64,000 bases of DNA from an uncultured Planctomycetaceae bacterium (GTDB taxonomy: Bacteria > Planctomycetota > Phycisphaerae > SM23-33). Made by a program: the position numbers and the translations under genes. Position 1 is the stretch's first letter; each line of letters starts with the position of its first letter. The notes under the pieces were generated by a model that did not search any database, was not told where the DNA came from, and worked only from the letters and a program-made list of their open reading frames with translations. The stretch covers positions 784 through 64,783 of the forward strand of contig CAZXOC010000003.1 in the NCBI GenBank assembly GCA_964642165.1, in the 5' to 3' direction. Shown here piece after piece: positions 1 through 64,000 of the stretch.

Positions 1-128
1 AACAGTCTGTGGGCCTGGCCGGGCTGCTGCCCGCCGGCGAGGGCGCCGGCTACGCCGGGGGCATCGTCAGCTCCGCCGTCGACGGGCTTCGTGCGGCCGG
101 GAACGTCCCGAAGGCCCGGCGTCGTTGA
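1..128 (+). CDS. 3' end of a FAD-dependent oxidoreductase (partial, C-terminus only)
   Basis: Frame 3 reads ...QSVGLAGLLPAGEGAGYAGGIVSSAVDGLRAAGNVPKARRR* with TGA at 126-128. The GEGAGYAGGI...DG tail is typical of FAD-binding dehydrogenases. The 5' part lies outside the window. Confidence 0.45.
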   Translation, partial: QSVGLAGLLPAGEGAGYAGGIVSSAVDGLRAAGNVPKARRR

Positions 129-145
129 CGGGCCCGGCGGCTGGG

Positions 146-1312
146 TCAGTCGCGCTGGTCCCGGCTGCGCTTGGACGGTTTGTCGGACTTCGCCGGCTGC
201 GGCTGCGGCCGCGGCCGGGCGGGCTGGCGGCGCTGCCGGAGGAGGCGCTGTCGGCGTTGGTTCTCTGTCCGCAGGGCCTCGCGCTCGGCTTCGTGCCGCT
301 TGCGGACCACGTCCGCGCGCTTACCGGAGGTCCGGAGCTCGGCCTTGTGGCGGCGGTCGAGCACCTCGCGTTCAGCCTCGTGCCGCTCCTGGAGCTGCTT
401 GTCCCGGACGGCGTAGCGGCGCTGGAGCTCCTGGCGGTCGGGCGGCCGGGCCGACGGCGGGGCGTCGACCACCCTGGGGCGGAAGATGCGGATGTGGTCG
501 TCGCGCTCGCGGGGCAGTCGGGTGGCCTCGGCGGAGGGCGCGTCGTAGACCTTCACCCGCGTGACGCGCCGCCCGACGGCCTTCTCGACGCGGTCCAGCG
601 GGACGCTGCGAACCGCGATGTGCCCGCGCTCGGCGACCATGCGCGTCACGTCGCGCGTGGCGCCGAAGATCGTGACGTTGCGATGGGGCAGGATCATGCG
701 CTCACGGATCGGATGAAGCAACTGCGCCTCCCGCACGAATACCCATTCGCGCTGGTGGATGTGATTCAGGTCGTAGCCGTGGCGCTCGAGCCGCCCGGCC
801 CAGCGGACCTTCGGCGGCAGCGGCGCCCAGCCGACGTAGCCCCCGCCGTGTCGCCAGGCCACCCACGCCGGGCCCCACTGCGGGTCCGGCAGCCACAACC
901 AACCGTACGACTCGTCGTAGACCCACCGCCCATAGTGGAACGGCGCCCAGCCCCACGCCCAGTTGGACACCCACAGCCAGCCGTCGTCATCCGAGTAGAC
1001 CCAATGGCCGGTGCTGTAGGGCCGCCAGCCGATCGGCACGTTCGCCGGCGTCCACACCCACCCGTGGACGCCGTGGCGCGACCACGTGCCATACGGCGCG
1101 AGCCTGTCGTAGAAGAAGGCGACGTCCACGTTCCGCGGCGCGACGGGAGGAGGCGGAGCGTACTCAACCTCGCGAGGGTGAATCACCACCCGCTCCCTGC
1201 AACCCGACGCCCCCAGCAAAACCCCGGCCGCACACAACACCACCCATCCCGCCTGCCTGATCATGACCGGTCTCCTCTTTGTCGTCGCGGTGCGCACTGT
1301 CCGTTTGAGCAC
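146..1312 (-). CDS. Lipoprotein with tandem Trp/Tyr/Gly-rich repeats and a Lys/Arg/Glu-rich C-terminal tail
   Basis: Lipobox LLGASGC after MIRQAGWVVLCAAGV (alternative start at 1264). Repeats of the type WVWTP..GWRPY..GHWVY..GWLWV..WAWGWAPFHYGRWVY..GWLWLP..WGPAWVAWRHGGGYVGWAP. Charged coiled-coil-like tail (RRYAVRDKQLQERHEAEREVLDRRHKAELR...). Confidence 0.55.
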   Translation of the reverse strand: MLKRTVRTATTKRRPVMIRQAGWVVLCAAGVLLGASGCRERVVIHPREVEYAPPPPVAPRNVDVAFFYDRLAPYGTWSRHGVHGWVWTPANVPIGWRPYSTGHWVYSDDDGWLWVSNWAWGWAPFHYGRWVYDESYGWLWLPDPQWGPAWVAWRHGGGYVGWAPLPPKVRWAGRLERHGYDLNHIHQREWVFVREAQLLHPIRERMILPHRNVTIFGATRDVTRMVAERGHIAVRSVPLDRVEKAVGRRVTRVKVYDAPSAEATRLPRERDDHIRIFRPRVVDAPPSARPPDRQELQRRYAVRDKQLQERHEAEREVLDRRHKAELRTSGKRADVVRKRHEAEREALRTENQRRQRLLRQRRQPARPRPQPQPAKSDKPSKRSRDQRD

Positions 1313-1831
1313 GGTCCTTTGATCCGGGATTTCCCGGATGAACTCCGGTCCACGACCATCGTGGTCCTCTTTAACGATTCTAGCGCTGCTCGGGAGGCCG
1401 ACAAGCCCTTTCCCGGTTCCAGCAAGGCAGCATCCACCTGGCGTCGGACCGGCGGGCAGATGCAGCGGACAGTGTCCCCACCGTTGGGTTCAGGATCTTC
1501 TTCTGCTGGGTGGGCCACCCCGAGAGAGCAGCGCCCGGGTGAGCGGCCCAGGGCATTGCTCGTTCGTCCGCAGCCATCAGGGCACAGGGGGCGTCCGAGC
1601 AGCGTGGAGCGCCCCCCACGGGTCCCGCACGCTCTCACCCTCCTGTCTTCTCCCACGTCGTGAGACGCTTGCCACCGCCGCGGCGGTCGGCGGGGGGAAA
1701 GTCGGGGGAGGTTTCGCCTTCGGCGAGGGGGGGCGATAGAATGCCCCGAGATCGCGCGGAGGCGTGTGACTCCGCGCGGGCGGCGATGGCGGACCTTCCG
1801 GGCCGTCTTGGCGAGACAGCGAGAGGTATCC

Positions 1832-2845
1832 ATGGGCGACAACGACGTGTACGACGTGATCATCGTGGGGGCGGGACCGGCGGGGCTGGCGGCTGGGCTG
1901 TACGCGGCACGCGACCGCTACCGGACGCTGCTGGTGGAGAAGAACGGCCTGCCGGGCGGGCAGATCATGCTCACCGAGCGGATCGAGAACTACCCGGGCA
2001 TCGTGCAGATCGGCGGCTTCCAACTCGTCGAGCAGCAGAAGAAGCAGGTGGAGAACTTCGGCGCGACCATCGCCGTGAACCGCGCGTGCACGGCGCTGCG
2101 GCGGCGCGACGACGGGCTGCTCGAGGTCCAGGCCAACGGCGGCGAGGAAACCTACCTCAGCCGCGCGGTGATCCTGTCCCCCGGCAGCGACTACCGCCGC
2201 CTCGGCGTGCCCGGTGAGGACGAGCTGCGCCAGGCCACACGCGTCAGCTACTGCGCGACGTGCGACGGGGCGTTCTACAAGGACAAGCACGTGCTGGCGG
2301 TGGGTGGGGGCAACACGGCCGTCGAGGACACGATCTACCTGGCCAGCCGCTTCTGCCGGAAGGTGACGATGATCCACCGCCGGCGGGAGTTCCGGGCGCA
2401 GCAGGTGCTGGTGGAGGAGCTGCACAAGGCGGCCGGGGAGCACGACATCGACGTCCGCCTGCCGTACGTGCTGGAGGAGATCGTCGGCACGGAGGACGGG
2501 ACGGAGATCGACCACGCGACGATCAAGAACGTCGAGACGGGCGAGGCCGAGCCGCTGAAGGTCGACGGCGTGTTCCTGTTCGTGGGGATGATCCCGAACA
2601 CGAAGTTCCTCGAGGGCATCGTCGAGATGAACGAGGCCGGGTACGTCGCCTGCGACTGCACGACGCTGAAGACGTCGATGCCGGGCGTGTTCGTGGCCGG
2701 GGACTGCCGCCAGCGCGCGGCGATGCAGCTCGTGACGGCGTGCGCCGACGGCGTGGTGGCGGCGATGATGCTGAAGGACTACTTCCGCGACCCGGACACG
2801 TGGCGGGAGTCGATGGCGGAGGAGGGCGCGTCGACGGGCTGGTAG
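1832..2845 (+). CDS. trxB: Thioredoxin-disulfide reductase
   Basis: MGDNDVYDVIIVGAGPAGLAAGLYAAR (FAD Rossmann fold), redox-active CATCDG motif, second GGGNTAVEDTIYLA NADPH fold. The ATG at 1832 is in frame with the track ORF starting at 1766. Confidence 0.9.
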   Translation: MGDNDVYDVIIVGAGPAGLAAGLYAARDRYRTLLVEKNGLPGGQIMLTERIENYPGIVQIGGFQLVEQQKKQVENFGATIAVNRACTALRRRDDGLLEVQANGGEETYLSRAVILSPGSDYRRLGVPGEDELRQATRVSYCATCDGAFYKDKHVLAVGGGNTAVEDTIYLASRFCRKVTMIHRRREFRAQQVLVEELHKAAGEHDIDVRLPYVLEEIVGTEDGTEIDHATIKNVETGEAEPLKVDGVFLFVGMIPNTKFLEGIVEMNEAGYVACDCTTLKTSMPGVFVAGDCRQRAAMQLVTACADGVVAAMMLKDYFRDPDTWRESMAEEGASTGW

Positions 2846-2858
2846 GCGCGGCGGCTTG

Positions 2859-4124
2859 TCAGTCGGGCACGCGCTGGATGTCGGCCCCGATGCCGCGCAG
2901 CTTGCACTCGATGCGCTCGTAGCCGCGGTCGATGTGGTAGACGCGCTGCACGGTGGTCGTGCCGCGGGCGATGAGCCCGGCCAGGACCAGGGCGGCCGAG
3001 GCCCGCAGGTCGCTGGCCATCACGGGCGCGCCGATCAGCCGCCGGACGCCGGTGACGATCGCGGTGGGGCCTTCCTTGCGGATGTTGGCGCCCATGCGGA
3101 GCAGCTCGGCGACGTGCATGAAGCGGTCGGGGAAGACCTTCTCGGTGATCGCGCTGTTGCCGTCGGCGAGGCACAGGAGCGTCATCACCTGGGCCTGGAG
3201 GTCGGTGGGGAAGCCGGGGAAGGGCTGGGTGGTCACGTCGGCGGGCTCGAGTCGCCGGGTGGAGGAGACGACCAGCCCGCCGTCGGCGGTGTCGATGATC
3301 ACGCCGATCTCGCGAAGCTTGTAGGCCACGGCCATCAGGTGGTCTATCCGGATGTTCCGCAGCGTCACCTCGCCGTTGGTGATGGCGGCGGCGACCATGA
3401 ACGTGCCGGCCTCGATGCGGTCGGGGATCGTGTTGTGCTCGGCGCCGTGGAGCTGCTCGACGCCCTCGATGAGGATTCGGGGCGTCCCCGCGCCCTCGAT
3501 GTGGGCGCCCATGGCGTTGAGGTAGTCGGCGAGGTCGGCGACCTCGGGCTCGCAGGCGGCGGACTCGATCATCGTCCGCCCCTCGGCGAGCACCGCGGCG
3601 GACATGACGTTCGCCGTGCCGAGGACGGTCGAGCCGAAGGGCCCGCCGAGGAAGACGTTGGCCCCGCGGAGCTTCTTGGCGCGGGCGACGATATCGCCCT
3701 CCTCCAGCTCGATATCGCCGCCGAGGGCCCGCAGGCCTCGAAGGTGGATGTCCACGGGTCGCGGGCCGATGGCGCAGCCGCCGGGCATGGCGACGCGGGC
3801 GAACCTGCGTTTGGCGAGGAGGGGCCCGAGGACGCAGATGCTGGCCCGCATCTTGCGCACGCGGTCGTAGCGGGCGTGGGAGGAGCCCTCGTCCTCGACG
3901 TTGACGTGGAGGTCGCCCTCGGGCGTCCGGGAGACGGACGCGCCGAGGTCGATCAGCAGCTCGGTCATGCTGCGGACGTCGGCGAGGTCCGGCACGCCGC
4001 GGAGGACGCTGGGCCCCTCGGCCAGCAGCGACGCCGCCATGATCGGCAGCGCCGCGTTCTTGGCGCCGCTGATGTCCACGGTCCCCTTGAGCCGCGCGCC
4101 GCCCTTGATCGCCAGCTTGTCCAT
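2859..4124 (-). CDS. murA: UDP-N-acetylglucosamine 1-carboxyvinyltransferase
   Basis: MDKLAIKGGARLKGTVDISGAKNAALPIMAASLLAEG... through ...RGIGADIQRVPD, full-length MurA-like (about 421 aa). The long N-terminal extension in the track ORF is spurious. Convergent with trxB. Confidence 0.9.
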   Translation of the reverse strand: MDKLAIKGGARLKGTVDISGAKNAALPIMAASLLAEGPSVLRGVPDLADVRSMTELLIDLGASVSRTPEGDLHVNVEDEGSSHARYDRVRKMRASICVLGPLLAKRRFARVAMPGGCAIGPRPVDIHLRGLRALGGDIELEEGDIVARAKKLRGANVFLGGPFGSTVLGTANVMSAAVLAEGRTMIESAACEPEVADLADYLNAMGAHIEGAGTPRILIEGVEQLHGAEHNTIPDRIEAGTFMVAAAITNGEVTLRNIRIDHLMAVAYKLREIGVIIDTADGGLVVSSTRRLEPADVTTQPFPGFPTDLQAQVMTLLCLADGNSAITEKVFPDRFMHVAELLRMGANIRKEGPTAIVTGVRRLIGAPVMASDLRASAALVLAGLIARGTTTVQRVYHIDRGYERIECKLRGIGADIQRVPD

Positions 4125-4283
4125 GGGTCGTGCCTGCCCTCTGCTCGGTCGCGTCGTGGTCCGCGCGGTACCATACCGCGCGGGCGGGAGCGCCCGCAAC
4201 CGCCGAAGGCCCGGTACCCGGACCGGCCGGGCGACGTTCCACAGCGCGGTGCGCGGCCGGGCCCGCGCCCCGGGAGGCGAGCG

Positions 4284-4925
4284 ATGATCGAGTACGACAA
4301 GCTGTACGACATCTCCATCCTGCTGGGCGTGGAGTCGGCCAGTTGGCCGGGCGACCCGCCCTACACGCGGCGGCTGCGCGCGGCGATCGGCGAGGGCAGC
4401 CTGTCCGACGTGTCGATGGTCGAGATGACCGCCCACACGGGCACGCACGTCGACACGCCGGGGCACTTCGTGGCCGGCGGGAAGAAGCTGGACGACTACC
4501 GGCCGGAGGACTTCATCCTCCCGGCCCGCGTGGTGAACGTGGGCGACGCGACGGTGGTCGCCCCGGACGTCGTCGATGCGGCGGGCCTGCGTGAAGGCGA
4601 GGCCGTGCTGTTCCGGACGGCCAACAGCGCGACCGGGCGCATCGCCGGCGCGCGGTTCTTCGAGGACGGCGTGACCCTGGCCCCGGAGACGGCCGAGCTG
4701 TGCGTGCGGTGCCGCGCACCGCTGGTGGGGATCGACTACTTCACCGTGGACGCCTACGGCGAGGGGGACTTCCCCGTCCACCGAACGCTCCTGCGTGCGG
4801 GCGTGCTCATCCTGGAGACGATCAACCTTCGCGACGTGCCGGCGGGCGAGTACACGCTGATCTGCCTGCCCCTTCGCCTCCACGGCGCCGAGGCCTCGCC
4901 CGTCCGCGCCGTGCTGTTGCGGTGA
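4284..4925 (+). CDS. Putative cyclase / kynurenine formamidase-like hydrolase (PF04199-like)
   Basis: MIEYDKLYDISILL..; signature HTGTHVDTPGHF (HxGTHxDxPxH). Only the last 213 aa of the 689-aa track ORF are credible. Confidence 0.7.
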   Translation: MIEYDKLYDISILLGVESASWPGDPPYTRRLRAAIGEGSLSDVSMVEMTAHTGTHVDTPGHFVAGGKKLDDYRPEDFILPARVVNVGDATVVAPDVVDAAGLREGEAVLFRTANSATGRIAGARFFEDGVTLAPETAELCVRCRAPLVGIDYFTVDAYGEGDFPVHRTLLRAGVLILETINLRDVPAGEYTLICLPLRLHGAEASPVRAVLLR

Positions 4926-4987
4926 GCCCGGCGGCCTGCTACGCTCTACGTAGTGGGTGCTGTCACCGCAGGCACGGGGAACCGGGC

Positions 4988-5893
4988 ATGGTGAGGCGAC
5001 AGGGAAGGAACAATCGGCCCGCGGCGCGGGGACGGCTTGGTTGGGCCGGCGCGTTGGTGCTGTTGGCCGCGGCGAGCGGTCTGGCGGCGAGCGCGGCCGG
5101 GGCGAGCGCGGCATCGCGGCCGACGTCGTCGCCGGTGACGTTCTCCGTCGCGACGTACAACATCCACGGGGCAAACCGCCACCTGCCTCAGGTGGTCGCG
5201 AACATCCGCCGGACGAAGGCCGACCTCGTCTGCCTCCAGGAGGTCAACCGCGGGGCGAGCCCCACGCTCAAGAAGCACCTCCGCGGGCAGTACCCGCACA
5301 TGGTCTTCGGCCTGAACCAGGTGGCCGACGGCTTCGCCCTGCTGGCGAGGAAGCCGATCACGCACCGCGGGTGGGTCCCGGCCGGGCGGATCAATTACCA
5401 CAGCGTCCTGCACGCCCGGACGGAGCTCGGCGGGCGCCAGGTACAGGTGGTGGCCGTCCACCTGATTCCGAATATTCCCAAGCCGCGCGCCGACGTGGGG
5501 GAGCAGTGGAAGCACGTCGCCCGCCAGGAGCGGATCCGCAACCGTGACGTGGCGCGTGTGGCCGGGCTGTTCTCCAAGGATCTGCCGGTCCTGGCGCTGG
5601 GCGACTTCAACTGCCTGTCCTTCCAGGGCGCGGTGACGTACATGGCCTCGCGAGGCTTCGTGGACAGCGCGGCGTCGGTCTGCGAGAGGCCCGATGCGCT
5701 GTACACGTGGCGGGGCCGGTTCGCCGGCCGGCTGCTGCACACGCGGATCGACTACATCTTCCACACCGCACACTTCCGGACGCTCGCCAGCCGGGTCATC
5801 CACGAGGCGGGCAGCGACCATTTCCCCGTCGTCAGCACGTTGGCGTGGGCGAAGCGGCAGGCGGCGGGGGCCCCGCAAGGCGAGCGGGGGTAG
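4988..5893 (+). CDS. Secreted endonuclease/exonuclease/phosphatase (EEP) family protein
   Basis: Signal peptide after MVRRQGRNNRPAARGRLGWAGALVLLAAASGLAASAAGASA. EEP signatures FSVATYNIHG, DLVCLQEV, LGDFNC and C-terminal SDHFPV. Confidence 0.7.
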   Translation: MVRRQGRNNRPAARGRLGWAGALVLLAAASGLAASAAGASAASRPTSSPVTFSVATYNIHGANRHLPQVVANIRRTKADLVCLQEVNRGASPTLKKHLRGQYPHMVFGLNQVADGFALLARKPITHRGWVPAGRINYHSVLHARTELGGRQVQVVAVHLIPNIPKPRADVGEQWKHVARQERIRNRDVARVAGLFSKDLPVLALGDFNCLSFQGAVTYMASRGFVDSAASVCERPDALYTWRGRFAGRLLHTRIDYIFHTAHFRTLASRVIHEAGSDHFPVVSTLAWAKRQAAGAPQGERG

Positions 5894-6082
5894 GTCGGGC
5901 AGGGCGACGGCGCGGCGACAGCTTTTTCGTTGACTCCCTGTTGTACGGCGGCGCGTGGCCGTGGTAGGATGATTGCCGTTGGCTACATCTTGTCTTTCTG
6001 GTTCGCGGTGCTGCCCCTTTGGATCGCCTTTGGATCAGTCTCGCGAGACACAACGGCCAGGCCGCTCGGAGTACCTGACATG

Positions 6083-6328
6083 ATGAACATCTACGTTGGC
6101 AACCTTCCCTACAACATGGGCGACGCGGAGCTGGAAGCGGCCTTCGCGGCGTACGGCGCGGTGGACCGCGCCAAGGTGATCGCGGACCGCGAGACGGGGC
6201 GATCCCGCGGGTTCGGCTTTGTCGAGATGCCCAACGATGACGAGGCCCGCGCCGCCATGGAGGCCCTGAACGGGAACGAGATGGACGGTCGGCGGCTGAC
6301 CGTCAACGAAGCGCGTCCGAGGCACTGA
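6083..6328 (+). CDS. RNA-binding protein with a single RRM domain
   Basis: MNIYVGNLPYNMGDAELEAAFAAYGAV..KVIADRETGRSRGFGFVEMPNDDEA..AMEALNG (RNP-2 IYVGNL, RNP-1 RGFGFVEM). The upstream part of the track ORF is spurious. Confidence 0.8.
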   Translation: MNIYVGNLPYNMGDAELEAAFAAYGAVDRAKVIADRETGRSRGFGFVEMPNDDEARAAMEALNGNEMDGRRLTVNEARPRH

Positions 6329-6821
6329 CCGCCCCGCCGCGCGACAGGTCTCGATCGCTCGCCGAGAGCACGGGGGCTGGTTCGCCTGCTGACTGCTCTT
6401 CGGTCACCCTGGCCTGATCTCCGCTTGCCTTGCCGGGCAGCGCCGTATCCCCGTTCAGCCGGCGGCGCTGCTGCCGGTCGCCGGCGATGGCTGCGGGAGC
6501 CGGACGACGTGGCGGGCATGAGGAAGATCGCGCTGGTCGTCTGCTGCGGGCCGGCCCTGCCCGGATGCGGCAGGGAGGACCGCGCCTCCGCCCCGGCCCG
6601 TCGCGGCAAGAAGGGCGTGCCCTTGTCGCCCCCCGCCGGTTGACGCCGCGAAGCTCGTCGGGGTGCTCCGGGAGATCGCCGCACTCGAGCAGCAGGGCGA
6701 GTTCGCCCGGGCGTGGGAACTCGCGCCGGAGCCCGACCGTGGGCCAAGCAGGCCGTAGCGTTTCGGCGGCGAGCTGCGCCTTCGCATTGCCGACCACCTC
6801 GGCTCGTTTCTCGGCAAAGGG

Positions 6822-6990
6822 TTGACAGCTTTGCGGCCGAGGGAATATCATGGCACCGACGATGAATGCAGGCAGGAGACAACGCGGGACGTGGGCGTCG
6901 ACCGGCGAGGGCCGGTGCGCCGGGTCCCTGTCCGTGCTGCTTGTGGTCGTTGTACTATAGGCCGCTGCGCATCGTTCCCCCGCAGCGGCC
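6822..6990 (+). promoter_or_regulatory. Putative ilvBN leader region: promoter-like TTGACA-N18-TATCAT, a short leader ORF ending in SVLLVVVVL*, and a GC hairpin
   Basis: TTGACA at 6822-6827 and TATCAT at about 6846-6851. A small ORF (ATG 6850 or 6862 to TAG 6958-6960) encodes ...GEGRCAGSLSVLLVVVVL*. It is immediately followed by GGCCGCTGCG-catcgttcccc-CGCAGCGGCC (6960-6990). This lies upstream of ilvB. Confidence 0.45.
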
Positions 6991-7124
6991 GTCACCCCGA
7001 TTCGCCCCGGCGCGGGCGGTTTCCCCTTGGGCCTTCGGTGGTCCGCCCCTGGACGAGGGTTTTTCCCGACGGCCGGTGAGTGTACCGTAGTGGCCGTCAT
7101 CGACGAGAGAGGAAGGATGAAGCC

Positions 7125-8843
7125 ATGACCGACAAGAAGGACGACCCGGGCGGCTCGGGCCACCGCGGCTACGCCGACCTGACCGGCGCGCAGATCTTCA
7201 ACGAGATGCTGCTGGAAGAGGGCGTGGAGGTCCTCTTCGGCTTTCCGGGCGGGGCGGTGATTCCGATTTTCGACGTCCTGTACGACTCGCCGCTGAAGTT
7301 CGTGATGTCGCGGCACGAGCAGGGCGCCTGTCACATGGCCGACGGGTACGCCCGCTCGACGGGCAAGACGGGCGCGGTGATCGCCACCAGCGGGCCCGGG
7401 GCGACGAACCTGATCACCGGGCTGGCGACGGCGAACATGGACTCGGTGCCTCTGGTGGCCTTCACGGGCCAGGTCCGCAGCCAGTTGATCGGCAACGACG
7501 CCTTCCAGGAGGCGGACACGACGGGCATCACGCGCCCGATCACGAAGCACAACTTCCTGGTGACGCGCGTGGAGGACCTCGGCCGGACCGTCAAGGAGGC
7601 GTTCCACATCGCCCGGACCGGTCGGCCCGGGCCGGTCGTGGTGGACATCGCGGTGGACGCGACGGTGAACAAGCCCGGCCGGGAACCGGCGATGGAGCCG
7701 GACCTCCCGGGCTACAAGCCGCGCGGGGGCGGTCACATCCGGCAGGTCCGCGCGGCGGCGGCGGCCATCAACGCCGCCGATCACCCGGTGCTGTACGTCG
7801 GCGGCGGCGTGGTGCTGTCGGGGGCGACGGAGGCGCTTCGCGCGGTGGCGCAGAAGGGGCGCATCCCCGTCACGACCACGCTGCTGGGGCTCGGCACGTT
7901 CGACGAGACGGACCCGCTGTCGCTGAGGATGCTGGGGATGCACGGCACGGCGTACGCGAACTACGCCGTGCAGGAGAGCGACTGCCTGGTCGCGGTGGGG
8001 GCGCGGTTCGACGACCGGGTCACCGGCAAGATCGAGGCGTTCGCCCCGAAGGCGAAGATCATCCACGTGGACATCGACCCGGCGAGCATCTCGAAGAACG
8101 TGCCGGTCGACATCCCCGTGGTGGGCGACGCGAAGTACATCCTGGAGAAGCTGCTGGAGCACCTCGAGGCGAAGGAGCGTCCGGCCTGGCACGAGCAGAT
8201 CGCGCAGTGGAAGAAGCTCTACCCGCTCAAGTACGCCCCGGACGGCGGGATCAAGCCGCAGGAGGTCGTGGAGCTCCTGGGCGAGCTGACGAGGCACGAC
8301 GCGATCGTCGCGACGGGCGTGGGACAGCACCAGATGTGGGCGGCGCAGTTCTACGGATGGCGCCGTCCGCGCCAGATCCTCACGTCGGGCGGCCTCGGCA
8401 CGATGGGCTACGGCTGCCCGGCGGCGATCGGGGCGCAGTTCGGCAACCCGGGCGCCACGGTGCTCGACATCGACGGCGACGGGAGCTTCTCGATGACGAT
8501 GGGGGAGGTGATCACGGCCGTGCAGCACGACCTGCCGGTCAAGTTCATCGTGCTGGACAACGGGTACCTCGGCATGGTGCGCCAGTGGCAGGACCTGTTC
8601 TACCACAAGCGGTACTCGGCGGTGGCGCACCCGTGTCCGGACTTCAAGATGGTGGCGGAGGGCTTCGGCGCTCGCGGCATCCGGATCTCGGCGCGGAGCG
8701 AGTTGGCCGACGGGCTGAACGAGGCGCTCAAGCACCCGGGCCCGGTGGTGGTGGCCGTCGAGGTGGAGCCGGAGGAGAACGTCTACCCGATGGTGGCGGC
8801 CGGCAAGGGCCTCCACGAAATGGACCTCGGCAAACTCGCCTGA
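7125..8843 (+). CDS. ilvB: Acetolactate synthase, large (catalytic) subunit
   Basis: RBS GAGAGGAAGG then ATG 7125. MTDKKDD..IFNEMLLEEGVEVLFGFPGGAVIPIFD..SRHEQGACHMADGYAR..GPGATNLITG; TPP-binding region GGLGTMGYGCPAAIGAQ..; about 572 aa. Confidence 0.9.
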   Translation: MTDKKDDPGGSGHRGYADLTGAQIFNEMLLEEGVEVLFGFPGGAVIPIFDVLYDSPLKFVMSRHEQGACHMADGYARSTGKTGAVIATSGPGATNLITGLATANMDSVPLVAFTGQVRSQLIGNDAFQEADTTGITRPITKHNFLVTRVEDLGRTVKEAFHIARTGRPGPVVVDIAVDATVNKPGREPAMEPDLPGYKPRGGGHIRQVRAAAAAINAADHPVLYVGGGVVLSGATEALRAVAQKGRIPVTTTLLGLGTFDETDPLSLRMLGMHGTAYANYAVQESDCLVAVGARFDDRVTGKIEAFAPKAKIIHVDIDPASISKNVPVDIPVVGDAKYILEKLLEHLEAKERPAWHEQIAQWKKLYPLKYAPDGGIKPQEVVELLGELTRHDAIVATGVGQHQMWAAQFYGWRRPRQILTSGGLGTMGYGCPAAIGAQFGNPGATVLDIDGDGSFSMTMGEVITAVQHDLPVKFIVLDNGYLGMVRQWQDLFYHKRYSAVAHPCPDFKMVAEGFGARGIRISARSELADGLNEALKHPGPVVVAVEVEPEENVYPMVAAGKGLHEMDLGKLA

Positions 8844-8867
8844 GCCGCGAAGGAGCGGAGAGCAATC

Positions 8868-9353
8868 ATGAAACACGTGATCATGGCACTGGTTCAGAAT
8901 CAGCCGGGCGTCCTGGCGCACGTGGCCGGCATGTTCGCCGCCCGCGGGTTCAACATCGATTCGCTCGTCGTCGGGCGGACGGAGGACCCGATGTTGTCGC
9001 GGATGACGATCGTGGCCGTCGGGGACGACCGCGTCCTGGAGCAGATCCGCAAGCAGTTGGAGAAGATCGTCACCGTCGTGAAGGTTCGCGACTTCCAGGA
9101 CGTCCGCTACGTCGAGCGCGACCTGATGCTGGTTCGCGTCCACGCCCCCGCGGAGAAGCGCTCGAAGGTGGTGGACCTGGTGACCCTGTTCCGCGGGCGC
9201 GTGGTGGACGTGTCGCGCAAGAGCCTCATCGTGGAGATGTCGGGCCCCGAAGACAAGCTGGAGGCGTTCGTCGACCTGGCGAAGCCCTACGGCATCGGCG
9301 AGCTGGCCCGCACCGGCGTGATCGCGATGAAGCGAGGCACGCAGGCCGACTGA
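8868..9353 (+). CDS. ilvN: Acetolactate synthase, small (regulatory, ACT-domain) subunit
   Basis: MKHVIMALVQNQPGVLAHVAGMFAARGFNIDSLVVGRTEDPMLSRMTIV (ACT domain), 161 aa, 24 nt downstream of ilvB. Confidence 0.85.
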   Translation: MKHVIMALVQNQPGVLAHVAGMFAARGFNIDSLVVGRTEDPMLSRMTIVAVGDDRVLEQIRKQLEKIVTVVKVRDFQDVRYVERDLMLVRVHAPAEKRSKVVDLVTLFRGRVVDVSRKSLIVEMSGPEDKLEAFVDLAKPYGIGELARTGVIAMKRGTQAD

Positions 9354-9410
9354 GACGAAGGGCGGATCGCCCGGGACGAGCAGCTTGGCAAGGCATAGGG
9401 AGCGACACCC

Positions 9411-10307
9411 ATGGGCGACGAGAAGGTGAAGGTGTTGTTCGACACGGACATCGGCAGCGACATCGACGACGCGGTGGCGCTGGCGTACCTGCTGAGCCAG
9501 GATCGCTGCGAGCTGCTGGGCGTCACGACCGTCACCGGCGAGCCGGAGCGGCGCGCGGAGATGGTATCGGCCATCTGCCGCCACGTCGGGCGCGACGACG
9601 TGCCGATCCACGCCGGCTGCCCGCAGGCGATGCTGATCGAGATGCGCCAGAAGACCGCCCCGCAGGCCGCGGCGCTGGGCGAGTGGGACCGGCGGAGCGA
9701 CTTCGCCGCCGGCACGGCCATCGAGTTCCTCCGCGAGACGATCCGCGCGCACCCGGGCGAGGTGACGCTGCTGGCCGTCGGGCCGCTGACCAACGTCGGC
9801 CTGCTGTTCGCGACGGACCCGGCGCTCCCGGCCATGCTGAAGCAGCTCGTCCTGATGTGCGGGCGCTTCTTCCGCGGCACGGGCGGCGAATGGAACGCCG
9901 GCGGCGACCCGCATGCCACCGCGATCGCCTACGGCAACGGCCAGCAGGCCCGCCCGCCGCGCCAAATCAGCTTCGGGCTCGACGTGACCACCCGCTGCAT
10001 GATGGACGCCGACGCCTGCCGAGAGAAGTTCGCCGCCAAGGCGCTCGAGCCCGTCCGCGACTTCGCCGAGGTCTGGTTCCGGAAGCACGACCGCATCTGC
10101 TTCCACGACCCGCTCGCCGCGGCGTGCGTCTTCCAGGGCGACCTGTGTCGGTACCGCGACGGCTGCGTCACCGTCTCCCTGACGCCGCCGACGATGGGCT
10201 GGACCGTCTTCGACGCCAGCGCCGAGGACGACCGGAAACCCCACACCGTCGCTTGCGAGGTCGATCCCGACGCCTTCTTCGCGCACTACTTCGACGTCGT
10301 GACGTGA
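9411..10307 (+). CDS. Inosine-uridine preferring nucleoside hydrolase family protein
   Basis: N-terminal aspartate cluster VLFDTDIGSDIDDAVALAYLL (DxDxxxDD fingerprint of IU-NH), about 298 aa. Confidence 0.8.
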   Translation: MGDEKVKVLFDTDIGSDIDDAVALAYLLSQDRCELLGVTTVTGEPERRAEMVSAICRHVGRDDVPIHAGCPQAMLIEMRQKTAPQAAALGEWDRRSDFAAGTAIEFLRETIRAHPGEVTLLAVGPLTNVGLLFATDPALPAMLKQLVLMCGRFFRGTGGEWNAGGDPHATAIAYGNGQQARPPRQISFGLDVTTRCMMDADACREKFAAKALEPVRDFAEVWFRKHDRICFHDPLAAACVFQGDLCRYRDGCVTVSLTPPTMGWTVFDASAEDDRKPHTVACEVDPDAFFAHYFDVVT

Positions 10308-10457
10308 CGTGCCCGCGCACGGTCTCGCGGTACTCCGCCTCGGTCGGCTCGTCGCCGGCGCGAAGCCGCCTCGCCGGGGCGTGCTGCCCACATAGGGCTT
10401 GACAGCCGGGAAGGTCTGGGGGACAGTGTGCGGCCTTGCACTCGTTCCCGGCTGGAT

Positions 10458-10988
10458 ATGGGCAAGCAGAAGAAGAAAGACCGGTCCGCTCCGCTGCCGT
10501 ACGTGGCGCTGGTCCTGGCCTGCGCGATTCCCGGGGCGGGGCACGTCTACCTCGGTCGGATCAAGCGGGGGATCATCCTGTTCGTGACGATCACGGCGCT
10601 GTTCTGGTCGGGCGTGGGCATCGGGGGCGTGATGACGGTCGATTCGCAGCGCGAACGGTGGTGGTTCGTCGCGCAGGTGTTCACGGGGGTGCACGGCGTG
10701 ATCGCCTGGCAGCGCCAGCGGCGCGTGCACGACAGACTGGTGTCCGGCAAGCGCCTGGACCTCCGCGACCGGTACGACCAGGACGTCCTGGATGCCAAGC
10801 TCCAGGCGGAGGGCCTCGCGCTGGTCGCCCCGGCGGACACGGTGGCCCGCGCGTACTCGGGCGTGGCCGGGCTGCTGAACCTGATGTGCGTCTTCGACGC
10901 CCTGATGCTCTCGATCATGGGTGTCACGGGCGAAAGCCCGCGCGGGAAGGACGGCTCCGAGCAGTCCGGGAAGGCCAGGGACGCATGA
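10458..10988 (+). CDS. Small integral membrane protein (hypothetical)
   Basis: MGKQKKKDRSAPLPYVALVLACAIPGAGHVYLGRIKRGIILFVTITALFWSGVGIGGV.. gives two predicted TM helices. The start at 10458 is in frame with the track ORF starting at 10428. Confidence 0.45.
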   Translation: MGKQKKKDRSAPLPYVALVLACAIPGAGHVYLGRIKRGIILFVTITALFWSGVGIGGVMTVDSQRERWWFVAQVFTGVHGVIAWQRQRRVHDRLVSGKRLDLRDRYDQDVLDAKLQAEGLALVAPADTVARAYSGVAGLLNLMCVFDALMLSIMGVTGESPRGKDGSEQSGKARDA

Positions 10989-11209
10989 CCGCGTGGAGCC
11001 TGTTCTACAAGCCGATCCTGCTGAGCTTCGACAGCGAGCTGTGGCTGCTGCTGCCGCTGTGCTTCGCCGTCGCCCTGGTCTACAAGACCATCCGGATCGG
11101 CGAGCTGCGGCGGCTGCCGCGCGAGATGGCCTTCGTGATGGCCTACATCGTGGTCGGCCTGATCGCCCTGTGCGTGGGGCTCTGGCTGGTCCAGGAGTAC
11201 TGGCCATGA
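10985..11209 (+). CDS. Small membrane protein (hypothetical), translationally coupled to the upstream gene
   Basis: ATGA start/stop overlap (ATG 10985 / TGA 10986-10988). MTAWSLFYKPILLSFDSELWLLLPLCFAVALVY...MAYIVVGLIALCVGLWLV; 74 aa; two hydrophobic helices. Confidence 0.4.
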   Translation: MTAWSLFYKPILLSFDSELWLLLPLCFAVALVYKTIRIGELRRLPREMAFVMAYIVVGLIALCVGLWLVQEYWP

Positions 11210-11432
11210 TCTGACGCCCCGCCTGCGCCCGGCGCAGCCGCCGCGCGGCGTCCTCCCCGGCCTGTTCGCGAGCCCCGGCCAGCCCGGCCAGCCCCGGCGC
11301 CCCGGCCCCGCTTGCGAGGGTCCCCACCGGCCGGCCGATCCGGCCCGTTTGAATTCCCACTTTTCCCGCACCTAGAATATGGCACGGACGTAGATAGAGA
11401 AGGAGGCCGCTTTCGAGAGCCCGAGGACGTCT

Positions 11433-12095
11433 ATGTACCCGGAACGCATACTCTTAGATGTCGAATCGCAGCGCGATTTCTTCCGCCTCGGCGGGGCCTG
11501 CTACCGCGTCGGCGCCGCGGAAACCGCCCGGCGGATCTATCGGCTGTTCGCCTGGGCCAGGCTCGGGCGCATCCCCGTCATCAGCACGGTCCTGCGCGTT
11601 CGCCCGGGGGAGAGCGGCCTGACCTGTGACTGCTCCCACTGCCTGGAGGGCTCCGAAGGAGAGAAGAAACTCCCCAGAACGGTCCTCCCGCGGCGGATCA
11701 ACCTCGGTCTGCGGCACACCACCGACCTGCCGGACCACATCTTCCGGCGGTACCAGCAGGTCATCTTCGAGAAGCGCCACACGGACATCTTCGCTCACCC
11801 GCGGGCCGAACGCCTCATCACCGAACTGCCGCCCGCGACGTTTGTCCTGTGCGGCGCGGGCGTTTCGGCCGGGATCGTCCAGGCCGCCGTCGGCCTGCGC
11901 AGCCGCGGCTTCCCCGTCATCGTGGCCCGGGACGCCTCGCTGGCGCTGACGCCCGAGGCCGCCCACATGGCCTACCTGAGAATGGAGGCCAAGGGCGTCG
12001 TCCTGGCCCCCACGGTCAAGATCCTCACGCCGCCTCGCCGCCGGCGCCACCGGCTGCTCCGCGCCGCCCACCCGGCCGGAAGGCAGACGCTCTGA
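11433..12095 (+). CDS. Isochorismatase-family (cysteine hydrolase-like) protein
   Basis: ILLDVESQRDFF (cf. the LLVIDMQNDF motif) and C-terminal VLCGAGVSAGIVQAAVGLRSRGFPVIVARDAS (cf. VLCGVxTxVCVxxTAxDAxxxGY.V.VV.DA). Confidence 0.5.
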   Translation: MYPERILLDVESQRDFFRLGGACYRVGAAETARRIYRLFAWARLGRIPVISTVLRVRPGESGLTCDCSHCLEGSEGEKKLPRTVLPRRINLGLRHTTDLPDHIFRRYQQVIFEKRHTDIFAHPRAERLITELPPATFVLCGAGVSAGIVQAAVGLRSRGFPVIVARDASLALTPEAAHMAYLRMEAKGVVLAPTVKILTPPRRRRHRLLRAAHPAGRQTL

Positions 12096-12174
12096 TCGGC
12101 GGGCCCGAATCGCCTTATTCCTGCCGCTTTCGGTATCTGCGTGCTTGCGGCCGCGGCGGCTTTCTGGTACGCCG

Positions 12175-13056
12175 ATGGCCATGGCCGAGCGGGACAAGCC
12201 TTGGACCGTCCTGGGGCTGCTCAACTGGACGAAGGGGTACTTCGCTCAAGCCGCGGTGAACGAACCGCGCCTGGCGGCGGAGATCCTCCTGGCGCATGTC
12301 CTGACGTGTCGCCGCATCGAGCTGTACACGCGGTTCGAGTACTGCCCGAGCCCGGAGGAGCTGGCCGCCTACCGCGCGCTGGTCGCTCGCGCCCAACAGC
12401 ACGAGCCGGTGGCTTATCTCGTCGGTCAGCGGGAGTTCTACTCGATGCGGTTTGAGGTCAGCCCGGAGGTGCTGATCCCCCGGCCGGAGACGGAAATCCT
12501 TGTGGCCGAGGCGATTGCACATTTGCGGGCGCTGGAGCGCCCCTCGCGGATGTGGGATGTCTGCACGGGGTGCGGCTGTGCGGCCATCGCCACGGCGCGG
12601 CACGTGCCGGGCGTGCACGTGCTGGCGACGGACATCTCGGCCCCGGCCGTCGACGTCGCGGCGGCGAACGCCGCGCGGCACGGCCTGTCGCAGCGCGTCG
12701 TCTGCCGCCAGGGGGACCTGCTGTCCCTGCCGAGCGACTGCGAGGAGTGGCGGCAGGTGGACTTCATCTCGGCCAACCCGCCGTACGTCGCCGACGGCGA
12801 GCCGGTCGCCCCGGAGGTCGAGCACGAGCCGGAGATCGCCCTCTACGCCGGCAAGGACGGGCTGGACGTGGCTCGCCGACTGATCCGGTCGGCCCCCGAC
12901 TTCCTCGCGCCGGGGGGACGCTTCGCGGTGGAGTTCGGCATGGGCCAGGCCGAGGCCGTCTGCGACCTCCTCGCCGAGACCGACGCCTTCGACGATCCCC
13001 AGGTCCTCTGCGACCAGCAGGACCTGGAGCGCACCGTCGTCGCCACCCGGCTGTGA
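12175..13056 (+). CDS. prmC: Release-factor glutamine N5-methyltransferase
   Basis: SAM-methyltransferase core (DVCTGCGCAAIA), DIS..A and catalytic NPPY motif (FISANPPYVADGE). The N-terminal helical domain is typical of PrmC/HemK. Confidence 0.8.
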   Translation: MAMAERDKPWTVLGLLNWTKGYFAQAAVNEPRLAAEILLAHVLTCRRIELYTRFEYCPSPEELAAYRALVARAQQHEPVAYLVGQREFYSMRFEVSPEVLIPRPETEILVAEAIAHLRALERPSRMWDVCTGCGCAAIATARHVPGVHVLATDISAPAVDVAAANAARHGLSQRVVCRQGDLLSLPSDCEEWRQVDFISANPPYVADGEPVAPEVEHEPEIALYAGKDGLDVARRLIRSAPDFLAPGGRFAVEFGMGQAEAVCDLLAETDAFDDPQVLCDQQDLERTVVATRL

Positions 13057-13111
13057 GCCCGGCCCGCGCGGGCGGCGAAGTGGATCGCCCGAAGCTCGGC
13101 GGGGAACCGAG

Positions 13112-14515
13112 CTACCTGTACCGAACGGCCGCCCGGCCGGTGGCGCGGAAGTCGATCTCGTTGAGCACGATCGCGCCGGCGTCGCGCTCGGCGGCGTGAT
13201 GCAGCAGCATGCACTCGGCGGACGGCTCGATGCGGCCGCGCCACGCACGGGAGCCGAAGCGCAGCGTCACGGGCCGGGACAGGTCGAACATCCCCTCGGT
13301 GACGTAGATGCGCACGCTGCGGACGCGCGACGTGCGGATGCGCAGCTCGTTTTTCTTCCGGTCGAGGTCGGCCCACATCTTGAAGAGGTACTTCCGGAAG
13401 TAGCTCTCGGCGGCCTTGTCGCCGTTGGGGTCGTCGCCTCGGGGTCGGAACTTGATGCGGATGGGGCGGTCCATGCGCATCGGTTTGCCGGCTAGGTCGA
13501 CCGCCTCCAGGTAGTACCCGCGGCGGTGGTGGTCCAGGTGGAAGACGTGGGTGAGCTTCGGGGGCACGGGCGTTCGGCGTGCGGTGGCGAGGAACGCGAC
13601 GAAGTCGCGGCGGCTGGGCCAGCACCCGCCGTGCCCGACGCCGCGCAGCTCCGCGGGCTTGTAGTTCGTGTTGCCCAGCTCCTTCAGGCGCCGGGTGGCG
13701 GCGCGGCAGAAGTCGACCTGGCCCAGCGCCGGCGGTCGCGGGCGGTCGCGGTCGCCCCAGAGCGCCCAAAACCGCACGTTCGCCAGGTTCTCCAGGTACA
13801 GCGTGTTGGTGTGCGGCGAGCCCTCGAACCACGGCGTGCCGGCCATCGAGACCCCCGCCCCAAAGTGCCGCGCAAACAGCGTCGCCAGGTGCCAGGTGAG
13901 GTGCCCGCCCTGGCTGTAGCCGGCCAGGCAGATCCGCTCGCCGTCGACGTGGAGCCGCCGGCGCGCCCAGCCCAGCGGCTTGAGGTACGCCTGTTCCTGG
14001 TAGGCCCGGCCGCTGAAGTGCCTCGGCCCGGGCAGCGTGGGGGCCAGCAGGAGGTAGTTCTCGGCGTCCCGCCCCAGCAGGCGCAGGACGATCTGGGCGA
14101 TGTGTCTTCCGCTGCTGCCCTGGCCGTGGGCCGCCAGCAGCAGCGGGTGCGCCCGCTCCGGCCGGTACGAGCGCGGCACGTGCAGCACGAACGGCACGTC
14201 GTAGGTCTTCGCCCCGTCGGCGACCCGAACCTTGGCGCTGTGCCAGCCGGCGCCGATCGGCGAGTAGGCCGTCTCTGTCCGGAGGAGCTTCCCCAGCGAG
14301 TTGGCGTCGTGGCCGGACTCGCGCAGGCGCCGAAGGGCGGCCTGCACGGCGGCGGGCTTGGGCGGCTCGGCGAAGTCGCGGCCCCACAGGTCGCGCAGGG
14401 CGTCCTGGTCGGGTGCGTCCCGAGGGGCCCCGGGGCGTTCTCCCGCGGCCGCAGCGCCCTGCGCACAAGCCGCGGCGAGACACAACGCGAGTCCAAGACG
14501 GCTATCCCAACTCAT
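13112..14515 (-). CDS. Secreted alpha/beta-hydrolase (esterase / depolymerase-like)
   Basis: Signal peptide MSWDSRLGLALCLAAACAQGAAAAG; nucleophile elbow GYSQGG; LLAAHGQGSS. Start chosen at MSW (the track ORF starts 8 codons earlier). Palindrome cccgcgcggg at about 13066-13075 between this gene and the convergent prmC. Confidence 0.6.
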   Translation of the reverse strand: MSWDSRLGLALCLAAACAQGAAAAGERPGAPRDAPDQDALRDLWGRDFAEPPKPAAVQAALRRLRESGHDANSLGKLLRTETAYSPIGAGWHSAKVRVADGAKTYDVPFVLHVPRSYRPERAHPLLLAAHGQGSSGRHIAQIVLRLLGRDAENYLLLAPTLPGPRHFSGRAYQEQAYLKPLGWARRRLHVDGERICLAGYSQGGHLTWHLATLFARHFGAGVSMAGTPWFEGSPHTNTLYLENLANVRFWALWGDRDRPRPPALGQVDFCRAATRRLKELGNTNYKPAELRGVGHGGCWPSRRDFVAFLATARRTPVPPKLTHVFHLDHHRRGYYLEAVDLAGKPMRMDRPIRIKFRPRGDDPNGDKAAESYFRKYLFKMWADLDRKKNELRIRTSRVRSVRIYVTEGMFDLSRPVTLRFGSRAWRGRIEPSAECMLLHHAAERDAGAIVLNEIDFRATGRAAVRYR

Positions 14516-14522
14516 CGCCTGC

Positions 14523-15605
14523 TCATTGTACGTCATCACCGGCGTGCGGGTCGCCCCCGGCGCGCAGGACGTCGGAGGCCCAGGCGTCCCAGAGGGCTAC
14601 GCCCAGCGGGGAGCCGTCGCTGTGGTAGGGCCGCCAGGCGGCCAGCAGGGCCTCGCGGAGCTCCTCGTCGTCGAGGTGCGGGCGGGCCAAGAGCGTCGCG
14701 ACCAGCAGGAGGCTCACGTAGCTCAGCGGCAACGTCTGTTCGAGGACGTTTGAGGCCCAGAAGCGCCGGCGCCGGGCCTCGCCGTCGCCGTCGTCCTGGT
14801 CGCCGCCGGCGCCGCTGCCGCTTCGCAGGATGGCCGCCTGCATGATGCCCACCAGCCCGCCGTGGGAGAAGTGCGACAGGTTGTCGTAGCAGGGGTACAG
14901 CAGCAGGGCGAGGCGCTTGTGGGTCGCCCCGGTCAGTTCCTGGAGGCAGCGCCCCGGCGTGGGCATGTCGGCGATGAACCACTGCCGGAAGCGCGGGTCC
15001 GGCTCGTCGCCGGTGACCTGCACGCGCAGCGTCTGGAACTCGTCCTCGCTGACGTCCATCTCGTGAGCGAACTGGCGCAGGAGGCGCACGCCCTCGCCGC
15101 TCGGGCCGAAGTACTCGCCGTACGGCTCGAAGTGCCCCAGCGTGCGCTGGTCGCGAAAGAACTTCTCCGCGAAGGCCTTCCAGGCGTTCTTGCGGTAGCG
15201 CCCGTGCCAGCGAGCGGGGTTGTCCGCCAGCAGCAGCGCCAGGAAGCACCGCTCCAACTGCACGCGCGTCAGCGGCAGGGCGTCGAGCGACAACTCCATC
15301 TCGTCGCCGCCGACCAGCCGGCGGATCGACCGGTGCGTGCCCTTCATCGCCAGGAGCATCTGCCACTGCGTGCCGAGACGGCGGAGGTCGTCCAGCGACG
15401 TGGACTGCTCCACCGCGCCGGCGATCCGGGCGACCACCGCGTCGACGGCCGCGAACGTCCGCTTGTCCAGCTCGTCGGCGCGGGCCGCCAGGTCCGTCCG
15501 CGGCGGGCGCTTCAGCGGCGTCGGCGGCGGAGCGTACACCAGCCGCTGCCGCCGGCGGGGAGGCCTCGCGTCCCTGTGCTTGCGTCGTTTCATCGTCGTC
15601 CGCAA
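14523..15605 (-). CDS. Hypothetical protein (no recognised domain)
   Basis: 360-aa ORF co-directional with and tightly spaced (8 nt) from the esterase gene. Basic N-terminus (KRRKHRDARPPRRRQR), otherwise mostly helical composition. Supported mainly by operon context. Confidence 0.4.
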   Translation of the reverse strand: MRTTMKRRKHRDARPPRRRQRLVYAPPPTPLKRPPRTDLAARADELDKRTFAAVDAVVARIAGAVEQSTSLDDLRRLGTQWQMLLAMKGTHRSIRRLVGGDEMELSLDALPLTRVQLERCFLALLLADNPARWHGRYRKNAWKAFAEKFFRDQRTLGHFEPYGEYFGPSGEGVRLLRQFAHEMDVSEDEFQTLRVQVTGDEPDPRFRQWFIADMPTPGRCLQELTGATHKRLALLLYPCYDNLSHFSHGGLVGIMQAAILRSGSGAGGDQDDGDGEARRRRFWASNVLEQTLPLSYVSLLLVATLLARPHLDDEELREALLAAWRPYHSDGSPLGVALWDAWASDVLRAGGDPHAGDDVQ

Positions 15606-15740
15606 GGCGAGCCGACTCGCTCGCCCTCCCTTCTCTACCCGATCATAGGTCCGGATGCCGCGCGGATGGATGACAAAAGCCCCCGTGATGGTGCGGCGGC
15701 ACGGCGGCTCGCCTCGCGGCAGGCGGGACGTCCGGCCAAC

Positions 15741-16328
15741 CTACCCTTGTGCGGCGGGGTCCGAGCCGGGCGGCTGGGGCGTCGGGGGCGGCTGGGCGGG
15801 AGGCAGGACGACGAGAGGCGGCGGGCCCGCCCGCGGCCTGCGAAGGGCGAGGAAGAAGACCACCCACGCGCCCGCGCCGGTCAGGAACATCGGAATGCCC
15901 GGGAGGACCTGGAGATAATCCTGGCGCGTGGGGCCGGGCTGAAGGACGCACCGCGAGGCGTCGGCGGGGTCGTAGAAGACCCGGACGCGCTTGCCGACGG
16001 GCAGAGACAGGGCGATCTGCTCGGCGGCCTCCCATTCGTTGTGGGCCCAGACCTTGGCCCGGACCCGCTCGCCGACGTACCACCGCGTGCCGACCCGGAA
16101 GCGGTAGCGCACGTTCACCTGGAAGGCCGGGGCGTCCGTCGAGCCCCCTTCCGTCACGCCGGACTCGGTGATGGTTCCGGGGGCCGACGGCCAGTTTCTC
16201 GAGGCCCGCGCCTCGAGCAGCGCGGCGACGGCGACGTAGCACGAGAGCGGACCCATGATCGCAAAGAGCGTCCCGTACACCACCAGGCCGATCTTCAGGA
16301 TCACGGAGCGGCGGATGAAGCCCAGCAT
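15741..16328 (-). CDS. DUF3592-like membrane protein
   Basis: N-terminal TM helix (VILKIGLVVYGTLFAIMGPLSCYVAVAALL), beta-rich core (VNVRYRFRVGTRWYVGERV...VGKRVRVFYDPADASRCVL), C-terminal TM helix and a Pro-rich tail. Confidence 0.5.
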   Translation of the reverse strand: MLGFIRRSVILKIGLVVYGTLFAIMGPLSCYVAVAALLEARASRNWPSAPGTITESGVTEGGSTDAPAFQVNVRYRFRVGTRWYVGERVRAKVWAHNEWEAAEQIALSLPVGKRVRVFYDPADASRCVLQPGPTRQDYLQVLPGIPMFLTGAGAWVVFFLALRRPRAGPPPLVVLPPAQPPPTPQPPGSDPAAQG

Positions 16329-16384
16329 GGTCCCACCCCTTCACGTGTTGGTGCCGCAGGCGCCGGCTCGTCGCGCGCCCGGGC

Positions 16385-17551
<1,167 letters not shown>

Positions 17552-17652
17552 GGGCTACCCGTGCATTGGGGTGCAACGTTCCGGTACCGCTCGCCGACGC
17601 CGGACGTTACAATGAGATGGGCCGGCCCGGCGCACCGCGCCACCGGAAGGAC

Positions 17653-19911
17653 ATGATACGCATGCCCGGGAAAACGCACAAGCCCCTGGTTGTGCTGCTG
17701 CTTGCGGCGGCGACCTTGGGGGCGGTCCGCCCGGCCGCCGGGGCCGTCCGAAACGAGGACGTCAAGCGGGCGATCCAGCGGGCCCTGGCCTACCTGCGCC
17801 AGACGCAGCGGGCCGACGGGAACTGGGCCGGCGGCGGGCATCGCGGCGGGGTGACGTCCCTGGCGCTGCTGGCGCTGCTGCACGCGGGGGTGCCGGCGAA
17901 CGACCCGGCGGTTCAGCGCGGCCTGCGGGCGCTGGACGGCGTGCCGAACGAGGCGACGTACGTCGTCGGCCTGAAGGCCCAGGTCTACGCCCTCCTGGAG
18001 GACCCCAAGTACATCCCGAAGCTCCAGGCGGCGGCGACCTTCCTCATCGAGGCCCAAAACGACAACGGCATGTGGTCGTACGGGCGGATCCCGGGGCGCT
18101 CCCTCGGACGCGGCGACAACTCCAACACGCAGTTCGCGCTGCTGGGCCTCCACGAGGCGGCCAAGGCCGGCATCAAGGTCCCCGACGAGGTCTGGACGCG
18201 GTCGCGGGCCCACTTCGTCAATGTCCAGACGAACGACGGCGGGTGGGGCTACCGCAACGAGAACCGCGCGTACGGCTCGATGACCACCGCCGGGCTGGCC
18301 AGCCTCTACATCGTGGGCCTGCGCCTCAACGTCCCCGGCGAGCGGGTCTTCATCAGCGGGGCGTATCCCGCCTGCGGGTTCTACCAGCAGAACGTCGTCC
18401 TCGCGGCGGGGCTGAGGTGGATGGCCGACAACTTCTCCGTCCGCGAGAACCCGGGCAAGGGGCGGGGCACGTGGCTGTACTACTACCTCTACGGCATGGA
18501 GCGTGTCGGGATGATTTCCGGCATGCGGAACTTCGGGCGCCACGACTGGTACCGCCAGGGCGCGGAGTTTCTGGTCGACCGCCAGGGGCGGGGCGGCTCC
18601 TATGGCGGCGTGCTGGACACGTCCTTCGCGCTGCTGTTCCTGTCGAAGGGCAACCGCCCGGTGCTGATCCAGAAGCTCCGGTGGAAGGGCTCGCGCGAGC
18701 CGAGCTGGAACCGCAACCTCCACGACCTGGAGAACCTGACGGCGTGGATCGGGGAGAAGTTCGGCAAGCGGGTGGCGTGGCAGACGGCCTCGCTGGAGCT
18801 GCCTCTCCAGGAGTTGCGGGTCGCGCCGATCGTGTTCATCACGGGGCACGAGTTTCCCCCCGGCCTGACCGGCGCGGAGAAGAAGAAGCTCCGCGCGTTC
18901 GTCGAGAGCGGGGGCACGCTGCTGTGCGAGGCCTGCTGCGGGAAGAAGGCGTACGACACGGGTTTCCGGCAGTTCGCCGTCGAGGCGTTCCCGGAGTACC
19001 GCCTCCGGCGGCTGGATAAAACGCATCCGGTCTTCCGCAGCTATTACAAGATGACCGAGCTGTACGACCTGCACGGCATCGAGGTCGGGTGCCGGACGGG
19101 CGTGTTCTACTCCCCGAGGGCGCTGAGCTGCCTGTGGGAGCTCCAGACGATCCCGAAGTGGTCGGACCTGTCGTTCAAGCTCGGGACGAACATCGCCGCC
19201 TACGCGACCGGCAAGGAGCTGCTCCGCGACAAGCTCGACCTGGTGGAGCTGCCCGCCCGCCGCAAGGAGGAGCAGCTCCGCGAGGTCCCGCGGGGCGCGA
19301 TTCGCATCGCCCGGCTCATCCACCAGGGCGACTACAAGGCCGACATCCACTGCGAGGCCAACCTGGCGGCCATGCTGCGCGACCAGGCCAAGGTCGACGT
19401 CGTCGCCCGCGGGCGGCACCTGCGCCCGAACGACGAGAAGATCTTCGAGTACCCGGTCGTCTTCATGACCGGGCACTTCACCTTCGAGTGGTCCGAGGAG
19501 GAGATCGCCGCGCTGCGGGTGTACCTCAATCGCGGCGGGTGCCTCATCGCCGACTCCTGCTGCGGGCGCAAGGCGTTCGACAAGAGCTTCCGGGCGATGG
19601 TCGCCAAGCTCTATCCCGCCAAGTCGCTGAAGCCCCTGCCGGCCAATCACCCCATCTACACCGGGCAGGTGGGCGTGCCGCTCGGGGAGCTGCGATACCG
19701 GCGGATCCTGGCCGACCAGTTGAAGTCCCGCGGCACGACGCACCCGCCCATCGAGGCCGTCACCGTCCAGGGGCGCACCGTCATCCTCTACAGCAAGTAC
19801 GACTGGAGCTGCGCCCTGGAGGGCGACAACCCGTACTCCTGCAGGGGCTACGTCGATGCCGATGGCAAGAAGCTCGCATTGAACCTGTTTCTCTATGCGA
19901 TCAGTTACTAA
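17653..19911 (+). CDS. Secreted prenyltransferase/squalene-oxidase-repeat protein with two C-terminal DUF4159-like modules (paralog 1)
   Basis: Signal peptide MIRMPGKTHKPLVVLLLAAATLGAVRPAAG. Terpenoid-cyclase-type repeats (ADGNWAGGG..TSLALLALLHAG; NDNGMWSY; TQFALLGLHEA; NDGGWGYR). Two repeats of ..ITGHEFPPGL..EKKKLRAFVESGGTLLCEACCG.. / ..MTGHFTFEWSEEEIAALRVYLNRGGCLIADSCCG.. (glutamine-amidotransferase-like DUF4159 pattern). Confidence 0.6.
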   Translation: MIRMPGKTHKPLVVLLLAAATLGAVRPAAGAVRNEDVKRAIQRALAYLRQTQRADGNWAGGGHRGGVTSLALLALLHAGVPANDPAVQRGLRALDGVPNEATYVVGLKAQVYALLEDPKYIPKLQAAATFLIEAQNDNGMWSYGRIPGRSLGRGDNSNTQFALLGLHEAAKAGIKVPDEVWTRSRAHFVNVQTNDGGWGYRNENRAYGSMTTAGLASLYIVGLRLNVPGERVFISGAYPACGFYQQNVVLAAGLRWMADNFSVRENPGKGRGTWLYYYLYGMERVGMISGMRNFGRHDWYRQGAEFLVDRQGRGGSYGGVLDTSFALLFLSKGNRPVLIQKLRWKGSREPSWNRNLHDLENLTAWIGEKFGKRVAWQTASLELPLQELRVAPIVFITGHEFPPGLTGAEKKKLRAFVESGGTLLCEACCGKKAYDTGFRQFAVEAFPEYRLRRLDKTHPVFRSYYKMTELYDLHGIEVGCRTGVFYSPRALSCLWELQTIPKWSDLSFKLGTNIAAYATGKELLRDKLDLVELPARRKEEQLREVPRGAIRIARLIHQGDYKADIHCEANLAAMLRDQAKVDVVARGRHLRPNDEKIFEYPVVFMTGHFTFEWSEEEIAALRVYLNRGGCLIADSCCGRKAFDKSFRAMVAKLYPAKSLKPLPANHPIYTGQVGVPLGELRYRRILADQLKSRGTTHPPIEAVTVQGRTVILYSKYDWSCALEGDNPYSCRGYVDADGKKLALNLFLYAISY

Positions 19912-19939
19912 GGGCTCGATGGAACGTCCCGGCCGCCGT

Positions 19940-22480
19940 ATGGAATCGCGTGATCCCCTGATCCCCCGGCGTGCTCTGCGCGCCGGGCTGTGCGTCCTGG
20001 CGGGCGCGGTGCTCTGGACGCCGCCGGGGGCCCCGCCGGAGCGGTCGCGTGCCGCGTGGGCACAAAGCCGGCCGGTCGGCCCGCCGTTCTTCGAGCGTTC
20101 CGGCAAGAAGAAGGGCCGCAAGCCCAAGGGCAAGCGGCGCAGGAGGAGGTCGGCGGAGTCCAGGCCGGCGAGCCGGCCGGGCGCAGCCGCGACGCAGCCG
20201 GCCTCCCGCCCCGCCCTGACCGTCGTGTGGCCGAAGGAGGACCTCGACCTCCGCGCCGAGCGCGCCGTGCGCCGCGGGCTGAGCTTCCTCTATCGGGCCC
20301 AGAAGCCCGACGGCTCGTGGGACAGCCGCTACGCCCAGCAGCATCCCGGCGGGGTGGAGTCGCTGGCGGTGCTGGCGGCCCTGTCGGCCGGGGAAGACCC
20401 CAAGCACCCCAAGCTCGCCGCCGCGCTGGTGTACCTCCAGCCGCTCGAGCCCCGGACGGCCTACGTGCGCGCCGTCCGCGCGATGCTCTACGCCCGCCTC
20501 GGCGGGGCGGACTACGCCGACCGGCTCCAGGAGGACGCCACCTGGCTGGCGCGGTACCAGTTGCGGTCGGGCGGCTGGGGCTACGGGCCCGGGTACCGCA
20601 CGACGCGCGACAACCCCATGTGGACCGACGTGTCCAACACGTTCCTGGCGATACGGGCCTTGCGGGACGCCGAGGCCGCCGGGGCGAAGGTGCCCCCCAA
20701 CACCTGGACCCGCTGCCGGTTCTACTGGTCGCGCGTCGCCAACGCCGACGGCGGGATCAGCTACCAGCCGACCGGGACGACGGGCTTCCGCCTTCGCGCC
20801 AGCAGCTACGGGTCGATGACCGCCGCGGGCATCTCGGCGCTGGGGATCCTCTCCGACCGGTGGGCGGCGCTGGACGAGCCGAACTTCGCCACGACCGGCC
20901 CGCGCCGCGCCAACCCGTCGCCGTACCAGAAGACCCTCGACGGCGCGCTGAAGTGGCTGGCGGCGAACCTCGACGTCGAGAGGAACCCCAAGTGGGTCTG
21001 GGGCGCCGGCGAGGCCTACGAGTACTACTACCTGTACGTCCTCCAGCACGTCGCCGGCGAGGGCGGCCGGGGAAGGCTCGGCGGAAGGGACTTCGTCCGC
21101 GAGTCGGCGGACGTGATCTGCTCGCGCCAGGGCCCCGACGGCAGTTGGTGCGACCCGCAGCTCCAGCCGGGCGCCGACGACGACCTCCTCGTCATCCGCA
21201 CGTGCTTCGCCCTGCTGGCGCTGGTCCGCGCGCGCGGGCCGGTCGTCGTCCACCGCCTGGCCCTGGCCGACGGGCCGCCCAACGACCCGCGCGACGCCGC
21301 CAACCTGACGCGGTGGATCGCCCGGCGGTTCCGCTGGTCGGCGGGTTGGCGTCACGTGACGCTCGACACCCCCGACGACGTGCTGCGCCGGGCGCCGCTC
21401 CTGTACGTCCACGCCGCCGCCAAGCAGTTCCCCCCGCCGCTGGGCCCGAAGCTCCGCGCGTTCGTCGCGGCCGGCGGCACGCTCGTCGTCCAGCCGTTCG
21501 CCGGCGAGGCCCAGACGGTCACGGCCGCGAAGGACTACCTCGTCCCGCTCTTCCCCGAGTACCAGCCGATCGACGTGCCCGACAGCCACCCCGTCTACTC
21601 GCTGTACTTCAAGGTGCCGTTGGCGGGGCGGCCGAAGCTGTTCGGCCTGGGCGACGGCTGCCGCACGCGCGTCTTCCTGTTCGCCTCGGACGTCAGCGGC
21701 GCGTGGCACCAGGACCGCGCGGAGCAGCACCCGGGCCTCTTCCAGTTGGGCGCGAACCTGCTGCTGTACACCACCGACCTCGCACCGCCCGTGGGGCAGC
21801 TCCGCGCCGGCGCGAAGCGGGCCGAGGGCCCCAAGCCCTTCCGGAGTCTCAAGCTGGCCCGCCTCCGGCACGGGGGGGACTGGAACGTCTGCCCGGGCGC
21901 GCTGCGGCGCCTGGGCGACGTGCTCAACGAGGCCGTCAGCCTCGGCGTGGCCGAAGCGCCCGCCGTCGATCCGACCGAGGCCGTCGACCACGGCATCGCC
22001 CTGCTGTGGCTGACGGGCACGCGCCCGCCGGTGCTGCTGCCCAGCCAGAAGACGGGGCTGAAGGCCTACCTCGAGGCCGGCGGGATGCTCCTCGTCGATT
22101 CGGCGATGGGTGACGAGGCCTTCACGCGCAAGGCCATCGGCCTGCTGACGGACCTGTTCGGCCCCGGCGCGGTCCGGGAGCTGCCGGGCGATCATCCGCT
22201 CCTGACCGGCTCGTTCGCCGGCGGGATGGGCAGCGACGTCACCCGGGTCGCGTACACCCGCGCGGCGAAGGCCGATCACCGCGAGGGGAAGGCCCCCACG
22301 CTGATGGGCCTGGTCCTGAACGGGCGCGTCGCGGCCGTGCTCAGCCCCGTCTCGGTGACCGGCCCGCTGGCGGGGCATCCCATCTACGGCTGCAAAGGCC
22401 TCAGCGGCCCCGACGCCGCGCGTCTCGCGGCCAACGTCGTCCTGTACGCCGCGACGCGCCGTCCGGGCGGCGGGACGTAG
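19940..22480 (+). CDS. Secreted prenyltransferase-repeat / 2x DUF4159-like protein (paralog 2)
   Basis: Signal-like MESRDPLIPRRALRAGLCVLAGAVLW (track ORF starts at 19895; start uncertain). Lys/Arg-rich linker. Repeats PDGSWDSRY, SGGWGYGP, NADGGISYQ, PDGSWCD. Two modules LLYVHAAAKQFPPPLGPKLRAFVAAGGTLVVQPFAG / LLWLTGTRPPVLLPSQKTGLKAYLEAGGMLLVDSAMG. Confidence 0.6.
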   Translation: MESRDPLIPRRALRAGLCVLAGAVLWTPPGAPPERSRAAWAQSRPVGPPFFERSGKKKGRKPKGKRRRRRSAESRPASRPGAAATQPASRPALTVVWPKEDLDLRAERAVRRGLSFLYRAQKPDGSWDSRYAQQHPGGVESLAVLAALSAGEDPKHPKLAAALVYLQPLEPRTAYVRAVRAMLYARLGGADYADRLQEDATWLARYQLRSGGWGYGPGYRTTRDNPMWTDVSNTFLAIRALRDAEAAGAKVPPNTWTRCRFYWSRVANADGGISYQPTGTTGFRLRASSYGSMTAAGISALGILSDRWAALDEPNFATTGPRRANPSPYQKTLDGALKWLAANLDVERNPKWVWGAGEAYEYYYLYVLQHVAGEGGRGRLGGRDFVRESADVICSRQGPDGSWCDPQLQPGADDDLLVIRTCFALLALVRARGPVVVHRLALADGPPNDPRDAANLTRWIARRFRWSAGWRHVTLDTPDDVLRRAPLLYVHAAAKQFPPPLGPKLRAFVAAGGTLVVQPFAGEAQTVTAAKDYLVPLFPEYQPIDVPDSHPVYSLYFKVPLAGRPKLFGLGDGCRTRVFLFASDVSGAWHQDRAEQHPGLFQLGANLLLYTTDLAPPVGQLRAGAKRAEGPKPFRSLKLARLRHGGDWNVCPGALRRLGDVLNEAVSLGVAEAPAVDPTEAVDHGIALLWLTGTRPPVLLPSQKTGLKAYLEAGGMLLVDSAMGDEAFTRKAIGLLTDLFGPGAVRELPGDHPLLTGSFAGGMGSDVTRVAYTRAAKADHREGKAPTLMGLVLNGRVAAVLSPVSVTGPLAGHPIYGCKGLSGPDAARLAANVVLYAATRRPGGGT

Positions 22481-22606
22481 CCCCTGCCGGGCGCCGCCCG
22501 GGGGCCTGCCGCAGGAACCCGAGCCGGGCGCCGACCGCGCCCGATTCCGCATTCCCGGCGGAAAACCCGCGCCGCCGCGGCGTCTTAGTTGTGGTCCGAG
22601 CGAGCC

Positions 22607-23110
22607 ATGGCCTCCATTGATCCGGCAACCCTGGGCGGCTGGTACGACGCGCACGCCGCGGCGCTGGTGCTCTACGCACGCCAGTTCGTTTCCCCGGGCG
22701 AGGCCGAGGACATCGTCCAGGACGTCTTCGTCCGCCTGATGGCGCAGCGCGGGCGGCCGGACAACGCCAGGGCCTGGCTGTTCCGCTCCGTGCGGAACGC
22801 CGCGGTGTCCAGGCTGCGGGCCGGGCACCGCCGGCGCCGGCGGGAGCAGGCCCGGGCCGCCGGGCGCCGCGAGGCGTTCGAGAGCCGCCCGGAAGACCTG
22901 ATCGACGCCCGGGTGGCACGACAGCTTCTGGCGTCGCTGCCTCAGGACCAGCGCGAAGTGGTCGTCCTGCGGGTCTGGTCGGGCCTGACGCTGCGGGAGA
23001 TCGCCGAGACGACGGACGCCGGCATCACGAGCGTGTTCCGGCGGTATCGGGCGGGTCTGGCCGCCCTGCGGAAAGGAATGGAATCGTCATGCCACAAGAA
23101 GAGCGTCTGA
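22607..23110 (+). CDS. ECF-type RNA polymerase sigma factor (sigma-70 family)
   Basis: Region 2 (AEDIVQDVFVRLM..ARAWLFRSVRNAAVS) and region 4 HTH (VVVLRVWSGLTLREIAETTDAGITSVFRRYRAGL). ATG at 22607 in frame with the TTG-initiated track ORF. Confidence 0.8.
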   Translation: MASIDPATLGGWYDAHAAALVLYARQFVSPGEAEDIVQDVFVRLMAQRGRPDNARAWLFRSVRNAAVSRLRAGHRRRRREQARAAGRREAFESRPEDLIDARVARQLLASLPQDQREVVVLRVWSGLTLREIAETTDAGITSVFRRYRAGLAALRKGMESSCHKKSV

Positions 23111-23604
23111 CACCCGCGGAGGAGGAGTTGGCCGCAGCGCTCGGCCGGCTCGCCCCCGCACGGCCGCGCATCGACCGCGACCGGCTCCTGTTCCTCGCCG
23201 GGCGGGCCTCGGCCCGTCGGGCCCTGCGCGGCTGGCAGGGCGCGGCGGCGGCGATGGCGGCCTGCCTTGCGGCGGCGATCGCGCTGCGTCCGGCCGCGCC
23301 CGGGGTGCCTCCCGTCGTCCCGAGCCCCGCGGCGCCCGTGGTTGCCCGTCACCCCGCCGCGCCGGAGGCCGAGCCCTGGCCCGCGCTGGCGGCGGCCGTG
23401 GCGCCGCGCGGCGGCTACGCCCGCCTGCGCGACGACGTGCTCCGCCGCGGCGTGGCGGCCCTGCCCCCCATGGGCGAGTCCCGCCGCGAGGGCGACCCGC
23501 TGACGCTGGCCGATGCCCGGCAGGCCCCGGCGCTGCGCCGGGCCGACCGGGCCGGCCTGTCCATCGTGTGGAGCTTCCTTCTTCCCGGGAGGGCGAACCC
23601 ATGA
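23089..23604 (+). CDS. Putative anti-sigma factor (single-pass membrane protein)
   Basis: Overlaps the sigma gene 3' end by 22 nt. N-terminal cytoplasmic segment, central hydrophobic helix AAAMAACLAAAIAL, Pro/Ala-rich periplasmic tail. The call is by position and topology only. Confidence 0.4.
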   Translation: MPQEERLTPAEEELAAALGRLAPARPRIDRDRLLFLAGRASARRALRGWQGAAAAMAACLAAAIALRPAAPGVPPVVPSPAAPVVARHPAAPEAEPWPALAAAVAPRGGYARLRDDVLRRGVAALPPMGESRREGDPLTLADARQAPALRRADRAGLSIVWSFLLPGRANP

Positions 23605-24992
23605 AACGAAGCGTGACTTGCATTCTGGCCGTCGTGCTGCTGCTGGTCGCCGCGGCCGGACCGGCATCGGCCGGCAAGGACGACTCCCCGAACGTCATCC
23701 GCATGACGGTGCGCCCGGCCGGCGAGCCGGTCCCGGCGCTGAAGTACCGGCTCCTGCCGGAGCTGCTGGAGCAGACGCCCGGCAACGCGGCGCTGCTGTA
23801 CTACCGCATGCTCGACCGCATCGACGGCAAGGACGACGCCGAGCAGCTCGAGGAGTGGCTCGAGATGCCGCCGGGCGAGCTGCCGCGCAAGGAGGTGAAG
23901 GCCCTGCTCGGCAGGTACCGCGCCGTGCTGGACGAGACGCGGCGCGCCGCCCGCCGCGACCACTGTGACTGGGCGTTTCCCTTCCGCGAGGAGGGCTTCG
24001 CCCTGACGCTCCCGCCGTTGACGAAGCTCCGCCATCTCGGCTGGCTGCTGGCCCTGCGGGCGCGCCTCCAGATGGCGGAAGGCGACACCGACCAGGCCGT
24101 CCACACGCTCCAGACGGGCTTTGCCTTCGCCCGCCACCAGGCCGACGGGACGCTCCTCGTCAACGGGCTGGTGGGCGTGGGCATCGCCAATCGAATGCTC
24201 CAGCAAGTCCAGCAGCTCAGCCAGATGCCCGACGCACCCAATCTCTACTGGGCCCTGGCGACGATCCGGCCCCCGGCCATCGACCTCCAGAGGGGCGTCC
24301 AATACGAAATGGACGGGATCTACCTCTGGTCCCCCGCCCTGCGGAACGTCCGAACGGGCAGAGGCCTCACCGAGGAGCAGTGGCAGGACTTCCTCGGTCT
24401 GGCCCTCGGCGCCGGCAAGGACACCCACCGGAAGCTGCAGGCCGTCGCCCTGTCCATCAAGCTCTATCCGCACGCCAAGCAGTACCTGGCGTCCCGCGGG
24501 TACAGCCGCCGGCAGATCGACGAAATGCCCGTTCGCAGGGCGCTGGCCACCTACGTGGTCGAGACCTCCCAGCGGATCAGCCACGACGTCTACAAGTGGT
24601 TCCTCCTGCCCTACCGGGAGGCCCACCCGGGCATCCGCGAGGGAGAGAAGGTCATCCGCCGGGCGGCCGTGGACCCGGCCATGCCCGGCTTCCCCCTGAC
24701 CATGCTGCTGCCCGCGCTGGGGCGGGCGTACTTCCTGCAGGTTCGGCTGGACCGGCGGATCGCGGCGCTGCGCTGCGTCGAGGCGGTGCGGATGTATGCC
24801 GCTGCCCATGACGGCAAGCTGCCGGCAAAGCTGCTCGACGTCCGCGAGCCGCCGATCCCCCTGAACCCGGCCACCGGCGAGCCGTTCGCCTACCAGGCCG
24901 CCGGAAACAAGTTCACGCTCATCGCCGGCGCGCCGCCGGACATGTCGCCCCGGGAGACCGACCGGTACGAAGTGACCGTGATCGCGAAGTAG
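23601..24992 (+). CDS. Secreted hypothetical protein (ECF-sigma cassette member 1)
   Basis: ATGA overlap with the upstream gene. Signal peptide MKRSVTCILAVVLLLVAAAGPASAG. C-terminal segment CVEAVRMYAAAHDGKLPAKLLD...TLIAG resembles the DUF1559-type motif (xNYHDxxGxLPP) common in Planctomycetes. Confidence 0.5.
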   Translation: MKRSVTCILAVVLLLVAAAGPASAGKDDSPNVIRMTVRPAGEPVPALKYRLLPELLEQTPGNAALLYYRMLDRIDGKDDAEQLEEWLEMPPGELPRKEVKALLGRYRAVLDETRRAARRDHCDWAFPFREEGFALTLPPLTKLRHLGWLLALRARLQMAEGDTDQAVHTLQTGFAFARHQADGTLLVNGLVGVGIANRMLQQVQQLSQMPDAPNLYWALATIRPPAIDLQRGVQYEMDGIYLWSPALRNVRTGRGLTEEQWQDFLGLALGAGKDTHRKLQAVALSIKLYPHAKQYLASRGYSRRQIDEMPVRRALATYVVETSQRISHDVYKWFLLPYREAHPGIREGEKVIRRAAVDPAMPGFPLTMLLPALGRAYFLQVRLDRRIAALRCVEAVRMYAAAHDGKLPAKLLDVREPPIPLNPATGEPFAYQAAGNKFTLIAGAPPDMSPRETDRYEVTVIAK

Positions 24993-25003
24993 GCCCTCCG
25001 CCC

Positions 25004-26404
25004 GTGAGGAGAATCCCCATGCGAACCCTTGCCGTCCTCTTCGGCGTCCTGATGGCGACGGGGGCCGCCGCCGAACCGGCCCGAGCGTCCGATCCCGACG
25101 CCCTGGCCAAGGCCGTCGCCCCGTTCATCGACGAGCAGACCCTCGCCGTGGTGCACGCCGACCTGACGCGGATCGACCCGAACGCCGCCTTCGGGCGCCT
25201 GGCGAAGCTCCTCGGCCCGCTGGGGCCCCGCGAGGCGGCGGAGCTACCCGGCGTCCGGGGCGTCGTCTGCCAGGTGGCCGCCGACCTGCTCAAGGCCGGG
25301 GCACGCGACGCGTTCCTCGTCGTCAGCCTCGCCGACGTCCCCGCCGAGCCGCTGCTGATCGTCATCCCGCTCGCGCCCGGGGCGAACGAGCGGGCGCTCC
25401 GCGGGCTGCTCTACAGCGGCCGGGCCGACGGGCCGACCGAGCGCCCGGACAATCCCCCCGGCCGCGGCCACGCCCGCACGCAGGTCCGCGTGGTCCGCAA
25501 CGCCGTGGTGCGCTGCGAGTGGCCGATCCTCCAGCGCGTGCTGAAGATGAAGCCGCACGCGCGGCCGGAACTGGCGAAGGCCTTCGCCGCCGCGGGGGAC
25601 ACGGCCGTCCACGGGCTGCTGCTGCCGACGGCGGACAACCGACGCGTCATCGAGGAGATGATGCCCGAGCTGCCCAAGGAGATCGGCGGCGGGCCCAGCA
25701 CGGCGCTGACCCGGGGGCTGCTCTGGGCCGCCGTGGGCGTCAACGCGCCGCCGAAGCCCTCGCTTCGCCTGGTGATCCAGTCGGCCGACGCGGATTCGGC
25801 CAAGGCCATGGCCGGCGTGCTCGGCGGCGTCTACCGGATGCTCGCCACCCTGGACGAGGCCCGGCGCGTCGTGCCCCAGATCGACAAGCTCCTCGCCGCG
25901 CTGACGCCCCGCGTCGCGCGCGACCGCCTCGTGCTCGACCTGCCGCCCGAGAAGCTCGACGCCCTGCTGGACGGCCCGGTGGCCTCCGCCGTCCGCGCCG
26001 AGCGGGATCGGCAGCGCGCCCACGCCTCGTCGACGCACCTCCGCGTCATCGGCGCGGCCGTCAACACCTACAAGGGCAGGCACGACGGCACCTACCCGCC
26101 CGACCTCGCGGCGCTGATCCGGGAAGGGATCCTGGGCAAGCGGTCGCTGGTGAGCCCGCTGACCGGCAAGCGGGGCTATGTCTACATCCGCCCGCCGGCC
26201 GGGCTAGGCCCCGAGAAGGCCGGGCGGACACCGATGGCCTACGAGGACCCCGCCACGCACGGCCGCAAACAGACCCACGTGCTCTTTGTCGACCCCCACG
26301 TCGAGCGCGTGACCGTTGACGAGCGCTTTGGCGATCTGGTAGAGCAGGCGAAGGCGGCCTCGGCGAAGGCGTACGCCCCGCAGCGCGAGAAGATCAGGGA
26401 CTAG
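25004..26404 (+). CDS. Secreted hypothetical protein with a DUF1559-like C-terminal module (ECF-sigma cassette member 2)
   Basis: Signal peptide MRTLAVLFGVLMATGAAA. C-terminal THLRVIGAAVNTYKGRHDGTYPPDLAALI ... THVLFVDPHVERV resembles the DUF1559 / H-X9-DG motif pair. Confidence 0.5.
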   Translation: MRRIPMRTLAVLFGVLMATGAAAEPARASDPDALAKAVAPFIDEQTLAVVHADLTRIDPNAAFGRLAKLLGPLGPREAAELPGVRGVVCQVAADLLKAGARDAFLVVSLADVPAEPLLIVIPLAPGANERALRGLLYSGRADGPTERPDNPPGRGHARTQVRVVRNAVVRCEWPILQRVLKMKPHARPELAKAFAAAGDTAVHGLLLPTADNRRVIEEMMPELPKEIGGGPSTALTRGLLWAAVGVNAPPKPSLRLVIQSADADSAKAMAGVLGGVYRMLATLDEARRVVPQIDKLLAALTPRVARDRLVLDLPPEKLDALLDGPVASAVRAERDRQRAHASSTHLRVIGAAVNTYKGRHDGTYPPDLAALIREGILGKRSLVSPLTGKRGYVYIRPPAGLGPEKAGRTPMAYEDPATHGRKQTHVLFVDPHVERVTVDERFGDLVEQAKAASAKAYAPQREKIRD

Positions 26405-26450
26405 CGGCGGACTGCCCGCCGATCGCCGCCGGTACTCGGGAGGTTCCGAC

Positions 26451-29033
26451 ATGCGGAACGCGGGAATCGCGGCGGCGGGCGTGGTGGTCTGTGCGGTCTT
26501 CGGCCTGCCGGCAGCGGCGGGTGAGCCGGGGGGTACGAGCATCCGCTGTGCCGACCTGCCGGCGTCGAAACAGGGCCGGTTCCCCGTCCACGTGCCGACC
26601 TGCGACGGCGTCGAGCAGCTCCTCGTGCTGTCCAGCCGCTGGGTCGTCGTGGTCACCACCGACGTCGCCGAGGTGGTGCGCAAGATCGGCGACCTCTCGG
26701 GCGGCGAGCTGATGCGGATGGTGGACACCTGGGAGACGAGCTCCAAGGCGGGGCGGCCGAACTGGACCGCCTACCGCGGGCGCGGCCGGGTCCGCGACCG
26801 GTTCATCGCCCGGGCCCGGGAACTCGTGGGGGAGCGCAAGCTGGGCGATCCGGCGTTCTTCTCAGTGACGAGCGGGGACGACCCGGCCTATGCCCGGGCG
26901 CGCCATCCCTCGCGCGCGACGCGCGTGCTGGTGAGCCTCGGCGGGGGGAGGGTCCGCGGCTCCCACGCCATCCACTACGCCCACTACTCGTACCTCCAGA
27001 TGCCCGCGGCGCTGCGGAGCGGGCGGCACTACGCGATTGCCCTCGGCAGCGGCAAGCGGGTGGCGTTTCTCTACGACGAGATGCGGACCGTCTCGCGGGC
27101 GATCAAGGTCAACCAGGTGGGCTACCTGCCGGGCGCGCCCGCCAAGTACGCCTACCTCGGCTGCCACCTCTACGAGCACGGGCCGATGGACTTCTCCTAC
27201 GCCAAGGAGTTCAAGGTCGTCTCGGCGGCGACGGGCAAGGTCGTCCTGACGGGACCGATCCGCCTCCGCGAGAAGGACCCGCGCTTCGCGCCGCACGACA
27301 AGGCGCCGGACGCGGCCAAACGCCCGCCGACCTGCGGCGAGGACGTCTACGAGATGGACCTGTCCGCCCTGGCCGAGCCGGGTGAGTTCTTCCTCAGCGT
27401 CCCCGGCGTGGGGCGGTCGTGGACGTTCCGCCACGCGGCGGACGTCTACGGCGAGGCGTTCTACGTGGCCTGCCGCGGGCTGTACCACCAGCGCTGCGGC
27501 ATCGCCCTGACGCCGACGTACACGCCCTGGACGCGGATCAAGTCCGACATGCACGCCACCGTGTACGAGTCGGAGCACGTCGTCTTCCCGCCGCACCTGG
27601 TCGAGCGCCCGAAGGGGTACGCCGTCTTCGACGTCATCGGCGGCAGCACCGACACGTCCCGCAAGACCACCGGCGTCGTCGGCGGCTGGCACGACGCCGC
27701 CGACTGGGACCGCAACCTCTACCACTACTCCTGCATCTTCGACCTGCTGAACGCCTACGAGGCCGCCCCGGCCAAGTTCGCCGACGGGCAGCTCCACATC
27801 CCCGAGTCCGGCAACGGCGTCCCGGACATCCTCGACGAGGCGGAGTTCGGCCTGCGGGTCTGGCGGCACAGCCAGGACGCTCGCGGCGGCGTCTCCGGCA
27901 TGGTCGAGACGTGGACGCACCCGAAGATCGACGACCCGAAGTGCACGTACTCCTTCTCGCGGCGGACGCGGTGGAGCTCGCTGATCTACGCGGCCGCGGC
28001 AGCACAGCTCGCCCAGCACGTGAAGGCCTTCGATCGGAAGCTGGCGGAGACGTACGCGGCCTCGGCGGAGAAGGCGTATCGCTTTGGGGCCGACCCGGCG
28101 AACTCGCTGGGGAAGGTCGTGTTCCACGCGAAGAAGAACCGCGGCCGCGGCGAGCCGTACACGTTGCCATGGGAGGAGAAGGACGAGCACAGCCGTCCGT
28201 ACCTGGTCCACGCGAAGCTGCGGCTGTACCTGCTCACGGGGGACAAGGCGTACCTGTCGGGCCTGGCCGCGCTGGCCGGCGACTCCCACCCGCCGTTCCA
28301 GTGGCGTTTCTCGCAGAAGGACTACTCGTGCTGGCTGTACGTCGATATCGTCCGCGGCGCGGCGGCGGCGCTGCCGAGGGAGCTGGTCGACACGTGGCGG
28401 CGGTTCTACTTCGGCAAGGCCGACGAGCTCGAGGCGCTGTTCGAGAGGATGCCGTACCGGCGGACCTGGCCGCGGCACCAGGACTTCTGGGCGGGGTGGG
28501 GCGCGTCGGACGTGACGAACCACAATCGCCCGCTGCTGACGGCGTACCACCTGACGGGCGACCGCAAGTATCTCGCCGCGGCGGTCGGCAACGCCGACTT
28601 CATGCTCGGGGCCAACCCGATGGGCATGTGCTGGACGACGGGCCTGGGCTTCGTCTATCCCATCGACATCCAGCACGCCAACAGCGAGACGGACGGCATC
28701 GCCGACCCCGTCCCGGGCATCACGCTCTACGGCATCACGGGCGGGCCCATCTACCACACGTTTCGCAACACCGTCTGGCAGTCGCCCGCGCCCGGCGGCG
28801 GGACCGTGGACTTCATCACGCCGGCCAACAGGAACGTCCCGTTCTGGCGGCGCTGGGCGTGCCATCCGCACCAGAACGTCGCGCAGTGCGAGTTCACCGT
28901 GCACGAAACCATGGCCTCGACGATCTTCACCTGCGCCATGCTCATGCCCGACCGCTGGATGCCGAGCGAGCAACTCAAGCGCCGCCGCCCCCGCCGCGAC
29001 GAGCTGCTCTTCGGCACCTGGTACCTGCCGTAG
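26451..29033 (+). CDS. Secreted large protein, putative six-hairpin glycoside hydrolase (GH9-like)
   Basis: Signal peptide MRNAGIAAAGVVVCAVFGLPAAAG. GGWHDAADWDRNLYHY resembles the GH9 GGWYDAGDHVKF motif. N-terminal Ig-like region. 860 aa. Family assignment is tentative. Confidence 0.45.
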   Translation: MRNAGIAAAGVVVCAVFGLPAAAGEPGGTSIRCADLPASKQGRFPVHVPTCDGVEQLLVLSSRWVVVVTTDVAEVVRKIGDLSGGELMRMVDTWETSSKAGRPNWTAYRGRGRVRDRFIARARELVGERKLGDPAFFSVTSGDDPAYARARHPSRATRVLVSLGGGRVRGSHAIHYAHYSYLQMPAALRSGRHYAIALGSGKRVAFLYDEMRTVSRAIKVNQVGYLPGAPAKYAYLGCHLYEHGPMDFSYAKEFKVVSAATGKVVLTGPIRLREKDPRFAPHDKAPDAAKRPPTCGEDVYEMDLSALAEPGEFFLSVPGVGRSWTFRHAADVYGEAFYVACRGLYHQRCGIALTPTYTPWTRIKSDMHATVYESEHVVFPPHLVERPKGYAVFDVIGGSTDTSRKTTGVVGGWHDAADWDRNLYHYSCIFDLLNAYEAAPAKFADGQLHIPESGNGVPDILDEAEFGLRVWRHSQDARGGVSGMVETWTHPKIDDPKCTYSFSRRTRWSSLIYAAAAAQLAQHVKAFDRKLAETYAASAEKAYRFGADPANSLGKVVFHAKKNRGRGEPYTLPWEEKDEHSRPYLVHAKLRLYLLTGDKAYLSGLAALAGDSHPPFQWRFSQKDYSCWLYVDIVRGAAAALPRELVDTWRRFYFGKADELEALFERMPYRRTWPRHQDFWAGWGASDVTNHNRPLLTAYHLTGDRKYLAAAVGNADFMLGANPMGMCWTTGLGFVYPIDIQHANSETDGIADPVPGITLYGITGGPIYHTFRNTVWQSPAPGGGTVDFITPANRNVPFWRRWACHPHQNVAQCEFTVHETMASTIFTCAMLMPDRWMPSEQLKRRRPRRDELLFGTWYLP

Positions 29034-29116
29034 CAATCGCCAAGCCCGATCGCGCCGCCTTGTGTTTCATGAATGGACCGGCCGGCCGAATGGCTCGCCA
29101 GGGAGGACGACACACG

Positions 29117-30349
29117 ATGAGAACGCTTGGCTTGGCGGCGGGGGCGGCGCTGCTGGCGGCGTGCCCGCTCGCGGCGCCGGCGGAGGAATGGCCCTGTTGG
29201 CGCGGGCCGCGCGGCGACGGCACCAGCCGCGAGACCGGCATCCCCGTCCGCTGGAGCGCGACGGAGAACGTCCGCTGGAAGGTCCCGATTCCCGGCCGGG
29301 GGTACTCCTCGCCGATCGTCTGGGGCGACCGCATTTTCCTGACGACGTGCGAGGAGCGCAAGAAGGAGCGCCTCCTGCTGTGCCTGGCGCGGGCCGACGG
29401 CAAGCTGCTCTGGCAGCGCATGGTGCTGCGCTCGGCGCTGGAGAAGAAGAACCGCCTCAACTCCTACGCGAGCAGCACGCCGGCGACAGACGGCAAGCAC
29501 GTCTGGGTGACGTTCATGGAATGGCCGAGCCAGCGCATCCAGGTGGTCTGCTACGACGTGGCGGGCAAGGAGGTCTGGCGGCGCTCGCCGGGCGAGCTGC
29601 GCTCGATGCACGGCTACTGCAGCTCGCTGCTGCTGCACAGGGACACCGTGATCCTCAACGCCGACCAGGACGCCGTGGCGTACATCGTGGCGTTCGACCA
29701 GGCCACGGGCGCCGAGCGCTGGCGGATCGACCGTCCGAACCGCACGCGGAGCTACTGCCCGCCGGTGATCTACGACCTGGCCGGGAAGAAGCAGCTCGTG
29801 CTGAGCGGCTCGAAGTGCGTCGCCTCCTACGACCCCGACACGGGCAGGCAGCACTGGATCATCGACGGCCCGACCGAGCAGTTCTGCGCGAGCCTCGTCC
29901 ACACGCGGGGCATCCTGTTCCTCACCGGGGGCTGGCCGACGCTGCACCTGCTCGGCATCCGCCCGGACGGGGCGGGCAACGTCACGAACAGCCACGTCCT
30001 CTGGCACGTCCGCAAACACGCGTCCTACGTGCCGTCGCCCATCGCCGAGGGCGAGCACTTCTTCGTCGTCTCCGACAGGGGCAAGGCGAGCTGCCTGGCC
30101 GCCCGGACCGGCACGTACCTCTGGACCGAGCAGCTCGGGCGGCACCACAGCGCCAGCCCCGTCTCGGCGGAGGGGCGGCTGTACTTCCTTGACGACGACG
30201 GCCGGACCCACGTCGTCCGCGCCGCGGCCAAGTTCGAGCTCCTGGCGACCAACCCCCTCGGCGAGAAGTGCTTCGCCAGCCCGGCCATCTCCCGCGGGCG
30301 GGTCTTCCTCCGCGCGAGCAGGCACCTGTACTGCATCGGCAAGCCGTAG
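29117..30349 (+). CDS. PQQ-like beta-propeller repeat protein (BamB/PQQ-repeat family)
   Basis: RBS GGGAGGA. Signal peptide MRTLGLAAGAALLAACPLAAPA. WPCWRGPRGDG..SPIVWGDRIFLTT and repeated W/G blade motifs (LLWQR, EVWRR, ERWRI, QHWII, YLWTE). Confidence 0.7.
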   Translation: MRTLGLAAGAALLAACPLAAPAEEWPCWRGPRGDGTSRETGIPVRWSATENVRWKVPIPGRGYSSPIVWGDRIFLTTCEERKKERLLLCLARADGKLLWQRMVLRSALEKKNRLNSYASSTPATDGKHVWVTFMEWPSQRIQVVCYDVAGKEVWRRSPGELRSMHGYCSSLLLHRDTVILNADQDAVAYIVAFDQATGAERWRIDRPNRTRSYCPPVIYDLAGKKQLVLSGSKCVASYDPDTGRQHWIIDGPTEQFCASLVHTRGILFLTGGWPTLHLLGIRPDGAGNVTNSHVLWHVRKHASYVPSPIAEGEHFFVVSDRGKASCLAARTGTYLWTEQLGRHHSASPVSAEGRLYFLDDDGRTHVVRAAAKFELLATNPLGEKCFASPAISRGRVFLRASRHLYCIGKP

Positions 30350-30412
30350 CGGCGCCTGCCGGCCCGCCGCGCCCGCGACTCGGCGCCCGCGCAACGGCCG
30401 ACGAGCCCGCTC

Positions 30413-32755
30413 TCAGACGGTCAGGCGCACGTAGAGGCTCGGCAGCACGCGCGGAAGCTGCCGGATGTCCGGCAGGATGACGAACCGCCGCCGGGGAAAC
30501 ATGATCTCCATGTCGGGAAGGCTGTTCTCCTCCGTCGAGATGCCGAACGTGTGGATCGTCTTGCGGTCGTTTTCCTCGCAGGCCATGCGGACGTCGTACT
30601 GGGCGTGGCGAGTGTTGGGGTCGTAGCGGTCGTCCATCGGCCGCCCGTCGGTGATGAGGATGATCAGGCGCTGCCTGGCGTCGACGCGGCCGAGGCGGAA
30701 GCCCGCGTGCCGCAGGGCGGGCCCGATCCGCGTGCAGTTCAGCGGGTACGCCGACAGGACGCGCCCGATGCTGTCTCGTCCCCACGCTTCGTCGAAGTCT
30801 TTGTAGACGAAAAACGCGCAGTTCTCCGGCCCGTTGGAGTGGAACCCGCAGATGCTGAAGCGGTCCCCCAGGCTCGCCAGCCCCTGCCCGAGGATCAGCG
30901 CGGCGTGCTTCTCGATCTCGATGATGCGTTTGCGGTCGGACAGCTCTTCCGCCGTCGAGCCGCTGGCGTCGAGGACGATCTCCACGGCCAGGTCGCGGCG
31001 GTTGATGCGGGGCTTCTCGTAGAAGCGGACCTTCGGGGAGGGCTCCTTGCGGCGCTGCACGAGGTAGTCGACCAGCAGGTCGGCGTTGATCTGCTCGCCT
31101 TCCTGGAGGTACTTCTCGCGGCGGGTCAGGTCCGGCTTGAGGCGCTCGAAGACGCGCCCGACGCGGCGGGCCTCGCTGGTGATGTCCGGCGGGATGGGCT
31201 GCTCGCCGGCCTGCTCGGGCACCTTCTCGTAGACGAAGCAGTAGTCGCGGTAGTAGTCGCCCTCCTCGTGGCTCCATTCGTCGTAGACGTAGCAGACCCG
31301 GGCCGCCTCGGCGCGATCCGCCTCCTCCTGCTCGCCCGAGCCCTCGCGGGCCTCGTCGGCTGCCTGGGCGGCCGCGTCCTCCCCGGCGCCCTCATCCCGG
31401 CGCCTGTGGTGCTGTTCCGCCGCACGCTTGAGATCAGCCACCAGGCTCCCACGCGGGGCCGCCGAAACGCCCCCGGGAAAGAGGAAGTCCGGCAGGAACG
31501 CGAACGGCCGAAGGAGATCGCCCGCCAGGCCCGGACAGTCCCGGGCGACCTGCTCGGCCAACTCGCCGTCGAGCTGCCGGACCGTGTCAAAGAAGTTCAC
31601 CGACCCGTCCGCCAGGCGCAGCAGCGCGGCGACGCCCGGGGCCTGTGCCGCATCGGACCTCGCCGCGTCATGGAACAGGCGCTCCGCCGCGGACGCCGGC
31701 GGGCGCCACCGGAACTCCTCCCGCAGGGCGAAGTCGATCAGCCGCCGGGAGCCCGGCCAGCGGGCCCGCACGCGACGCAGCACGCGCACGTACTCGGCGA
31801 TCTGGAAGAGGTTCAGGCGAAGCGAATCGCTCCCGACGACCTCCCGGCACGTGCGGTGGCCTTGCAGGCCGTGCACGCGGCAGAAGCTGTCCTCGGCGAT
31901 CATCCCCGCCGCGACCACGCTCGCCAGCAGGTACCACTTCCGGTTCACCGCCGCGTCGTCGAAGTAGCGGATGCGGCTGGGCACGTACAGCCACTTGTAG
32001 AGACATACCAGCGAGCAGCCGCGCTCGATCAGGTCGTCGGAGTCCAGCCGCCCCAGCTCGCAGACCTCGATCTCGCGCCCGGTGAGGGCCTTGAGCAGGG
32101 CCGACATGATCGGATGAACGTCGTCGAGGCGGCACTCCCGCGTGATGCGCAGGATGTACGTTTCGGACGTCTTGAGCCTGCCCTCCAGGAAGGCCAGGGC
32201 CTTGGGCTTGCTCCTGCGGAAGATCTCGAGGCCCGCGTCGATGTAGAGGCCGATCTCCTCGGGGCGCAGGCGGTCGATCAGGCGGCGGTAGCCCTTGATG
32301 AAGGCCACGGCGAGGTCATCGTCGGTTTCCCGCAGGCGGCGCGCGTGGGTGACGAGGTCGCGGACCTGGTCGGGGCGCTCTCCCAGCCCGCCCGTCCCCA
32401 GCGTGCGGAACAGCGTGATGCCGTAGTGCAGGCGGGCGTTGGCGAGTTCCTGGCCGAGGTCGACGATGTCGACGAAGACGCCGGGCAGGTCCAGCAGCCA
32501 GCGCATGCGCGGGTTGAGCGCCGCGAGGAATTCCTTCAGGACGTGGTCGAAGCAGCGCTGGTCGGCCTGCTTCATCAGCTCGAAGAAGCGCCGCGTGACC
32601 TCCTGTCGCTCCGGGCCGATGAGCCCCTGTCGCAGGAGCCCGTCGATCGCCCGGGCGAAGATCTCGCGGTAGCCCCAGCAGACGCTCCGCAGCGTGAAGC
32701 CGTGGTACCCGTCGCCGCCTCGCGCGGGCGGCGTGCTAGGGCTCGGCGGGTCCAT
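30413..32755 (-). CDS. CbbO/NorD-like protein with a C-terminal von Willebrand A (VWA) domain
   Basis: 780 aa. Long helical N-terminal region, acidic linker, C-terminal VWA with MIDAS DASGS (VLDASGSTAE) and ..LIILITDGRP.. Start overlaps the upstream AAA+ gene by 20 nt. Confidence 0.7.
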   Translation of the reverse strand: MDPPSPSTPPARGGDGYHGFTLRSVCWGYREIFARAIDGLLRQGLIGPERQEVTRRFFELMKQADQRCFDHVLKEFLAALNPRMRWLLDLPGVFVDIVDLGQELANARLHYGITLFRTLGTGGLGERPDQVRDLVTHARRLRETDDDLAVAFIKGYRRLIDRLRPEEIGLYIDAGLEIFRRSKPKALAFLEGRLKTSETYILRITRECRLDDVHPIMSALLKALTGREIEVCELGRLDSDDLIERGCSLVCLYKWLYVPSRIRYFDDAAVNRKWYLLASVVAAGMIAEDSFCRVHGLQGHRTCREVVGSDSLRLNLFQIAEYVRVLRRVRARWPGSRRLIDFALREEFRWRPPASAAERLFHDAARSDAAQAPGVAALLRLADGSVNFFDTVRQLDGELAEQVARDCPGLAGDLLRPFAFLPDFLFPGGVSAAPRGSLVADLKRAAEQHHRRRDEGAGEDAAAQAADEAREGSGEQEEADRAEAARVCYVYDEWSHEEGDYYRDYCFVYEKVPEQAGEQPIPPDITSEARRVGRVFERLKPDLTRREKYLQEGEQINADLLVDYLVQRRKEPSPKVRFYEKPRINRRDLAVEIVLDASGSTAEELSDRKRIIEIEKHAALILGQGLASLGDRFSICGFHSNGPENCAFFVYKDFDEAWGRDSIGRVLSAYPLNCTRIGPALRHAGFRLGRVDARQRLIILITDGRPMDDRYDPNTRHAQYDVRMACEENDRKTIHTFGISTEENSLPDMEIMFPRRRFVILPDIRQLPRVLPSLYVRLTV

Positions 32756-33614
32756 CGCCCGCGCCCTCCATCAGCTCGCCGAAGTAGAGCTTGACGATGT
32801 GGTTGATGGACTCGGCGACCTCGGCCTCTTCGGTGAGCGTCTGGGTGATGGCGGCGTTGCAGGCCTTCAGCGGGTCCAGGCCCGCCTTCATCAGCCGGCC
32901 GACGTAGACCAGCAGCCGCGTGCTGACCCCCTCGTCGAGGCCGAAGCCCTTCAGCTCCCGCGTCTTGGCGCCCATCTCGGCGAGTCGGCGGCCCTCGGCC
33001 TCCGACAACCCGGTCTCCGTTTGTATGATTCGCGACTCGACGTCGATCGCCGGGTGCGTGAAGGTCAGGCTGGCGAAGCGCTGCTTGGTGGAGTGCTTCA
33101 GGTCCTTGACGATGCTCTGGTAGCCCGGGTTGTAGCTGAGCACCATCATGAAGTCCGGCGCGGCGCGGATCACCTCGCCCGTCTTGTCGACGTAGAGGAT
33201 CCGCCGGTCGTCCGTCAGCGAGTGGATGATGACGGTGGTGTCCTTGCGGGCCTCCACGATCTCGTCGAGGTAGCAGATGCCCCCGTAGCGCACGGCGAGC
33301 GTCAGCGGGCCGTCCTGCCAGACCGTCTGCTCGTCCTTGAACAGGTACCGCCCGACGAGGTCCCCGGCCGTCAGGTCCTCGTGGCACGAGACCGTCACCA
33401 GCGGCAGATCCAGCACGTGGGCCATGTACTCGATGAACCGCGTCTTGCCGCAGCCGGTCGGGCCCTTGATGATCAAGGGGATGTCGCTGTCGAAGGCCGT
33501 CCGGAAGACCTCTTCCTCGTCGTTCTGGGGGATGTAGTTGGGCCGGGCCCGCACGCGGAACTGGTCGATCGTCTTCCGTGCGTCGCTGGTGGGTTGTGTC
33601 TTACGGTTCGTCAC
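32736..33614 (-). CDS. CbbQ/NorQ/MoxR-type AAA+ ATPase (AAA_5)
   Basis: Walker A GPTGCGKT, Walker B ICYLDEI, sensor motifs. About 292 aa if the GTG at 33614 is the start (no in-frame ATG; it lies 9 nt after the radical-SAM stop). The rest of the 580-aa track ORF is a spurious extension. Confidence 0.65.
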   Translation of the reverse strand: MTNRKTQPTSDARKTIDQFRVRARPNYIPQNDEEEVFRTAFDSDIPLIIKGPTGCGKTRFIEYMAHVLDLPLVTVSCHEDLTAGDLVGRYLFKDEQTVWQDGPLTLAVRYGGICYLDEIVEARKDTTVIIHSLTDDRRILYVDKTGEVIRAAPDFMMVLSYNPGYQSIVKDLKHSTKQRFASLTFTHPAIDVESRIIQTETGLSEAEGRRLAEMGAKTRELKGFGLDEGVSTRLLVYVGRLMKAGLDPLKACNAAITQTLTEEAEVAESINHIVKLYFGELMEGAGDGPAEP

Positions 33615-33622
33615 GATGCCAC

Positions 33623-34555
33623 CTATTCCGAGGCCGCTTCGGCCGCGCTGTAGTACACCTCGGCGCCCATCTGCGTCCCCACGAGCAGGCCCAGGCCGTC
33701 GAGCTTCTCCAGGTACTTCAGCACCTCGACCCGCCTCATGCTCAGGCCCTCGGCGACGTCGCGCACGCGGCAGGGGCGCCTGCGGAGCAGCGCGAGGACC
33801 TGCTGCTCGTCGACGTCGTCCGCCTCGGCGGCCTCGTCCTCGGTGGCCGAGTCCCAGATCACCTCCGCCGTCGGGTGGAACAGCTCGGCCAGCCGGCGGA
33901 GCTCCTCCCGAGGCACGGGGCGCGCGAAGTCCTCCGCGGGCGGGCGGGTCACCGTGTTCAACTGGACGCGGTCCGGGCGGATGGCCTCGACGCACTCGGC
34001 GATCTGCTCCACCTCCGACTCGATGCCCGTGTGCCCGCCCAGCAGCATCACCTCCAACCAGTACTCGCCGGGAAACTCGGCGCGGAAAGCTGCCAGGCCG
34101 CCGACGACCCGCTCGAACGACAGCCCCTCGGCCGGCCGATTGACGGCCTGGAACATGCCCTCGCCGCCGGCGTCGAGCGACGGGACGATCAGGTCGGCGC
34201 CCATCAACTCCGCACGGACGTCCTCGCGCCACAGCAGCGAGCCGTTGGTCAGGACCGCCACGGGCGTTTCGCCCATTGCCTGGATGCCCTCGATCAGCTC
34301 GCCGGTCCGGGAATACAGCGTCGGCTCGCCCGAGCCGCTCAGCGTGACGTAGTTGGCCCCGCACCCGATGCGGGCCTCCACGTCGGCCAGCACGTCCGCC
34401 AGCGGCACCCACTCCTTTCGCTCGGTCGTCCGGCACGTCGTGCGCCCGAGCTGGCAGTAGATGCAGTCGTACGTGCACGTCTTGAACGGCACCAGGTCGA
34501 CGCCCAGCGACCGGCCGAGCCGCCGCGAGGGTACGGGGCCAAAAACGTGACTCAT
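33623..34555 (-). CDS. Radical SAM protein (COG0731-like, NifB/MoaA-related Fe-S enzyme)
   Basis: N-terminal GPVPSRRLGRSLGVDLVPFKTCTYDCIYCQ (CxxxCxxC cluster motif), SGSGEPT glycine-rich SAM motif, 310 aa. Confidence 0.75.
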   Translation of the reverse strand: MSHVFGPVPSRRLGRSLGVDLVPFKTCTYDCIYCQLGRTTCRTTERKEWVPLADVLADVEARIGCGANYVTLSGSGEPTLYSRTGELIEGIQAMGETPVAVLTNGSLLWREDVRAELMGADLIVPSLDAGGEGMFQAVNRPAEGLSFERVVGGLAAFRAEFPGEYWLEVMLLGGHTGIESEVEQIAECVEAIRPDRVQLNTVTRPPAEDFARPVPREELRRLAELFHPTAEVIWDSATEDEAAEADDVDEQQVLALLRRRPCRVRDVAEGLSMRRVEVLKYLEKLDGLGLLVGTQMGAEVYYSAAEAASE

Positions 34556-34594
34556 CGCGAGATCCCGTCGAGTTCGGTGGCGCGGACGCCCGCG

Positions 34595-34834
34595 TCAGCC
34601 GTCCAGGTCACACTGGCCGCAGGGCGTGTCGCGCCCGCAGCAGGTCGTATCGCGCCCGCAGCGGATTGCCGAGGAACCGCCGGCGCCTTTCACGATCACG
34701 GCACCGCCCGTGCCGATCAGGCGCCGGACGCGCCCGCCGCACTCGCTGCACGTCCGGACCGGCTTGTCGGTCATGTTCTGGAACTGCTCGAAGCGCCGGC
34801 CGCACTTCGTGCACTCGTAGTCATATGTCGGCAT
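34595..34834 (-). CDS. FmdB-family zinc-ribbon protein
   Basis: MPTYDYECTKCGRRFE...PVRTCSECGG (CxxC...CxxC zinc ribbon), 79 aa with a Gly/Cys-rich tail. Confidence 0.6.
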   Translation of the reverse strand: MPTYDYECTKCGRRFEQFQNMTDKPVRTCSECGGRVRRLIGTGGAVIVKGAGGSSAIRCGRDTTCCGRDTPCGQCDLDG

Positions 34835-34890
34835 TCTTCCTGCTCTCCTGCGCTCGCGCGTCGGCTGCCGGTCGCCCGCCGGGCGCGAGG

Positions 34891-36144
34891 TCAGTGGTCA
34901 CAGAGGTTCCCGCCCGTCGTCAGCGTGCCGCCGAGGTAGGCCGCGACCAGTTCCGCCGGTTCCTGCGCCGAGGCGCCCACGACGACCGCGATCCCGCTGG
35001 CGGCGAAGAGCTGCTGGGCCCGGCTGCCCATCCCGCCGGCGATGATCACCTCGGCGCCCATTTCGTGAAGCCAGCGGGGCAGCGCGCCGGGCTCGTGCCC
35101 CGGCGGCGTGTGCTTCGTCGTCTCAAGGACTTGCCCGGTCGACGCGTCCACCTCGATGATGGCAAATTCCTCGCAGTGCCCGAAGTGGGCACTCAGCCGC
35201 CCCGCCGCCAAGGGAATCGCGATCTTCATGCGATGGTTCTCCTGCTGGGGTTTCTCCAGGTCGGTTGATCCCCCCTCCTTCGGCTCGTCCGGTGCGATCT
35301 TGCGCACGATCTCAGCGAAGGCGGCCGCGGCCGCCGAACCGTCAGATGCCTCGATGAACGGCGCGCCTGCATCGCCCGCGGCGACGATGGCCGGATCGAT
35401 GGGGATGCGCCCGAGGAACGGCACGCCCGCCTCGCGGGCCAGCGCCTCGCCCCCGCCGGACCGGAACAGGTCCACGCGGTGGCCGCACTGCGGGCAGACG
35501 TACCCGCTCATGTTCTCCACGATGCCCGCCACCGGCAGCGACAGCGCCCGGCAGAACGACACGCAGCGGCGCACGTCGGAGATCGCCAGGTCCTGCGGCG
35601 TGGTGACGACGACGGCGCCGGCGGGCTGACCGACGAGCTGGGCGACCGTGAGCGGCTCGTCGCCCGTGCCCGGCGGGGAGTCGATGACGAGGTAGTCCAG
35701 CCGCCCCCACGTCACGTCGGTGAGGAACTGGCGGATCGCGCCGAACTTGCGAGGCCCGCGCCAGATGATCGCCTCGTCGCCGTTGGCCAACAGGAACCCG
35801 ATGGACATGACGGCGAGATGGTCATCGACCTGGACGGGCACCATCTCCCCCTCCTTGAGGCCGACCGGCCGGCCCGTCAGCCCCAGCAACTGCGGGATGC
35901 TCGGCCCGTGCACGTCGACGTCGAGGAGCCCGACCTTCCTGCCCGCGCGGGCCAGTGCCACGGCCAGATTCGCCGCCACCGTGCTCTTGCCCACGCCCCC
36001 CTTGCCCGACAGCACCAGCAGCTTCTGCCCGATGCGTTCCATGCGGCTGCGCAGCATCAACTGCTGCCTCTCGCGTTCGGCCGGGTCCGGGCCCTGCGCC
36101 GACGGGCGCGAAGGCGGGGGCTGTTTCGGAGACGAGTCCGTCAT
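34891..36144 (-). CDS. Mrp/ApbC/NBP35-family Fe-S cluster carrier ATPase fused to a C-terminal NifX/NafY-type (Nitro_FeMo-Co, PF02579-like) domain
   Basis: RBS AGGAG 11 nt upstream of the ATG at 36144 (MTDSSPKQ..). Walker A VLSGKGGVGKST, ferredoxin-like CPQCGHRVDLF Cys pair. C-terminal MKIAIPLAAGRLSAHFGHCEEFAIIEVD...IIAGGMGSRAQQLF matches dinitrogenase FeMo-cofactor-binding-domain proteins. Confidence 0.75.
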   Translation of the reverse strand: MTDSSPKQPPPSRPSAQGPDPAERERQQLMLRSRMERIGQKLLVLSGKGGVGKSTVAANLAVALARAGRKVGLLDVDVHGPSIPQLLGLTGRPVGLKEGEMVPVQVDDHLAVMSIGFLLANGDEAIIWRGPRKFGAIRQFLTDVTWGRLDYLVIDSPPGTGDEPLTVAQLVGQPAGAVVVTTPQDLAISDVRRCVSFCRALSLPVAGIVENMSGYVCPQCGHRVDLFRSGGGEALAREAGVPFLGRIPIDPAIVAAGDAGAPFIEASDGSAAAAAFAEIVRKIAPDEPKEGGSTDLEKPQQENHRMKIAIPLAAGRLSAHFGHCEEFAIIEVDASTGQVLETTKHTPPGHEPGALPRWLHEMGAEVIIAGGMGSRAQQLFAASGIAVVVGASAQEPAELVAAYLGGTLTTGGNLCDH

Positions 36145-36175
36145 GTGATTTACAACTCCTGGGGGCCCGAGGTCC

Positions 36176-37087
36176 TCAAGTTTCATCGAACAGCCGGGCC
36201 GAGACGGCTTGCCAGAGCCCGCGCACATCGGACGCGGCCCCATCGCGGGCGTACTCCACGATGGACTGCCTGTGGACCTGGGCTTCCGTCACGCCCGGAT
36301 CATACCGCACGCGTCCCAAGGCCGACACGCCTCGGTCCGCCGCCGCCGCCTCGACCTGGGCGGCGACGTCGTCGTTCAGGTCCCACTTGTTCACGCACAC
36401 CGCCGCCGGGATGCCGAAGTGCTTCGCCAGGTCCGCGACGCGAGAGAAGTCGTGCAGGCCGCTCAGCGTCGGCTCCGTCACGATCAACACGAAGTCCGCC
36501 GCCGAGATCGAGGCGATCACCGGGCAGCCGATCCCCGGCGAGCCGTCGATCAGGACGAGCTTCTTGTGGTTCCGGTCGGCGATCTTCTTGGCCTCCGTCC
36601 GCACGAGACTGACCAGCTTGCCGGAGTTCTCCTCGGCCACGCCGAGCTTCGCGTGCACCATCGGCCCGTGCCGCGTGTCCGAGACGAACCACTCGCCGTT
36701 CACGACCGGCGCGAACTCGACGGCGTCGTACGTGCAGAAGTACGCGCAGACACCGCAGCCCTCGCAGGCGATCGGGTCGACGCGGAACGTCCGGTCGACG
36801 CGGCCGTTGCCGGGGCCGTCATAGAAGACGGCGTCGAACCGGCACACCTCCTCGCACTTCCCGCAGGCCGTGCAGTGACCCGGCATGATCCGCGCACGCG
36901 AGCCGCCCGAGAACTTCTCCCGCCGGCGGACCGTCGGGGCAAGCACGAGGTGCAGGTCGGCCGCGTCCACGTCGCAGTCCGCCAGCACCACCTCTTCCGC
37001 CAGCGCCGCGAAGGACGCGACCAGAGACGTCTTGCCCGTGCCCCCCTTGCCGCTGATGACGACCAGTTCCTTCATCCGATCAGACAC
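36176..37087 (-). CDS. MinD/CooC/ParA-like P-loop ATPase with an inserted 2x[4Fe-4S] ferredoxin domain
   Basis: Deviant Walker A ISGKGGTGKTS. Cys motifs CTACGKCEEVC and CEGCGVCAYFC. Second nucleotide-binding half IDGSPGIGCP. Confidence 0.7.
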   Translation of the reverse strand: MSDRMKELVVISGKGGTGKTSLVASFAALAEEVVLADCDVDAADLHLVLAPTVRRREKFSGGSRARIMPGHCTACGKCEEVCRFDAVFYDGPGNGRVDRTFRVDPIACEGCGVCAYFCTYDAVEFAPVVNGEWFVSDTRHGPMVHAKLGVAEENSGKLVSLVRTEAKKIADRNHKKLVLIDGSPGIGCPVIASISAADFVLIVTEPTLSGLHDFSRVADLAKHFGIPAAVCVNKWDLNDDVAAQVEAAAADRGVSALGRVRYDPGVTEAQVHRQSIVEYARDGAASDVRGLWQAVSARLFDET

Positions 37088-37105
37088 CTCCGGGGTGCCG
37101 GCCGA

Positions 37106-37963
37106 TCATGGCTCAGCCGTGCCCGTCAGGTCGCGCAGTTGCGACAGCAGTTTCTCGAACAGCGCCGCGTAGCCGTCGACGGCGCGGCAGGCCAGCTCGC
37201 CGCGCGAGTACGCCTCGGCGATCCGCCGGTCGTCGGGAATCTCCGCCAGCACGTCGATGCGATGCGTCCGGCAGAATGCCGTCGTCTCGGCGTCCCCGAC
37301 GTCCGCGCGGTTGATCACCACGCCGAACGGCATCTTCAACGCCCGCGTCATCTCGACCGCCAGCTTCAGGTCGTTCAGGCCGAACGGCGTCGGCTCCGTC
37401 ACGAGGAGCACGTAATCGCAGCCGCGCACGCTCTCGATCACCGGGCAGGACGTCCCCGGCGGGACGTCGTAGATCATGACGTCCCCGTCGGAGGCGGCCG
37501 CCTTCGTCGCCCGGATCAGCGGCGGGCTCATTACTTCGCCCACGTTCAGCAGCCCCTGAACGAACTGCACGTCGCCGGCGCGCCCGGTCTCGACGCGCCC
37601 GGTCACGCGCTGCGTTTCCGTGATGGCGTTCACGGGGCAGACCAGCCAACAGCCGCCGCACGAATGGCACAGCTCGGGGAACACGAGCACCTTCTCGCCC
37701 ACGCAGACGATCGCGCTGTACTGACAGATCTCGCCACACTTGCCGCAGAGGATGCACGTGTCCGCCGCCACCTCGGGCACGCTGCCGCCCACGGGCTGAC
37801 TGGTCGCGATCTCCGGCTTGAGGAACAGGTGGCCGTTGGGTTCCTCGACGTCGCAGTCGAGATAGCCGACGCTCCGGCCCGCCCCGGCGGCCACGAACGC
37901 GAGGTTGGTGGCCACCGTGGTCTTGCCGGTGCCGCCCTTTCCGCTGGCGACGGCAATTCTCAT
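37106..37963 (-). CDS. MinD/CooC/ParA-like P-loop ATPase with inserted 4Fe-4S ferredoxin domain (paralog)
   Basis: VASGKGGTGKTT; CILCGKCGEIC and CHSCGGCWLVC; YDVPPGTSCP. Adjacent to and 19 nt from its paralog. Confidence 0.7.
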   Translation of the reverse strand: MRIAVASGKGGTGKTTVATNLAFVAAGAGRSVGYLDCDVEEPNGHLFLKPEIATSQPVGGSVPEVAADTCILCGKCGEICQYSAIVCVGEKVLVFPELCHSCGGCWLVCPVNAITETQRVTGRVETGRAGDVQFVQGLLNVGEVMSPPLIRATKAAASDGDVMIYDVPPGTSCPVIESVRGCDYVLLVTEPTPFGLNDLKLAVEMTRALKMPFGVVINRADVGDAETTAFCRTHRIDVLAEIPDDRRIAEAYSRGELACRAVDGYAALFEKLLSQLRDLTGTAEP

Positions 37964-37993
37964 AGCTGACTCATCTGTTCGGGGGCTGTGGCG

Positions 37994-38581
37994 TCAGCGG
38001 TTTTGGCCGCCACCGCCCATGCCGCCGCCACCGCCCATGCCGCCGCCGCGGCCCATGCCGCCGCCACGACCCATGCCGCCGCCACGACCCATGCCGCCGC
38101 CGCGGCCCATGCCGCCGCCGCGTCCCATACCGCCGCCGCCCATGCCGCCGCCCATGCCCGGCGTGCCGCCGGGCGGCATGGGCTGCTGGGCGGGCGGGGC
38201 CTGGGCGGCCCCGGGCTGGGCGATGCCGAAGTGGCTCGGCACGTTCGGCTGATCGGTGGCCTGAAGCTGGTCGCTCTTGAACTGCTCCACCACCGCCAAG
38301 ACCGGCCCCATGCAGCCCACGATGACGCCAATCCCCGCCGCGCTCAACGTCTGGTAGGCATTGGGCCCGCAGTTGCCGGTCAGCAGCACCTGTACGCCCT
38401 TTTCGGCCATCAACTGCGCCGACTGGATCCCCGCGCCGCTGCCGGCAGTGATGCTCGGGTTCTCGATCGCCTCGTGCTCCATCGTGTCTGTCTCCACGAT
38501 CAGGAAGCACGGGCACCGCCCGAACCGGGGGTCAACGTCGGCGTCCATCGACGGAGCCGTAGCTGTCACCGCGATCTTCAT
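37994..38581 (-). CDS. NifB/NifX-type (Nitro_FeMo-Co) domain protein with a C-terminal Gly/Met-rich repeat tail
   Basis: MKIAVTATAPSMDADVDPRFGRCPCFLIVETD...GVQVLLTGNCGPNAYQTL (PF02579-like), followed by (GGGMGR)n: ...MGGGMGGGGMGRGGGMGRGGGMGRGGGMGRGGGMGRGGGMGGGGGMGGGG, encoded by an 18-nt DNA repeat at about 38030-38150. Confidence 0.65.
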   Translation of the reverse strand: MKIAVTATAPSMDADVDPRFGRCPCFLIVETDTMEHEAIENPSITAGSGAGIQSAQLMAEKGVQVLLTGNCGPNAYQTLSAAGIGVIVGCMGPVLAVVEQFKSDQLQATDQPNVPSHFGIAQPGAAQAPPAQQPMPPGGTPGMGGGMGGGGMGRGGGMGRGGGMGRGGGMGRGGGMGRGGGMGGGGGMGGGGQNR

Positions 38582-38666
38582 TTGCTGTCTCCTTGCCCGG
38601 CCGCGCGGCGCAGCCTGGGCGTTCTGTTGTGCCGTCCGTGCGTCTCGGGAAACCCCGCCGCCGGCG

Positions 38667-39053
38667 TCACGGTTCCTTCGCCTGGCCCTGAAGCTCCTCG
38701 ATACGCTTCTTGATCCCGTCGAGCGCGTCCTCGAAGTACTCCACCTGGCCCTGGAGCGCCGCGAGCTCTTGCTCCTTGCTCATGGCCGCCCCTGCCGGTG
38801 CCGCCGGCCAGGCGCCCGCCGGCATGGGCGCGGCGCCTCCGTAGGCCGGCCAGCCCGCCGCGGCACGCTGCCAGCCAGGCATCCCGGTTGCGTAGAACCA
38901 GTTCCGCCGGCCTCGCCCGCCGCCGCCCCAGCCGAAGCCTCGCCCCCCCACGGGGTTCATGTACCCGGGCATGGGATAGCCCGCGCAGTACCCGGCCGCA
39001 CGTCCTGTCATGGGACCCATTCCCCCCGGGCCCGTTCCATCACCACCTGGCAT
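38667..39053 (-). CDS. DUF5320-like protein (Gly/Pro/Met-rich N-terminus plus C-terminal coiled coil)
   Basis: MPGGDGTGPGGMGPMTGRAAGYCAGYPMPGY... N-terminus typical of DUF5320. C-terminal SKEQELAALQGQVEYFEDALDGIKKRIEELQ coiled coil. Confidence 0.55.
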   Translation of the reverse strand: MPGGDGTGPGGMGPMTGRAAGYCAGYPMPGYMNPVGGRGFGWGGGGRGRRNWFYATGMPGWQRAAAGWPAYGGAAPMPAGAWPAAPAGAAMSKEQELAALQGQVEYFEDALDGIKKRIEELQGQAKEP

Positions 39054-39067
39054 CTTCTTGCTCCTTG

Positions 39068-39952
39068 TCAGTTTGCTTGCGGGGACCCGTTCACCGGTGC
39101 CCGGGCCGATCGCCGCGCGACCAGGCTATTCACCTCGCAGCCCAAGTCTTGGGCGATCACCGGACACTTCGCCTTAAGAATGAAGAAGATCTCCCTCGGC
39201 ACGTCGCTGAGGGTTTCGTAGTTGCCTTGGCCCTTGGCGACGATCAGGTCGGCCCGGTCGAACCGGCGGCGGAAGGCCTCGCTGCAATCGCCCAGGATCG
39301 TCCCCGGCGCGTCGCTGCCGTTGTCGATCACCTCGACCAGGCCGGTCAGTCCGGCGGCCTCGGCGTCGGCTCGCGTCGCGTCGTTGATGACCGGTGCGCC
39401 CTTGACGGCGACGGCGACCTTTTCGGTCGGAAGCCGCTCCAGCAGCAGCCGGTCGAAGACCAGCTCTCCCGCGTTGTCGCCCAGGTAGAGGACCTCCTCC
39501 GCCCGCGCCACGGCGCTGCCGAAGCCGTCCAGGTCCGCCTCCAGCGGGGCGGCCAGCGCGTGCGCCACGCCGTCCCGGACCTTGGCTTCGTCCATCTCGC
39601 CATCGACGCCGAAGTCGATCACGTTGCCCGCGATGGCCAGGCGGACGGCCGTCTCCAACGGGGCCGGCGAGGCGTCCACCTTCGCCTTGAGTCCGGGATA
39701 CATCGCCAGCGCAACGCGCGTGAAGTGGTCCTTGATGTCGCGATACGGGTCGTTTACGCCGGTCAGTCGGCGGATCATGCGCTGGATCCGCTGGCCCATA
39801 GCCGGGGGAGACTGCCGGAGGTCCATCTCCGCCGCGGCGCGGAGCACCTCCCGGAGCACCTGCTCGTGGACGGCCTCGTCGTCGGTCACCAGTCGGGCCG
39901 CGTCCAGGGCCTGACGGACGAAACACGGGATGCAGTCGAAAAACGTCCTCAT
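39068..39952 (-). CDS. DUF89 (ARMT1-like, metal-dependent damage-control phosphatase fold) protein
   Basis: MRTFFDCIPCFVRQ N-terminus, conserved DNAGE motif (LYLGDNAGELVFD) and KGQGNYE motif (LIVAKGQGNYETL). Confidence 0.65.
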   Translation of the reverse strand: MRTFFDCIPCFVRQALDAARLVTDDEAVHEQVLREVLRAAAEMDLRQSPPAMGQRIQRMIRRLTGVNDPYRDIKDHFTRVALAMYPGLKAKVDASPAPLETAVRLAIAGNVIDFGVDGEMDEAKVRDGVAHALAAPLEADLDGFGSAVARAEEVLYLGDNAGELVFDRLLLERLPTEKVAVAVKGAPVINDATRADAEAAGLTGLVEVIDNGSDAPGTILGDCSEAFRRRFDRADLIVAKGQGNYETLSDVPREIFFILKAKCPVIAQDLGCEVNSLVARRSARAPVNGSPQAN

Positions 39953-39961
39953 GCCTGTTCC

Positions 39962-40324
39962 TTACAGCCAGTGGCCTTCCACGTCGGGCTTGTCGACGAG
40001 CGACAGCCGGCCGGCCTTCAGGGCCTCCACCGCGTCTCGGACCGAGCCCTGCGCACCGACGTAGACCTTGACGCCGCCGGCCTGAAGCGTACGGAACGCC
40101 TTCGGGCCGACGTGGCCCGTCACGATCGCCTCCGCGCCCAGGTCGATGACGTTCTGCGCCGCCTGGATGCCGGCGCCCTGGAGGGCGTTGAGGTTCTGCG
40201 AGTTGTCGTGCGCCGTGGCCTGGCCCGTGTCGGTGTCCACGAGCACGAACGCCTTGGCCCGCCCGAATCGCGGGTCGACGGGGCTTGCCAAGTCGGTCCC
40301 TTGAGCCGTGATTGCCGCTTTCAT
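39962..40324 (-). CDS. NifB/NifX-type (Nitro_FeMo-Co) single-domain protein
   Basis: MKAAITAQGTDLASPVDPRFGRAKAFVLVDTDTGQ...AIVTGHVGPKAFRTLQAGGVKVY. The start at MKAAI is in frame 15 codons into the track ORF, whose upstream ATG is at 40369. Confidence 0.65.
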   Translation of the reverse strand: MKAAITAQGTDLASPVDPRFGRAKAFVLVDTDTGQATAHDNSQNLNALQGAGIQAAQNVIDLGAEAIVTGHVGPKAFRTLQAGGVKVYVGAQGSVRDAVEALKAGRLSLVDKPDVEGHWL

Positions 40325-40394
40325 CTTCCATATCTCCAGCAATAGTTTGCTGTTGCGCCGCTGCCTCACGCCGCCCGGGGCGGCGCCTTGCCGG

Positions 40395-40775
40395 CTAGAG
40401 GCCGCCGCGCCAGCCGCGACCGCGACGCCCGCCGCCGCGCTGCCGGCGGCCGAAGCCCCGACCGAAGCCCATGCCGCCCGAAGCCGCGCCGACCACCGGC
40501 CCGCCCTGGATGGCCAGGGCCTGCCCGTCCACGAGGGCGCGGGCGACCTTCGATCGCCCCGACGCCAGGATCCGCGTCACGGTCGGGCGGGAGACGCCCA
40601 TCCTCGCCGCCACCGCCTCCTGGTCCAGGCCCTCGCCGTCGACCAGGCGGATCGCCTCGAACTCGTCCAGCCCCAGGGTCGTCCACTGAAGCTGGCGTGC
40701 GGGCACGCCAGCGGGCTTGTAGACCGTCACGCCGGGCCGGCCGGCGATTATGCGTTGTTTCGGGGGGCGGGACAT
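40395..40775 (-). CDS. DUF134 (UPF0251) family predicted DNA-binding regulator
   Basis: MSRPPKQRIIAGRPGVTVYKPAGVP...LGLDEFEAIRLVDGEGLDQEAVAARMGVSRPTVTRILASGRSKVARAL (sigma-70 region-4-like HTH). Gly/Arg-rich tail. First gene behind the promoter/operator. Confidence 0.7.
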   Translation of the reverse strand: MSRPPKQRIIAGRPGVTVYKPAGVPARQLQWTTLGLDEFEAIRLVDGEGLDQEAVAARMGVSRPTVTRILASGRSKVARALVDGQALAIQGGPVVGAASGGMGFGRGFGRRQRGGGRRGRGWRGGL

Positions 40776-40782
40776 CGCGGCC

Positions 40783-40830
40783 TCATTATGAACCTACGTT
40801 CATAATAGCATCGGCTGGAAATCAGGTCAA
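40783..40830 (-). promoter_or_regulatory. Sigma-70-like promoter (TTGACC-N17-TATTAT) with an overlapping perfect inverted repeat ATTATGAAC-N4-GTTCATAAT (candidate operator) and a GAGG RBS
   Basis: Minus strand reads TTGACCtgatttccagccgatgcTATTATGAACgtagGTTCATAATGAGGccgcgATG. The -35 lies at plus 40825-40830 and the -10 at 40802-40807. The 9-bp arms are at 40785-40793 and 40798-40806. The ATG of the DUF134 gene is at 40775. Confidence 0.5.
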
Positions 40831-41348
40831 GCGCTGCGGAAAAAAGACTTGGTTCAAGTCAGGGCAACGTTCTCGCATCTGGCCTCCGGGCTTGGCGAAA
40901 CGCTATATCTTTATTATAATGTTGCTTACGACTAACGTGGCTGGTGCAGGCTCCCTCGAAGGCGTTCCCCACTCGGAAACAGGGCCGACAAGCGTTGATC
41001 CAATAAACCGGAACTCCGGAATCCGTGCGACGCAAAGCTCTTTCAGAAAGAACCTTACGTCTGCCCGCTACGGGCTGGACCGTTACGTGGACGGCGCGTT
41101 CGTCACTCTGAGGCGCCCGACAGGTCCAGGATCTCCTACTGCTTTATATGAGTTTGCGGGGGGCGAAATGTTTTGTATAGGGGTCGGGGAAAGGACATAA
41201 TGAAATAGAGATATAAAGTTCTGGATAGCAAAGGAGTATGGCGTTTTCCCTATTATTTTAATGGGCAAATGAACCTACACAAAACGACACATTGGTTGAT
41301 CTCGTCGCCATCGAATCGCCCATTGGCGAATGAAGATTTGCGGCCCGG

Positions 41349-41786
41349 TCAGTCCCTCGGCGGCAGGGCGGCGACGTGGAGCCAGAAGTGATCGATGGCC
41401 TGGATCACCCGCATGAACTCCTCCAGGTCCACGGGCTTGGCGACGTAGCAGTTGCAGTTGAGGTCGTAGGCCTGGAGGATGTCCTGCTCGGCCTCGGACG
41501 TGGTCAGGACGATAACGGGAATCCTCCGCAGCTTCCTGTCGGCCTTGATCTCGACGAGGACCTCGCGCCCGTCCTTCCTGGGGAGGTTCAGGTCCAGCAG
41601 GACCAGGTCGGGTGTCGGGGCATGCCGGTGCGGGCCCTCTCGCCGCAGGAACTGCAGGGCCTCCTCCCCGTTGGCGACCACGTGGAGGTGGTTGACCAGC
41701 CCTCCCTCGCGGAAGGACTCCCGCACCAGGCGAACGTCGCCGGGGTTGTCCTCCACCAACAGGATCTCAACGGACTTGCTGCTCAT
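41349..41786 (-). CDS. Receiver-only response regulator (CheY-like)
   Basis: ILLVEDNPGDVRLVRE (phospho-acceptor pocket), [14 protein letters not shown] (D phosphorylation site), VIVLTTSEAEQD, AYDLNCNCYVAKP. The start at MSSKSVE is in frame inside the 174-aa track ORF. Confidence 0.75.
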   Translation of the reverse strand: MSSKSVEILLVEDNPGDVRLVRESFREGGLVNHLHVVANGEEALQFLRREGPHRHAPTPDLVLLDLNLPRKDGREVLVEIKADRKLRRIPVIVLTTSEAEQDILQAYDLNCNCYVAKPVDLEEFMRVIQAIDHFWLHVAALPPRD

Positions 41787-41880
41787 GGGCGGCTCCGAGT
41801 CACCGGGCCGGGCGCGGGGCGTGCGCCGGCCGCGGCGGGGGGATCGCCCGGCCCGGCACGCGGGCAGGATCACCCGACGG

Positions 41881-42327
41881 TCAGCCCTCGGGCTGCTCCA
41901 CGATTCCCGACCAGTAGCCCTTCAGCAGCGTGACGATGCCGATGAGCTGCTCGATGTCCACCGGCTTGGTGATGTAGGACTTCGCGCCCAGGTCGAAGGT
42001 CTGGAGGATGTCGGCGTCCTCGTGAGACACCGTCAGGATGACGACCGGGATCTGCTTGAAGTCCTGGTCGGCGGCGATCTCGGCGAGGACCTCGCGCCCG
42101 TCCTTCCTGGGCAGGTTCAGGTCCAGCAGGATCAGGTCCGGGCGGGGCGCATCGGCGTGGGGGTCTTCTCGGCGCAGGAAGGCCATGGCCTCGATCCCGT
42201 CCTGGACGATGTGGAGGTGGTTGGCGATCCGGCCGGAGTTCAGCGCCTCCTGCGTCAGGCGGACGTCGCCGGCATTGTCCTCGACCAGGAGGATCTCGGC
42301 CGGCCTGCCCATCATGTGCTCAGTCAT
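41881..42327 (-). CDS. Receiver-only response regulator (CheY-like), paralog
   Basis: [56 protein letters not shown] overlaps the histidine-kinase stop (ATGACTGA). Confidence 0.75.
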
Positions 42328-44608
42328 GGCTGGTTGGCTCCTTTTTCGGCAAGGTGAAGTAGAAGGTGGCCCCCTGGCCGGGCTCGGACTCGACCCAGAT
42401 GCGCCCGCCGTGGCGCTCGACGATCCTCTTGCAGACGGCCAGCCCGATCCCGGTCCCGGGGCACTCGTCTCGTCCGTGCAGGCGCTGAAAGATGACGAAG
42501 ATGCGCTCGTGGTACTTCGGCTCGATGCCGATGCCGTTGTCGCGGACGGCGAAGCGCCACATGTCGCCGGCCGGCTCCGCCGAGAGATGCACCTTCGGCG
42601 GCGCGTTGCCTCGGTACTTGATGGCGTTGCTGAGGACGTTCTGCAGCAACTGCCCGAGCTGCGTGGCGTCGGCCATCACCTCGGGCAGCTCGCCCCGGGT
42701 CACCTCGGCGCCCGCCTCGCGGATCGACGGCCGCAAGTCGGCCAGCACGCCGTCCAGGACGCCGCCGGAGTCGGTGGGTTCGAGCCGGTGGCCGCGCGTC
42801 CGCACGCGGGAGTAGGCCAGCAGGTCGGTGATGAGCACCTGCATGCGCTTGGCGCCGTCCACGGCGAAGTGGATGAAGTCGTCCGCGTCGGGGTCGAGCT
42901 TGCCCCGGTAGCGCCGGGCCAGGAGCTGCACGTAGCTCGACACCATGCGGAGCGGCTCCTGGAGGTCGTGGCTCGCCACGTAGGCGAACTGCTCCAGCTC
43001 CGCGTTGGATCGGGCCAGCTCCGTCTCGGCTTCCTTCCGCTTGGCGATGTCGCTCGCCACGCAGACGATGCCCTGAAGGTCGCCCTGCTCGTCCCGCATG
43101 ACGGAGGCCGAGAACGACACCGGGATCGCCCGCCCGTCCCGGGTCCGGTAGTCCGTCTCGAAGTCCGCGACGGCGCGTTCCTCGAGGATCGTTTCCAGCC
43201 CGGGGCCCCCGAAGGGGTCGTCGCCCGCCAGGATGCTCGCGAAGGGCCGGCCCACCAGCTCGTCCTCCTCGTAGCCCAGCAGCGCGCACGCGGCGGCGTT
43301 GGCCCGCTCGATGACGCCTTCCGGGGAGACGATCATCAGCGTGTCGACCATGCTCCGCAGGATGTTCTCCATGTAGGAGCGGGAGACGGTGGTCTCCTGG
43401 AGGCGTCCGGCCATCTCGTTGAAGTACCGCCCGAGCTGCCCGATCTCGTCGCGAGAGCGGTCCCGCGTCCGCGCGCCCAGGTGGCCCTCCCCGATCTCGA
43501 CCGCGGCGTTTCTCAGGCGGCTGAGACGCCGCGAGATCGATACCGACATCAGCGTCCCGAGCGTCAGGCCGGCGCCCGTCACCGCCACGGCGAGGAACAG
43601 GATCTCGTCCCGCAGGCGCGTGACGGGCGCGAAGATCTCCTCCATGCGATACTCCAGGGCGATCCGCCACTTCGGCGCGCGGTAGCGGACCTCCCCGCCG
43701 CCCCGCGAGAAGGCGCAGACGGCCAGAACCTCGCCCAGCCTGTCGTCGTGCCGCAGGAACGTCCGCACGCCGCCCTCGGCACGCCGGGCCAGGCCCTCCA
43801 GGTACGGCGAGCCGTCGCGCGGGCCCGTGAAGGGCTGGTCCGAGGAGAACAGGATCTTGTCGTCGGCGGTGAACAGCCGCAGGCACGGGTGGGTCGGGTC
43901 CTCGAGGGAGGAGCCCGCCTGCGCGACCCGGGCCTCCAGGACGCGGATGATGCCCTGGATGTCGAAGACGGCCTTCAGCACGCCGAGGAACTCGCCGTCC
44001 TCGCTGTCCACGCGCAGGCAGATGTCCGTGGCGTACACGCCGGCGCTGAGGTCGTAGGCGAAGTCGCGGACGTAGATGCCCTGGTCTCTCGCCCGCTGCC
44101 ACCACTCCTCGTCGTCCTGGCGGTAGTCGGACGTCCGCCCGGACAGCGACACCGTCGCGCCGTACCGGTTCGTGACGAAGACCTCGCCGAAGACGCGGTA
44201 CCCATGGATGCGCTCCAACGCCGCCAGCCGCCTCTTCAGGTCGACCGAAAGCTCGTTGAGCAGCAGGCTGCTCATGTGGGGCGTGAGGACCCCTCGCCCG
44301 GCCGTCTGCCACTCGCGGTCCTGGCGCTCGATGTACCCCTGGACGTCGGGCAAGTCGTCGAACAGGCGGTTGGACTGCTCCAGGCTCCCCCGCAGCAGCG
44401 GGTCGGTGCAGTAGACCCGCCACTCGTCGATGGCGGAATAGACCGTCCGGTCCACCTCGTCGAGGATCTCGTAGACCAGGCTGGCGGACGTCCTCTCGAT
44501 GGACCGGCGCAGCGCCCGCCGGCTGACGGCCACGGCATACAAGCCCACCGCCCAGATCAGCAGGGCCAGCACGACCGACACCAGGAACAACTTGTGCGCG
44601 GTCTTCAT
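42320..44608 (-). CDS. Membrane sensor histidine kinase (periplasmic sensor, HAMP, PAS, HisKA, HATPase_c)
   Basis: TM helix [21 protein letters not shown], a second TM before the HAMP-like region, PAS ([36 protein letters not shown]), H-box [14 protein letters not shown] boxes (NAIKYRG.., [15 protein letters not shown]). Confidence 0.8.
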
Positions 44609-44783
44609 GCCCGAAGCTCCCACCGGACGAACGACTTCCAGGCACGGCCAAACGACATCCCGGCACGAGGCCCGGCGCCCGGCGCCTCCTTCGCACCTGC
44701 TCCCCCGATGCGCGGGGCCCAGTATGGATGCCGCCGCGGCGTTCGTCAACGGCGTCGGCGCGCGCCGGCGGGGGGCGTCGGCC

Positions 44784-46133
44784 CTAGAGCCCCGCCACCT
44801 CCCAGCCCTTGCGGTAGGTGCGGCGAAGGAGCTTCTGGGCGTCGGCGCTGTTGGCGATCTTCATCTTCGCCGCGTCCCACGCCAGCGTGGTGTTCGGCAC
44901 GCGAATGGCGACCGTGCCCAGCAGGACCGTCTCGGCCATCGGGCCCGTGACGCCGAAGTGCGACTCGCACATCTCCCCGCCCAGGCAGGCGTCGACGAAG
45001 TGATGGTAGTGGTTCCGGCCGGGCAGCTTGGGGTACTTGTAGCCCTTGAACTTCTCGCTCGGGAGCAGGCGCGGGCCGCCCCCGTGGCGCAGCAGCATCG
45101 CGCCTTCGGTGCCGATCAGCATGGCCGACTCCGGCGGGTAGTTCGTCGTCTCGGCCATCTTCCGGACGTCCTCGGGCGGGTAGAAATCGCCGTCGAACCA
45201 CTCGGCGGTCAGCTCGCCGTCGGTCTTCTCGCTGGCGGGGAAGGTCCACGTGATGTGGTCGCCCTGCGGCCAGGTGTCCGCGCGGCGCTTCGGCGAGAGC
45301 CGCCACGAGCGCTGGACCTCGGCGACGACGCTCGTGGGTGCCGTCAGGCCGAGGCCCTTCCAGACGGCGTCGAGGATGTGGCAGCCGATGTCGCCCGACC
45401 AGCCCGTGCCGAAGTCCTGCCAGGCCCGCCAGATGGTCGGGTGGTAGATGCGCGGCGCGAACTCGCGCATCGGCGCGGTGCCGATCCACAGGTTCCACGC
45501 CAGGTGCGCCGGCGGCGGGGTGCCCTTCTCCGGGCGCGGGCCCTTCAGGCGATAGTGCTCGACGGCGCCGGGGCGGTTCGAGCAGAGGATCGCCCGCTTG
45601 ATCTTCCCGATGACGCCCTTCCTCATGAGCTGGACGCCCATGCGGTCGCCGATCCCGCTGGCGGCCTGCGTGCCGAGCTGCGTGACGACGCCGGCCTGCT
45701 TCGCCGCCTGGGCGACGGCGCGGCACTCGGAGACGTCGTGGCACAGCGGCTTCTGGCAGTAGACGTGCTTCTTGCGCTTCAGGGCGCCGAGGGTGATCGC
45801 CGCGTGCATGTGGTCCGGCACGGTGACGTTGGCCGAGTCGATCCGGTCGCCCTCCTTGGCCAGCAGCTCGCGCCAATCGGTGTACGTGCGGACGCCGGGG
45901 ACGAGCTTCGCCGCCCGCTCGAGGTGGTTGCGGTCGACGTCGCACATCGCGACGATCTGGACCCTCTTGTGCGACTTCAAGTTGTGCAGGTCGCCCCAGC
46001 CCATTCCCCCGACGCCGATGCAGGCGTGGTTCAGCTTCTCGTTCGCGCCGAGCACGTCCCGACCGACCGCCGCCACGGCCAGCCCGGCCGCCGCGCCCTT
46101 CAGCATCCTCCGCCGACTGATCCGCTTCGTCAT
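44784..46133 (-). CDS. Gfo/Idh/MocA-family NAD(P)-dependent oxidoreductase with a Tat signal
   Basis: Twin-arginine signal [24 protein letters not shown]. Rossmann [33 protein letters not shown]. About 449 aa. Confidence 0.75.
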
Positions 46134-46264
46134 GAGTCGCCCTTTCGCCTGGCCGCGTCTCGGTGGCTTCCGGGCAGGCACGCAGCCTGCCCCGCAGACC
46201 ACAGCGTACCATGCACGAGCTTTCCCGCAAGGGGCCTCTTCGCCCGCCCGCCTCGGCGCCGACC

Positions 46265-48475
46265 CTACGGCGCGCCCGGCAGCACGATGTTTCGCAGGAG
46301 CCGGTACGCCGACTCCGGCGCGTAGCCGTCGACCGCGTGGGACGGGAAGCCGACCAGCCCGGCCGTGAGGTCCTCGGCGCTGAAGAACACGGCGACGCGG
46401 CCGCCGACCGTCGCGGCGTAGAGGTTGGGCTGCTTGGTGCGGCCCAGGCGGATCCTCGTGCGGCGGCGGAAGCGCACGCGGTCGATCTCGCGCCCCCGGA
46501 GGCGGTAGACCGCCGCCTTCGTGCCCAGCCGCCGCAGGCTCCGCCGACCCCAGAGTTGGCGGATCAGCTCTCGGGCGGAGTCGGCGAACTCGCGGTCGCC
46601 CCCGGCGGCGTCGACCACCAGCGTGCCGCCCGCGGCGACGAACTGCTTCAGGGCGGTTTGCTCGCCGTCGCTGAGCCGGAGGGGGCCCGTGCCCGTCAGG
46701 TGGGCGATCCTCGGGCGGCTGCCGGCCAGCTCGGCGATGTCAACGGGCCCGACGCGAAGCTGCACGTTCGTCTCGGCCAGCAGCAGCCGGGCGAAACGCT
46801 CGTACGCCAGCGGCTCGGGGTCCCAGTTGCCGCCGTGGCGCAGGTGCGCCAGGGAGATCGTCCTCTGCGGCTGGACCTCCGGCGGGTCGGGCCAGCGCGG
46901 AAGCCGGTACGCCCCGCTGTCGACGGCGCCGAGGCCGTAGGGGTTCGTGACGTACAGCAGGATGTTCTCGGCGAGGTGGAACGCCTGCTGGTGAGTGTGC
47001 ACCTGGTTGAGCTGCCAGACCTTCGCCAGGTCCTCTCGGCAGTGGATCGCCAGCGGGCGGGCACCGTTGGAGAGGACCTCCAGGGCCGGCGGTGGCGGGG
47101 CCCGGTGGTGGATGCTGTACAACTCGTGCTGTGCCGGGCAGGCAGCGAGCCTGTAGTCCGGCCAGAGCCGCGCGTAGAGGTTGCGGATGCTCGCGTCGAA
47201 GGCCTGACCGTTGCCCTCGGCGAGGCTGACGATCGTCCCGCCGCGGTGGACGAACGTCCGCAGGGCGTTGCTCTCGGCCGGGTCGAGCGAGATCGGCTGG
47301 TCGCCTGTGACCACCAGCACCTGGGCTCCCGGCCAGGAGTCCACCGGCCGCGCGGCGTCCACGATGCGCCACGCGCCGCCGTGCCAGGGCATCCCGCGCT
47401 GCCGCCCCAGCCAGCGAAGCAGGCTCCCCGCCGCGTGCGGGCGGTTGTTCCAGTGGCCGGCGTAGCGAAGGCGCAGCAGCAGGACGGGTCGGCGGACCTC
47501 GGCGAGGAACCGCAGGGCGCGGGCGGTGGCCGCCTCGGGCGAGCGCCCCGGCCAGGAACCGTCGGCCTTCTGCTGCCGCAGCACCGCGGCCGTGCCCGCC
47601 CGGGCCCAGTCGATCCCGCCGAAGCTCGGCTCGCCGGCGGCCTGTCCGAGGCGCGCGACGTCGTGCAGCCAGGCGGGACGTTCCGCGGCCCCGGCGGGGC
47701 CGACCAAGTTCGCGCGGAAGTGGCGGTCCAGCCACGTCCGGCCGGCCTCGACGGCCGGGCGGCGGTCGCTCCGTCCGCACTGGATGAAGCGGCCCGGGAA
47801 CAGGTTGTCTCCGCACAGCCGCAGGGCGAGAAGCGCTCGCGTGGTGGCCCGGGCGTCGCTCGCCTGCCCGGGCGCGCCCCAGCCGCCGTCGGCGTTCTGC
47901 GAGGCCTCGAGCCGCCGCAGGGCCAGGACCCAGAATTGCTGTGGGACTTCCTCGTTGGCGCGGGCGGCGGCCTCGACTCCGGCGACGGCGGCGGGCAGCT
48001 CTTCGTCGCGCCACGTCGCCTTGAGGACCGCCACGGCGTCGTTCCGCATCGGCTTGCGGTACTTCGCGTCCGCAACGCGCGCGGCGGCCCACACGCGGCA
48101 GCGGAGCGCCGCGTGCTCGACGGAGGCGAGCTTCCGCTGGCCGAGCCACTTCAGCAGCTTTGCCATCGGCGGCTGGTCGGCCCGGGCCGCGCCGGTCTCC
48201 AGCAGCGCCAGCGCGGCCAGCAGGCTCGGGCCGATCGCGTCCGGACCGTCGGCGGGGAAGTGGCCCTGGGGCAACTGCGCCGACTTCAGGTACGCCGCGC
48301 CCTTCCGGATGGCCTCCGCCACCTCGGCGTCCCGGACGGGGGGCTGCGGGACGGGCGGCCGGGCGCGGCGGGCCTGCTCGTCGTCTGGCCGGGCCGGCGG
48401 GGGCGTCCGGACCGGGGCCTCCCGGCAGCCACACAACGCCGCCGCGGCGAGGAACACAACGCACAGTCGACGCAT
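46265..48475 (-). CDS. Lipoprotein, prenyltransferase-repeat / 2x DUF4159-like protein (paralog 3)
   Basis: Lipobox MRRLCVVFLAAAALCGCRE. Repeats (LPQGHFPADG, NADGGWGAPG, ADGSWPGR). Modules VLVVTGDQPISLDPAESNALRTFVHRGGTIVSLAEGNG and IAHLTGTGPLRLSDGEQTALKQFVAAGGTLVVDAAGG, the same architecture as 17653-19911 and 19940-22480. Confidence 0.6.
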   Translation of the reverse strand: MRRLCVVFLAAAALCGCREAPVRTPPPARPDDEQARRARPPVPQPPVRDAEVAEAIRKGAAYLKSAQLPQGHFPADGPDAIGPSLLAALALLETGAARADQPPMAKLLKWLGQRKLASVEHAALRCRVWAAARVADAKYRKPMRNDAVAVLKATWRDEELPAAVAGVEAAARANEEVPQQFWVLALRRLEASQNADGGWGAPGQASDARATTRALLALRLCGDNLFPGRFIQCGRSDRRPAVEAGRTWLDRHFRANLVGPAGAAERPAWLHDVARLGQAAGEPSFGGIDWARAGTAAVLRQQKADGSWPGRSPEAATARALRFLAEVRRPVLLLRLRYAGHWNNRPHAAGSLLRWLGRQRGMPWHGGAWRIVDAARPVDSWPGAQVLVVTGDQPISLDPAESNALRTFVHRGGTIVSLAEGNGQAFDASIRNLYARLWPDYRLAACPAQHELYSIHHRAPPPPALEVLSNGARPLAIHCREDLAKVWQLNQVHTHQQAFHLAENILLYVTNPYGLGAVDSGAYRLPRWPDPPEVQPQRTISLAHLRHGGNWDPEPLAYERFARLLLAETNVQLRVGPVDIAELAGSRPRIAHLTGTGPLRLSDGEQTALKQFVAAGGTLVVDAAGGDREFADSARELIRQLWGRRSLRRLGTKAAVYRLRGREIDRVRFRRRTRIRLGRTKQPNLYAATVGGRVAVFFSAEDLTAGLVGFPSHAVDGYAPESAYRLLRNIVLPGAP

Positions 48476-48531
48476 GGTCCTACCTCCCCTGGCGCGATGG
48501 CCCTCGGGCCGTCTTGCCCGGGCGGAGCGAT

Positions 48532-49998
48532 CTACGAGGGCGGCCTGGTCCGCCCGGCCTTACGCTGCCTCTCGAGCAGCTTCGTGAGCCGCTCGACGAT
48601 GTCGGGGTGCTTGGCGTAGACGTTCTTTGTCTCGCCGACGTCGGCCGCCAGGTCGTAGAGCTGGCCCTTCGGCTCGCCCGCGGTCGGCTTCCTGCGCCGG
48701 GGCTTGGTGAACCCGCCGGAGCCGAGGCCGAGGATGAGCTTCCAGCGCCCGTGGCGGATGCCGGTCAACCCGGCCGGGTGGATCATCGTGTCGCGGGTCG
48801 GTTTGTCGAGCTTCCTGCCCAGCAGGACGGGCAGGAAGCTGAAGCTGTCCTCGCCGGCGCCGTCGGGCAGCGTGGCGCCGAGGATGTCGGCGAAGGTGGC
48901 CATCACGTCGGTGAAGCCCACGAGCGCGTCGCTGGTGGTGCCGGGCTTGACGCGCCCGGGCCAGCGGGCGATCAGCGGCATGCGGTGCCCGCCTTCCCAG
49001 ACGTCGCCCTTCATGCCCCGCAGCGGGCCGACGGAGCGGTGGCCGAAGCGCCGCACGTCCTGCGGGTACCAGACCGGGCCGTTGTCGCTGGAGAACAGCA
49101 CCAGCGTCTCGTCGCGGACGCCGAGATCGTCGAGCGCGGCGAGGACCTGCCCGACCGACGCGTCGACCTGGGCGACGAAGTCGCCGTAGTCGCTCGCCTT
49201 GCTGACGCCGCGGAACGTGCCCGTCGGCAGCCACGGCGTGTGCGGGGCCGCCAGGGCGAGGTACAGGAAGAAGGGCTTGTCGCGCGCCGTCTTCCTGTGC
49301 TGGCGGAGCCAGGCGATCGACCTCCGGGCGAAGGTCGGGAGGACCTCGTCGTGCCGGAAGCCCGGCGCGATGCGCCCCGCGCGCCAGAAGGCGCCCTGGA
49401 TCCTGGTCCAGCCGGGCGAGTTGCTGGCGGCGACGGTCTCCGTGGGCGGCGCGACGGGGCGGTCGTTCTCGATGTAGTAGTACGGCGGGCTGTCCAGCGA
49501 CGCGTGGATGCCGAAGTAGCTGTCGAAGCCCCGGTCGATGGGCCCGCCGCGCAGGGGCTTGCCGGGCGGGGGGTTCTTCTCGCCCTCGAGGCCCAGGTGC
49601 CACTTGCCCACGCACGCCGTGGCGTAGCCGCGGCTCTTCAGCAGCGAGGCGATGGTCAGGCGGCCCGGCTCGATGCGATGGCGGTTCGCGCGAAACGGGT
49701 ATCGCCCGGTCATCAGCCCGTAGCGGCTGGGGACGCACCAGCTCCCCGGCGCGTGGGCGTCGGTGAAGCGCAGGCCGTCGGCGGCCAGCCGATCGATGTT
49801 CGGCGTGGAAGTCTTGGAGCTGGGGTTGTAGCAGCCCGCATCGCCGTAGCCCATGTCGTCGGCGAAGAGGATGACGATGTTGGGCCGCGATGCGCCGCGA
49901 GGCGCTTCGCCGGTGCAGAGGCGCGGGCAGGCGAGGCCCGCGGCGCCGAGTCCCATCGCCTTCAGGAAGCCGCGGCGGCTGGAGCGTTTGCTGGACAT
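48532..49998 (-). CDS. Arylsulfatase-family sulfatase (formylglycine-dependent) with a Tat-like signal
   Basis: MSSKRSSRRGFLKAMGLGAAGLA. N-terminal metal-binding ILFADDMGYGD. FGly motif CVPSRYGLMTGRYP. GKWHLG. About 488 aa. The N-terminal part of the 835-aa track ORF is spurious. Confidence 0.8.
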   Translation of the reverse strand: MSSKRSSRRGFLKAMGLGAAGLACPRLCTGEAPRGASRPNIVILFADDMGYGDAGCYNPSSKTSTPNIDRLAADGLRFTDAHAPGSWCVPSRYGLMTGRYPFRANRHRIEPGRLTIASLLKSRGYATACVGKWHLGLEGEKNPPPGKPLRGGPIDRGFDSYFGIHASLDSPPYYYIENDRPVAPPTETVAASNSPGWTRIQGAFWRAGRIAPGFRHDEVLPTFARRSIAWLRQHRKTARDKPFFLYLALAAPHTPWLPTGTFRGVSKASDYGDFVAQVDASVGQVLAALDDLGVRDETLVLFSSDNGPVWYPQDVRRFGHRSVGPLRGMKGDVWEGGHRMPLIARWPGRVKPGTTSDALVGFTDVMATFADILGATLPDGAGEDSFSFLPVLLGRKLDKPTRDTMIHPAGLTGIRHGRWKLILGLGSGGFTKPRRRKPTAGEPKGQLYDLAADVGETKNVYAKHPDIVERLTKLLERQRKAGRTRPPS

Positions 49999-50015
49999 GG
50001 TCGTCTCCTGGTTGT

Positions 50016-51500
50016 CTACGTCTTGGGCCGGGCGGCGCGCCAGCCGGCCTTCATCATGCCCGCCAGCTCCCGCACGAGCTCGGCGTGCTCGGGCTGGTCC
50101 ACGACGTTCGCATGGGCGAACGCGCCCTTCGCGTGGTCGTACAGCTCGCGAGCCACGACCCTCTTCGTGCGGCGCTCGATCCACTCCGTGTAGCGCCAGC
50201 GCGGGGTCCGCAGGCTGTAGCCCATCGCGCCGCGGCGCGGGTACTGGCTGAACGCCGCCGTCTTCCACTCGCGGTCCGGATCGGCCAGCAGCGGCACCAT
50301 GCTCGTGCCCTCGCAGTGCCCGGGGACCGCCAAGCCGCACAGCTCCGCCAGCGTCGGATAGATGTCGACGTACTCGGTCAGGGCCACGCAGCGGCGGCCG
50401 GCCTTGCGCCCGGGCACGCTGAGCAGCATCGGCACGTGCGTGTCCAGCTCGAAGTTGGTGTGCTTGCACCAGTCGCCGTACTCGCCGAGCTTCCAGCCGT
50501 GGTCGCCCCACAGGATGACGACGGTCTTGCGGCGGAGGTCCAGGCGGTCGAGCTCGGCGAGGATGCGCCCGATCTGGGCGTCGACGAAGCTCACGCAGGC
50601 GTGGTAGCCGTGGATGAGGCGCCGGGTGTGCGCCTCGTCGAGATCGCCGGTGGCGGGGATGTCGCTGTAGGCCCGCAGCTCGCCCCAGTTGGTCAGGGCC
50701 ATCCGCGGGGCGTTCCTGGGCTCGGCGGCGTTGGGCAGCCGGATCCGGGCGCGGTCGTACCGGTCCCAGTACTTCTTCGGCGCGGTGAAGGGCAGGTGGG
50801 GCTTCTTGAAGCCGGCGGCGAGGAAGAAGGGCCCGGCCTTGTGCTTGCGGATCGCCTCGACGGCCTTGTCGGCGATCACGCCGTCGTCGTAGGCGTTGTC
50901 CGGCACGTCGAGGCACTCGGTGCTCGGCCCCGCGGCGAAGTTGTACAGCCGCGAGCCGGTGTAGCCCTTCTGGCGGCCCTCGGCGAAGCGGCGCCTTCGC
51001 TGGGCCTCGGTGTCCCGGCTGGCGTACATGCCCTTCCACGTCGCAGGGCGCTCGGTCCAGCCGGGCTTGTCGTCGCTGTGGTGGTGGTAGATCTTGCCCA
51101 GCGAGATCGTCGTGTAGCCGCTCTTGCGGAAGTGCTGCGGCAGCGTCAGGACGTCGGGCAGGTACTGGCTGACGGGGTGGCGAAGGTCGTAGATCTTCGT
51201 GGAATCCGGACGGAGGCCTGTCAGCAGGCTCGCGCGCGACGGCGCGCAGACTGCCTGCTGGCAGTAGGCCCGCGTGAAGAGCGTGCCGCTCGCCGCGAGC
51301 TTGTCGATGTGGGGGCTCCGGACCATCGGGTGGCCGTAGCAGCCCAGCTCCGGGCGCAGGTCGTCCACGGCGATGAACAGGACGTTGAGCTTCTCGCGTC
51401 GGCGTGCGAGTGCCGCCAGGCTCGCGGCGGGGCTCAGCGCCACCGCCGCCGCGCCGCCGAACGCGAGGGTTAGGAAGTCACGGCGATCCAGGGCGTTCAT
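50016..51500 (-). CDS. Sulfatase (iduronate-2-sulfatase-like), signal peptide
   Basis: MNALDRRDFLTLAFGGAAAVALSPAASLA. LFIAVDDLRPELGCYG. FGly motif CAPSRASLLTGLRP. GKIYHH. 494 aa. Confidence 0.8.
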   Translation of the reverse strand: MNALDRRDFLTLAFGGAAAVALSPAASLAALARRREKLNVLFIAVDDLRPELGCYGHPMVRSPHIDKLAASGTLFTRAYCQQAVCAPSRASLLTGLRPDSTKIYDLRHPVSQYLPDVLTLPQHFRKSGYTTISLGKIYHHHSDDKPGWTERPATWKGMYASRDTEAQRRRRFAEGRQKGYTGSRLYNFAAGPSTECLDVPDNAYDDGVIADKAVEAIRKHKAGPFFLAAGFKKPHLPFTAPKKYWDRYDRARIRLPNAAEPRNAPRMALTNWGELRAYSDIPATGDLDEAHTRRLIHGYHACVSFVDAQIGRILAELDRLDLRRKTVVILWGDHGWKLGEYGDWCKHTNFELDTHVPMLLSVPGRKAGRRCVALTEYVDIYPTLAELCGLAVPGHCEGTSMVPLLADPDREWKTAAFSQYPRRGAMGYSLRTPRWRYTEWIERRTKRVVARELYDHAKGAFAHANVVDQPEHAELVRELAGMMKAGWRAARPKT

Positions 51501-51562
51501 GGGTGCTCCTTGTCACGGGAATCACCTCGTGGTCGTGGCGTCTACATGATACCGCATCCCGC

Positions 51563-51650
51563 GCCGGCGAACACGCGGCGGCGAACGCACGCGGGGAACA
51601 CGGCGCGGGGAACACGGCGCGGGGAACACGGCGCGGGGAACACGGCGGGC
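51563..51650. repeat. Tandem 14-nt repeat (gcggggaacacggc, four perfect plus about two degenerate copies) in an intergenic region
   Basis: Perfect copies at 51591-51604, 51605-51618, 51619-51632 and 51633-51646. Degenerate copies (cggcgaacacgcgg / cggcgaacgcacg) at about 51563-51590. Confidence 0.7.
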
Positions 51651-51719
51651 AAGCCCGCCCGCTAAACGATGCGGTTGCGTCGCGGCGCTTGGCGGCGAGT
51701 TTAGCGGCGGGGCTTGCCC
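51647..51719. terminator. Long imperfect inverted repeat (21-bp arms, about 31-nt loop) followed on the plus strand by a polypyrimidine tract; candidate terminator for the minus-strand gene ending at 51775
   Basis: Arm gggcaagcccgcccgctaaac (51647-51667) pairs with gtttagcggcggggcttgccc (51699-51719). A CT-rich tract follows at 51725-51770. Function is inferred only from position. Confidence 0.35.
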
Positions 51720-51774
51720 CGCGCTTCCTTCTTTCCCCTCCCCGCGCTTTCTTCTTCCCCCCCTCCGCGCGTCG

Positions 51775-52863
51775 CTACGAGACGCGCGTCAGGCGGTACT
51801 TCCCGTCGCCCAGACCGACCTTGATGCACTCGGCGACCTGGATGTACGGGTCCTTGCCGTGGATCTGCCGGAGCAAATGGCCCGTGCCGCTGCGCGTCAG
51901 CGGCGGGGTCAGCGAGCCCTCGATGAAGTCCTCCTCCCGGATGAGGTCCAGGGCGGCCGTCTCGACGGCCGTGACGTCGTCCCCCGCCACGATGCCGATG
52001 TCCGGCACGACGGACGGCGTGGTGAAGCCCCAGCAGTCGCAGAACGGCGTGACGTTCAGCAGGACGGTGACGTGCAGCACGCGCCCGGGCTCGAACGTCT
52101 CCAGGCACTCGCGGACGGTCAGCGCCATGCCGTGCTGGAAATAGCGATAGCCCCGCTGGTCGATGGTGATCGCGTCGTTGGGGCAGGCGAGCTGGCAGTG
52201 CATGCAGTACTTGCAGGCGTGGTCGAAGATGCTGATCTTGCCGTCCTTGAACGAGATGGCCTCGTTGGGGCAGTTGTCGCGGCAGAGCAGGCACCCGGTG
52301 CACTTGCTGGCGTCCCACTGGAACGCCGCGCTCATGAGGCGGTGGATCTTCCCCCGCGTGGGGGCGTCGACGCAGCCCATGGCGATGTTCTTGATCGCCC
52401 CGCCGAAGCCGCTGTGCCCGTGGCCCTTGCCGTGGCTCAGCACGATCATCGCGTCGGCGTCGACGATGTTCCCGCCCAGGTTCACCGTCTTCATCGTGCG
52501 GTAGTTCGTCCGGCGCGGGTAGACGTACTTGTCCGCGACGCCCGCGACGGGCACCAGCGGCGCGCCGAGCACCTCCTCGGTGTAGCCGCGGTCCTTGGCG
52601 GTCGGCACGGCCCCGGGCACGTCGGTGAGGAAGGGCTTCCCGCCGGCGTCCCGGACGGCCTGCACCACGCGGGCCACCAGCAGCGGCGGGATCGTCGTGT
52701 ACCCGACGTGGTAGCCCAGGTGCATCTTGATGGCCACACGCTTCTTCGCGAAGCGTTTCTTCAGGCTCCACCGCGCGAGCATCTTGTCCAGCAGCTTGGG
52801 CAGCGTGGCGTCGGCGCGAAGCTCCTTCGGCCGGGCCGAGGCGAACGTCACTCTCGCGGGCAT
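51775..52863 (-). CDS. DUF362-domain iron-sulfur protein with an inserted 4Fe-4S dicluster ferredoxin motif
   Basis: CTGCLLCRDNCPNEAI and CKYCMHCQLACPNDAI (two CxxCxxCxxxCP motifs) embedded in a DUF362-like scaffold (..VAIKMHLGYHVGYTT..; ..SHGKGHGHSGFGGAIKNIAMGC..). Confidence 0.65.
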   Translation of the reverse strand: MPARVTFASARPKELRADATLPKLLDKMLARWSLKKRFAKKRVAIKMHLGYHVGYTTIPPLLVARVVQAVRDAGGKPFLTDVPGAVPTAKDRGYTEEVLGAPLVPVAGVADKYVYPRRTNYRTMKTVNLGGNIVDADAMIVLSHGKGHGHSGFGGAIKNIAMGCVDAPTRGKIHRLMSAAFQWDASKCTGCLLCRDNCPNEAISFKDGKISIFDHACKYCMHCQLACPNDAITIDQRGYRYFQHGMALTVRECLETFEPGRVLHVTVLLNVTPFCDCWGFTTPSVVPDIGIVAGDDVTAVETAALDLIREEDFIEGSLTPPLTRSGTGHLLRQIHGKDPYIQVAECIKVGLGDGKYRLTRVS

Positions 52864-52988
52864 CGGGCACTCCTCTTGAAGGGGTCGGTTGTCCGGGGTG
52901 ACCTACAGTGCCAACGATGCCCGCGCCGTGCAAGGGGAAAGGCCGCGCCCCGAGGCATGCCGCCCCGGGGCGCCACGGTCCGTCGCCG

Positions 52989-53366
52989 CTACTCCCGTGA
53001 GAGCTTCTCCGCCAGCTCGGCGATGCGGATCTCCAGACGCTTCACCTCGCGCTGGACGGCGTTGCGGTTGATGAGCATCCAGTACCAGATCTTGGTGATC
53101 GCCGCGACGATCACCGCCGTCACGAAGACCGTCGCGTAGAGGAGCATCTGCCGGTCGCCTTCCACCTGGAAGAACCGCACGGCCGCGAAGACGGCCAGGC
53201 CGCTGAACAGCAGGATGTAGATCCAGGCGACGAGGCTCATCCACCACGTCCGCCCGCGGAAGGTGCTCAGGAGCATCCCGCGGAGGGTGTCCTCGCGATC
53301 GGGGTCGTAGTCGCCGCCGTTGGCCCGGCGAAGCTCGTCTCGAAGGTCTTTCTCGAACTCGCTCAT
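52989..53366 (-). CDS. Small two-TM membrane protein downstream of the ECF sigma (possible anti-sigma / regulatory partner)
   Basis: MSEFEKDLRDELRR.. cytoplasmic N-terminus, then TM helices WWMSLVAWIYILLFSGLAVFAAV and LLYATVFVTAVIVAAITKIWYWML, then a C-terminal coiled coil. 25 nt downstream of the sigma gene. Confidence 0.45.
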   Translation of the reverse strand: MSEFEKDLRDELRRANGGDYDPDREDTLRGMLLSTFRGRTWWMSLVAWIYILLFSGLAVFAAVRFFQVEGDRQMLLYATVFVTAVIVAAITKIWYWMLINRNAVQREVKRLEIRIAELAEKLSRE

Positions 53367-53391
53367 GGTCTGTCTCCTTACCTCGAGGCCC

Positions 53392-53946
53392 TCAGCCGTC
53401 GCGCGACTGCCGGGCCTGCCAGATTCGTCTCAGCTCGTTCCGCGCGGTATGCAGACGGGACTTCACCGTCCCGGCCGGGATCGACAGAATCGCCGCGATC
53501 TCCGCGACGCCGAAGCCCTCCAGGTAGCGCAGGGACAGGATGGTTCGCTGCGGGCGGGGCAGACGTCGCAGCGCGGCCTGGAGGTCCTCGGCCTGCTCGC
53601 CGGAGTCGTCGGCGTCATCGGCCCGGGGCTCGACGGGCAGCCCCTGCTGCGAGGCCCGCCGGCGCCGGCGGTCTCGGATCCAGTTCGAGGCCTTGTTCGT
53701 GACGATGCGGAACGCCCAGCCGGCAAACCGCGCCGGGTCGTCCAGGCGACGGATGCCGCGGACGATGCTCAGCCAGGCCTCCTGGGCCACCTCCCAGGCG
53801 CCCTCCGCGTGCCCGGTCAGGCGGTAGGCGTGACGCCAGAGCCGGCGCTGCCACCGCGAGACCAGCTCGGCCAGCGCGTCGGCCTCGCCGTCCTGGCACC
53901 GCATGACGAGCAGTTCGTCGGCGAGTTGTTCCGCGGGCGTTTTCAT
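53392..53946 (-). CDS. ECF-type RNA polymerase sigma factor
   Basis: Start at MKTPAEQL (the track ORF is N-terminally extended). Region 2 (ALAELVSRWQRRLWRHAYRLTG..AWEVAQEAWLSIVRG..), region 4 HTH (LSLRYLEGFGVAEIAAILSIPAGTVKSRLHTAR). Confidence 0.75.
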   Translation of the reverse strand: MKTPAEQLADELLVMRCQDGEADALAELVSRWQRRLWRHAYRLTGHAEGAWEVAQEAWLSIVRGIRRLDDPARFAGWAFRIVTNKASNWIRDRRRRRASQQGLPVEPRADDADDSGEQAEDLQAALRRLPRPQRTILSLRYLEGFGVAEIAAILSIPAGTVKSRLHTARNELRRIWQARQSRDG

Positions 53947-54087
53947 CGTTCCAGGATGCCAGTCCGTTCCGGGGGGTCGGCGGTTCAGCCATTTTCGGCG
54001 AAATCCGCCCGGCTTGCATCCGGCGGGGGGCGCTCGCATAATCGCCCGCGCACCCGCAATCGGCTTCGGGTCAAGAGGAAGGGCGTT

Positions 54088-57000
54088 ATGTCACACGTGC
54101 GGTTATCCCATGCAGCGGCATTTGCGGCGGCGATCGGCCTCGCCGCGCGGGTCCCCGGCCCGGCGGCGGGCGCGGACGTCAAGCCGCGGATCCCCATCGG
54201 CGAGTTCACGGCCCGGCGGCTGGCCAAGGCGCCGACCGTCGACGGGCGCATCGCACCCGGCGAATGGGACGAGGCGCTGATGACGTCGGGCCTGGTCACG
54301 CCCTTCGGCCACCGGATGCACGAGGCCGAGACCACCTTCGCCTTCGGCTTCGACGACGAGCGGTTCTACTTCCTGGCCGACTGCACGCGCGGCAACCGCG
54401 AGTGGAAGCTCCACAAGAGCGCCCGCGAGAACGACGCCTACAACTTCGGCGACCCGTCCATCGAGGTCTGGGTCAGCCCGCCGACGCCCGTGGCGGAGAC
54501 GTACCAGAGCATCATCAACACGTTCCCCGCCGTCATGGACATCCGGTTCATTCCCAGCCGCGGCTACTCGGCGATGGGCTGGACCGGCCGATGGAAGCTC
54601 GGTGTGACGGAGAGCGACACGCGGTACGCCATCGAGGCGTCGATCCCGATCCGGGACTTCGGCTTCGACCGGGTTCGCGACGGCGACGTCTGGCGGCTGC
54701 TGCTGTGCCGCACCTCGCCGGGCACGAAGCCGCGCGCCCAGGCGTCGTGGTCGATCACGCAGGGCTTCAGCGAGATTGTCCAGCACCCGAAGGTGCACCT
54801 GCGGGACGACGCCCCGCTGCTCCAGCTCCACGGCGCGATCTCCATCTTCACGGGGACGTTCGACTTCCCGATGGCCGTCGCCGCGCCGCGCGGCAAGCCC
54901 GCCAAGGTCAACGTGACCCTGCGCATCCAGGCGGGGGCGCTGCCGGGCGCCGGCGACGAGGTCCTCCGCAAGTCCTGCTCGCTGAAGGCGGGCGAGCGGA
55001 AGACGTTCCGCTTGGCCGGCGACGTGACGGCGCGGAAGCGGGGGGTCTTCACGATCGCGGCCGCCACGGCCGGCGGGGAGGAGTTCTTCCGCCAGTCCTG
55101 GCCGTTCGAGGTCAACGGCTTCGTGCACCGCAAGCCCGTGCGGCCGCCGCAAGCCCCCGAGCCCGAGCCGCTGGCCCTCCGCGTCCAGTACGGCCCGGAG
55201 AGCAACGTCCTGCTGGCGAAGGCGGACATCCTGGACCTGCCCGGCCGGGAGCGGGCCGCCTCGGCCGTCCTGCGCGTCCTCGACGCGACGTCCCGGAAGG
55301 TGATCCAGGAGGCGCCGATGCCCGCCTTTCGGAACTGGCATGCCAGCGGGCACCTGGTCCTGAAGAAGCTGCGCGTGCCGGTGCTGAACGCCCCGGCCGT
55401 CGACCGGGCCGAGCGCTACAACGCGACGCTGCCCGAGGAGAACCGGCGGCGCGCGAAGAAGGGCCAGCCGCCGCTGAAGCCGCGGCCCGTCCCGGCGCCC
55501 CGGCCGCTGCCCGTCCTCGTCGAGGTCGCCGTCCGGGACGCCGACGGGAAGACCCTCCGGACCGCGTCGAAGCCGGTGGACCTGCTGCGCTACCGCTTCG
55601 AATGGTCGGACAACGACGCGGGCATCACCGACGAGGTCATCCCGCCGTGGACGCCCGTGACCTACGAGCCCCCCGGCACCGTCGGCGTGTGGAACCGCCG
55701 GATGCGCGTCAACGGCCTGGGGCTGCTGGAGGCGATCGACAACGGCGGCGCGAGCCAGGTCGAGCGGATGCGCCTCGTGGCGGTCGCCGGGGGCAAGGCG
55801 GTCGAGATCCAGCCGTCTGGCCCGTCGCTCGTCCGCCAGGTGGGCAATGCCGTGACGCTCGCCGGGACGGGTCACGGCGCCGGGCTGAGGCTCTCGGCCC
55901 GGACGCGGTTCGAGTTCGACGGCTTCGCCCTGAGCGAACTGACGATCGCCCCGGCCAACGGCGCGGGGAAGGCCCAGGTGGAGGGGCTCTACCTGGAGGT
56001 CGTCCTGCCGGAGTCGGAGGCGACGCACTTCTGCACGACGGCGGGCGGCTGGGCGGCCGTCCACGACGAAACGCCCAAGTACTGGTCCAGCCGGCAGACC
56101 GGCTCGGGGCTGCTCATCGGCGACTTCGTGCCGTACGTCTGGCTGACCAACTCGGACCGGGCCCTCGCGTGGTTCGCGGACAGCGACCGAGGCTGGATCA
56201 CCGACGACGACCGCTCGCACCCCACGCAGGAGATCGTCCGCGCCGGCGGCAAGGTCACGCTGCGCGTGCACTTCATCGAGCGTCCGGCCGAGCTGCGGCG
56301 CCCGACGACGCTCACCTACGGCTACCAGACGTTCCCATCCCGCCCGCTGCCGCCGGGGTGGCGGTCGGTCGTCTGCTCGTCGGGGCGATCCAGGTACCTG
56401 CCCAGCGGGCGGCACACGTACTTCTGGTTCGACAGCCAGGCCGACTGGGCGGTCCTCTGGCCGTACTACTGCTCGCCGTACCCCTGGAGCATGGACAAGA
56501 GCCGCCAGGCCTTCTCGCGCTTCCCGCCGGAGACGACTCACCGCCCGATGGTCGGCTCGATCGCCCACGCCGTCGCCCGCTACCGCGACTACGCCGGCCA
56601 CGAGTTCCCCGGCTACGTCGTCGACTGGGGCGCGACCCCGGGCGACCGGTCCAACGGCAACTGCACCCAGGGCCGCGGACCGAACGACTTCCGCGTCTGG
56701 CACTACCGGCAGTGGGTCCGCGAGGCGGGCTTCCGCGGGCTCTACATCGACGAGAACTACCTCTCCGCGGAGACCAACTCCCTGACCGGCGGGGCGTACC
56801 TCCGGCCGGACGGGCGGGTCCAGCGCGGCTACTCCTACCTCGGCCTGCGCGAGTACTACAAGCGGATGAAGGTGATGTTCCACCGCCACCGCGTGCCGGC
56901 GCCGAACCTGTGGATGCACGTCTCGTCGGGCGCGGCCTACCACGCCTGGCTGGGCGACGTCTTCTTCGAGGGCGAGAACGTCGAGCCGACGGACCTGGCG

Positions 57001-58128
57001 CAGGACTACCTGGCGGTCCTTCCGGCGGCGCGAATGCGGGCGATCGGCTCGGCGCGGTGCGCCGGCGGCGTGATGACCATGATGTGCCAGTCGCAGCGCC
57101 ACCGCACCGTCCACGAGCCGAAGCACACCCACCAGTTCGTCGGCTGGGTCATGGCCCACGACATCCTGCCCGAGCAGGTGCGGTTCTACGAGGTCCTCGC
57201 GCAGGAGGGGCGGCTCTACGAGGACGACGTGGAGTTCGTCGGCTACTGGAGGCCGGACTGCCCGGCCCGGACGGAGACGCCCGAGTGCCTCGTCTCCGTG
57301 CACAAGACGCCGCATCGGGCCTTGCTGTGGGTCGTCAACACGGCACGCAGGGACCAGACGGCGCACGTGAAGCTGGACTTCGCGAAGCTCGGCCTGAAGC
57401 CAGGCGGCACGGTCGCCCTGAACGCCGAGACGGGCGAGAGGCTCCCCCTCGAGGGCGACGCGCTTCGCGCGGCCGTGCGGAAGCGCGACTTCGCGGCCGT
57501 GCATCTGATCGAGCGGCGCCGGCTGAAGGCGGGCGAGAGCTTCCTCGCCACGTTCGACCACAACAGCAACGAGGCCGACGAGGCATTCGGCTCGGGCGTG
57601 TTCCAGGCGGCGGGGCGCGGGGCGAGCCGGCTCGTCCGCGTCGGCGGCCTGCGCGGCGCGGCGCTGGCGGCGGGCTTTGCGTTCTCCCCGCACCTGAGCC
57701 TCGCCGACGACGAGGGGAGCCTGAGCTTCCACGCCAAGCTGCCCGCCGAGGCGAGGGGCACGATCCTCGACGCCGGGCGCGTGCGGATCGAGATCAAGGG
57801 CGGGCGGCCGCGACAGATCGTCCTGACCGCCAACCTCACCCCCGCGAAGCGCGACCGCCGCGGGCGGCTCGTCGTCGGCAGGGACAAGGCGTTCGTCCGG
57901 ACGGTGGCCGCCGGCGCCCCGCCCGCGGGATGGCGCCGATTCCGGCTCGACTGGAAGGATGCCAAGCTGCGCCTCCGGATCGACGGAGCGGACGCCGCGA
58001 GCTGTGACTTCAAGGGCTTCGGCATCGGGCGGCCGCTCGGCAGGGACGTGACCGCCGTGCCGCCGTTCGTCTTCGAGCGCGGCGCGGAGGCCTGCGACGA
58101 GATCCGCTGCCGCCGGGACGCCGAATAG
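54088..58128 (+). CDS. Very large secreted protein (1346 aa), N-terminal CBM9/DOMON-like region; hypothetical
   Basis: RBS AAGAGGAAGG, ATG 54088. Signal peptide MSHVRLSHAAAFAAAIGLAARVPGPAAGA. Then RIPIGEFTARRLAKAPTVDGRIAPGEWDEA (CBM9-like start). Transcribed divergently from the ECF sigma 142 bp away. Confidence 0.55.
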   Translation: MSHVRLSHAAAFAAAIGLAARVPGPAAGADVKPRIPIGEFTARRLAKAPTVDGRIAPGEWDEALMTSGLVTPFGHRMHEAETTFAFGFDDERFYFLADCTRGNREWKLHKSARENDAYNFGDPSIEVWVSPPTPVAETYQSIINTFPAVMDIRFIPSRGYSAMGWTGRWKLGVTESDTRYAIEASIPIRDFGFDRVRDGDVWRLLLCRTSPGTKPRAQASWSITQGFSEIVQHPKVHLRDDAPLLQLHGAISIFTGTFDFPMAVAAPRGKPAKVNVTLRIQAGALPGAGDEVLRKSCSLKAGERKTFRLAGDVTARKRGVFTIAAATAGGEEFFRQSWPFEVNGFVHRKPVRPPQAPEPEPLALRVQYGPESNVLLAKADILDLPGRERAASAVLRVLDATSRKVIQEAPMPAFRNWHASGHLVLKKLRVPVLNAPAVDRAERYNATLPEENRRRAKKGQPPLKPRPVPAPRPLPVLVEVAVRDADGKTLRTASKPVDLLRYRFEWSDNDAGITDEVIPPWTPVTYEPPGTVGVWNRRMRVNGLGLLEAIDNGGASQVERMRLVAVAGGKAVEIQPSGPSLVRQVGNAVTLAGTGHGAGLRLSARTRFEFDGFALSELTIAPANGAGKAQVEGLYLEVVLPESEATHFCTTAGGWAAVHDETPKYWSSRQTGSGLLIGDFVPYVWLTNSDRALAWFADSDRGWITDDDRSHPTQEIVRAGGKVTLRVHFIERPAELRRPTTLTYGYQTFPSRPLPPGWRSVVCSSGRSRYLPSGRHTYFWFDSQADWAVLWPYYCSPYPWSMDKSRQAFSRFPPETTHRPMVGSIAHAVARYRDYAGHEFPGYVVDWGATPGDRSNGNCTQGRGPNDFRVWHYRQWVREAGFRGLYIDENYLSAETNSLTGGAYLRPDGRVQRGYSYLGLREYYKRMKVMFHRHRVPAPNLWMHVSSGAAYHAWLGDVFFEGENVEPTDLAQDYLAVLPAARMRAIGSARCAGGVMTMMCQSQRHRTVHEPKHTHQFVGWVMAHDILPEQVRFYEVLAQEGRLYEDDVEFVGYWRPDCPARTETPECLVSVHKTPHRALLWVVNTARRDQTAHVKLDFAKLGLKPGGTVALNAETGERLPLEGDALRAAVRKRDFAAVHLIERRRLKAGESFLATFDHNSNEADEAFGSGVFQAAGRGASRLVRVGGLRGAALAAGFAFSPHLSLADDEGSLSFHAKLPAEARGTILDAGRVRIEIKGGRPRQIVLTANLTPAKRDRRGRLVVGRDKAFVRTVAAGAPPAGWRRFRLDWKDAKLRLRIDGADAASCDFKGFGIGRPLGRDVTAVPPFVFERGAEACDEIRCRRDAE

Positions 58129-58167
58129 ACGGCGCGCCGTCGTGGCGCTTCGGGAAGGAGACTCCGG

Positions 58168-58581
58168 ATGGAAGACGTGGCACGCGTGAGGAAGCACTTC
58201 GAGACCGACGCCCTGGCGAAGCTGCTGGGCATGGAGCTGCTGGACGTCGCGCCCGGCCGCGCGACGGTCCGCATGGAGGTCCGGCCGGAACACCTCAACA
58301 CGTTCGGCACGGCCCACGGCGGGACGATCTTCGCCCTGGCGGACTACGCCTTCGAGGTCGCGGGCAACTCGCACGGCACGGTCGCCGTCGCGCTGAACGT
58401 CGACATCAGCTTCCTGAAGGCGGTCGGCCTGGAGACCATCACCGCCGAGGCGAAGGAGGTCTCCGCGGGCAACCGCGTCCGCCACTACGACATCACCGTG
58501 ACGAACGAGGCCGGCGAGGCCGTCGCCTTCTTCCACGGCATCGTCTACCGCAAGCGCGACCAGATCGCCTGGCCGGAGTGA
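58168..58581 (+). CDS. PaaI/YbgC-type hotdog-fold acyl-CoA thioesterase
   Basis: LLGMELLDVAPGRATVRMEVRPEHLNTFGTAHGGTIFALADYAFEVAGNSHG (hotdog HGG motif), 137 aa. Confidence 0.75.
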   Translation: MEDVARVRKHFETDALAKLLGMELLDVAPGRATVRMEVRPEHLNTFGTAHGGTIFALADYAFEVAGNSHGTVAVALNVDISFLKAVGLETITAEAKEVSAGNRVRHYDITVTNEAGEAVAFFHGIVYRKRDQIAWPE

Positions 58582-58609
58582 CCGCCGGCGGGGGCCGGGT
58601 CGGTCGGCA

Positions 58610-61600
58610 TCACGGGCCTTCGGGCGGGGCTGCGGGTCGGGCCGGCGGGCCCGACGGGAACGCCACGCGCACCTTCTCGCCGGCGGGGCGCCCGGTCGGG
58701 TTGGGGACCTCGAGCTCCACGGGCACGCGCCCAGTCTTGGCGTCCACCGTCGCCGAGACGCGGAGCACCTTGCCGCGAGCCGCCGGCCCCCGCCCCTCGA
58801 AGAGGACCAGGACGACCTGCCCGGGCTTGCAGTTCATGGCCCACGTGATGGGCAGGTGAGCCTGGACGCGAAGGGGGTCGTTGCCGGCCTTGACGATGCG
58901 GACGACGGGCGTCAGGGCCCGGACGGCCTCGCCGACGGAGACGAGCACGCGCTCCACGCGCCCGTCGATCGGGCTGGTCAGGCGCGTCGCCTCGAGGCGG
59001 ATCTCCGCCTCGCGGGCGCGGTGACGGCTGGCCAGGAGGTTGGCCTTGGCCAGCTCGATCTCGAGCTGGGCTGCCACGACGACGGCCTCGGCCTTCGCCA
59101 CGTCGGCCGCCGAGACCGCGGCCCTGTCGGCAAGCATCTGGACCCGCTTCAGCTCGGCGCGCGCGGCCTCAGATTTCCTGTCGGCGGCCTGAAGGTGGAT
59201 GGTGTTCTTGGCGTCGGCCATCAGGCGCGCCAGCTCCTCCCGCTGGGCTGCGTCGTCCAGGCGGACCAGCACCTGCCTCGCCTTGACGACGCTGCCCTCC
59301 CGCACGAGCACCGCGGCGACGCGACCGTCGCAGAGGAACGACAGGCTGCGCGAGTGGCCCGGCGGCAGGGCGGTGAGGGCCTCGAACCACTGCGTGCTCC
59401 AGGCGGCGACGGCCCGCCGCCGAAGGTCGCTCAACGTGGAGACGATCACCGCGCCGTTGTTGATGGCGTAGACCGGCACGTCGCCGCCTTCCTTGCCCGA
59501 CCCCGCGCCGTGGGCGTGCCGGAGGATCGTCTCGATGAGCTTGCCGGCGGGAAGGTTCCGGGCCCGAAAGGTCACACGCGTGTCGGGCCGGATACCCAGG
59601 GGCTCCAGGGCGCCCCAGACGACCTGAACGGTCACGCCGGCGTACTTGCCCACGCCTTCCAGGGCGGTCTTCAGCGGGATGTCGTCCAGGACCAGCTTGT
59701 CCGCCTTGGCATCGAGCTTCAGGCGGGTCACGGCGTCCGCCTTCGTTTTCGGAAGGGCCGTCAGCCTAACCCGGCTGCCCGGGCGGACGACCGGCGCGCG
59801 GGCGGTGCGCGGCCAGACGTCCGAGACGAACGGGGCGCTGTCGCGCTGCCCGGCGCCGGCTCCTGAGGCCGCCACCTCGCTCCGCGTGGAGACGGTCAGC
59901 ACGCCGTCCTCGACGGTGTACACCGGCTGGTCGCGTTCGTTCTTGATGTCTGCGCTGACGTACCGCAGGATCAATTCCAGCGCCTGCCGGACCGTCACCT
60001 TCCGCACGTCCACGGTGACCGGGGTGTCCGGGTCGCCGCCGGCAGCGACCAGCGCACGCCAGTTCACGTGGATATTGGCGTCCGAATACTCGCGCAGGAA
60101 CTGGAGGACGTCCTTCAGCGGGATGTCCGCGAAGCTCAGGCGGGGGATCTCCCGCGTGAGCTTCTTGCGGAGGGCGGCGTCGACCTGATGCCCCTTCCCC
60201 GGCCGGGCCGGGACTTCCCGGCCGACCCACGCTCGCTCGGGTGAGAGGTCAGACCGTGTGGATACGACGACCACGCCGTCCTCGATCGCATACCCCAGCC
60301 GGGCGTGCTTGTCCTTGATGCCGGTGCTGACGTCGCGCAGGACCAGCTCCAGCGCCCGCCGGACCGTGACCTTCCGCACGTCCACGGTGACCGGGGTGGC
60401 CGGGTCGACGCCGGCGGCGACGAGGGTCCGCCAGCGGACGTGGAGATTCGTGTCGGAGTACTCGCGCAGGAACTGGAAGACGTCCTTCAGCTCGATGTCC
60501 GCGAAGCTGAGCCTCTCGATCTCCTTGTCGAGCTTTGCGCGTGCGACGGCGTCGGGATCGGTCTTGCCCCCGCTCGGGGCCTTCGGCGTCGATGCCGTCT
60601 TGCCGCGCTTGGGCCTGGCCGCCGCCGGCTTGCCCCCGCCGGACCGACCGCCCTGGGCATTCGTCAGCGTCACCAGCCCCAAGCCGCCCAACAGCACGAT
60701 CCCCACCGCCGACCAGCGGCGCCGCTTCTGTCCGAACTGCGCGATCATCCGGATTCTCCTTCGCATCTGGTGGGTGTCTTCCGCCACCCCGACCACCCCT
60801 GCCAGGCGGGCTGGCCGGGCCAGCGACTCCAGCATCTTCAGCATCGTTCGACCGTAGCCCCGGGCATCCCGCCCGCGCGTCCGTGCCAGGACCGTCTCGT
60901 CGCAAGCCAGCTCCCGGTCGCTCCGCATTCGCCGCAGCGCCAGCCAGACCAGCGGGTTGAACCAGTGCAGCAGCGCCAGCATCGTCGCCACGTAGTCCAC
61001 CGGCACGTCCCGGCGCTTCAGGTGGGCCAGCTCGTGACGGAGAACGTGCCGCAACTCCTCAGTGCCCAGCGCGTCGGCCAAGCCCGCCGGCAGCAGCAGC
61101 CTGCGCCGCAGCAGGCCGAACAGGGCCGGAATCTCCACCGCCGTGGTCTCCAGGGCAGTCACGTGCCCCCGGACGCCCATCGCCGCCCTGCATTCCTCCA
61201 GCAGCTTGATCACCTCCGGCCGCGCGGGCGACGAGTGCCGACGCAGCCTCCGGTGGAAGCGTGCATTGGTGAGGATCAGCCGACCCAGCAGCACCGCCGC
61301 CCCGCCGGCCCACGCCAGGACCAGCAGCTCCAGCAGCGGCGCCGTCCAGGGCCGGGCTTCGCGCCCCGGCCGCGCCGGGACGGGACGGGCTCGCGGCGGG
61401 CTCGCGGCGGGTGAGGGCGCGCTATACGTTGGGGCGGCCGCCGCGCGAGGCGGCGGCAGCGGCTCCCGCGCCGCCGGCGGCTCGGGCGCCGCGGGGGACG
61501 CCAGCGCCGCCTCGGCCGCCCCCGGCGGCGGGGTGCCCTCGGTGCGCCCCTGCCGGGCCGGGGCATCGCCGTCGGCGAGCCGTACGTCCGGAGCCGCGGC

Positions 61601-61825
61601 CGAGAGCGCCGGTAGGTTGAAGACGCTCCACGGCGCCCGCGGCGCCGTCGGCAGCGCCAGCCGAATCAGCACGAGCAGCCACAGCGCGTAGCGCCAGCGG
61701 CCGGGCAGCCGCCGGCCCAGAAGCCCCTGCACCGCCAGCACCAGCACGATCAGCACCGACGCCTGGAGCGACGACTGCCCCAGCCACGCCATCCATCCCC
61801 GCGAGTAGTCCCATAGGTCGGCCAT
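58610..61825 (-). CDS. M56-family (BlaR1/MecR1-like) membrane metallopeptidase fused to three STN domains and a C-terminal HlyD/membrane-fusion-protein-like domain
   Basis: RBS AGGAG before ATG 61825 (MADLWDYS..). N-terminal TM helices (SLQASVLIVLVLAV.., RWRYALWLLVLIRLALP). Zinc motif HELAHLKRRD (HExxH). Three repeats of ..LSFADI(E/P)LKDV(F/L)QFLREYSD.N.HV.WR..VTVDVRKVTVR.ALEL(V/I)LR.. (STN-like). A coiled coil plus LTSPIDGRVERV (HlyD beta-barrel-like). The first 70 codons of the track ORF are spurious. Confidence 0.65.
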   Translation of the reverse strand: MADLWDYSRGWMAWLGQSSLQASVLIVLVLAVQGLLGRRLPGRWRYALWLLVLIRLALPTAPRAPWSVFNLPALSAAAPDVRLADGDAPARQGRTEGTPPPGAAEAALASPAAPEPPAAREPLPPPRAAAAPTYSAPSPAASPPRARPVPARPGREARPWTAPLLELLVLAWAGGAAVLLGRLILTNARFHRRLRRHSSPARPEVIKLLEECRAAMGVRGHVTALETTAVEIPALFGLLRRRLLLPAGLADALGTEELRHVLRHELAHLKRRDVPVDYVATMLALLHWFNPLVWLALRRMRSDRELACDETVLARTRGRDARGYGRTMLKMLESLARPARLAGVVGVAEDTHQMRRRIRMIAQFGQKRRRWSAVGIVLLGGLGLVTLTNAQGGRSGGGKPAAARPKRGKTASTPKAPSGGKTDPDAVARAKLDKEIERLSFADIELKDVFQFLREYSDTNLHVRWRTLVAAGVDPATPVTVDVRKVTVRRALELVLRDVSTGIKDKHARLGYAIEDGVVVVSTRSDLSPERAWVGREVPARPGKGHQVDAALRKKLTREIPRLSFADIPLKDVLQFLREYSDANIHVNWRALVAAGGDPDTPVTVDVRKVTVRQALELILRYVSADIKNERDQPVYTVEDGVLTVSTRSEVAASGAGAGQRDSAPFVSDVWPRTARAPVVRPGSRVRLTALPKTKADAVTRLKLDAKADKLVLDDIPLKTALEGVGKYAGVTVQVVWGALEPLGIRPDTRVTFRARNLPAGKLIETILRHAHGAGSGKEGGDVPVYAINNGAVIVSTLSDLRRRAVAAWSTQWFEALTALPPGHSRSLSFLCDGRVAAVLVREGSVVKARQVLVRLDDAAQREELARLMADAKNTIHLQAADRKSEAARAELKRVQMLADRAAVSAADVAKAEAVVVAAQLEIELAKANLLASRHRAREAEIRLEATRLTSPIDGRVERVLVSVGEAVRALTPVVRIVKAGNDPLRVQAHLPITWAMNCKPGQVVLVLFEGRGPAARGKVLRVSATVDAKTGRVPVELEVPNPTGRPAGEKVRVAFPSGPPARPAAPPEGP

Positions 61826-61913
61826 GCTCGGCACTCCTACAGCTTCTCGACCTGTCCGCCTCTCGCCGGCCGGGGGCGATGCGGTCACGCCCCGGTCGGC
61901 GTCCCGTGGCCGC

Positions 61914-64000
61914 TCAGAAGGCGGCCTTCCCTTTCTCCTCCGAGGAGACCACCCTCGGCTTGATGAGCAGCAGCGTCTCGTCGCCGCGGCGTGCGGCATC
62001 GGCCTGGCCCCAGTCGGGCAGGCCGCGCAGCGCAAAGGTCGCCCCGTCCCGGACGCGAACGGTCGTGCAGACCTGCCGGGTCTCGATCGTCGGGAGGGCG
62101 AGCTTCAGCCCGGTGTCCGTTCCATCCGGCGCGCGGTAGGGCGGCCGCTCGACGCCGACCACCCTCGACAGGGCCGGTTGCGCCAGCAGCGTCATGTACC
62201 GGCGATCGGGCGGGAGCGTGACCCGCACGGTCAGCTCCATGCCCACCATCGAGTGCTTCACGATCGGCTCGTAGGTCGTCTTGCCTTCCTTGTCGCGCCG
62301 GGCGGCATAGTCCGTGATGTAGGGGATCTCGCTGCCGACGGTGATGGTGGCCGGCTCGCCGTTCAGGACGATCACGCGCGGCGAGGAGAGCACGCGGACC
62401 TGCTTGTCCCGCTTCGCCTGGGCCACCAGCCGGCCGACCTGCTCGTCGGTCAGCATCGCCCAGCGGACGGCCAGCGGGCGCCGGACCGCCGATTCCGCCG
62501 TGCCGACGGCCCGTCCCTCCGCCGGCGAGCGCTTCGGCTCGGCGGGGAGCTTGAACTCCCTGCCGGGCGGGTCGAGGCCTTGCCACCTCGCCCCGATGGC
62601 GTCGAAGACCTTCGCCCGCGACGCGACGAACCTCGCGTCGATCAGGATCTGGAGACGGGCCGACCTCCGCAGGTTCCAGAGCGCCCGGGCGACCTTCCGG
62701 TGTCCGGCCGCCGTCTGCGTGACGATGACTTGGCCGTCGTGGGTCGTGAGGATGCCCGGACCGGCGGGCCTCCAGGCCTCCTCGCCGGCGGCCTCGCGGG
62801 CCGCGGCGACGAGTTCCGCCAGGCGCCGCCGCCCGGCCGCGCCTCCCGCCGCCGGACGGGTCTCCGCCGGGCTCGTCAGCAGGTCGACGACGTCGTAGAG
62901 CCGGGTGGTCAGCGTGGTGTCGTCCTCCGCCGGCGCCGGGGCCGGCGGCAGCGCCCCGCGCATCGCGCCGACCGTAAAGCCGTGCGGCAACGTCCCCTGT
63001 GGCGAATCGCAGCGGGCGTTGGTCAGGGCGGCGGCCGCCAGCAGCAGCATCACGGCGGTCCCCAGGATGCCGCGCCACCGCGAGGCGGGACGGAACGAGG
63101 CGATCATCTGGATTCTCCTTCGGATCTGCCGGGTGTCCTCGGCCACGCCGATGACGCCCGCTGGCCGCGCACGTCGCGCCGGGCTCGCCAGCAGCTCGAG
63201 GACGGTCTGCCCGTACGCCCGGGCGTCGCGGGCGCCGCGGCGCGCCAGGACGGTCTCGTCGCAGGCCGGCTCGCGGTCGCTCCGCATCCGCCGCAGCGCC
63301 AGCCACACCAGGGGGTTGAACCAGTGCACGGCGGCCAGCACGGCCGCCAGCCAGTCGATGGCGGCGTCGCCGCGCTTCACGTGCGCGAGCTCGTGACGCA
63401 AGACGTGGCGAAGCTGCGGCTCGGTCAGGGCCTCGCCCAGGCCCGGCGGCAGCAGCAGTCTCGTCCGGAGCAGCCCGAACAGCGCGGGGGTCCGGACCGC
63501 GTCCGTCTCGACCGCCTCCACGCGCCGGCGCACGTGCATCTCCGCCCGGCAGCTCGCCAGGACGGAGAGCAGCTCCCGCGGCGGGCGACGCGAGCTGCGC
63601 CGCAGCCGCCGGTGGAACCGCACGTTGCACGCCAGCAGCCTCAGGAGCAGCGCCGCGGCCCCCGCGCCCCACAAGATCATCAGCGCCCCGACGAGCTGCG
63701 GCCGCCACGCTCCGCCCGCATGGTGGCGCGGAACTTGGGCGGCGGGGGCGGGGGCAAAGCCCCCCAGCGGCAGACGGCCTGCCCGCACGGTCACCGGCTC
63801 GCCCGTGCCTGTCGCCGCGCTTCCCGGTGCGGCATCGCCGTGCGCCGCGCCCAGGTGGGCCAGCGCCGCCTCCGTCAGGTTGGACAGGCTCCACGAGGCC
63901 CCCGGGGCGGCCGGCAGCACCAGCCGCACCCACACCAGCAGCCACAGCGCGTGCCGCCACCGCGCCGAGCCTCGCCGCCCGAGCAGGCCCTGCGCCGCCA
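61914..64000 (-). CDS. Second M56-family (BlaR1-like) peptidase fused to a C-terminal secretin-like domain; 5' end beyond the window
   Basis: ..QGLLGRRGSARWRHALWLLVWVRLVLP.. (TM region) continues to the window edge. HELAHVKRGD zinc motif. C-terminus QVRVLSSPRVIVLNGEPATITVGSEIPYITDY...ETLLLIKPRVV resembles the secretin (GspD/PilQ) C-terminal domain. Stop at 61914-61916. Confidence 0.6.
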   Translation of the reverse strand, partial: AAQGLLGRRGSARWRHALWLLVWVRLVLPAAPGASWSLSNLTEAALAHLGAAHGDAAPGSAATGTGEPVTVRAGRLPLGGFAPAPAAQVPRHHAGGAWRPQLVGALMILWGAGAAALLLRLLACNVRFHRRLRRSSRRPPRELLSVLASCRAEMHVRRRVEAVETDAVRTPALFGLLRTRLLLPPGLGEALTEPQLRHVLRHELAHVKRGDAAIDWLAAVLAAVHWFNPLVWLALRRMRSDREPACDETVLARRGARDARAYGQTVLELLASPARRARPAGVIGVAEDTRQIRRRIQMIASFRPASRWRGILGTAVMLLLAAAALTNARCDSPQGTLPHGFTVGAMRGALPPAPAPAEDDTTLTTRLYDVVDLLTSPAETRPAAGGAAGRRRLAELVAAAREAAGEEAWRPAGPGILTTHDGQVIVTQTAAGHRKVARALWNLRRSARLQILIDARFVASRAKVFDAIGARWQGLDPPGREFKLPAEPKRSPAEGRAVGTAESAVRRPLAVRWAMLTDEQVGRLVAQAKRDKQVRVLSSPRVIVLNGEPATITVGSEIPYITDYAARRDKEGKTTYEPIVKHSMVGMELTVRVTLPPDRRYMTLLAQPALSRVVGVERPPYRAPDGTDTGLKLALPTIETRQVCTTVRVRDGATFALRGLPDWGQADAARRGDETLLLIKPRVVSSEEKGKAAF

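Follow-up and report, generated by a model that had tools for sequence, protein, structure and literature searches.

Among NifX-like proteins, a tail has been characterised only in IssA, the iron–sulfide particle protein of Pyrococcus furiosus (PF2025), which has been described from no organisms other than hyperthermophilic archaea. Vaccaro et al. (2017) proposed that the cationic Gly-rich tail of IssA wraps anionic thioferrate, and reported that the domain deprived of its tail already binds Fe and S. They also described a Pro-rich region in IssA, called MTH1175 an IssA-type protein, and named an uncharacterised clade from non-thermophiles, with Gly-rich tails, IssX. In that work IssA proteins were defined by an IPR003731 domain, a Pro-rich region, an unstructured tail in which Gly makes up 20% or more of the final 40 residues and which is rich in Trp, Phe and Tyr, and fewer than five Cys, with a whole-protein pI of at least 9 for IssA and at least 8 for IssX, the IssA tail having a pI of 10.7. 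A Mössbauer follow-up regarded IssA as only a putative storage protein and suggested a detoxifying role, in which it coordinates insoluble iron sulfides.

A second related system is the orange protein (ORP) system of strict anaerobes, whose Mo/Cu cluster has been under investigation since 2000 or earlier and whose physiological role is still termed putative. In Desulfovibrio, Orp3, Orp4, Orp5, Orp8 and Orp9 (MrpORP) form a five-protein complex, and a polar localisation of MrpORP is reported for D. vulgaris. ORP was isolated with a Mo/Cu sulfide cluster, and binds the anionic [S2MoS2CuS2MoS2]3- cluster non-covalently. In the 2026 cryo-EM structure of NifEN–NifX, NifX holds the cluster in a positively charged pocket by the HFG loop, with His35 as ligand, while its C-terminus grips NifE via salt bridges and its globular domain is mobile. 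Finally, GroEL has conserved, disordered Gly/Met C-terminal tails, for which flexibility and mild hydrophobicity matter, and which are reported to adopt extended, PPII-like conformations.

We analysed an ORF in a 64-kb window (the whole stretch of DNA, 64,000 nucleotides) that encodes a three-part protein, in which a Pro/Gln-rich spacer joins a Nitro_FeMo-Co domain to a 53-aa tail:

37994–38581, minus strand: tailed gene, coding for a 195-aa NifX-like protein of the ORP/MTH1175 type that ends in a Gly/Met/Arg tail; its stop codon lies at 37994–37996 (ORF list, Pfam, identical protein on two other metagenome contigs)
38270–38581, minus strand: Nitro_FeMo-Co (IPR003731) domain, aa 1–104 (Pfam, AlphaFold2, Foldseek)
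38156–38269, minus strand: Pro/Gln/Ala-rich spacer, aa 105–142 (composition, low pLDDT)
37997–38155, minus strand: polycationic (Gly-X)n tail, aa 143–195 (composition, pLDDT, conservation in homologues)
38006–38152, minus strand: 18-nt tandem DNA repeat, 8.3 copies, coding for MGRGGG units (Tandem Repeats Finder and codon-level units)

The tail reads MGGGMGGGGMGRGGGMGRGGGMGRGGGMGRGGGMGRGGGMGGGGGMGGGGQNR, exactly as first translated, and both Pfam and Tandem Repeats Finder (TRF) agree with the earlier note in describing a NifX-like protein with a Gly/Met-rich tail encoded by an 18-nt repeat. The length of about 60 residues given there is reached only when the preceding PPGGTPG is included. TRF returned a single array (period 18, 89% matches, score 210), whose copy number is in line with the six or more units counted previously, and which is the top-scoring tandem repeat of the window, against 117 for the runner-up. 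At the codon level, five MGRGGG units differ by synonymous changes only (GGA CGC / GGC CGC / GGT CGT), with degenerate MGGG(G)(G) units on either side. The coding frame is secure, since homologues from genomes with a GC content of 0.39–0.70 keep the same tail, and the plus-strand ORF at 37905–38252 (PPPMPPPRP...) is a mere mirror reading of the repeat. An Rfam scan of the whole window gave nothing at the gathering score, so no RNA element explains the repeat. The identical 195-aa protein, with the same gene order, is present on contigs of two other JGI metagenomes, with 99.4% and 99.9% identity to the window, which rules out an assembly artefact; this had been the concern should orthologues lack the repeat, and they do have tails.

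Of the 53 residues of the tail, 36 are Gly (68%), nine are Met, spaced 6 apart, and six are Arg; it contains no Cys and no acidic or aromatic residues, and its pI is 12. The spacer holds 9 Pro and 7 Gln in 38 residues. The pI of the whole protein is 6.06, because the acidic domain cancels the charge of the tail. In the AlphaFold2 model the pLDDT is at least 90 for aa 1–112, and past this point it falls below about 60, and below 50 in the tail, with no secondary structure, as anticipated for a disordered arm attached to a cofactor-carrier domain, one of the options put forward originally. The first strand of the domain begins immediately at the protein start, and by inspection there is no signal-peptide-like N-terminus.

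The Pfam Nitro_FeMo-Co profile matches aa 13–102 (E 1.6e-24; 86.4 bits against a cut-off of 26.3), and the AlphaFold2 model superposes on six solved members of this superfamily with a Foldseek probability of 1.00. The closest solved structure is that of the D. gigas orange protein (2WFB; TM 0.92, rmsd 0.8 Å, 44% identity), which was also found by phmmer (E 2.6e-21), as was MTH1175 (E 1.7e-16), whereas true NifX and NafY are far weaker relatives (E 4e-4 and 1e-3). Neither the tailed protein nor DUF5320 is represented by an NCBIfam model; the one match obtained there, to the NifX-like portion of MrpORP, stayed below threshold. The tailed protein is a Cys-bearing, tailed paralogue of the orange protein, in the ORP/MTH1175 branch of the NifX-like superfamily. 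ORP is a single domain of 120 aa that lacks both Cys and tail, whereas the tailed protein has 195 aa, four Cys and a 91-aa extension.

All four Cys lie in the domain, and three of them, Cys23 in the RFGRC loop, Cys71 (GNCGPN) and Cys90 (VGC), are invariant in 16/16 close homologues. This invariance holds for the close clade only, since in a wider set of 150 representatives Cys23 is present in 120, Cys71 in 106 and Cys90 in 42. A link between the number of these Cys and the presence of a tail proved weak (3/12 proteins with none of these Cys have a tail, versus about 55% of the others). With NifX of Azotobacter vinelandii the protein shares the fold superfamily and a flexible C-terminal extension past the carrier domain, but the relation is distant (Foldseek E 4e-4, 21% identity), and the NifX C-terminus is a specific docking peptide, that of the tailed protein a low-complexity repeat. 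In addition, His35 of NifX has no counterpart here: the HFGHC of MrpORP aligns with RFGRC, with Arg19 at the position of the His, followed by Cys23, and we infer that His35 corresponds to this RFGRC/HFGHC loop. The Arg is found in 137/150 representatives, and a His in 3/150. A genuine NifX or NafY identity was discarded, as RFGRC lacks the ligand His and no nitrogenase component or other nif gene was detected among the 29 window proteins scanned against Pfam or NCBIfam. At the RFGRC loop, the counterpart of the HFG ligand loop of NifX and of HFGHC in MrpORP, the globular domain probably binds a metal-sulfide cluster.

The tailed gene is part of an ORP-type Fe–S handling cluster of an anaerobic and probably planctomycete bacterium, with the following neighbours:

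40395–40775, minus strand: DUF134 helix-turn-helix protein (Pfam E 1.1e-22), ending in GGMGFGRGFGRRQRGGGRRGRGWRGGL, a (Gly-X)n-type tail, aa 100–126 (40398–40478)
39962–40324, minus strand: second NifX-like paralogue, 120 aa, without tail and without Cys (RFGRA, GHVGPK) (Pfam; PDB 2WFB E 3.8e-21)
39068–39952, minus strand: ARMT1-like/DUF89 damage-control phosphatase homologue, within the cluster (Pfam E 2.7e-67; recurs in related loci)
38667–39053, minus strand: DUF5320 protein (Pfam E 7e-21) with an N-terminal GMGPMTGRAAGYC motif, a (G-R/F/W) stretch at aa 36–53 (38895–38948) and a C-terminal coiled coil at aa 92–128 (38670–38780)
37106–37963, minus strand: MinD/ParA-type P-loop ATPase of the Orp3/Orp4 type, into which a 2x[4Fe-4S] ferredoxin motif is inserted (Pfam CbiA, ParA, Fer4; after the tailed gene in most related loci)
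36176–37087, minus strand: second MinD/ParA-ferredoxin ATPase, Orp3/Orp4 type (Pfam, synteny)
34891–36243, minus strand: MrpORP (Orp9), in which an Mrp/NBP35 Fe–S carrier is joined to a NifX-like domain bearing the motifs HFGHCE and CDH (529.7 bits for NCBIfam equivalog NF041136, cut-off 450)
34595–34834, minus strand: small Zn-ribbon protein with a Cys-rich C-terminus (Pfam Zn_ribbon_8 E 1e-16; recurs in related loci)
33623–34555, minus strand: radical SAM protein with a C-terminal ArsR-like HTH (Pfam; weak NCBIfam matches; recurs in related loci)

The order of these genes (MrpORP, the two MinD-ferredoxin ATPases, DUF5320, DUF134) recurs across 80 loci from many phyla, most of which have a DUF5320 gene, or two, upstream of the tailed gene, and the equivalog-level MrpORP together with the two ATPases matches the published complex. 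The tail-less paralogue, which is 42% identical to the tailed one and has the Cys-less single domain of ORP, is the better orthologue of the orange protein (Orp8). The sigma-54 regulator OrpR was not found among the genes scanned here, where the DUF134 protein and a two-component system are present instead. The CbbQ/NorQ and VWA genes downstream were rejected as a conserved part of the system, being common to only 1/80 loci.

The same domain was found in at least 544 species genomes of many anaerobic phyla (GC 0.39–0.70), nearly always followed by a (Gly-X)n tail where X is Met or Arg. The earlier note had called the tail unusual and suggested looking for similar tails on NifX-like proteins elsewhere; these are present in all 120 nearest homologues, in 79 of the best 150 representatives retrieved with the domain as the only query, and in nearly all of the 80 genome loci, so that the tail is not unusual. 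In a pool of 270 tails the composition is 57% Gly, 16% Met, 13.9% Arg, 0.5% Lys and 0.4% acidic residues, with His and Cys almost absent. Even spacings dominate: GMG occurs 1600 times and GRG 1390 times, and two Met are separated by 2 positions in 322 cases and by 4 in 508. This composition is steady from a genomic GC below 0.48 to above 0.58, the Arg:Lys ratio exceeding 20 even in AT-rich genomes; together with the GC range of the homologues, this rules out GC-driven low complexity. Tail length varies between 30 and 92 aa and the repeat unit varies freely, while composition and Gly-X register are kept, a pattern that suggests conservation under selection. Most orthologues (69/80) have an in-frame repeat of their own with differing units, whose period is a multiple of 6 nt in 67/69. 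The expectation that slippage would change the copy number is therefore correct between species, but finds no support between strains: the three near-identical copies available have an equal number of units.

Some four fifths of the nearest homologues extend past the tail into a coiled coil, alone or together with a 2x[4Fe-4S] module, and about 20 of the 120 belong to a recurring group of tail-only proteins, some 180 aa long. Mixed tails with Trp, Phe and Met also exist (homologues P0207 and P0214), and the DUF5320 and DUF134 proteins of the same clusters have (GRGF/W)n tails, with similar tails on Dehalococcoidia homologues of DUF134. Our literature searches found no experiment on any member with a Gly/Met/Arg tail.

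The suspected relation between the tailed protein and the neighbouring DUF5320 protein was corroborated by fused homologues of about 230 aa (P0001, P0013, P0019), in which positions 7–99 of the 99 positions of the DUF5320 profile cover the tail and the coiled coil (39–41 bits against a cut-off of 27). The Pfam profile does not match the tailed protein, even at E-values up to 10, nor the Thermococcales IssA tails, and since it has no match to the tail itself, the link between tail and DUF5320 is made through the fused homologues only. By this sequence comparison the tail would correspond to the Gly-rich half of the DUF5320 module (PF17253); free DUF5320 proteins also have an MPxGDGTGP...GYC head and a coiled coil, neither of which is present in the tailed protein. 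We considered whether a separate DUF5320 gene compensates for tail-only proteins, and ruled this out because separate DUF5320 genes are found upstream of the fused forms as well.

For the comparison with IssA we used nine Thermococcales-type orthologues, retrieved via the N-terminus encoded by the published PF2025 primer, in place of PF2025 itself. Their domain, 34% identical to that of the tailed protein (E 7e-13), is followed by a Pro-rich spacer and a (G-W/F-G-R)n tail. The tailed protein likewise presents the IPR003731 domain, the Pro-rich spacer and the disordered tail, its Gly content far above 20%, with a pI of about 12, regular Arg, no acidic residues and a Gly-X-Gly-X register, and its four Cys stay below five. 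In contrast, IssA tails use Trp, Phe and Tyr where the tailed protein has Met, and they end in a GYCPWTG...GWW cap that holds the only Cys of the protein; the whole IssA-type proteins are basic (pI 9.2–10), unlike the tailed protein; and no MinD-ferredoxin or DUF5320 genes are present in the IssA-type loci, for which a flank of a few kb was available. Given the mixed Trp/Phe/Met tails and the (GRGF/W)n tails of the cluster DUF5320 and DUF134 proteins, Met and the aromatic residues occupy equivalent positions.

In our best reading, the Gly/Met/Arg tail would be the bacterial counterpart of the archaeal IssA tail. It is possible, though somewhat short of probable, that this polycationic, disordered tail acts in an IssA-like way, retaining anionic metal-sulfide material or promoting assembly, a ligand and a role that we infer from the parallel. 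The Pro/Gln spacer would project the disordered (Gly-X)n tail, with X alternating among Arg, Met and Gly, so that its regularly spaced guanidinium groups could bind anionic iron-sulfide (thioferrate-like) or thiometallate material, while Met would provide flexible hydrophobic or sulfur contacts, as the aromatics do in IssA. Together, these contacts may keep the cargo stably bound to the domain and join monomers to one another in larger assemblies.

Several observations touch on this IssA-like reading. ORP and NifX, with an anionic cluster bound non-covalently and a positively charged pocket, respectively, are precedents for it. Against it stand the pI of 6.06 and a tail devoid of aromatics and Cys, and the thioferrate binding of the IssA tail is itself a mere proposal, the tail-less domain already binding Fe and S. 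The charges of tail and domain are uncorrelated in the set of 270 proteins (rho -0.05, p 0.41), and the idea that the basic tail compensates for an acidic domain was abandoned.

Other explanations start from the same tail. The cationic tail could be a docking tether that binds an acidic surface of a partner (MrpORP, the MinD-ferredoxin ATPases or a client enzyme), keeping the carrier attached during cluster handover as NifX is on NifEN; the tight salt-bridge binding of NifE by the NifX C-terminus with its mobile globular domain (2026 cryo-EM), the two MinD-type ATPases and MrpORP after the tailed gene in most loci, the five-protein complex of Desulfovibrio and the disorder of the tail all fit this idea. 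We nevertheless regard it as unlikely, because docking peptides normally keep a defined sequence while these tails keep only composition and Gly-X register at very different lengths, and because IssA-type tails occur in loci whose available flanks of a few kb show no MinD-ferredoxin or DUF5320 genes. It is rather unlikely, too, that the tails of the NifX-like paralogue, DUF5320 and DUF134 act as stickers and spacers, binding one another or, like the Gly-Met tails of GroEL, unfolded or apo clients, and thereby concentrating the ORP machinery in a complex or condensate. The same type of tail on three unrelated protein families of one cluster argues for this, as do the coiled coil of DUF5320, an oligomerisation element added in most relatives, and the reported polar localisation of MrpORP and extended conformation of the GroEL tails. 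Met-rich low-complexity domains, such as that of yeast Pbp1, can reportedly phase-separate in a redox-sensitive manner, and Met might make an assembly of this kind oxidation-sensitive. However, self-association is a candidate property only, the GroEL tails are short (about 13 residues), of period 3 ((GGM)n), free of Arg and enclosed in a folding cage, whereas the present ones have period 2, 14% Arg and, in the tailed protein, 53 polycationic residues, and like-charged tails should repel each other unless a polyanion bridges them, which returns to the IssA-like explanation.

Because the Gly/Met/Arg stretch is internal in most relatives, followed by a coiled coil and sometimes by a ferredoxin domain, it could act mainly as a linker: a passive, flexible spacer between the carrier and these modules, of which the present lineage, having lost the modules, would retain a slippage-prone vestige. 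The prevalence of such continuations and the clearly slippage-prone DNA repeats speak for this, but a passive linker would not hold Arg over Lys by about 30:1, exclude acidic residues, or maintain 14–22% Met at 39–70% GC in a two-residue register, and the recurrence of tail-only proteins is also at odds with it, so that we find it improbable. A still less probable option is that the Gly-Arg tail binds RNA or DNA, G-quadruplexes included, in the manner of RGG boxes, and so links the ORP system with the nucleoid or with transcripts. In its favour are the helix-turn-helix of DUF134, the frequent action of ParA/MinD-type ATPases on the nucleoid, and an archaeal survey of G-quadruplexes in which DUF134 and DUF5320 of Methanosarcina mazei stood out by an RG-rich motif characteristic of quadruplex binders; yet the globular domain is a metal-cluster carrier rather than a nucleic-acid enzyme, and the only characterised tail of this type, that of IssA, belongs to an iron-sulfide particle protein. 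The least probable of the explanations weighed is the thioether-based capture of Cu(I) or Ag(I), proposed in the earlier note by comparison with Met-rich motifs, to which our data lend little support. MxM and Mx3M spacings are plentiful in the relatives, and the orange protein was isolated with copper in its cluster. On the other hand, Met residues in the tailed protein stand 6 apart with only Gly and Arg as neighbours, the strongly cationic tails (13.9% Arg, 0.4% acidic among 270) disfavour the binding of cations, and His, Cys, Asp and Ser are almost absent. Mets-motif proteins (CusF, CopC/PcoC, Ctr1) have clustered MxM/MxxM with His, Asp or Ser neighbours, are exported or periplasmic and are encoded near copper-handling genes, and Met-only Cu(I) sites are typically periplasmic or extracellular. 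On inspection the tailed protein lacks a signal-peptide-like N-terminus, the neighbouring genes that were scanned include neither cop nor cus genes, and Met is swapped for Phe or Trp in the sister tails of IssA, DUF5320 and DUF134. Eukaryotic RGG boxes are not known to alternate with Met, which counts against the nucleic-acid explanation.

The analysis shows that a paralogue in bacterial ORP clusters has an IssA-type tail, with Met in place of Trp/Phe, and that the DUF134 regulators of the same clusters are tailed too. For annotation, the family carries a warning: such proteins should not be taken for nitrogenase NifX, and GC-rich repeats like theirs are often assigned the wrong frame. Were the tail a mere linker, the finding would shrink to a well-described low-complexity region. 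A more speculative and quite unlikely extension of the IssA-like reading is that (Gly-X)n tails, with X being Arg plus Met, Phe or Trp, constitute a code shared by the tailed NifX-like paralogue, DUF5320, DUF134 and archaeal IssA, which would co-assemble around an anionic iron-sulfide polymer, the ORP complex with its MinD-type ATPases building, positioning or mobilising the resulting bodies. Should this be true, IssA-like bodies for thioferrate storage or detoxification would be widespread in anaerobic bacteria, and the Met-rich version of the tail might be switchable via methionine oxidation. The comparison ties three orphan families to one approachable idea, the binding of anionic metal sulfides or tail-driven assembly.

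The minus-strand ORF at 37994-38581 encodes a NifX-like protein of 195 aa, made up of the following parts (residue numbers):

13-102, Nitro_FeMo-Co domain (Pfam, E 1.6e-24)
105-142, Pro/Gln/Ala-rich spacer
143-195, tail, MGGGMGGGGMGRGGGMGRGGGMGRGGGMGRGGGMGRGGGMGGGGGMGGGGQNR

The tail has 36 Gly, 9 Met and 6 Arg, no acidic or aromatic residues and a pI of 12. It is encoded by an 18-nt array (38006-38152; 8.3 copies, 89% matches, Tandem Repeats Finder score 210), which is the top-scoring tandem repeat of the window and whose central five MGRGGG units differ only by synonymous codons. The repeat-encoded Gly/Met tail described in the earlier note is present, with coordinates and length slightly corrected. 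In the AlphaFold2 model (55-sequence alignment) residues 1-112 have pLDDT of at least 90, and the spacer and tail fall under 50-60 without secondary structure, the predicted pattern expected for intrinsic disorder, in agreement with the proposal of a disordered arm on a carrier domain. A 115-aa plus-strand ORF (37905-38252, reading PPPMPPPRPMPPPRP...) was discarded as the reverse-strand mirror of the repeat; two more minus-strand ORFs in other frames overlap this stretch. The second-best repeat (51565-51647, 14 nt x 6, CGGGGAACACGGCG, score 117) is intergenic, flanked by a sulfatase gene and the following minus-strand gene, and another short repeat lies at 51717-51770.

An assembly artefact is ruled out, since the same protein (100% identical), in the same gene order, is found on contigs of two further JGI metagenomes, which match the window at 99.4% and 99.9% identity across 8-9 kb. 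One of these contigs carries 42 substitutions, of which the tailed gene takes a single, synonymous one, and its repeat-unit number equals that of the window. The suggested variation of copy number among strains is not borne out in the three near-identical copies available.

The tailed gene lies in an ORP-type cluster (ORP, the orange protein, Orp8, of Desulfovibrio), on the minus strand throughout:

40395-40775 (-), DUF134
39962-40324 (-), second NifX-like gene, untailed
39068-39952 (-), ARMT1-like gene
38667-39053 (-), DUF5320
37106-37963 (-), MinD/ParA ATPase with ferredoxin insert
36176-37087 (-), second MinD/ParA ATPase with ferredoxin insert
34891-36243 (-), MrpORP (Orp9; NCBIfam equivalog, 529.7 bits, cut-off 450)
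34595-34834 (-), Zn-ribbon protein, 79 aa, Cys-rich C-terminus CGRDTTCCGRDTPCGQC
following the Zn-ribbon gene (-), radical SAM protein

The Zn-ribbon protein recurs in many related clusters, and may be the counterpart of the small [2Fe-2S] protein (Orp5 type) encoded in the ORP operon. The radical SAM gene is immediately followed, in the same orientation, by a pair of genes, one for a CbbQ/NorQ-type AAA+ ATPase (32736-33587; AAA_5 E 1.5e-31, CbbQ_C E 5.9e-25) and one for a protein of 780 aa (30413-32755) that matches VWA weakly. Such pairs are known for metal-centre remodelling or loading; among 80 related loci this one is shared only with L014, from another planctomycete of 70% GC. Upstream of the cluster, two single-domain response regulators are encoded in tandem (41349-41873 and 41881-42327, both -), about 74% identical to one another in DNA, adjoined by a HAMP/PAS histidine kinase (42320-44749, -) with a weak, sub-threshold dCache match; in Desulfovibrio the position of these two-component genes is taken by the sigma-54 regulator OrpR. 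The D. vulgaris ORP complex comprises Orp3 and Orp4 (MinD-like, with 2x[4Fe-4S] motifs), Orp5, Orp8 and Orp9, and the Mrp/NBP35 domain of MrpORP passes Fe-S clusters to ORP partners. Elsewhere in the window, three large DUF4159 paralogues (17566-22480, +, and 46265-48475, -), of which the two adjacent plus-strand copies also give weak squalene-hopene-cyclase-like matches, fit a planctomycete-like genome together with the sulfatase, GH9 and GFO/IDH/MocA genes; two neighbouring ORFs (23568-26404), each of 466-474 aa, had no Pfam match.

For the tailed protein "NifX-like" is a superfamily label only. Its closest solved relative, by sequence and by fold, is the apo ORP of Desulfovibrio gigas (2WFB; phmmer E 2.6e-21; Foldseek TM 0.92, rmsd 0.8 Å, 44% identity), followed by TM1290, PH0822, TM1816 and MTH1175, whereas E is no better than 4e-4 for genuine NifX (9IAN chain F) and 1e-3 for NafY (1P90). 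The untailed paralogue is just as near to ORP (E 3.8e-21) and, like ORP, has no cysteines, which makes it the better Orp8 orthologue as judged from sequence; the tailed protein is a separate paralogue. Cys23 of the tailed protein belongs to an RFGRC loop; in the Nitro_FeMo-Co domain of MrpORP the aligned motif is HFGHC, at the inferred place of the NifX ligand His35. Cys23, Cys71 and Cys90 are invariant among the close clade; in a broad sample of 150 they occur in 120, 106 and just 42 proteins, respectively.

The earlier note considered the tail unusual, which it is not. A whole-protein search gave 3666 matches, and all of the 120 best carry a Gly/Met/Arg region that begins near residue 135-158 and is 30-85 residues long. 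Because the tail biases such a search, it was repeated with the domain only, against 1.84 billion representatives (4291 matches); a clear region was present in 79 of the best 150, and several others show frame-shifted readings of it or run directly into a coiled coil. In the database homologues P0125, P0185, P0245 and P0269, the domain is followed by strings such as AAVWAVAAVWAAV or VWAWAEVW, which resemble GMGRG-coding repeats translated in a shifted frame, suggesting that gene calling or assembly often puts these tails in the wrong frame. With one genome per species and relatives accepted by clade motifs, at least 544 species genomes hold relatives, the best 80 belonging to Planctomycetota (up to 74% identity), Desulfobacterota, Chloroflexota, Nitrospirota, Hydrogenedentota, Zixibacteria and others, with genomic GC from 0.39 to 0.70; nearly all of these loci are tailed.

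Pooling 270 tails gave 57% Gly, 16.4% Met, 13.9% Arg, 0.5% Lys, 0.4% acidic and 0.9% aromatic residues. Gly flanks nearly every Met and Arg (GMG 1600 times, GRG 1390 times), and the overwhelmingly even Met-Met and Arg-Arg spacings define a (Gly-X)n register. Composition is constant over GC bins, and even AT-rich genomes prefer Arg to Lys by a factor of more than 20. An in-frame tandem repeat of its own, with lineage-specific units, is present in 69 of the 80 orthologues, with a period that is a multiple of 6 nt (two codons) in 67 of them, which argues that the tails are rebuilt again and again by slippage while selection keeps the composition and the two-residue register.

Three architectures occur in the clade: the tail only (about 180 aa), as in the window; the majority form, with a coiled coil of about 50 aa after the tail (about 230 aa); and a form that adds a 2x[4Fe-4S] ferredoxin domain to both (about 300 aa). 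In the majority form the Pfam DUF5320 profile (positions 7-99 of 99) spans tail and coiled coil above the gathering score, which identifies the tail, at the level of profile matching, as the Gly-rich half of a DUF5320 module; the protein of the window lacks the coiled-coil half and gives no DUF5320 match in Pfam. Most loci have free DUF5320 genes upstream of the tailed gene, both where the tailed protein includes a coiled coil and where it does not. Their products in the related loci (L003-L082) are of two types, ending in a coiled coil or in (GRGF)n GRGRGRR, with a common head, MPxGDGTGPxGMGPMTGRAAGYCAGY. The DUF134 protein of the window ends in GGMGFGRGFGRRQRGGGRRGRGWRGGL, and Dehalococcoidia homologues end similarly. 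Three unrelated families of one cluster thus have a common (Gly-X)n tail, with X being Arg plus Met, Phe or Trp.

A carrier of the IPR003731 family with a cationic Gly-rich tail is a kind of protein known since 2017 from IssA, the iron-sulfur storage protein of Pyrococcus furiosus, in which a Pro-rich region and then an unstructured tail, cationic, aromatic and rich in Gly, follow the domain. IssA is able to restore the [4Fe-4S] cluster of ferredoxin, and it forms nanoparticles of iron sulfide. In the proposal of its authors, which for IssA itself is still a proposal, anionic thioferrate, (FeS2-)n, is wrapped by the tail; they also name "IssX", an uncharacterised clade from non-thermophiles whose tails are Gly-rich. 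With the N-terminus encoded by the published cloning primer as query, nine Thermococcales-type IssA proteins were recovered from metagenomes (loci L083-L091). Their tails (for example GLGWGRGRGRGFGRGWGRGGRGWGARLGYCPWTG...FGWW) keep the Gly-X register with Arg at every second X position, and have Trp or Phe where the bacterial family has Met; tails that mix these residues, such as FGWGRGMGRGMGRGFGMGRGMG, also occur (P0207, P0214). The domains share 34% identity (E 7e-13). The GYC motif of the DUF5320 head also appears in the IssA-type tails (GARLGYCPWTG), and aromatic ends are seen both there (GWW) and in some type-B DUF5320 proteins (FGYW, MGW). The IssA-type loci show partial synteny with the bacterial clusters: within the available flanks of L083, L085-L088, L090 and L091, a second, untailed NifX-like gene follows the IssA-type gene, and neither MinD-ferredoxin nor DUF5320 genes turned up; two loci have a DUF134 gene a few kb off. 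Formal membership of IssA or IssX is disfavoured, because the tailed protein has a pI of 6.06, against at least 9 (IssA) or at least 8 (IssX) in the published definition, and a tail without aromatic residues or cysteine.

We tentatively favour an IssA-like role, by analogy, in which the flexible polycationic tail would bind anionic metal-sulfide material formed on or carried by the domain, Met would stand in for the aromatics as a soft hydrophobic or sulfur contact, and multivalency would then favour higher-order assembly, together with MrpORP and the MinD-ferredoxin ATPases. Such a role suits the anionic cargos known in the NifX-like superfamily: ORP binds [S2MoS2CuS2MoS2]3- non-covalently, and NifX holds NifB-co in a positively charged pocket. 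On the other side, the tail-less IssA domain already binds Fe and S, and a later study suggests that IssA possibly detoxifies insoluble iron sulfide.

A docking tether, like the C-terminus of NifX on NifEN, is unlikely but conceivable, and a sticker-and-spacer assembly or client-binding tail, for which the Gly-Met tails of GroEL are the nearest Gly/Met precedent, ranks behind it as rather unlikely. We consider a passive linker or vestige improbable, and RGG-type nucleic-acid binding very improbable. Lowest of all ranks the Cu(I)/Ag(I) capture put forward in the earlier note, because the tail is cationic and devoid of His, Cys and Asp, no signal-peptide-like N-terminus is seen in the protein, no copper genes were found among the scanned neighbours, and sister tails have Phe or Trp at the Met positions.

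The literature searched contained no paper on NifX-like proteins with Gly/Met/Arg tails, and DUF5320 was mentioned in just two papers, neither of them on its function. The tailed protein is a Met-for-aromatic variant of the IssA-type build, within an ORP system, and the links of its tail to DUF5320 and DUF134 have no earlier description in the searchable literature.

Follow-up and report, generated by a model that had tools for sequence, protein, structure and literature searches.

A minus-strand segment at positions 40785-40830 of the window (the whole stretch of 64,000 nucleotides that was analysed) is, with high probability, a real promoter overlapped by its operator, located directly upstream of a gene encoding a DUF134/UPF0251 protein. 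Taking the region as a whole, we consider it likely that this gene is the first of an autorepressed ORP-type operon, and propose more tentatively that the spacer preceding it includes a terminator of the Rho type. According to this proposal, a DUF134 dimer sitting on a palindrome that extends over the −10 box and the point where transcription starts would block RNA polymerase, and the protein would restrict its own production together with the output of the ORP/IssA-like iron-sulfur genes transcribed along with it, until some signal reduces its affinity for DNA and repression is released. As a kind, the self-repressed promoter is textbook biology.

A probable promoter-operator unit in front of the DUF134 gene

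The near-consensus promoter described in an earlier note on this DNA, TTGACC-N17-TATTAT, is indeed present on the minus strand at 40830-40802. It is made up of a −35 hexamer, TTGACC (40825-40830), and of an extended −10 (40802-40811) in which TG (40810-40809) and a c precede TATTAT (40807-40802), the TG before the second hexamer being flagged by the consensus scan. The match to the sigma70-type consensus amounts to 10/12 with a 17-nt spacer, and sites scoring at least 10/12 are scarce, since three are found on both strands of the 64 kb where 0.16 are expected from a first-order Markov simulation. With default thresholds, the operon's own promoter is the only minus-strand promoter-like site that the scan returns between 40300 and 41900, and no sigma54 promoter (TGGCAC-N5-TTGC, at most two mismatches) is found within 40776-41348. 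The promoter geometry places the predicted transcription start at approximately 40795 (40793-40797, minus strand), 7 nt after the −10, and the 5′ UTR would accordingly be of about 20 nt. It would include a Shine-Dalgarno sequence, GAGG (40784-40781), which follows the palindrome, as had been noted, and stands 5 nt before the ATG (40775-40773) of the DUF134 gene; GAG occupies the same place in close relatives. On the other side of the promoter, a terminator-like scan match on the minus strand (40840-40860), at approximately −45 to −50, consists of a weak hairpin, GACTTGAACCAAGTC (40860-40846), and T6 (40845-40840), and may represent an UP-like A/T tract or else a fail-safe terminator. At the T6 position, nearly all relatives have a tract of A5-7 or T6-7 that lacks a hairpin, with an AT content above the locus mean.

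The perfect inverted repeat reported to overlap the −10 was also recovered. It has a 9+4+9 architecture, ATTATGAAC-N4-GTTCATAAT, in which ATTATGAAC (40806-40798), GTAG and GTTCATAAT (40793-40785) form a 22-bp palindrome at 40785-40806 with half-site centres 10 bp apart. Relative to the predicted start, it spans approximately −11 to +11 and so takes in the −10 as well as the +1. This exact palindrome is found once in the window, and none of 100 shuffles matched it even with three mismatches. Inverted repeats of 9+9 are not rare as such (11 seen in the window, 11.4 expected); an AT-rich one arose in none of 30 simulations.

Comparison with other DUF134 loci indicates that this element is functional. 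Twelve loci, from genomes ranging from 35 to 71% GC, each contain a single perfect ATGAAC-N4-GTTCAT, which always stands before DUF134 (12/12) and is found nowhere else in 193 kb, for approximately 0.01 occurrences expected. In the seven closest loci, its end is 12 nt ahead of the DUF134 ATG; in four others, the distance is 18-22 nt. The invariant columns of the alignment (A2) are the two half-sites, the intergenic similarity to relatives is limited to an operator block of about 34 nt, and the palindrome shows no polymorphism among seven strain-level contigs. The whole layout is kept across relatives in the order A/T tract, TTGAC, N17, TATTAT, palindrome, GAG and ATG, with TTGAC found 21 nt before ATGAAC in most close Planctomycetota relatives and an identical TATTAT in loci L018, L027-L030, L001 and L023. 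Reading of the upstream sequences further suggests that palindrome and core promoter overlap or adjoin each other in every lineage: the palindrome lies inside the −35/−10 spacer in L006, L007 and L010, its other arm overlaps the −10 in L005 and L021, and in the archaeal locus L008 it is located close to the start codon, on its upstream side, with TTATAG, a possible TATA box, immediately 5′. No obvious site was seen upstream of the DUF134 genes of L004 and L020; in L020, the motif is found just after the −10 of the promoter of the adjacent DUF5320 gene. An auxiliary half-site, GTAGGTTCAT, at 41278-41269 was also considered and is treated as a chance occurrence, because relatives show no consistent upstream half-sites.

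The same conservation bears on the reading of the palindrome as a leader RNA hairpin acting on RNA stability, on translation or on termination, and not as a DNA operator. If transcription came from upstream, the repeat would indeed provide a 9-bp stem with a 4-nt loop before the Shine-Dalgarno sequence. However, the left arm is the −10 box itself and is hence absent from the transcript of this promoter, the sequence of the arms, and not just their pairing, is kept in the 12 loci, and the palindrome falls within the untranscribed −35/−10 spacer in other lineages, so that we regard such a role as extremely improbable.

DUF134 as the candidate operator-binding protein

The first gene (40395-40775, minus strand) encodes the proposed repressor, a protein of 126 aa whose assignment to DUF134, with a helix-turn-helix, agrees with the earlier note (Pfam PF02001, E-value 1.1e-22; 80.8 bits for a cut-off of 27); its score with NCBIfam PRK04217 is 67, below the cut-off of 115. 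The protein is composed of a conserved N-terminal segment, a helix-turn-helix resembling sigma-70 region 4 and a Gly/Arg-rich tail; its N-terminus aligns with those of 37 homologues and it contains no cysteine. In the AlphaFold2 model, the core (residues 36-83) is predicted with a pLDDT above 90, and its best fold matches are region 4 of SigR and the DNA-binding domain of DeoR on its operator. The helix-turn-helix superposes on DeoR (PDB 7bhy) and on sigma region 4 within 0.5-0.6 Å over 40-48 residues, and the similarity detected by sequence search of the PDB is marginal (E 0.07), with no solved DUF134 structure among the entries. We found no functional study of DUF134/UPF0251/COG1342/PF02001 or of DUF5320 in the searchable literature. 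DVU2107 may be another DUF134 protein.

The identity of the binding protein was approached through the covariation between the predicted recognition helix of DUF134 (residues S62-R68 here) and the half-site, which we followed over about 20 loci forming five or more helix/half-site classes, several of them with one or two members. The helix SRPTV(T)R is paired with GAAC in most of the 12 loci that carry the perfect motif (L023 has SRPTFSR), SRSTFTR with GCAC (two loci), SRATFGR with GCGC/GCTC (two loci), SQPTFNR with GAAT (the archaeon) and SRGTV(Q/W)R with TTTTGTG-N6-CACAAA (two loci). Since the half-sites change with the recognition helix, this pattern favours the first gene product as the binder, and we think that there is a good chance that DUF134 binds the palindrome, as a dimer. 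That this predicted binding results in repression rather than in activation is likely too. Autorepression by a helix-turn-helix protein encoded by the first gene, as put forward in the earlier note, is therefore strengthened by the conserved promoter-operator unit and by the helix/half-site covariation as far as the binder is concerned, and the position of the site over −10/+1 fits its repressive part.

Binding of the operator by another regulator, with DUF134 doing something else, appears unlikely. Candidates would be the ArsR-like winged helix of the radical SAM protein encoded at 33623-34555, which has a weak C-terminal match to ArsR/SmtB (E 5e-6), a redox regulator of the Rex/CRP type or a global factor; AT-rich palindromes of the TGAA type are typical of Rex-like operators in anaerobes, and DNA binding by DUF134 was not found in the searchable literature. 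Against this, the site covaries with the DUF134 helix in all these classes, and it goes along with DUF134 even where the genes downstream differ (L001 is devoid of the NifX gene, and L005 and L008 have other neighbours). The Rex operator, TTGTGAA-N4-TTCACAA, furthermore differs from the palindrome in spacing and sequence.

Resemblance to an SOS box has also to be weighed. The LexA Cheo box of Gram-positive bacteria is CGAACRNRYGTTYC, with a GAAC-N4-GTTC core, and the operator described here has the same core and spacing, but flanks of TTAT/ATAA instead of C/G; moreover, the ATGCAC-N4-GTGCAT variant of L006 and L007 is reminiscent of the Fibrobacter LexA box. A LexA site would place the operon under DNA-damage control, which we judge very improbable, because the motif is found only at DUF134 genes within 193 kb, its half-sites covary with the DUF134 recognition helix and the operon is devoid of DNA-repair genes. 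No LexA, RecA or Uvr domain was detected among the 37 ORFs of the window that were scanned with Pfam. A variant of the motif also precedes DUF134 in a Methanobacteriota archaeon (L008), and archaea are not known to have LexA. The E. coli motif is not the one used by LexA in Planctomycetes (PMC3108266).

An ORP/IssA-like operon downstream

Together with DUF134, the genes located downstream on the minus strand (33623-40369) constitute, according to their Pfam and NCBIfam domains, a predicted ten-gene iron-sulfur operon of the "orange protein" type. They encode a NifX-like protein, an ARMT1/DUF89 protein, a DUF5320 protein, a second NifX-like protein with a (GGGMGR)n tail, two MinD-ferredoxin ATPases, MrpORP, a Zn-ribbon protein and the radical SAM protein. 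MrpORP matches its equivalog model NF041136 with 529.7 bits for a cut-off of 450, and the ORP content of the cluster comprises two CbiA+Fer4 proteins and two single-domain Nitro_FeMo-Co proteins, in addition to the Nitro_FeMo-Co domain of MrpORP itself. Gaps between genes are short and the gene order is kept in relatives. Within the downstream operon, no internal promoter-like or terminator-like site was found on the minus strand, and a simple hairpin-plus-U scan revealed no intrinsic terminator over the 8 kb. Clusters of the ORP/IssA type occur widely among anaerobes, and it is not yet clear what role they play in the physiology of these organisms (PMC8359166, PMC6345978).

A much broader and frankly speculative generalization, to which we give little credence, is that DUF134/UPF0251 proteins are operator-binding repressors of ORP/IssA metal-sulfur modules throughout anaerobic Bacteria and Archaea, and that the cysteine-free regulator of this locus would sense an anionic, thioferrate-like iron-sulfide product through its Gly/Arg-rich tail. 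The sensing element would then be the same Gly/Arg-rich cationic tail that the IssA-like NifX protein and the DUF5320 protein of the operon carry.

The AT-rich spacer

The intergenic region upstream of the DUF134 gene (40776-41348) stands out by its composition. The AT-rich stretch pointed out at 41150-41340 in otherwise GC-rich DNA has 42.9% GC, compared with 71.0% for the window, where 100-nt windows average 71% (SD 5.4). Only within 40771-40948 and 41113-41355 do they drop under 50% GC, the lowest value being 34%, and nine other intergenic regions of the window never fall below 58%. The intergenic region 40776-41348 as a whole has 51% GC. Here again the earlier note is in line with our analysis in that the stretch holds no credible ORF. 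The ORFs of the spacer show no codon-position GC periodicity (GC1, GC2 and GC3 all approximately 0.47-0.56, versus a GC3 of 0.91-0.93 in the flanking genes), and a search of 1.84 billion representative proteins gave no relative of the 61-aa ORF that is the longest in the AT-rich part. The region is found nearly identical in seven independent metagenome contigs (L012-L017 and L031; >99.5% identity), and hence is not an assembly artefact. These strain-level contigs have six variable sites in 573 nt, none of them in the promoter/operator, and three in the 236 nt of the AT-rich stretch, a level approximately equal to that of third codon positions which does not support strong constraint, the contigs being too similar to each other to gauge it.

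Beyond these strains, the operator block is the only part of the spacer to give a match in relatives, in the rest of the window or among plasmids and phages. Collections contain no nearer relatives suitable for footprinting the AT-rich stretch. The identity of the next DUF134 proteins reaches about 84% at most, over partial length, and the ones examined have other upstream neighbours; in relatives, the intergenic region is approximately 93-300 nt long. Conservation of the AT-rich segment in related genomes, on which the earlier note had made its functional readings depend, was thus not found, and the far AT-rich stretch is lineage-specific and separate from the operator switch. Its proposed role as an UP element or regulatory platform is not supported for 41113-41348, which is too far upstream for an UP element, at about 320-550 nt from the predicted start, and has no counterpart in relatives. 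An UP element is expected at about −40 to −60, a range which includes the T6 tract at approximately −45 to −50 and excludes the AT-rich stretch at approximately −320 to −550; this T6 tract, adjoining the −35 at a place where relatives keep an A/T tract, is the only UP-like feature.

The genes upstream of the spacer are, as initially described, those of a histidine kinase and two response regulators, the last of which (41349-41786, minus strand) encodes a protein of 145 aa, as called in metagenome records (L012), with Response_reg as its only Pfam domain. A link between this sensor and the cluster, in which the whole 570-bp spacer would serve as a platform for control of the operon by the kinase and its response regulators, is suggested only by adjacency on the same strand. 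Such a link is not supported by the evidence and seems to us highly unlikely: both regulators are receiver-only and devoid of a DNA-binding output domain, the two-component genes adjoin the cluster in no relative, neighbours being different in every relative examined, relatives manage with the much shorter intergenic regions given above, and the spacer contains no sigma54-type promoter.

Nor did the small RNA that had been envisaged in the AT-rich stretch find support, with no Rfam match and folding z-scores of −0.3 to +1.8 on both strands. Rfam covariance models gave no match in the window at the gathering score and nothing relevant in a permissive search of 40600-41500, the best sub-threshold matches being chance hits of eukaryotic families inside the response-regulator gene. 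Whether taken as a whole or in parts, and on either strand, the spacer folds no more stably than shuffled sequences, and its AT-rich part folds worse. A divergent promoter-like site, TTGGCG-N17-TATAAT, was detected on the plus strand at 40892-40920 and is one of the three sites scoring at least 10/12 in the 64 kb, which leaves room for a non-coding RNA, either an sRNA or an antisense to the 3′ end of the response-regulator gene. We hold this to be improbable, since no Rfam family matches, folding is worse than that of shuffles (z from +0.65 to +1.84), neither a credible ORF, a structured RNA nor a plus-strand terminator-like site is found downstream, nothing similar to the site is conserved in relatives and local AT-richness raises the number of chance −10 matches.

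A different role for this stretch can be envisaged when it is read on the sense strand of the kinase/regulator operon. Starting about 100 nt past the stop codon of this same-strand operon, a C-rich, G-poor and unstructured segment (41128-41247, minus strand) was identified with our own implementation of the RhoTermPredict criteria, namely 78-nt windows with C>G and a C every 11-13 nt (PMC6407284). Its 78-nt window 41220-41143 contains 26 C and 4 G and is the most extreme of the 64 kb, with a (C+1)/(G+1) ratio of 5.4 against 2.75 for the next best and 2.5 for the 99.9th percentile of the window. Six C spaced by 11-13 nt are present in the windows starting at 41205 (C/G 2.9) and 41199 (C/G 2.5), and the segment is unstructured (folding z = +1.8). 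Two hairpins follow at 41029-41075 (minus strand), GCCCG-UAG-CGGGC (41075-41063) and a stem with 16-nt arms that are 81% complementary (41061-41029), as deduced from inverted repeat I3 and the minimum-free-energy fold. Both are found no further than 150 nt past the 3′ end of the rut-like segment, as the RhoTermPredict scheme demands, and are candidate pause sites for RNA polymerase. The C26/G4 bias, the spaced C residues, the unstructured RNA and the downstream GC hairpins fit a rut site and a Rho-dependent terminator. The AT-rich region 41113-41348 would then be the untranslated 3′ trailer of the upstream operon, its RNA acting as a loading site for Rho and the hairpins as pause sites, and read-through from upstream could not bypass the operator. 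We put forward this terminator tentatively, as a reading with slightly less than an even chance. No other operon end in the window has a comparable C>G bubble, which speaks against it, and rut sites do not require extreme AT-richness. Predicted rut sites have a mean C/G of 1.6 (PMC6407284), a value far exceeded by the C/G of 6.5 found here, and the AT content of this segment is likewise far more extreme.

Alternatively, the AT-rich stretch may be a functionless leftover, foreign or mobile-element DNA at the junction between the operon and the two-component genes. This is a possibility of lesser probability, yet one to be kept in mind, as the stretch is lineage-specific and missing from all relatives, is a strong outlier in composition and is as polymorphic as third codon positions. 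An imperfect 17-nt inverted repeat (40899-40915/41204-41220) points in the same direction; its interpretation as a MITE was rejected, with no target-site duplication evident in the flanks and no second copy in the window. Matches in plasmid or phage collections are absent as well, and a leftover would leave unexplained both the C26/G4 strand asymmetry and the depleted secondary structure. A replication origin was also considered and discarded, as the spacer contains no DnaA box and the GC skew, profiled coarsely, does not clearly switch there.

Comparison with known regulatory systems

Regulation of ORP/IssA-type clusters has so far been known only in Desulfovibrio, through sigma54 and OrpR. 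The candidate operator, TTATGAAC-N4-GTTCATAA, provides an experimental handle on the uncharacterised DUF134 family and could help to delimit its regulon and to find the inducing signal. The helix/half-site pairs constitute a small recognition code that is open to testing, and the rut-like segment is a candidate for Rho-dependent insulation of operons in a very GC-rich planctomycete.

The operon has the same kind of gene content as the orp genes of D. vulgaris Hildenborough, with MrpORP, MinD ATPases of the Orp3/Orp4 type with inserted ferredoxin domains and NifX-like "Di-Nase" proteins (PMC6345978), and both systems have a promoter-region palindrome that governs expression of the genes, as a prediction in the case of the present operon. 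The two systems differ in most other respects. The D. vulgaris orp promoters are sigma54-dependent and activated by the enhancer-binding protein OrpR at GGGCGYRTTTTGCGCCC (PMC8359166), and are also under the control of IHF, whereas the promoter described here is of the sigma70 type and its spacer is devoid of a sigma54 match. The palindrome is unrelated, AT-rich and overlaps the −10; the first gene encodes a small helix-turn-helix protein, and no gene for an enhancer-binding protein of the OrpR type is adjacent to the cluster. Furthermore, a single operon takes the place of the two divergent ones of D. vulgaris. In its arrangement, the site resembles the classical operators of autorepressors that overlap −10/+1, such as that of DeoR of B. 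subtilis, a member of the SorC family whose palindromic operator overlaps the core promoter of the regulator's own operon, as is proposed here. Unlike DeoR, DUF134 is devoid of the SorC-type effector-binding domain and has an N-terminal segment and a Gly/Arg tail of its own.

Promoter and probable operator of the DUF134 operon

Ten same-strand genes separated by short intergenic gaps run on the minus strand from 40775 down to 33623. They encode a DUF134/UPF0251 protein (40395-40775; PF02001, 1.1e-22), a NifX-like (Nitro_FeMo-Co) protein (39962-40369), an ARMT1/DUF89-like protein (39068-39952), DUF5320 (38667-39053), a NifX-like protein with a (GGGMGR)n tail (37994-38581), two MinD-like ATPases with an inserted ferredoxin domain (37106-37963, then 36176-37087), MrpORP (34891-36243; NF041136, 529.7 bits versus a cut-off of 450), a Zn-ribbon protein (34595-34834) and a radical SAM protein (33623-34555). 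As the gaps are short and no promoter-like or terminator-like site was found inside on the minus strand, the simplest reading is a single operon that would be transcribed from a promoter at 40830-40802. Intrinsic terminator-like sites were not found in the 8-kb operon region (32700-40800; 2.7 expected from shuffles), which fits a genome leaning little on hairpin-plus-U terminators. Gly/Arg-rich cationic tails occur on three of the proteins (DUF134, DUF5320 and the NifX-like protein at 37994-38581), and the (GGGMGR)n tail resembles the tail by which P. furiosus IssA binds thioferrate (PMC6345978). The window, with 71% GC and sulfatase, DUF4159 and GH9 genes among others, is consistent with a planctomycete. 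Elsewhere in it, a 90-nt tRNA-Tyr call by ARAGORN (9874-9963, minus strand) lies within a well-supported nucleoside hydrolase ORF (9411-10307, plus strand) and is probably a false positive, Rfam finding no tRNA in the window at the gathering threshold; an apparent gap of 83% GC (23111-23567) directly following the gene of an ECF sigma factor (22589-23110) probably represents an anti-sigma ORF left uncalled rather than non-coding DNA.

The minus strand ahead of the operon reads gcgc TTGACC tgatttccagccgaTGc TATTAT GAAC GTAG GTTCATAAT GAGG ccgcg ATG. The promoter, the overlapping palindrome and the GAGG-N5-ATG of the DUF134 gene described in the earlier note are thus all present, with the -35 hexamer TTGACC at 40830-40825, the -10 hexamer TATTAT, preceded by TG, at 40807-40802, the palindrome at 40806-40785 and the start codon at 40775. 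This codon is correctly placed, since the N-terminus MSRPPKQR lines up with the beginning of 37 homologues. In a consensus scan the promoter matches at 10/12 positions with an extended -10, and sites of at least 10/12 number three in the 64 kb on both strands (0.16 expected). The best sigma70-like match, TTGACA-N18-TATCAT (11/12; 6822-6851, plus strand), lies about 230 nt upstream of acetolactate synthase genes (7080-9353), a distance that may point to an attenuator or a long leader. In the window, perfect 9+9 inverted repeats are commonplace (11 observed, 11.4 expected), but simulation never produced an AT-rich one. The exact palindrome occurs only once in the window, and 100 shuffles gave no match with up to three mismatches. 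At two mismatches or fewer, the sole other match to the operator core is ATGAACTCCGGTCCAC (1338-1353), 26 nt upstream of a DUF6600 gene (146-1312, minus strand), which is no more than chance would give.

Conservation of the probable operator and covariation with DUF134

About 25 independent loci came from searching genome and metagenome collections with the DUF134 protein and from looking up the contigs of its homologues. A perfect ATGAAC-N4-GTTCAT is found once per locus in 12 of them, including the window (L001-L003, L018, L019, L023 and L027-L030), in genomes of 35% to 71% GC and invariably directly 5' of the DUF134 start codon. From its end to the ATG there are 12 nt at the seven closest loci and 18-22 nt at four others. 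No further copy exists in the 193 kb searched (about 0.01 expected by chance). The closest relatives keep the full layout (A/T tract, aacTTGAC, 17 nt, TATTAT merging into the left arm, GAG, 6 nt, ATG), a blastn match of the 573-nt spacer (40776-41348) to all relatives is limited to the 22-34-nt promoter/operator block, and within the window's own population, seven strain-level contigs show no polymorphism at 40785-40830. Promoter and palindrome form one conserved unit. At L019, the 60-residue N-terminal extension of the database protein P0073 is translated promoter/operator, its start having been mis-called.

Other DUF134 lineages have a related palindrome that also touches the core promoter, but in a different register. 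It occupies the 17-nt gap from TTGACT to the -10 in L006, L007 and L010, its right arm is the -10 (CATAAT) in L005 and L021, and in the archaeon L008 TTATGAAT-TAAT-ATTCATA lies directly 5' of the start codon, immediately preceded by TTATAG, which could be a TATA box. In the non-planctomycete L020 (3100-3175), the DUF134-type palindrome TGAACATATGCTCA stands just past the -10 of the promoter of DUF5320, downstream of DUF134 and not ahead of the DUF134 gene; the site therefore tracks the gene cluster, not the regulator gene alone. Furthermore, the half-site covaries with the predicted DUF134 recognition helix: SRPTV(T)R goes with GAAC in most of the 12 loci (L023 has SRPTFSR), SRSTFTR with GCAC (2 loci), SRATFGR with GCGC/GCTC (2 loci), SQPTFNR with GAAT in the archaeon, and SRGTV(Q/W)R with TTTTGTG-N6-CACAAA (L009, L024). 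No DUF134 structure was found in the PDB; an AlphaFold2 model is confident over a three-helix core (residues 36-83, pLDDT >90), which superposes both on region 4 of sigma factors and on the operator-bound DNA-binding domain of DeoR.

A palindrome covering -10/+1, at a promoter whose 17-nt spacer is optimal, is placed as for a repressor and not as for an activator or a MerR-type regulator, and half-site centres 10 bp apart suit a dimer on a single helix face. We infer DUF134 binding, repression and an inducing signal, and autorepression by this HTH protein, as first proposed, is likely given the site's position and the covariation. Direct Fe-S ligation via cysteine is excluded, as the window's DUF134 protein has no cysteine. 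The palindrome also recalls a LexA site, with a GAAC-N4-GTTC core resembling the Gram-positive LexA box; however, it is tied exclusively to DUF134, covaries with the DUF134 helix, is flanked by TTAT/ATAA and has a variant in an archaeon, and the operon holds no repair genes. Another regulator is a further candidate, for example the radical SAM protein, whose C-terminus (residues 252-306) weakly matches an ArsR/SmtB-like winged helix (NF033788, E 5e-6) and which could be a second DNA-binding protein of the operon, but this would leave the covariation unexplained. An RNA hairpin is excluded, since the -10 box forms the left arm and other lineages have the entire site in spacer that is not transcribed.

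The AT-rich stretch

The GC content is 51% in the spacer and 42.9% at 41150-41340. All 100-nt windows below 50% GC in the 64 kb fall in the spacer (minimum 34%), and nine other intergenic regions never drop below 58%, which bears out the strong compositional outlier noticed at first. Its far part (about 41113-41348) holds no credible ORF, in agreement with the first reading. The functions then suggested do not stand up: some 320-550 nt separate the stretch from the predicted start site downstream, too much for an UP element, and a small RNA is opposed by the lack of any Rfam match, by folding poorer than shuffles on both strands (z about +1.8) and by the relatives' spacers (about 93-300 nt, with other upstream genes), which show no similarity to it. 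Neither a sigma54 promoter nor a DnaA box was found in the spacer, and the stretch matched nothing in plasmid and phage collections. A 10-nt exact duplicate of the operator spacer and right half-site, GTAGGTTCAT (minus strand, 41269-41278), lies 481 bp upstream and is probably due to chance, as relatives lack consistent auxiliary half-sites. A divergent promoter-like site, TTGGCG-N17-TATAAT (40892-40920, plus strand), arranged back to back with that of the operon, is one of the three reaching 10/12. A plus-strand RNA could start from it, but the DNA downstream shows neither ORF nor structure nor conservation, and no other evidence supports such a transcript.

The upstream genes, a HAMP-PAS histidine kinase and two receiver-only response regulators, are also read on the minus strand, with a stop codon at 41349. 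Within the stretch, the 78-nt window 41220-41143 (minus strand) has 26 C and 4 G, a C/G ratio with pseudocounts of 5.4 (runner-up in the 64 kb, 2.75; 99.9th percentile, 2.5); windows starting at 41205 and 41199 have six C at 11-13-nt intervals; and two GC hairpins (41075-41063 and 41061-41029, minus strand) follow within 150 nt. Such features have been published as characteristic of a rut site followed by a pause site (PMC6407284), and from the C-over-G bias, the spaced C and the hairpins we tentatively read the stretch as a putative Rho-dependent terminator of the kinase/regulator operon, which would stop read-through from evading the operator-controlled promoter. The main alternative, a functionless lineage-specific leftover, seems only somewhat less probable; polymorphism there (3 sites in 236 nt) is not below the level of third codon positions and favors it. 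The proposed tie between the two-component genes and the cluster finds no support, since both regulators lack an output domain and the upstream genes differ from locus to locus (L001-L003, L027-L030). The first interpretation is borne out in part: it was right on promoter and operator, and autorepression is likely, while the UP element, the small RNA and the two-component link are not supported.

Comparison with known systems

A full-text literature search found no functional study of DUF134, UPF0251, COG1342, PF02001 or DUF5320, and the operator motif appears undescribed within the searchable literature. The analysis provides an operator that is well supported and testable, for a regulator family both widespread and uncharacterised, together with a plausible Rho terminator. 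Neither would surprise a specialist. The proposed control follows the classical autorepressor pattern. The genes are of the orange protein complex (ORP) kind, as studied in Desulfovibrio (PMC6345978), where the orp operons of D. vulgaris depend on sigma54, on IHF and on OrpR, whose site is GGGCGYRTTTTGCGCCC (PMC8359166; PMC3897727); the cluster described here is ORP-like but controlled otherwise.

Follow-up and report, generated by a model that had tools for sequence, protein, structure and literature searches.

Non-canonical relatives of the BlaI/BlaR systems are among the closest described counterparts of the locus analysed here. Among about 15,000 M56 proteins, 254 architectures have been distinguished, with a transpeptidase domain in only about 6%, and BlaI is encoded within 5 genes of 96% of M56 proteins (PMC13492132). 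C-terminal domains other than penicillin-binding ones are the rule in this group (J Bacteriol 2026). C. difficile CenIR (PMC13492132), P. aeruginosa PvmSR (bioRxiv 10.64898/2026.08.03.742534) and the BlaIR systems of M. tuberculosis and M. abscessus resemble the present system in having an M56 protein without a transpeptidase domain, a linked BlaI-like repressor and a signal other than a beta-lactam. However, the extracellular parts of these proteins are short, disordered or absent, whereas the protein studied here, the product of gene 1, carries about 680 residues of folded envelope-machinery modules. A second point of comparison is provided by the M56-TonB_C proteins of Bacteroidota (B. thetaiotaomicron TonB1/TonB10, PMC10350073), in which an M56 protease is likewise joined to a periplasmic domain that normally contacts an outer-membrane machine. 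These fusions support a picture in which BlaR-type proteases are connected to the cell surface, but TonB_C binds the TonB boxes of TBDTs, whereas the docking module of gene 1 consists of STN/N0 and MFP domains. Lastly, FecR and PupR are inner-membrane regulators with a periplasmic STN domain, which engages a partner domain of STN fold in an outer-membrane protein and thereby leads to regulated proteolysis and a transcriptional response (PupR CCSSD:PupB NTSD, PMC7186176; PMC11637429); in PupR, the STN subdomain binds the signalling domain of the outer-membrane transducer and controls the regulated proteolysis (PMC7186176). The present locus belongs to the non-canonical BlaIR-family systems in the broad sense, and gene 1 is a rare variant among them: its M56-STN-MFP architecture forms 3 clusters at 50% identity, occurs in 1 of 185,579 species genomes and is not among the nine architectures with at least 100 entries given in PMC13492132. 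No paper describing it was found.

Gene 1 lies near one end of the window, that is, the whole stretch of 64,000 nucleotides that was analysed, whose host is an uncultured member of the Planctomycetota, probably of the Phycisphaerae. The features of the locus are the following:

58610..61825, minus strand: gene 1, last in its operon, encoding the M56-STN3-MFP protein of 1071 aa (open reading frame, GC3, independent assembly, family alignment A1)
58610-58612, minus strand: stop codon of gene 1
58658..59383, minus strand: truncated MFP/periplasmic-adaptor module, residues 815-1056 (TIGR01730, MacA matches, Foldseek)
59411..59737, minus strand: STN-like repeat 3 (R3), residues 697-805, 35-36% identical to R1 and R2
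59870..60187, minus strand: STN/secretin-N0-like repeat 2 (R2), residues 547-652, 68% identical to R1 and 62% to the module of secretin P0125
60236..60556, minus strand: STN/secretin-N0-like repeat 1 (R1), residues 424-530 (tblastn self-matches), 59% identical to the module of secretin P0125
60656..61825, minus strand: M56 membrane zinc-protease module, residues 1-390 (PF05569, BlaR1 alignment, hydropathy)
60896..60913, minus strand: ELACDE motif, residues 305-310, aligned to the NEVEAD stretch of BlaR1
61022..61036, minus strand: HELAH zinc-binding/catalytic motif (H264, E265, H268), aligned to HEYAH of BlaR1
61826..61913, minus strand: spacer of 88 bp between gene 2 and gene 1, with an AGGAG ribosome-binding site
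61914..64000, minus strand: gene 2, M56-secretin fusion (Pfam M56 E 2.6e-47, Secretin E 2.5e-15)

Gene 1 was confirmed to be a real, intact gene for a 1071-residue membrane protein. Its reading frame runs uninterrupted from an ATG at 61825, with AGGAG 5' of the start codon, and the earlier description of a 1071-residue fusion of M56, three STN domains and an adaptor-like segment is borne out by the domain matches, the intact frame and an eight-member family. Numerous long spurious reading frames are to be expected on both strands of DNA with 72% GC, and gene 1 could in principle be such a chance frame, or a chimera produced by frameshift or misassembly. Nevertheless, its GC3 of 0.90 and its codon-position GC are typical for the genes of the window, every domain has significant homologs, and the fusion is present in all 8 clusters, which come from different samples. 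Because the protein of an independent assembly (P0001) has the same length and is 99% identical, and because 7 further clusters share the architecture (alignment A1), a frameshift or misassembly is excluded, including the undetected frameshift or stop that the earlier note had named as grounds for treating the STN/MFP region as a separate gene. The probability of an artefact is accordingly close to nil, and this explanation was discarded.

The N-terminal module is a member of the M56 family (Peptidase_M56, Pfam PF05569, 197.1 bits against a cut-off of 31, E 4.9e-58) and matches S. aureus BlaR1 (8EXP/8EXS) at E 1e-6 in an alignment that spans HExxH. Of the helices of the four-TM HExxH module described in the earlier note, TM1 (about residues 17-36), TM3 (about 163-186) and TM4 (about 371-389) exceed the hydropathy threshold; TM2 (about 45-58) is weaker by this measure. 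A Pro/Ala-rich loop (residues 60-160) lies between TM2 and TM3, and a further hydrophobic stretch (residues 279-297) is found C-terminal to HELAH. The cytoplasmic protease is placed between TM3 and TM4 and contains HExxH followed by a downstream acidic ligand motif, the arrangement that defines M56 proteases; ELACDE represents the second M56 signature and is presumed to supply the third zinc ligand. Residues H264, E265, H268, E305, C308, D309 and E310 are unchanged in 8/8 family members. The M56 modules of genes 1 and 2 are paralogs (50-51% identical; 51% by BLASTP), and both have kept all catalytic residues.

The protease is followed by three tandem repeats of about 105 aa each. R1 and R2 are 82% identical at the DNA level over 255 bp. 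The AF2 model of R1 (pLDDT about 83-92) shows the order beta-alpha-beta-beta-alpha-beta-beta, which we take to fit the secondary-structure order of N0/STN domains, and R3 was modelled with a similar pLDDT (about 82-89). Relative to the 7 homologs, which carry two repeats only, R3 is an insertion; it is divergent and specific to this lineage. The whole protein scored 24.2 bits against Pfam STN (PF07660), below the threshold of 28.4, with the best stretch at residues 601-621 within R2, and 15 of 16 isolated repeats matched the same profile weakly (best E 1e-4), all of them sub-threshold. When the repeat profile was compared with the PDB, PilQ chains accounted for 7 of the 8 matches (3JC8, 4AR0, 6VE2), all marginal (E 0.003-0.46), the stretches aligned being periplasmic N-terminal segments. 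The repeats are 55-62% identical to the N-terminal module of annotated, PF00263-containing, GspD-like secretins of Phycisphaerae. In contrast to the N0/STN domains of secretins (PilQ, GspD), the repeat has an insertion of about 8 residues with a short helix between beta2 and beta3, and it resides in an inner-membrane-anchored protein without a secretin core. That an STN-like sequence is held at about 55-62% identity across the secretins of the clade and other architectures suggests that these proteins may share a partner.

The C-terminal segment, for which a coiled coil and a beta-barrel of adaptor type had been claimed, was recovered as such by profile, structure and fold comparisons. RND_mfp (TIGR01730) matched residues 819-1056 with 114.7 bits (cut-off 94.9), accompanied by matches to HlyD_3, HlyD_D23 and Biotin_lipoyl_2, and the motif LTSPIDGRVERV was found at residues 949-960. 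MacA structures (4DK0/3FPP/5NIK) matched at E 5e-8 to 2e-6, and Foldseek retrieved TMexC, EmrA, MacA, AcrA and MexA at E of about 1e-12. The beta-barrel, lipoyl/BSH domain and alpha-hairpin that make up the MFP core are all present, the hairpin comprising about 40 + 40 residues (859-945; AF2 helices 859-900 and 906-945). These elements are shared with the adaptors of tripartite pumps (MacA, EmrA, AcrA/MexA; TIGR01730), but gene 1 lacks their membrane-proximal (MP) domain, their lipid or single-TM anchor and a linked pump, and its MFP is fused C-terminally to a protease and STN domains. The TIGR01730 profile was matched at positions 20-244 of 322 only, with the MP domain absent, the MacA alignment stops at residue 286 of 371, and the protein ends about 15 residues past the barrel. 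In the AF2 model of the whole protein (pTM 0.40), the inter-domain arrangement is of low confidence. The closest free relatives of this module are short MFPs of about 290 aa encoded in non-efflux operons; their neighbours are DUF3467, GAF-MFP and HExxH-protease-MFP proteins.

The earlier note had also stated that no BlaI/MecI-type repressor is adjacent to gene 1. This proved to be wrong and is an artefact of the window edge, because the window stops inside the upstream gene. In contig L001, which is colinear with the window and 99.5% identical, the operon reads blaI, M56-secretin, M56-STN3-MFP. Gene 2 is there 724 aa long (L001 3706-5880); its frame is open as far as 63998 in the window, whose end removes the first 30 or so codons, and its secretin core lies at about 62019-62414 (Pfam Secretin 56.9 bits against 27.5). 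The spacer between gene 2 and gene 1 contains no promoter, operator or minus-strand terminator. The blaI gene of L001 (130 aa; Penicillinase_R E 4.9e-32) is located two genes upstream of the gene 1 equivalent and, placed by this contig, begins about 90 bp past window position 64000. Its product aligns end to end with MecI (1SD6, residues 12-127, E 1.6e-22); the scissile region LVLN-F of MecI is aligned with LVH-F, so that the scissile Asn is His here. In three other lineages (L002/3, L004-6 and L007), the repressor gene stops 2 nt before the M56-STN-MFP gene, and the two genes are directly coupled in translation. BlaIR pairs typically have their repressor gene at a distance of a few genes at most, mostly on the upstream side, and this is the case in L001 and in these lineages.

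The blaI promoter of L001 (TTGCCA-18-TATTAT) is overlapped by two GATTAC-N4-GTAATC dyads (L001 3258-3297), which correspond to the palindromic TACA/TGTA-type operators of BlaIR pairs. This double dyad is kept in L001, L002, L004 and L007 and is found upstream of a blaI-like gene in 49 of 91 M56 loci; across these loci (1.37 Mb), 82 of 85 dyad sites lie at most 150 bp upstream of a BlaI-like start. No double dyad was found within the 64-kb window, and the only operator detected within +/-10 kb was the operon's own.

We lean, if only slightly, towards the interpretation that gene 1 supplies one sensor-protease, and gene 2 the other, of a non-canonical and autoregulated proteolytic switch of the BlaI/BlaR type. 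Because blaI heads the operon, or adjoins the M56-STN-MFP gene in other lineages, the protein most likely still signals in the classical way, by cleavage of BlaI, rather than by some other mechanism. In the resting state, a BlaI dimer bound to the dyads would repress the operon; a periplasmic event would be relayed through TM4 to the cytoplasmic zinc protease, which would cut BlaI, expectedly near LVH|FVRD, and derepress the operon. The periplasmic sensor would be not a ligand-binding PBP but a series of protein-docking modules borrowed from envelope machines. The barrel, lipoyl and hairpin elements of MFPs normally oligomerise and extend towards outer-membrane channels, and gene 1 may report whether a secretin-type outer-membrane complex is present, or how far it is assembled. 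This complex could be that of the co-encoded M56-secretin or of the housekeeping GspD-like secretin. The M56-secretin cannot be an obligatory partner, since its gene is missing from 3 of 5 lineages. By analogy, the proposal would parallel the STN-mediated cell-surface signalling of FecR/PupR. In sister lineages, the syntenic position is taken by genes for free STN-MFP proteins, which have neither BlaI nor M56 next to them in L089 and adjoin both in L002. Given these genes, and with the operon's own operator as the sole one within +/-10 kb, the induced periplasmic module is probably also part of the output, which would combine sensor and effector in one protein and create positive feedback. The stand-alone STN-MFP proteins indicate that the periplasmic module can work without the protease, and an effector role accounts for them no less well than a role in sensing.

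The same free STN-MFPs, with their simple N-terminal anchor, can be taken to argue for a purely structural role, in which gene 1 would mainly be the periplasmic adaptor of a trans-envelope apparatus composed of the MFP tube, the STN ring and the secretin pore of gene 2; M56 would serve mainly as a four-helix anchor, BlaI would only set the expression level and the periplasmic part would sense no signal. The solitary local operator agrees with this, as does the fact that secretin P0125 appears effectively split between the two genes, its STN module corresponding to gene 1 (59-62% identical) and its N-domain and secretin core to gene 2 (26% over 346 aa). The pairing of a secretin with an M56-STN-MFP gene recurs in L008, where a fragment upstream shares 50% identity with gene 2; this speaks for the proteolytic switch as well. 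Nevertheless, the M56 catalytic residues have stayed invariant despite about 50% sequence divergence, which would not be required of a mere anchor, blaI is coupled to the gene 1 homologs in three other lineages, none of the contexts contains a linked inner-membrane transporter or ATPase to drive a conduit, and the MP domain, the contact to inner-membrane pumps, is absent. We thus regard this role as rather unlikely, although not implausible. A bolder and still more doubtful idea is that the two M56 fusions and BlaI form a self-contained secretin-based device for cell-surface signalling and assembly, in which the M56-secretin would span from the inner to the outer membrane and gene 1 would dock on its periplasmic face with the STN repeats and the MFP tube. 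Engagement, or substrate passage through the pore, would then be read directly by the attached proteases, with destruction of BlaI and increased synthesis of the whole apparatus. If true, this would constitute a new outer-membrane-to-cytoplasm signalling route parallel to TonB-dependent CSS, and the first secretin physically tethered to a signalling protease.

The adaptor matches also raise the question of an efflux-linked sensor, whose MFP would dock on an ABC/RND/MFS pump, encoded at a distant site, and on a TolC-like channel; M56 would then inform BlaI about the substrate or load of the pump, such as a metal in the manner of CusB/CopY. The top sequence and fold matches (MacA, EmrA, AcrA, MexA) fit this, BlaI is a member of the BlaI/MecI/CopY family, and the hairpin tip of gene 1 carries an RLS-like R-x3-L-x6-S motif, RVQMLADRAAVS (residues 894-905); the RLS motif of adaptor hairpins has a role in TolC contact. 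However, only 4 of 8 family members, and no free STN-MFP, have the RLS-like motif, the repressor lacks the CopY-type C-terminal cysteine motif, and no RND, ABC or MFS transporter, nor a TolC gene, is linked to gene 1 or its relatives in six independent contexts. As the MP domain is missing and the nearest free short MFPs, with the neighbours named above, belong to non-efflux operons, a link to efflux appears quite improbable. The likeness to S. aureus BlaR1/BlaI and MecR1/MecI covers the M56 zinc protease of four helices, in which an acidic motif follows HExxH, the upstream winged-helix repressor, alignable to MecI over its full length, and the paired TACA/TGTA-type dyads over the promoter of an autoregulated operon. 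The M56 module, the linked BlaI and its dyads would speak for a true ortholog governing a beta-lactamase. In contrast, three STN/N0-like domains and a truncated MFP replace the extracellular penicillin-binding sensor, one repressor is common to two paralogous sensor-proteases and its scissile Asn is His. No match to a transpeptidase (PF00905), to any other PBP domain or to a class-D-like sensor domain was found in gene 1, blaR1_generic (NF000326) scored 173.9 bits against a cut-off of 400 and covered profile positions 104-316 of 585 only, and neither the window, L001 nor the homologous loci L002-L008 contain beta-lactamase or PBP genes, PBP2a included. Identity with BlaR1/MecR1, to which we assign a negligible probability, was rejected on domain content. 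The earlier opinion that the protein does not sense beta-lactams is thereby supported; a different signalling logic is less likely, as the linked BlaI points to the BlaI-cleavage route. A cognate BlaI immediately outside the window, named in the earlier note together with a classical beta-lactamase target as grounds for abandoning this opinion, was found, but no such target was.

Returning to the favoured proteolytic switch, its resemblance to FecR/PupR is one of mechanism only. No FecR domain was detected in gene 1 by profile search, and its operon lacks both such a domain and an ECF sigma/anti-sigma pair. Whereas FecR/PupR signalling involves a TonB-dependent transducer, the outer-membrane partner of gene 1 would be a secretin; furthermore, the sensor itself contains the protease, whose substrate would be the repressor. 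An ECF sigma gene is located at 53392-53946, about 4.5 kb off, with a DUF6768 gene of its own after it.

The 1071-aa gene that the earlier note placed at 58610-61825 (gene 1, a fusion of an M56 peptidase, three STN-like repeats and a membrane-fusion protein, MFP; M56-STN3-MFP) was confirmed as a single uninterrupted reading frame, with AGGAG 8-12 nt 5' of its ATG. The window has about 72% GC and many spurious ORFs on both strands, and the values for this frame (GC3 0.90, GC1 0.74, GC2 0.54) are like those of the window's other real genes. The exact sequence gave no match in the look-up, and a 99% identical variant of exactly the same length, P0001, was used as a stand-in; it comes from an independent metagenome assembly (ENA ERZ25073474, contig L001) that is colinear with window positions 51717-64000 at 99.5% identity. 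Seven more clusters at 90% identity (P0002-P0008, 767-924 aa) share the order of M56, STN-like and MFP parts. Given this independent same-length copy and these seven clusters, a frameshift, a hidden stop splitting off the STN/MFP part and an assembly chimera were rejected, and it is scarcely conceivable that gene 1 is an artefact. Window and L001 differ in this gene by 10 synonymous and 13 non-synonymous changes, too few to say much on selection; the latter cluster in linkers and in the loop of the third repeat, with five in that loop/hairpin (G780S, G781P, Y786H, N789D, N790G), two in the linker between the first two repeats (G545K, H546P) and none at catalytic residues.

Features of gene 1:
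61825 (ATG) to stop at 58610-58612, minus strand: gene 1 ORF, 1071 aa
Residues 1-390: M56 module (Pfam Peptidase_M56, E 4.9e-58)
Residues 60-160 (window 61348-61648): TM2-TM3 loop, about 100 residues, Pro/Ala-rich, variable in length
Residues 424-530, 547-652 and 697-805: repeats R1, R2 and R3, each of about 105 residues, after a Gly/Lys/Pro-rich linker
Residues 780-790 (window 59456-59488): cluster of window-L001 differences in R3
Residues 815-1056: MFP module (TIGR01730, 114.7 bits against a cut-off of 94.9)

The M56 module with its HExxH motif, as claimed before, was borne out. Its sole solved sequence relative is S. aureus BlaR1 (8EXP/8EXS, E 1e-6), in an alignment covering HELAH/HEYAH and ELACDE/NEVEAD, and all eight family members keep H264, E265, H268, E305, C308, D309 and E310 without change, at an overall identity of just 48-60% or so. 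Hydropathy places TM1 at about 17-36, TM3 at about 163-186 and TM4 at about 371-389, with a weaker TM2 at about 45-58. The loop between TM2 and TM3 is poorly conserved within the family; in S. aureus BlaR1 the corresponding loop is extracellular and contacts the sensor domain.

The three tandem STN domains announced previously were recovered as STN-like repeats, with Pfam STN scoring below threshold on the whole protein (24.2 against 28.4 bits) and weakly matching 15 of 16 isolated repeats. R1 and R2 share 68% protein identity, and 82% DNA identity over 255 bp; R3, 35-36% identical to both, is an insertion confined to this lineage, as relatives carry two repeats. Phycisphaerae GspD-like secretins (P0125-P0143) carry, just before their N-domain and secretin core, a module with which the repeats share 55-62% identity. 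In a profile search with the 16 repeats, PilQ chains accounted for seven of eight PDB matches (3JC8, 4AR0, 6VE2), all marginal (E 0.003-0.46), and we take the aligned PilQ stretches, periplasmic N-terminal segments, to be N0. The AF2 model of gene 1 (mean pLDDT 79; repeats about 83-95) gives each repeat the order beta-alpha-beta-(short helix)-beta-alpha-beta-beta, which we take to be the N0/STN order plus one inserted helix; repeat 2 modelled alone by AF2 from a single sequence (pLDDT 48.6) was too poor for a fold search. We accept the repeats as putatively STN/secretin-N0-like. The module alone is widespread in the clade, in dozens of architectures, and is a mobile, highly conserved domain there; averaged over columns, its identity across five of these architectures is 64%, which suggests a shared binding partner. 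Its carriers are P0123 (921 aa), with four units of STN-like plus secretin N-domain-like repeats and no secretin core, P0124 (960 aa), in which it is combined with HEAT repeats, and many further matches of 350 to 2300 aa.

The adaptor-like C-terminus likewise held up, although the membrane-proximal (MP) domain is absent. The TIGR01730 match covers profile positions 20-244 of 322, sequence matches comprise MacA, EmrA and AcrA, and fold matches comprise TMexC, EmrA, MacA, AcrA and MexA (E about 1e-12); the hairpin measures about 2 x 40 residues. The hairpin tip has an RLS-like motif of the TolC-contact type that seemed of interest at first, but was given little weight, since only four of the eight family members show it at the corresponding position and the free STN-MFPs compared all lack it.

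The earlier claim that no BlaI/MecI-type repressor is adjacent turned out to be a window-edge artefact. Gene 2, upstream of gene 1, runs past the window end, and in L001 its counterpart is preceded, after a 2-nt spacer, by a Penicillinase_R gene heading the operon; its position in this near-identical contig puts the predicted blaI start about 90 bp past window position 64000. Calls of an absent adjacent repressor are thus unreliable close to a window edge.

Features around gene 1 (the last five mapped from L001):
L001, from the ATG at 3311: blaI, 130 aa
61914 to beyond 64000, minus strand (L001 3706-5880): gene 2, M56-secretin, 724 aa in L001
58168-58581, plus strand: 4HBT thioesterase gene, next after gene 1 and convergent with it
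54088-58128, plus strand: 1346-aa protein with a weak GH123_N match
53392-53946, minus strand: ECF sigma factor, followed by the DUF6768 gene
52989-53366, minus strand: DUF6768
51775-52863, minus strand: DUF362/4Fe-4S protein

Neither a promoter-like site nor an operator nor a minus-strand terminator lies between genes 2 and 1, which gives an operon of blaI, M56-secretin and M56-STN3-MFP, in this order. The neighbouring genes at 51775-58581 have no apparent link to it, a connection with the nearby ECF sigma factor was rejected, and PADLOC matched none of the three operon proteins to a defence system. The M56 module of gene 2, 50-51% identical to that of gene 1 and with intact catalytic motifs, is joined to an N-domain and a secretin core (Pfam Secretin, 56.9 against 27.5 bits). 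A secretin core is normally an outer-membrane pore, and with the four-helix inner-membrane part of M56 one chain would need to reach across the entire envelope. The M56-secretin also accompanies blaI in other MAGs (P0010, P0012, P0025, P0074, P0119; loci L090, L091). BlaI aligns with MecI (1SD6) over residues 12-127 (E 1.6e-22), including the N101-F102 scissile-bond region (LVLN-F in MecI, LVH-F in BlaI); a CopY-type metal repressor was rejected for lack of a C-terminal Cys motif.

The blaI promoter in L001 (TTGCCA-18-TATTAT) carries two AT-rich dyads of the pattern GATTAC-N4-GTAATC:
L001, within 3258-3297: dyad 1, GATTACACGTGTAGTC, in the promoter spacer
L001, within 3258-3297: dyad 2, GATTACAAGCGTAATC, directly downstream of the -10 element

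The same pair precedes blaI in L002/L003, L004-6 and L007, and was found with at most one mismatch in 49 of 91 fetched M56 loci, from Verrucomicrobiota, Planctomycetota, KSB1 and Bacillota, its starts 22-26 bp apart and typically 400-500 bp upstream of the M56 gene. Across these 91 loci (1.37 Mb), 82 of 85 dyad sites fall no more than 150 bp ahead of a BlaI-like start. The pair is of the TACA/TGTA type of operator established for BlaI/MecI, and its presence at the blaI promoter argues for a conventional, autoregulated repressor. The 64-kb window contains no operator site with up to two mismatches, so there is no second local regulon member to name. The paired motif could serve as a cross-phylum probe to map BlaI regulons.

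Related loci share a syntenic site marked by acylphosphatase, NTP-transferase and aminotransferase IV genes, with arrangements that differ among lineages:
L007: blaI, M56-STN2-MFP
L004-6: blaI, M56-STN2-MFP; contig stops just upstream of blaI, synteny not visible
L002/3: free STN-MFP (544 aa), then blaI, M56-STN2-MFP
L089: two free STN-MFP genes, 530 aa each; no blaI or M56
Window/L001: blaI, M56-secretin, M56-STN3-MFP
L008: secretin C-terminus (50% identical to gene 2), M56-STN2-MFP

Loci L090 and L091 have blaI and M56-secretin without M56-STN-MFP. Free STN-MFPs thus sit at the same site as the blaI/M56 operon of sister lineages; these proteins (530-544 aa; L089 6349-9593 in tandem, L002 7757-9391) begin with an N-terminal signal/anchor. 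The M56-STN-MFP architecture is rare, with eight clusters at 90% identity among 5.8 billion, three representatives at 50% identity among 1.84 billion, and one genome among 185,579 species representatives (L009; this MAG is also the source of L002); source names of family members point to Planctomycetota/Phycisphaerae.

BlaI/BlaR systems are more and more seen as devices for envelope signalling in general, not as antibiotic sensors, and non-canonical ones have also been studied in mycobacteria; to our knowledge, almost none of the non-canonical BlaR sensors has a known signal. Some 15,000 M56 proteins fall into 254 architectures, about 6% with a transpeptidase domain; TonB_C is the second commonest C-terminus, Plug and CarboxypepD_reg are among the frequent ones, and 96% lie within five genes of BlaI (2026 J Bacteriol, PMC13492132). 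This survey and the non-canonical systems studied, including CenIR of C. difficile (PMC13492132) and PvmSR of P. aeruginosa (bioRxiv 10.64898/2026.08.03.742534), make an M56 protein without a PBP domain the rule and no surprise. M56-TonB fusions have been noted in B. thetaiotaomicron (PMC10350073), and the full-text literature yielded no paper on M56-secretin or M56-MFP fusions. What is new is the joining of M56, STN/N0 repeats and MFP, its pairing with an M56-secretin, and the evolutionary series at one locus.

We lean towards a composite reading in which a BlaI/M56 switch is coupled to a periplasmic sensor that reads a secretin-type complex and is also an output. It builds on the operon structure, the intact catalytic sites of both proteases, the MecI-like repressor and the conserved operator pair. 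BlaI would repress the operon at rest, and a periplasmic event would activate the M56 protease, leading to BlaI cleavage and derepression; this switch is quite probable, and much likelier than the docking signal. The periplasmic modules of gene 1 are homologous to secretin N-terminal domains and MFPs, which would be protein-docking parts of envelope machines; hence the proposal, tentative and rather doubtful in this specific form, that the sensor would respond to touching a secretin-type outer-membrane complex or to how far that complex is assembled, the complex being either the co-encoded M56-secretin or, where this is missing, a housekeeping secretin with the same module. The induced STN-MFP module is probably part of the output too, as the operon is the sole local BlaI target and STN-MFP also occurs free at the same locus. 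A parallel exists in cell-surface signalling, where the STN subdomain of PupR binds the PupB signalling domain (PMC7186176; PMC11637429); a secretin-tethered, self-amplifying device of this kind is improbable here. That a BlaR-type protease can keep watch on outer-membrane machines through protein-protein contact is a concrete and testable hypothesis, because the sensor consists of recognisable docking modules co-encoded with a secretin-M56 fusion.

That gene 1 is a purely structural adaptor with M56 as its anchor is unlikely, given the invariant catalytic residues and the coupling of blaI to the M56-STN-MFP gene. Even less can be said for an efflux-linked sensor, as the MP domain is missing, the RLS-like motif is confined to half of the family, the most similar free MFPs are encoded in non-efflux operons, and the compared contexts contain no RND/ABC/MFS pump or TolC. 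These contexts also lack beta-lactamase and PBP genes, and gene 1 has no penicillin-binding domain, so that classical beta-lactam sensing was rejected and retains a negligible probability. The role other than beta-lactam sensing proposed in the earlier note thus stands as regards the signal, but not as a departure from the BlaI pathway, since the repressor is present beyond the window, with no beta-lactamase target in the contexts compared, and proteolysis probably still follows the classical route.

Among free proteins, those most closely related to the gene 1 MFP are short MFPs of about 290 aa (33-42% identical), encoded in a conserved operon (L092 1773-7147; L093; L094 6001-7724; L095 6001-11751) with no pump nearby. 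The short MFP is followed there by DUF3467, a TM-GAF-MFP protein (about 640 aa) and a protein of about 725 aa with a PqqD-like N-terminus, an intramembrane HExxH metalloprotease (daptide_HExxH E 9e-43, below cut-off; M50 weak) and a C-terminal MFP domain. The latter is a second membrane-protease-MFP fusion, unrelated to M56-MFP, and such fusions have at least two origins, one from M56 and one from M50/daptide-like HExxH proteases.
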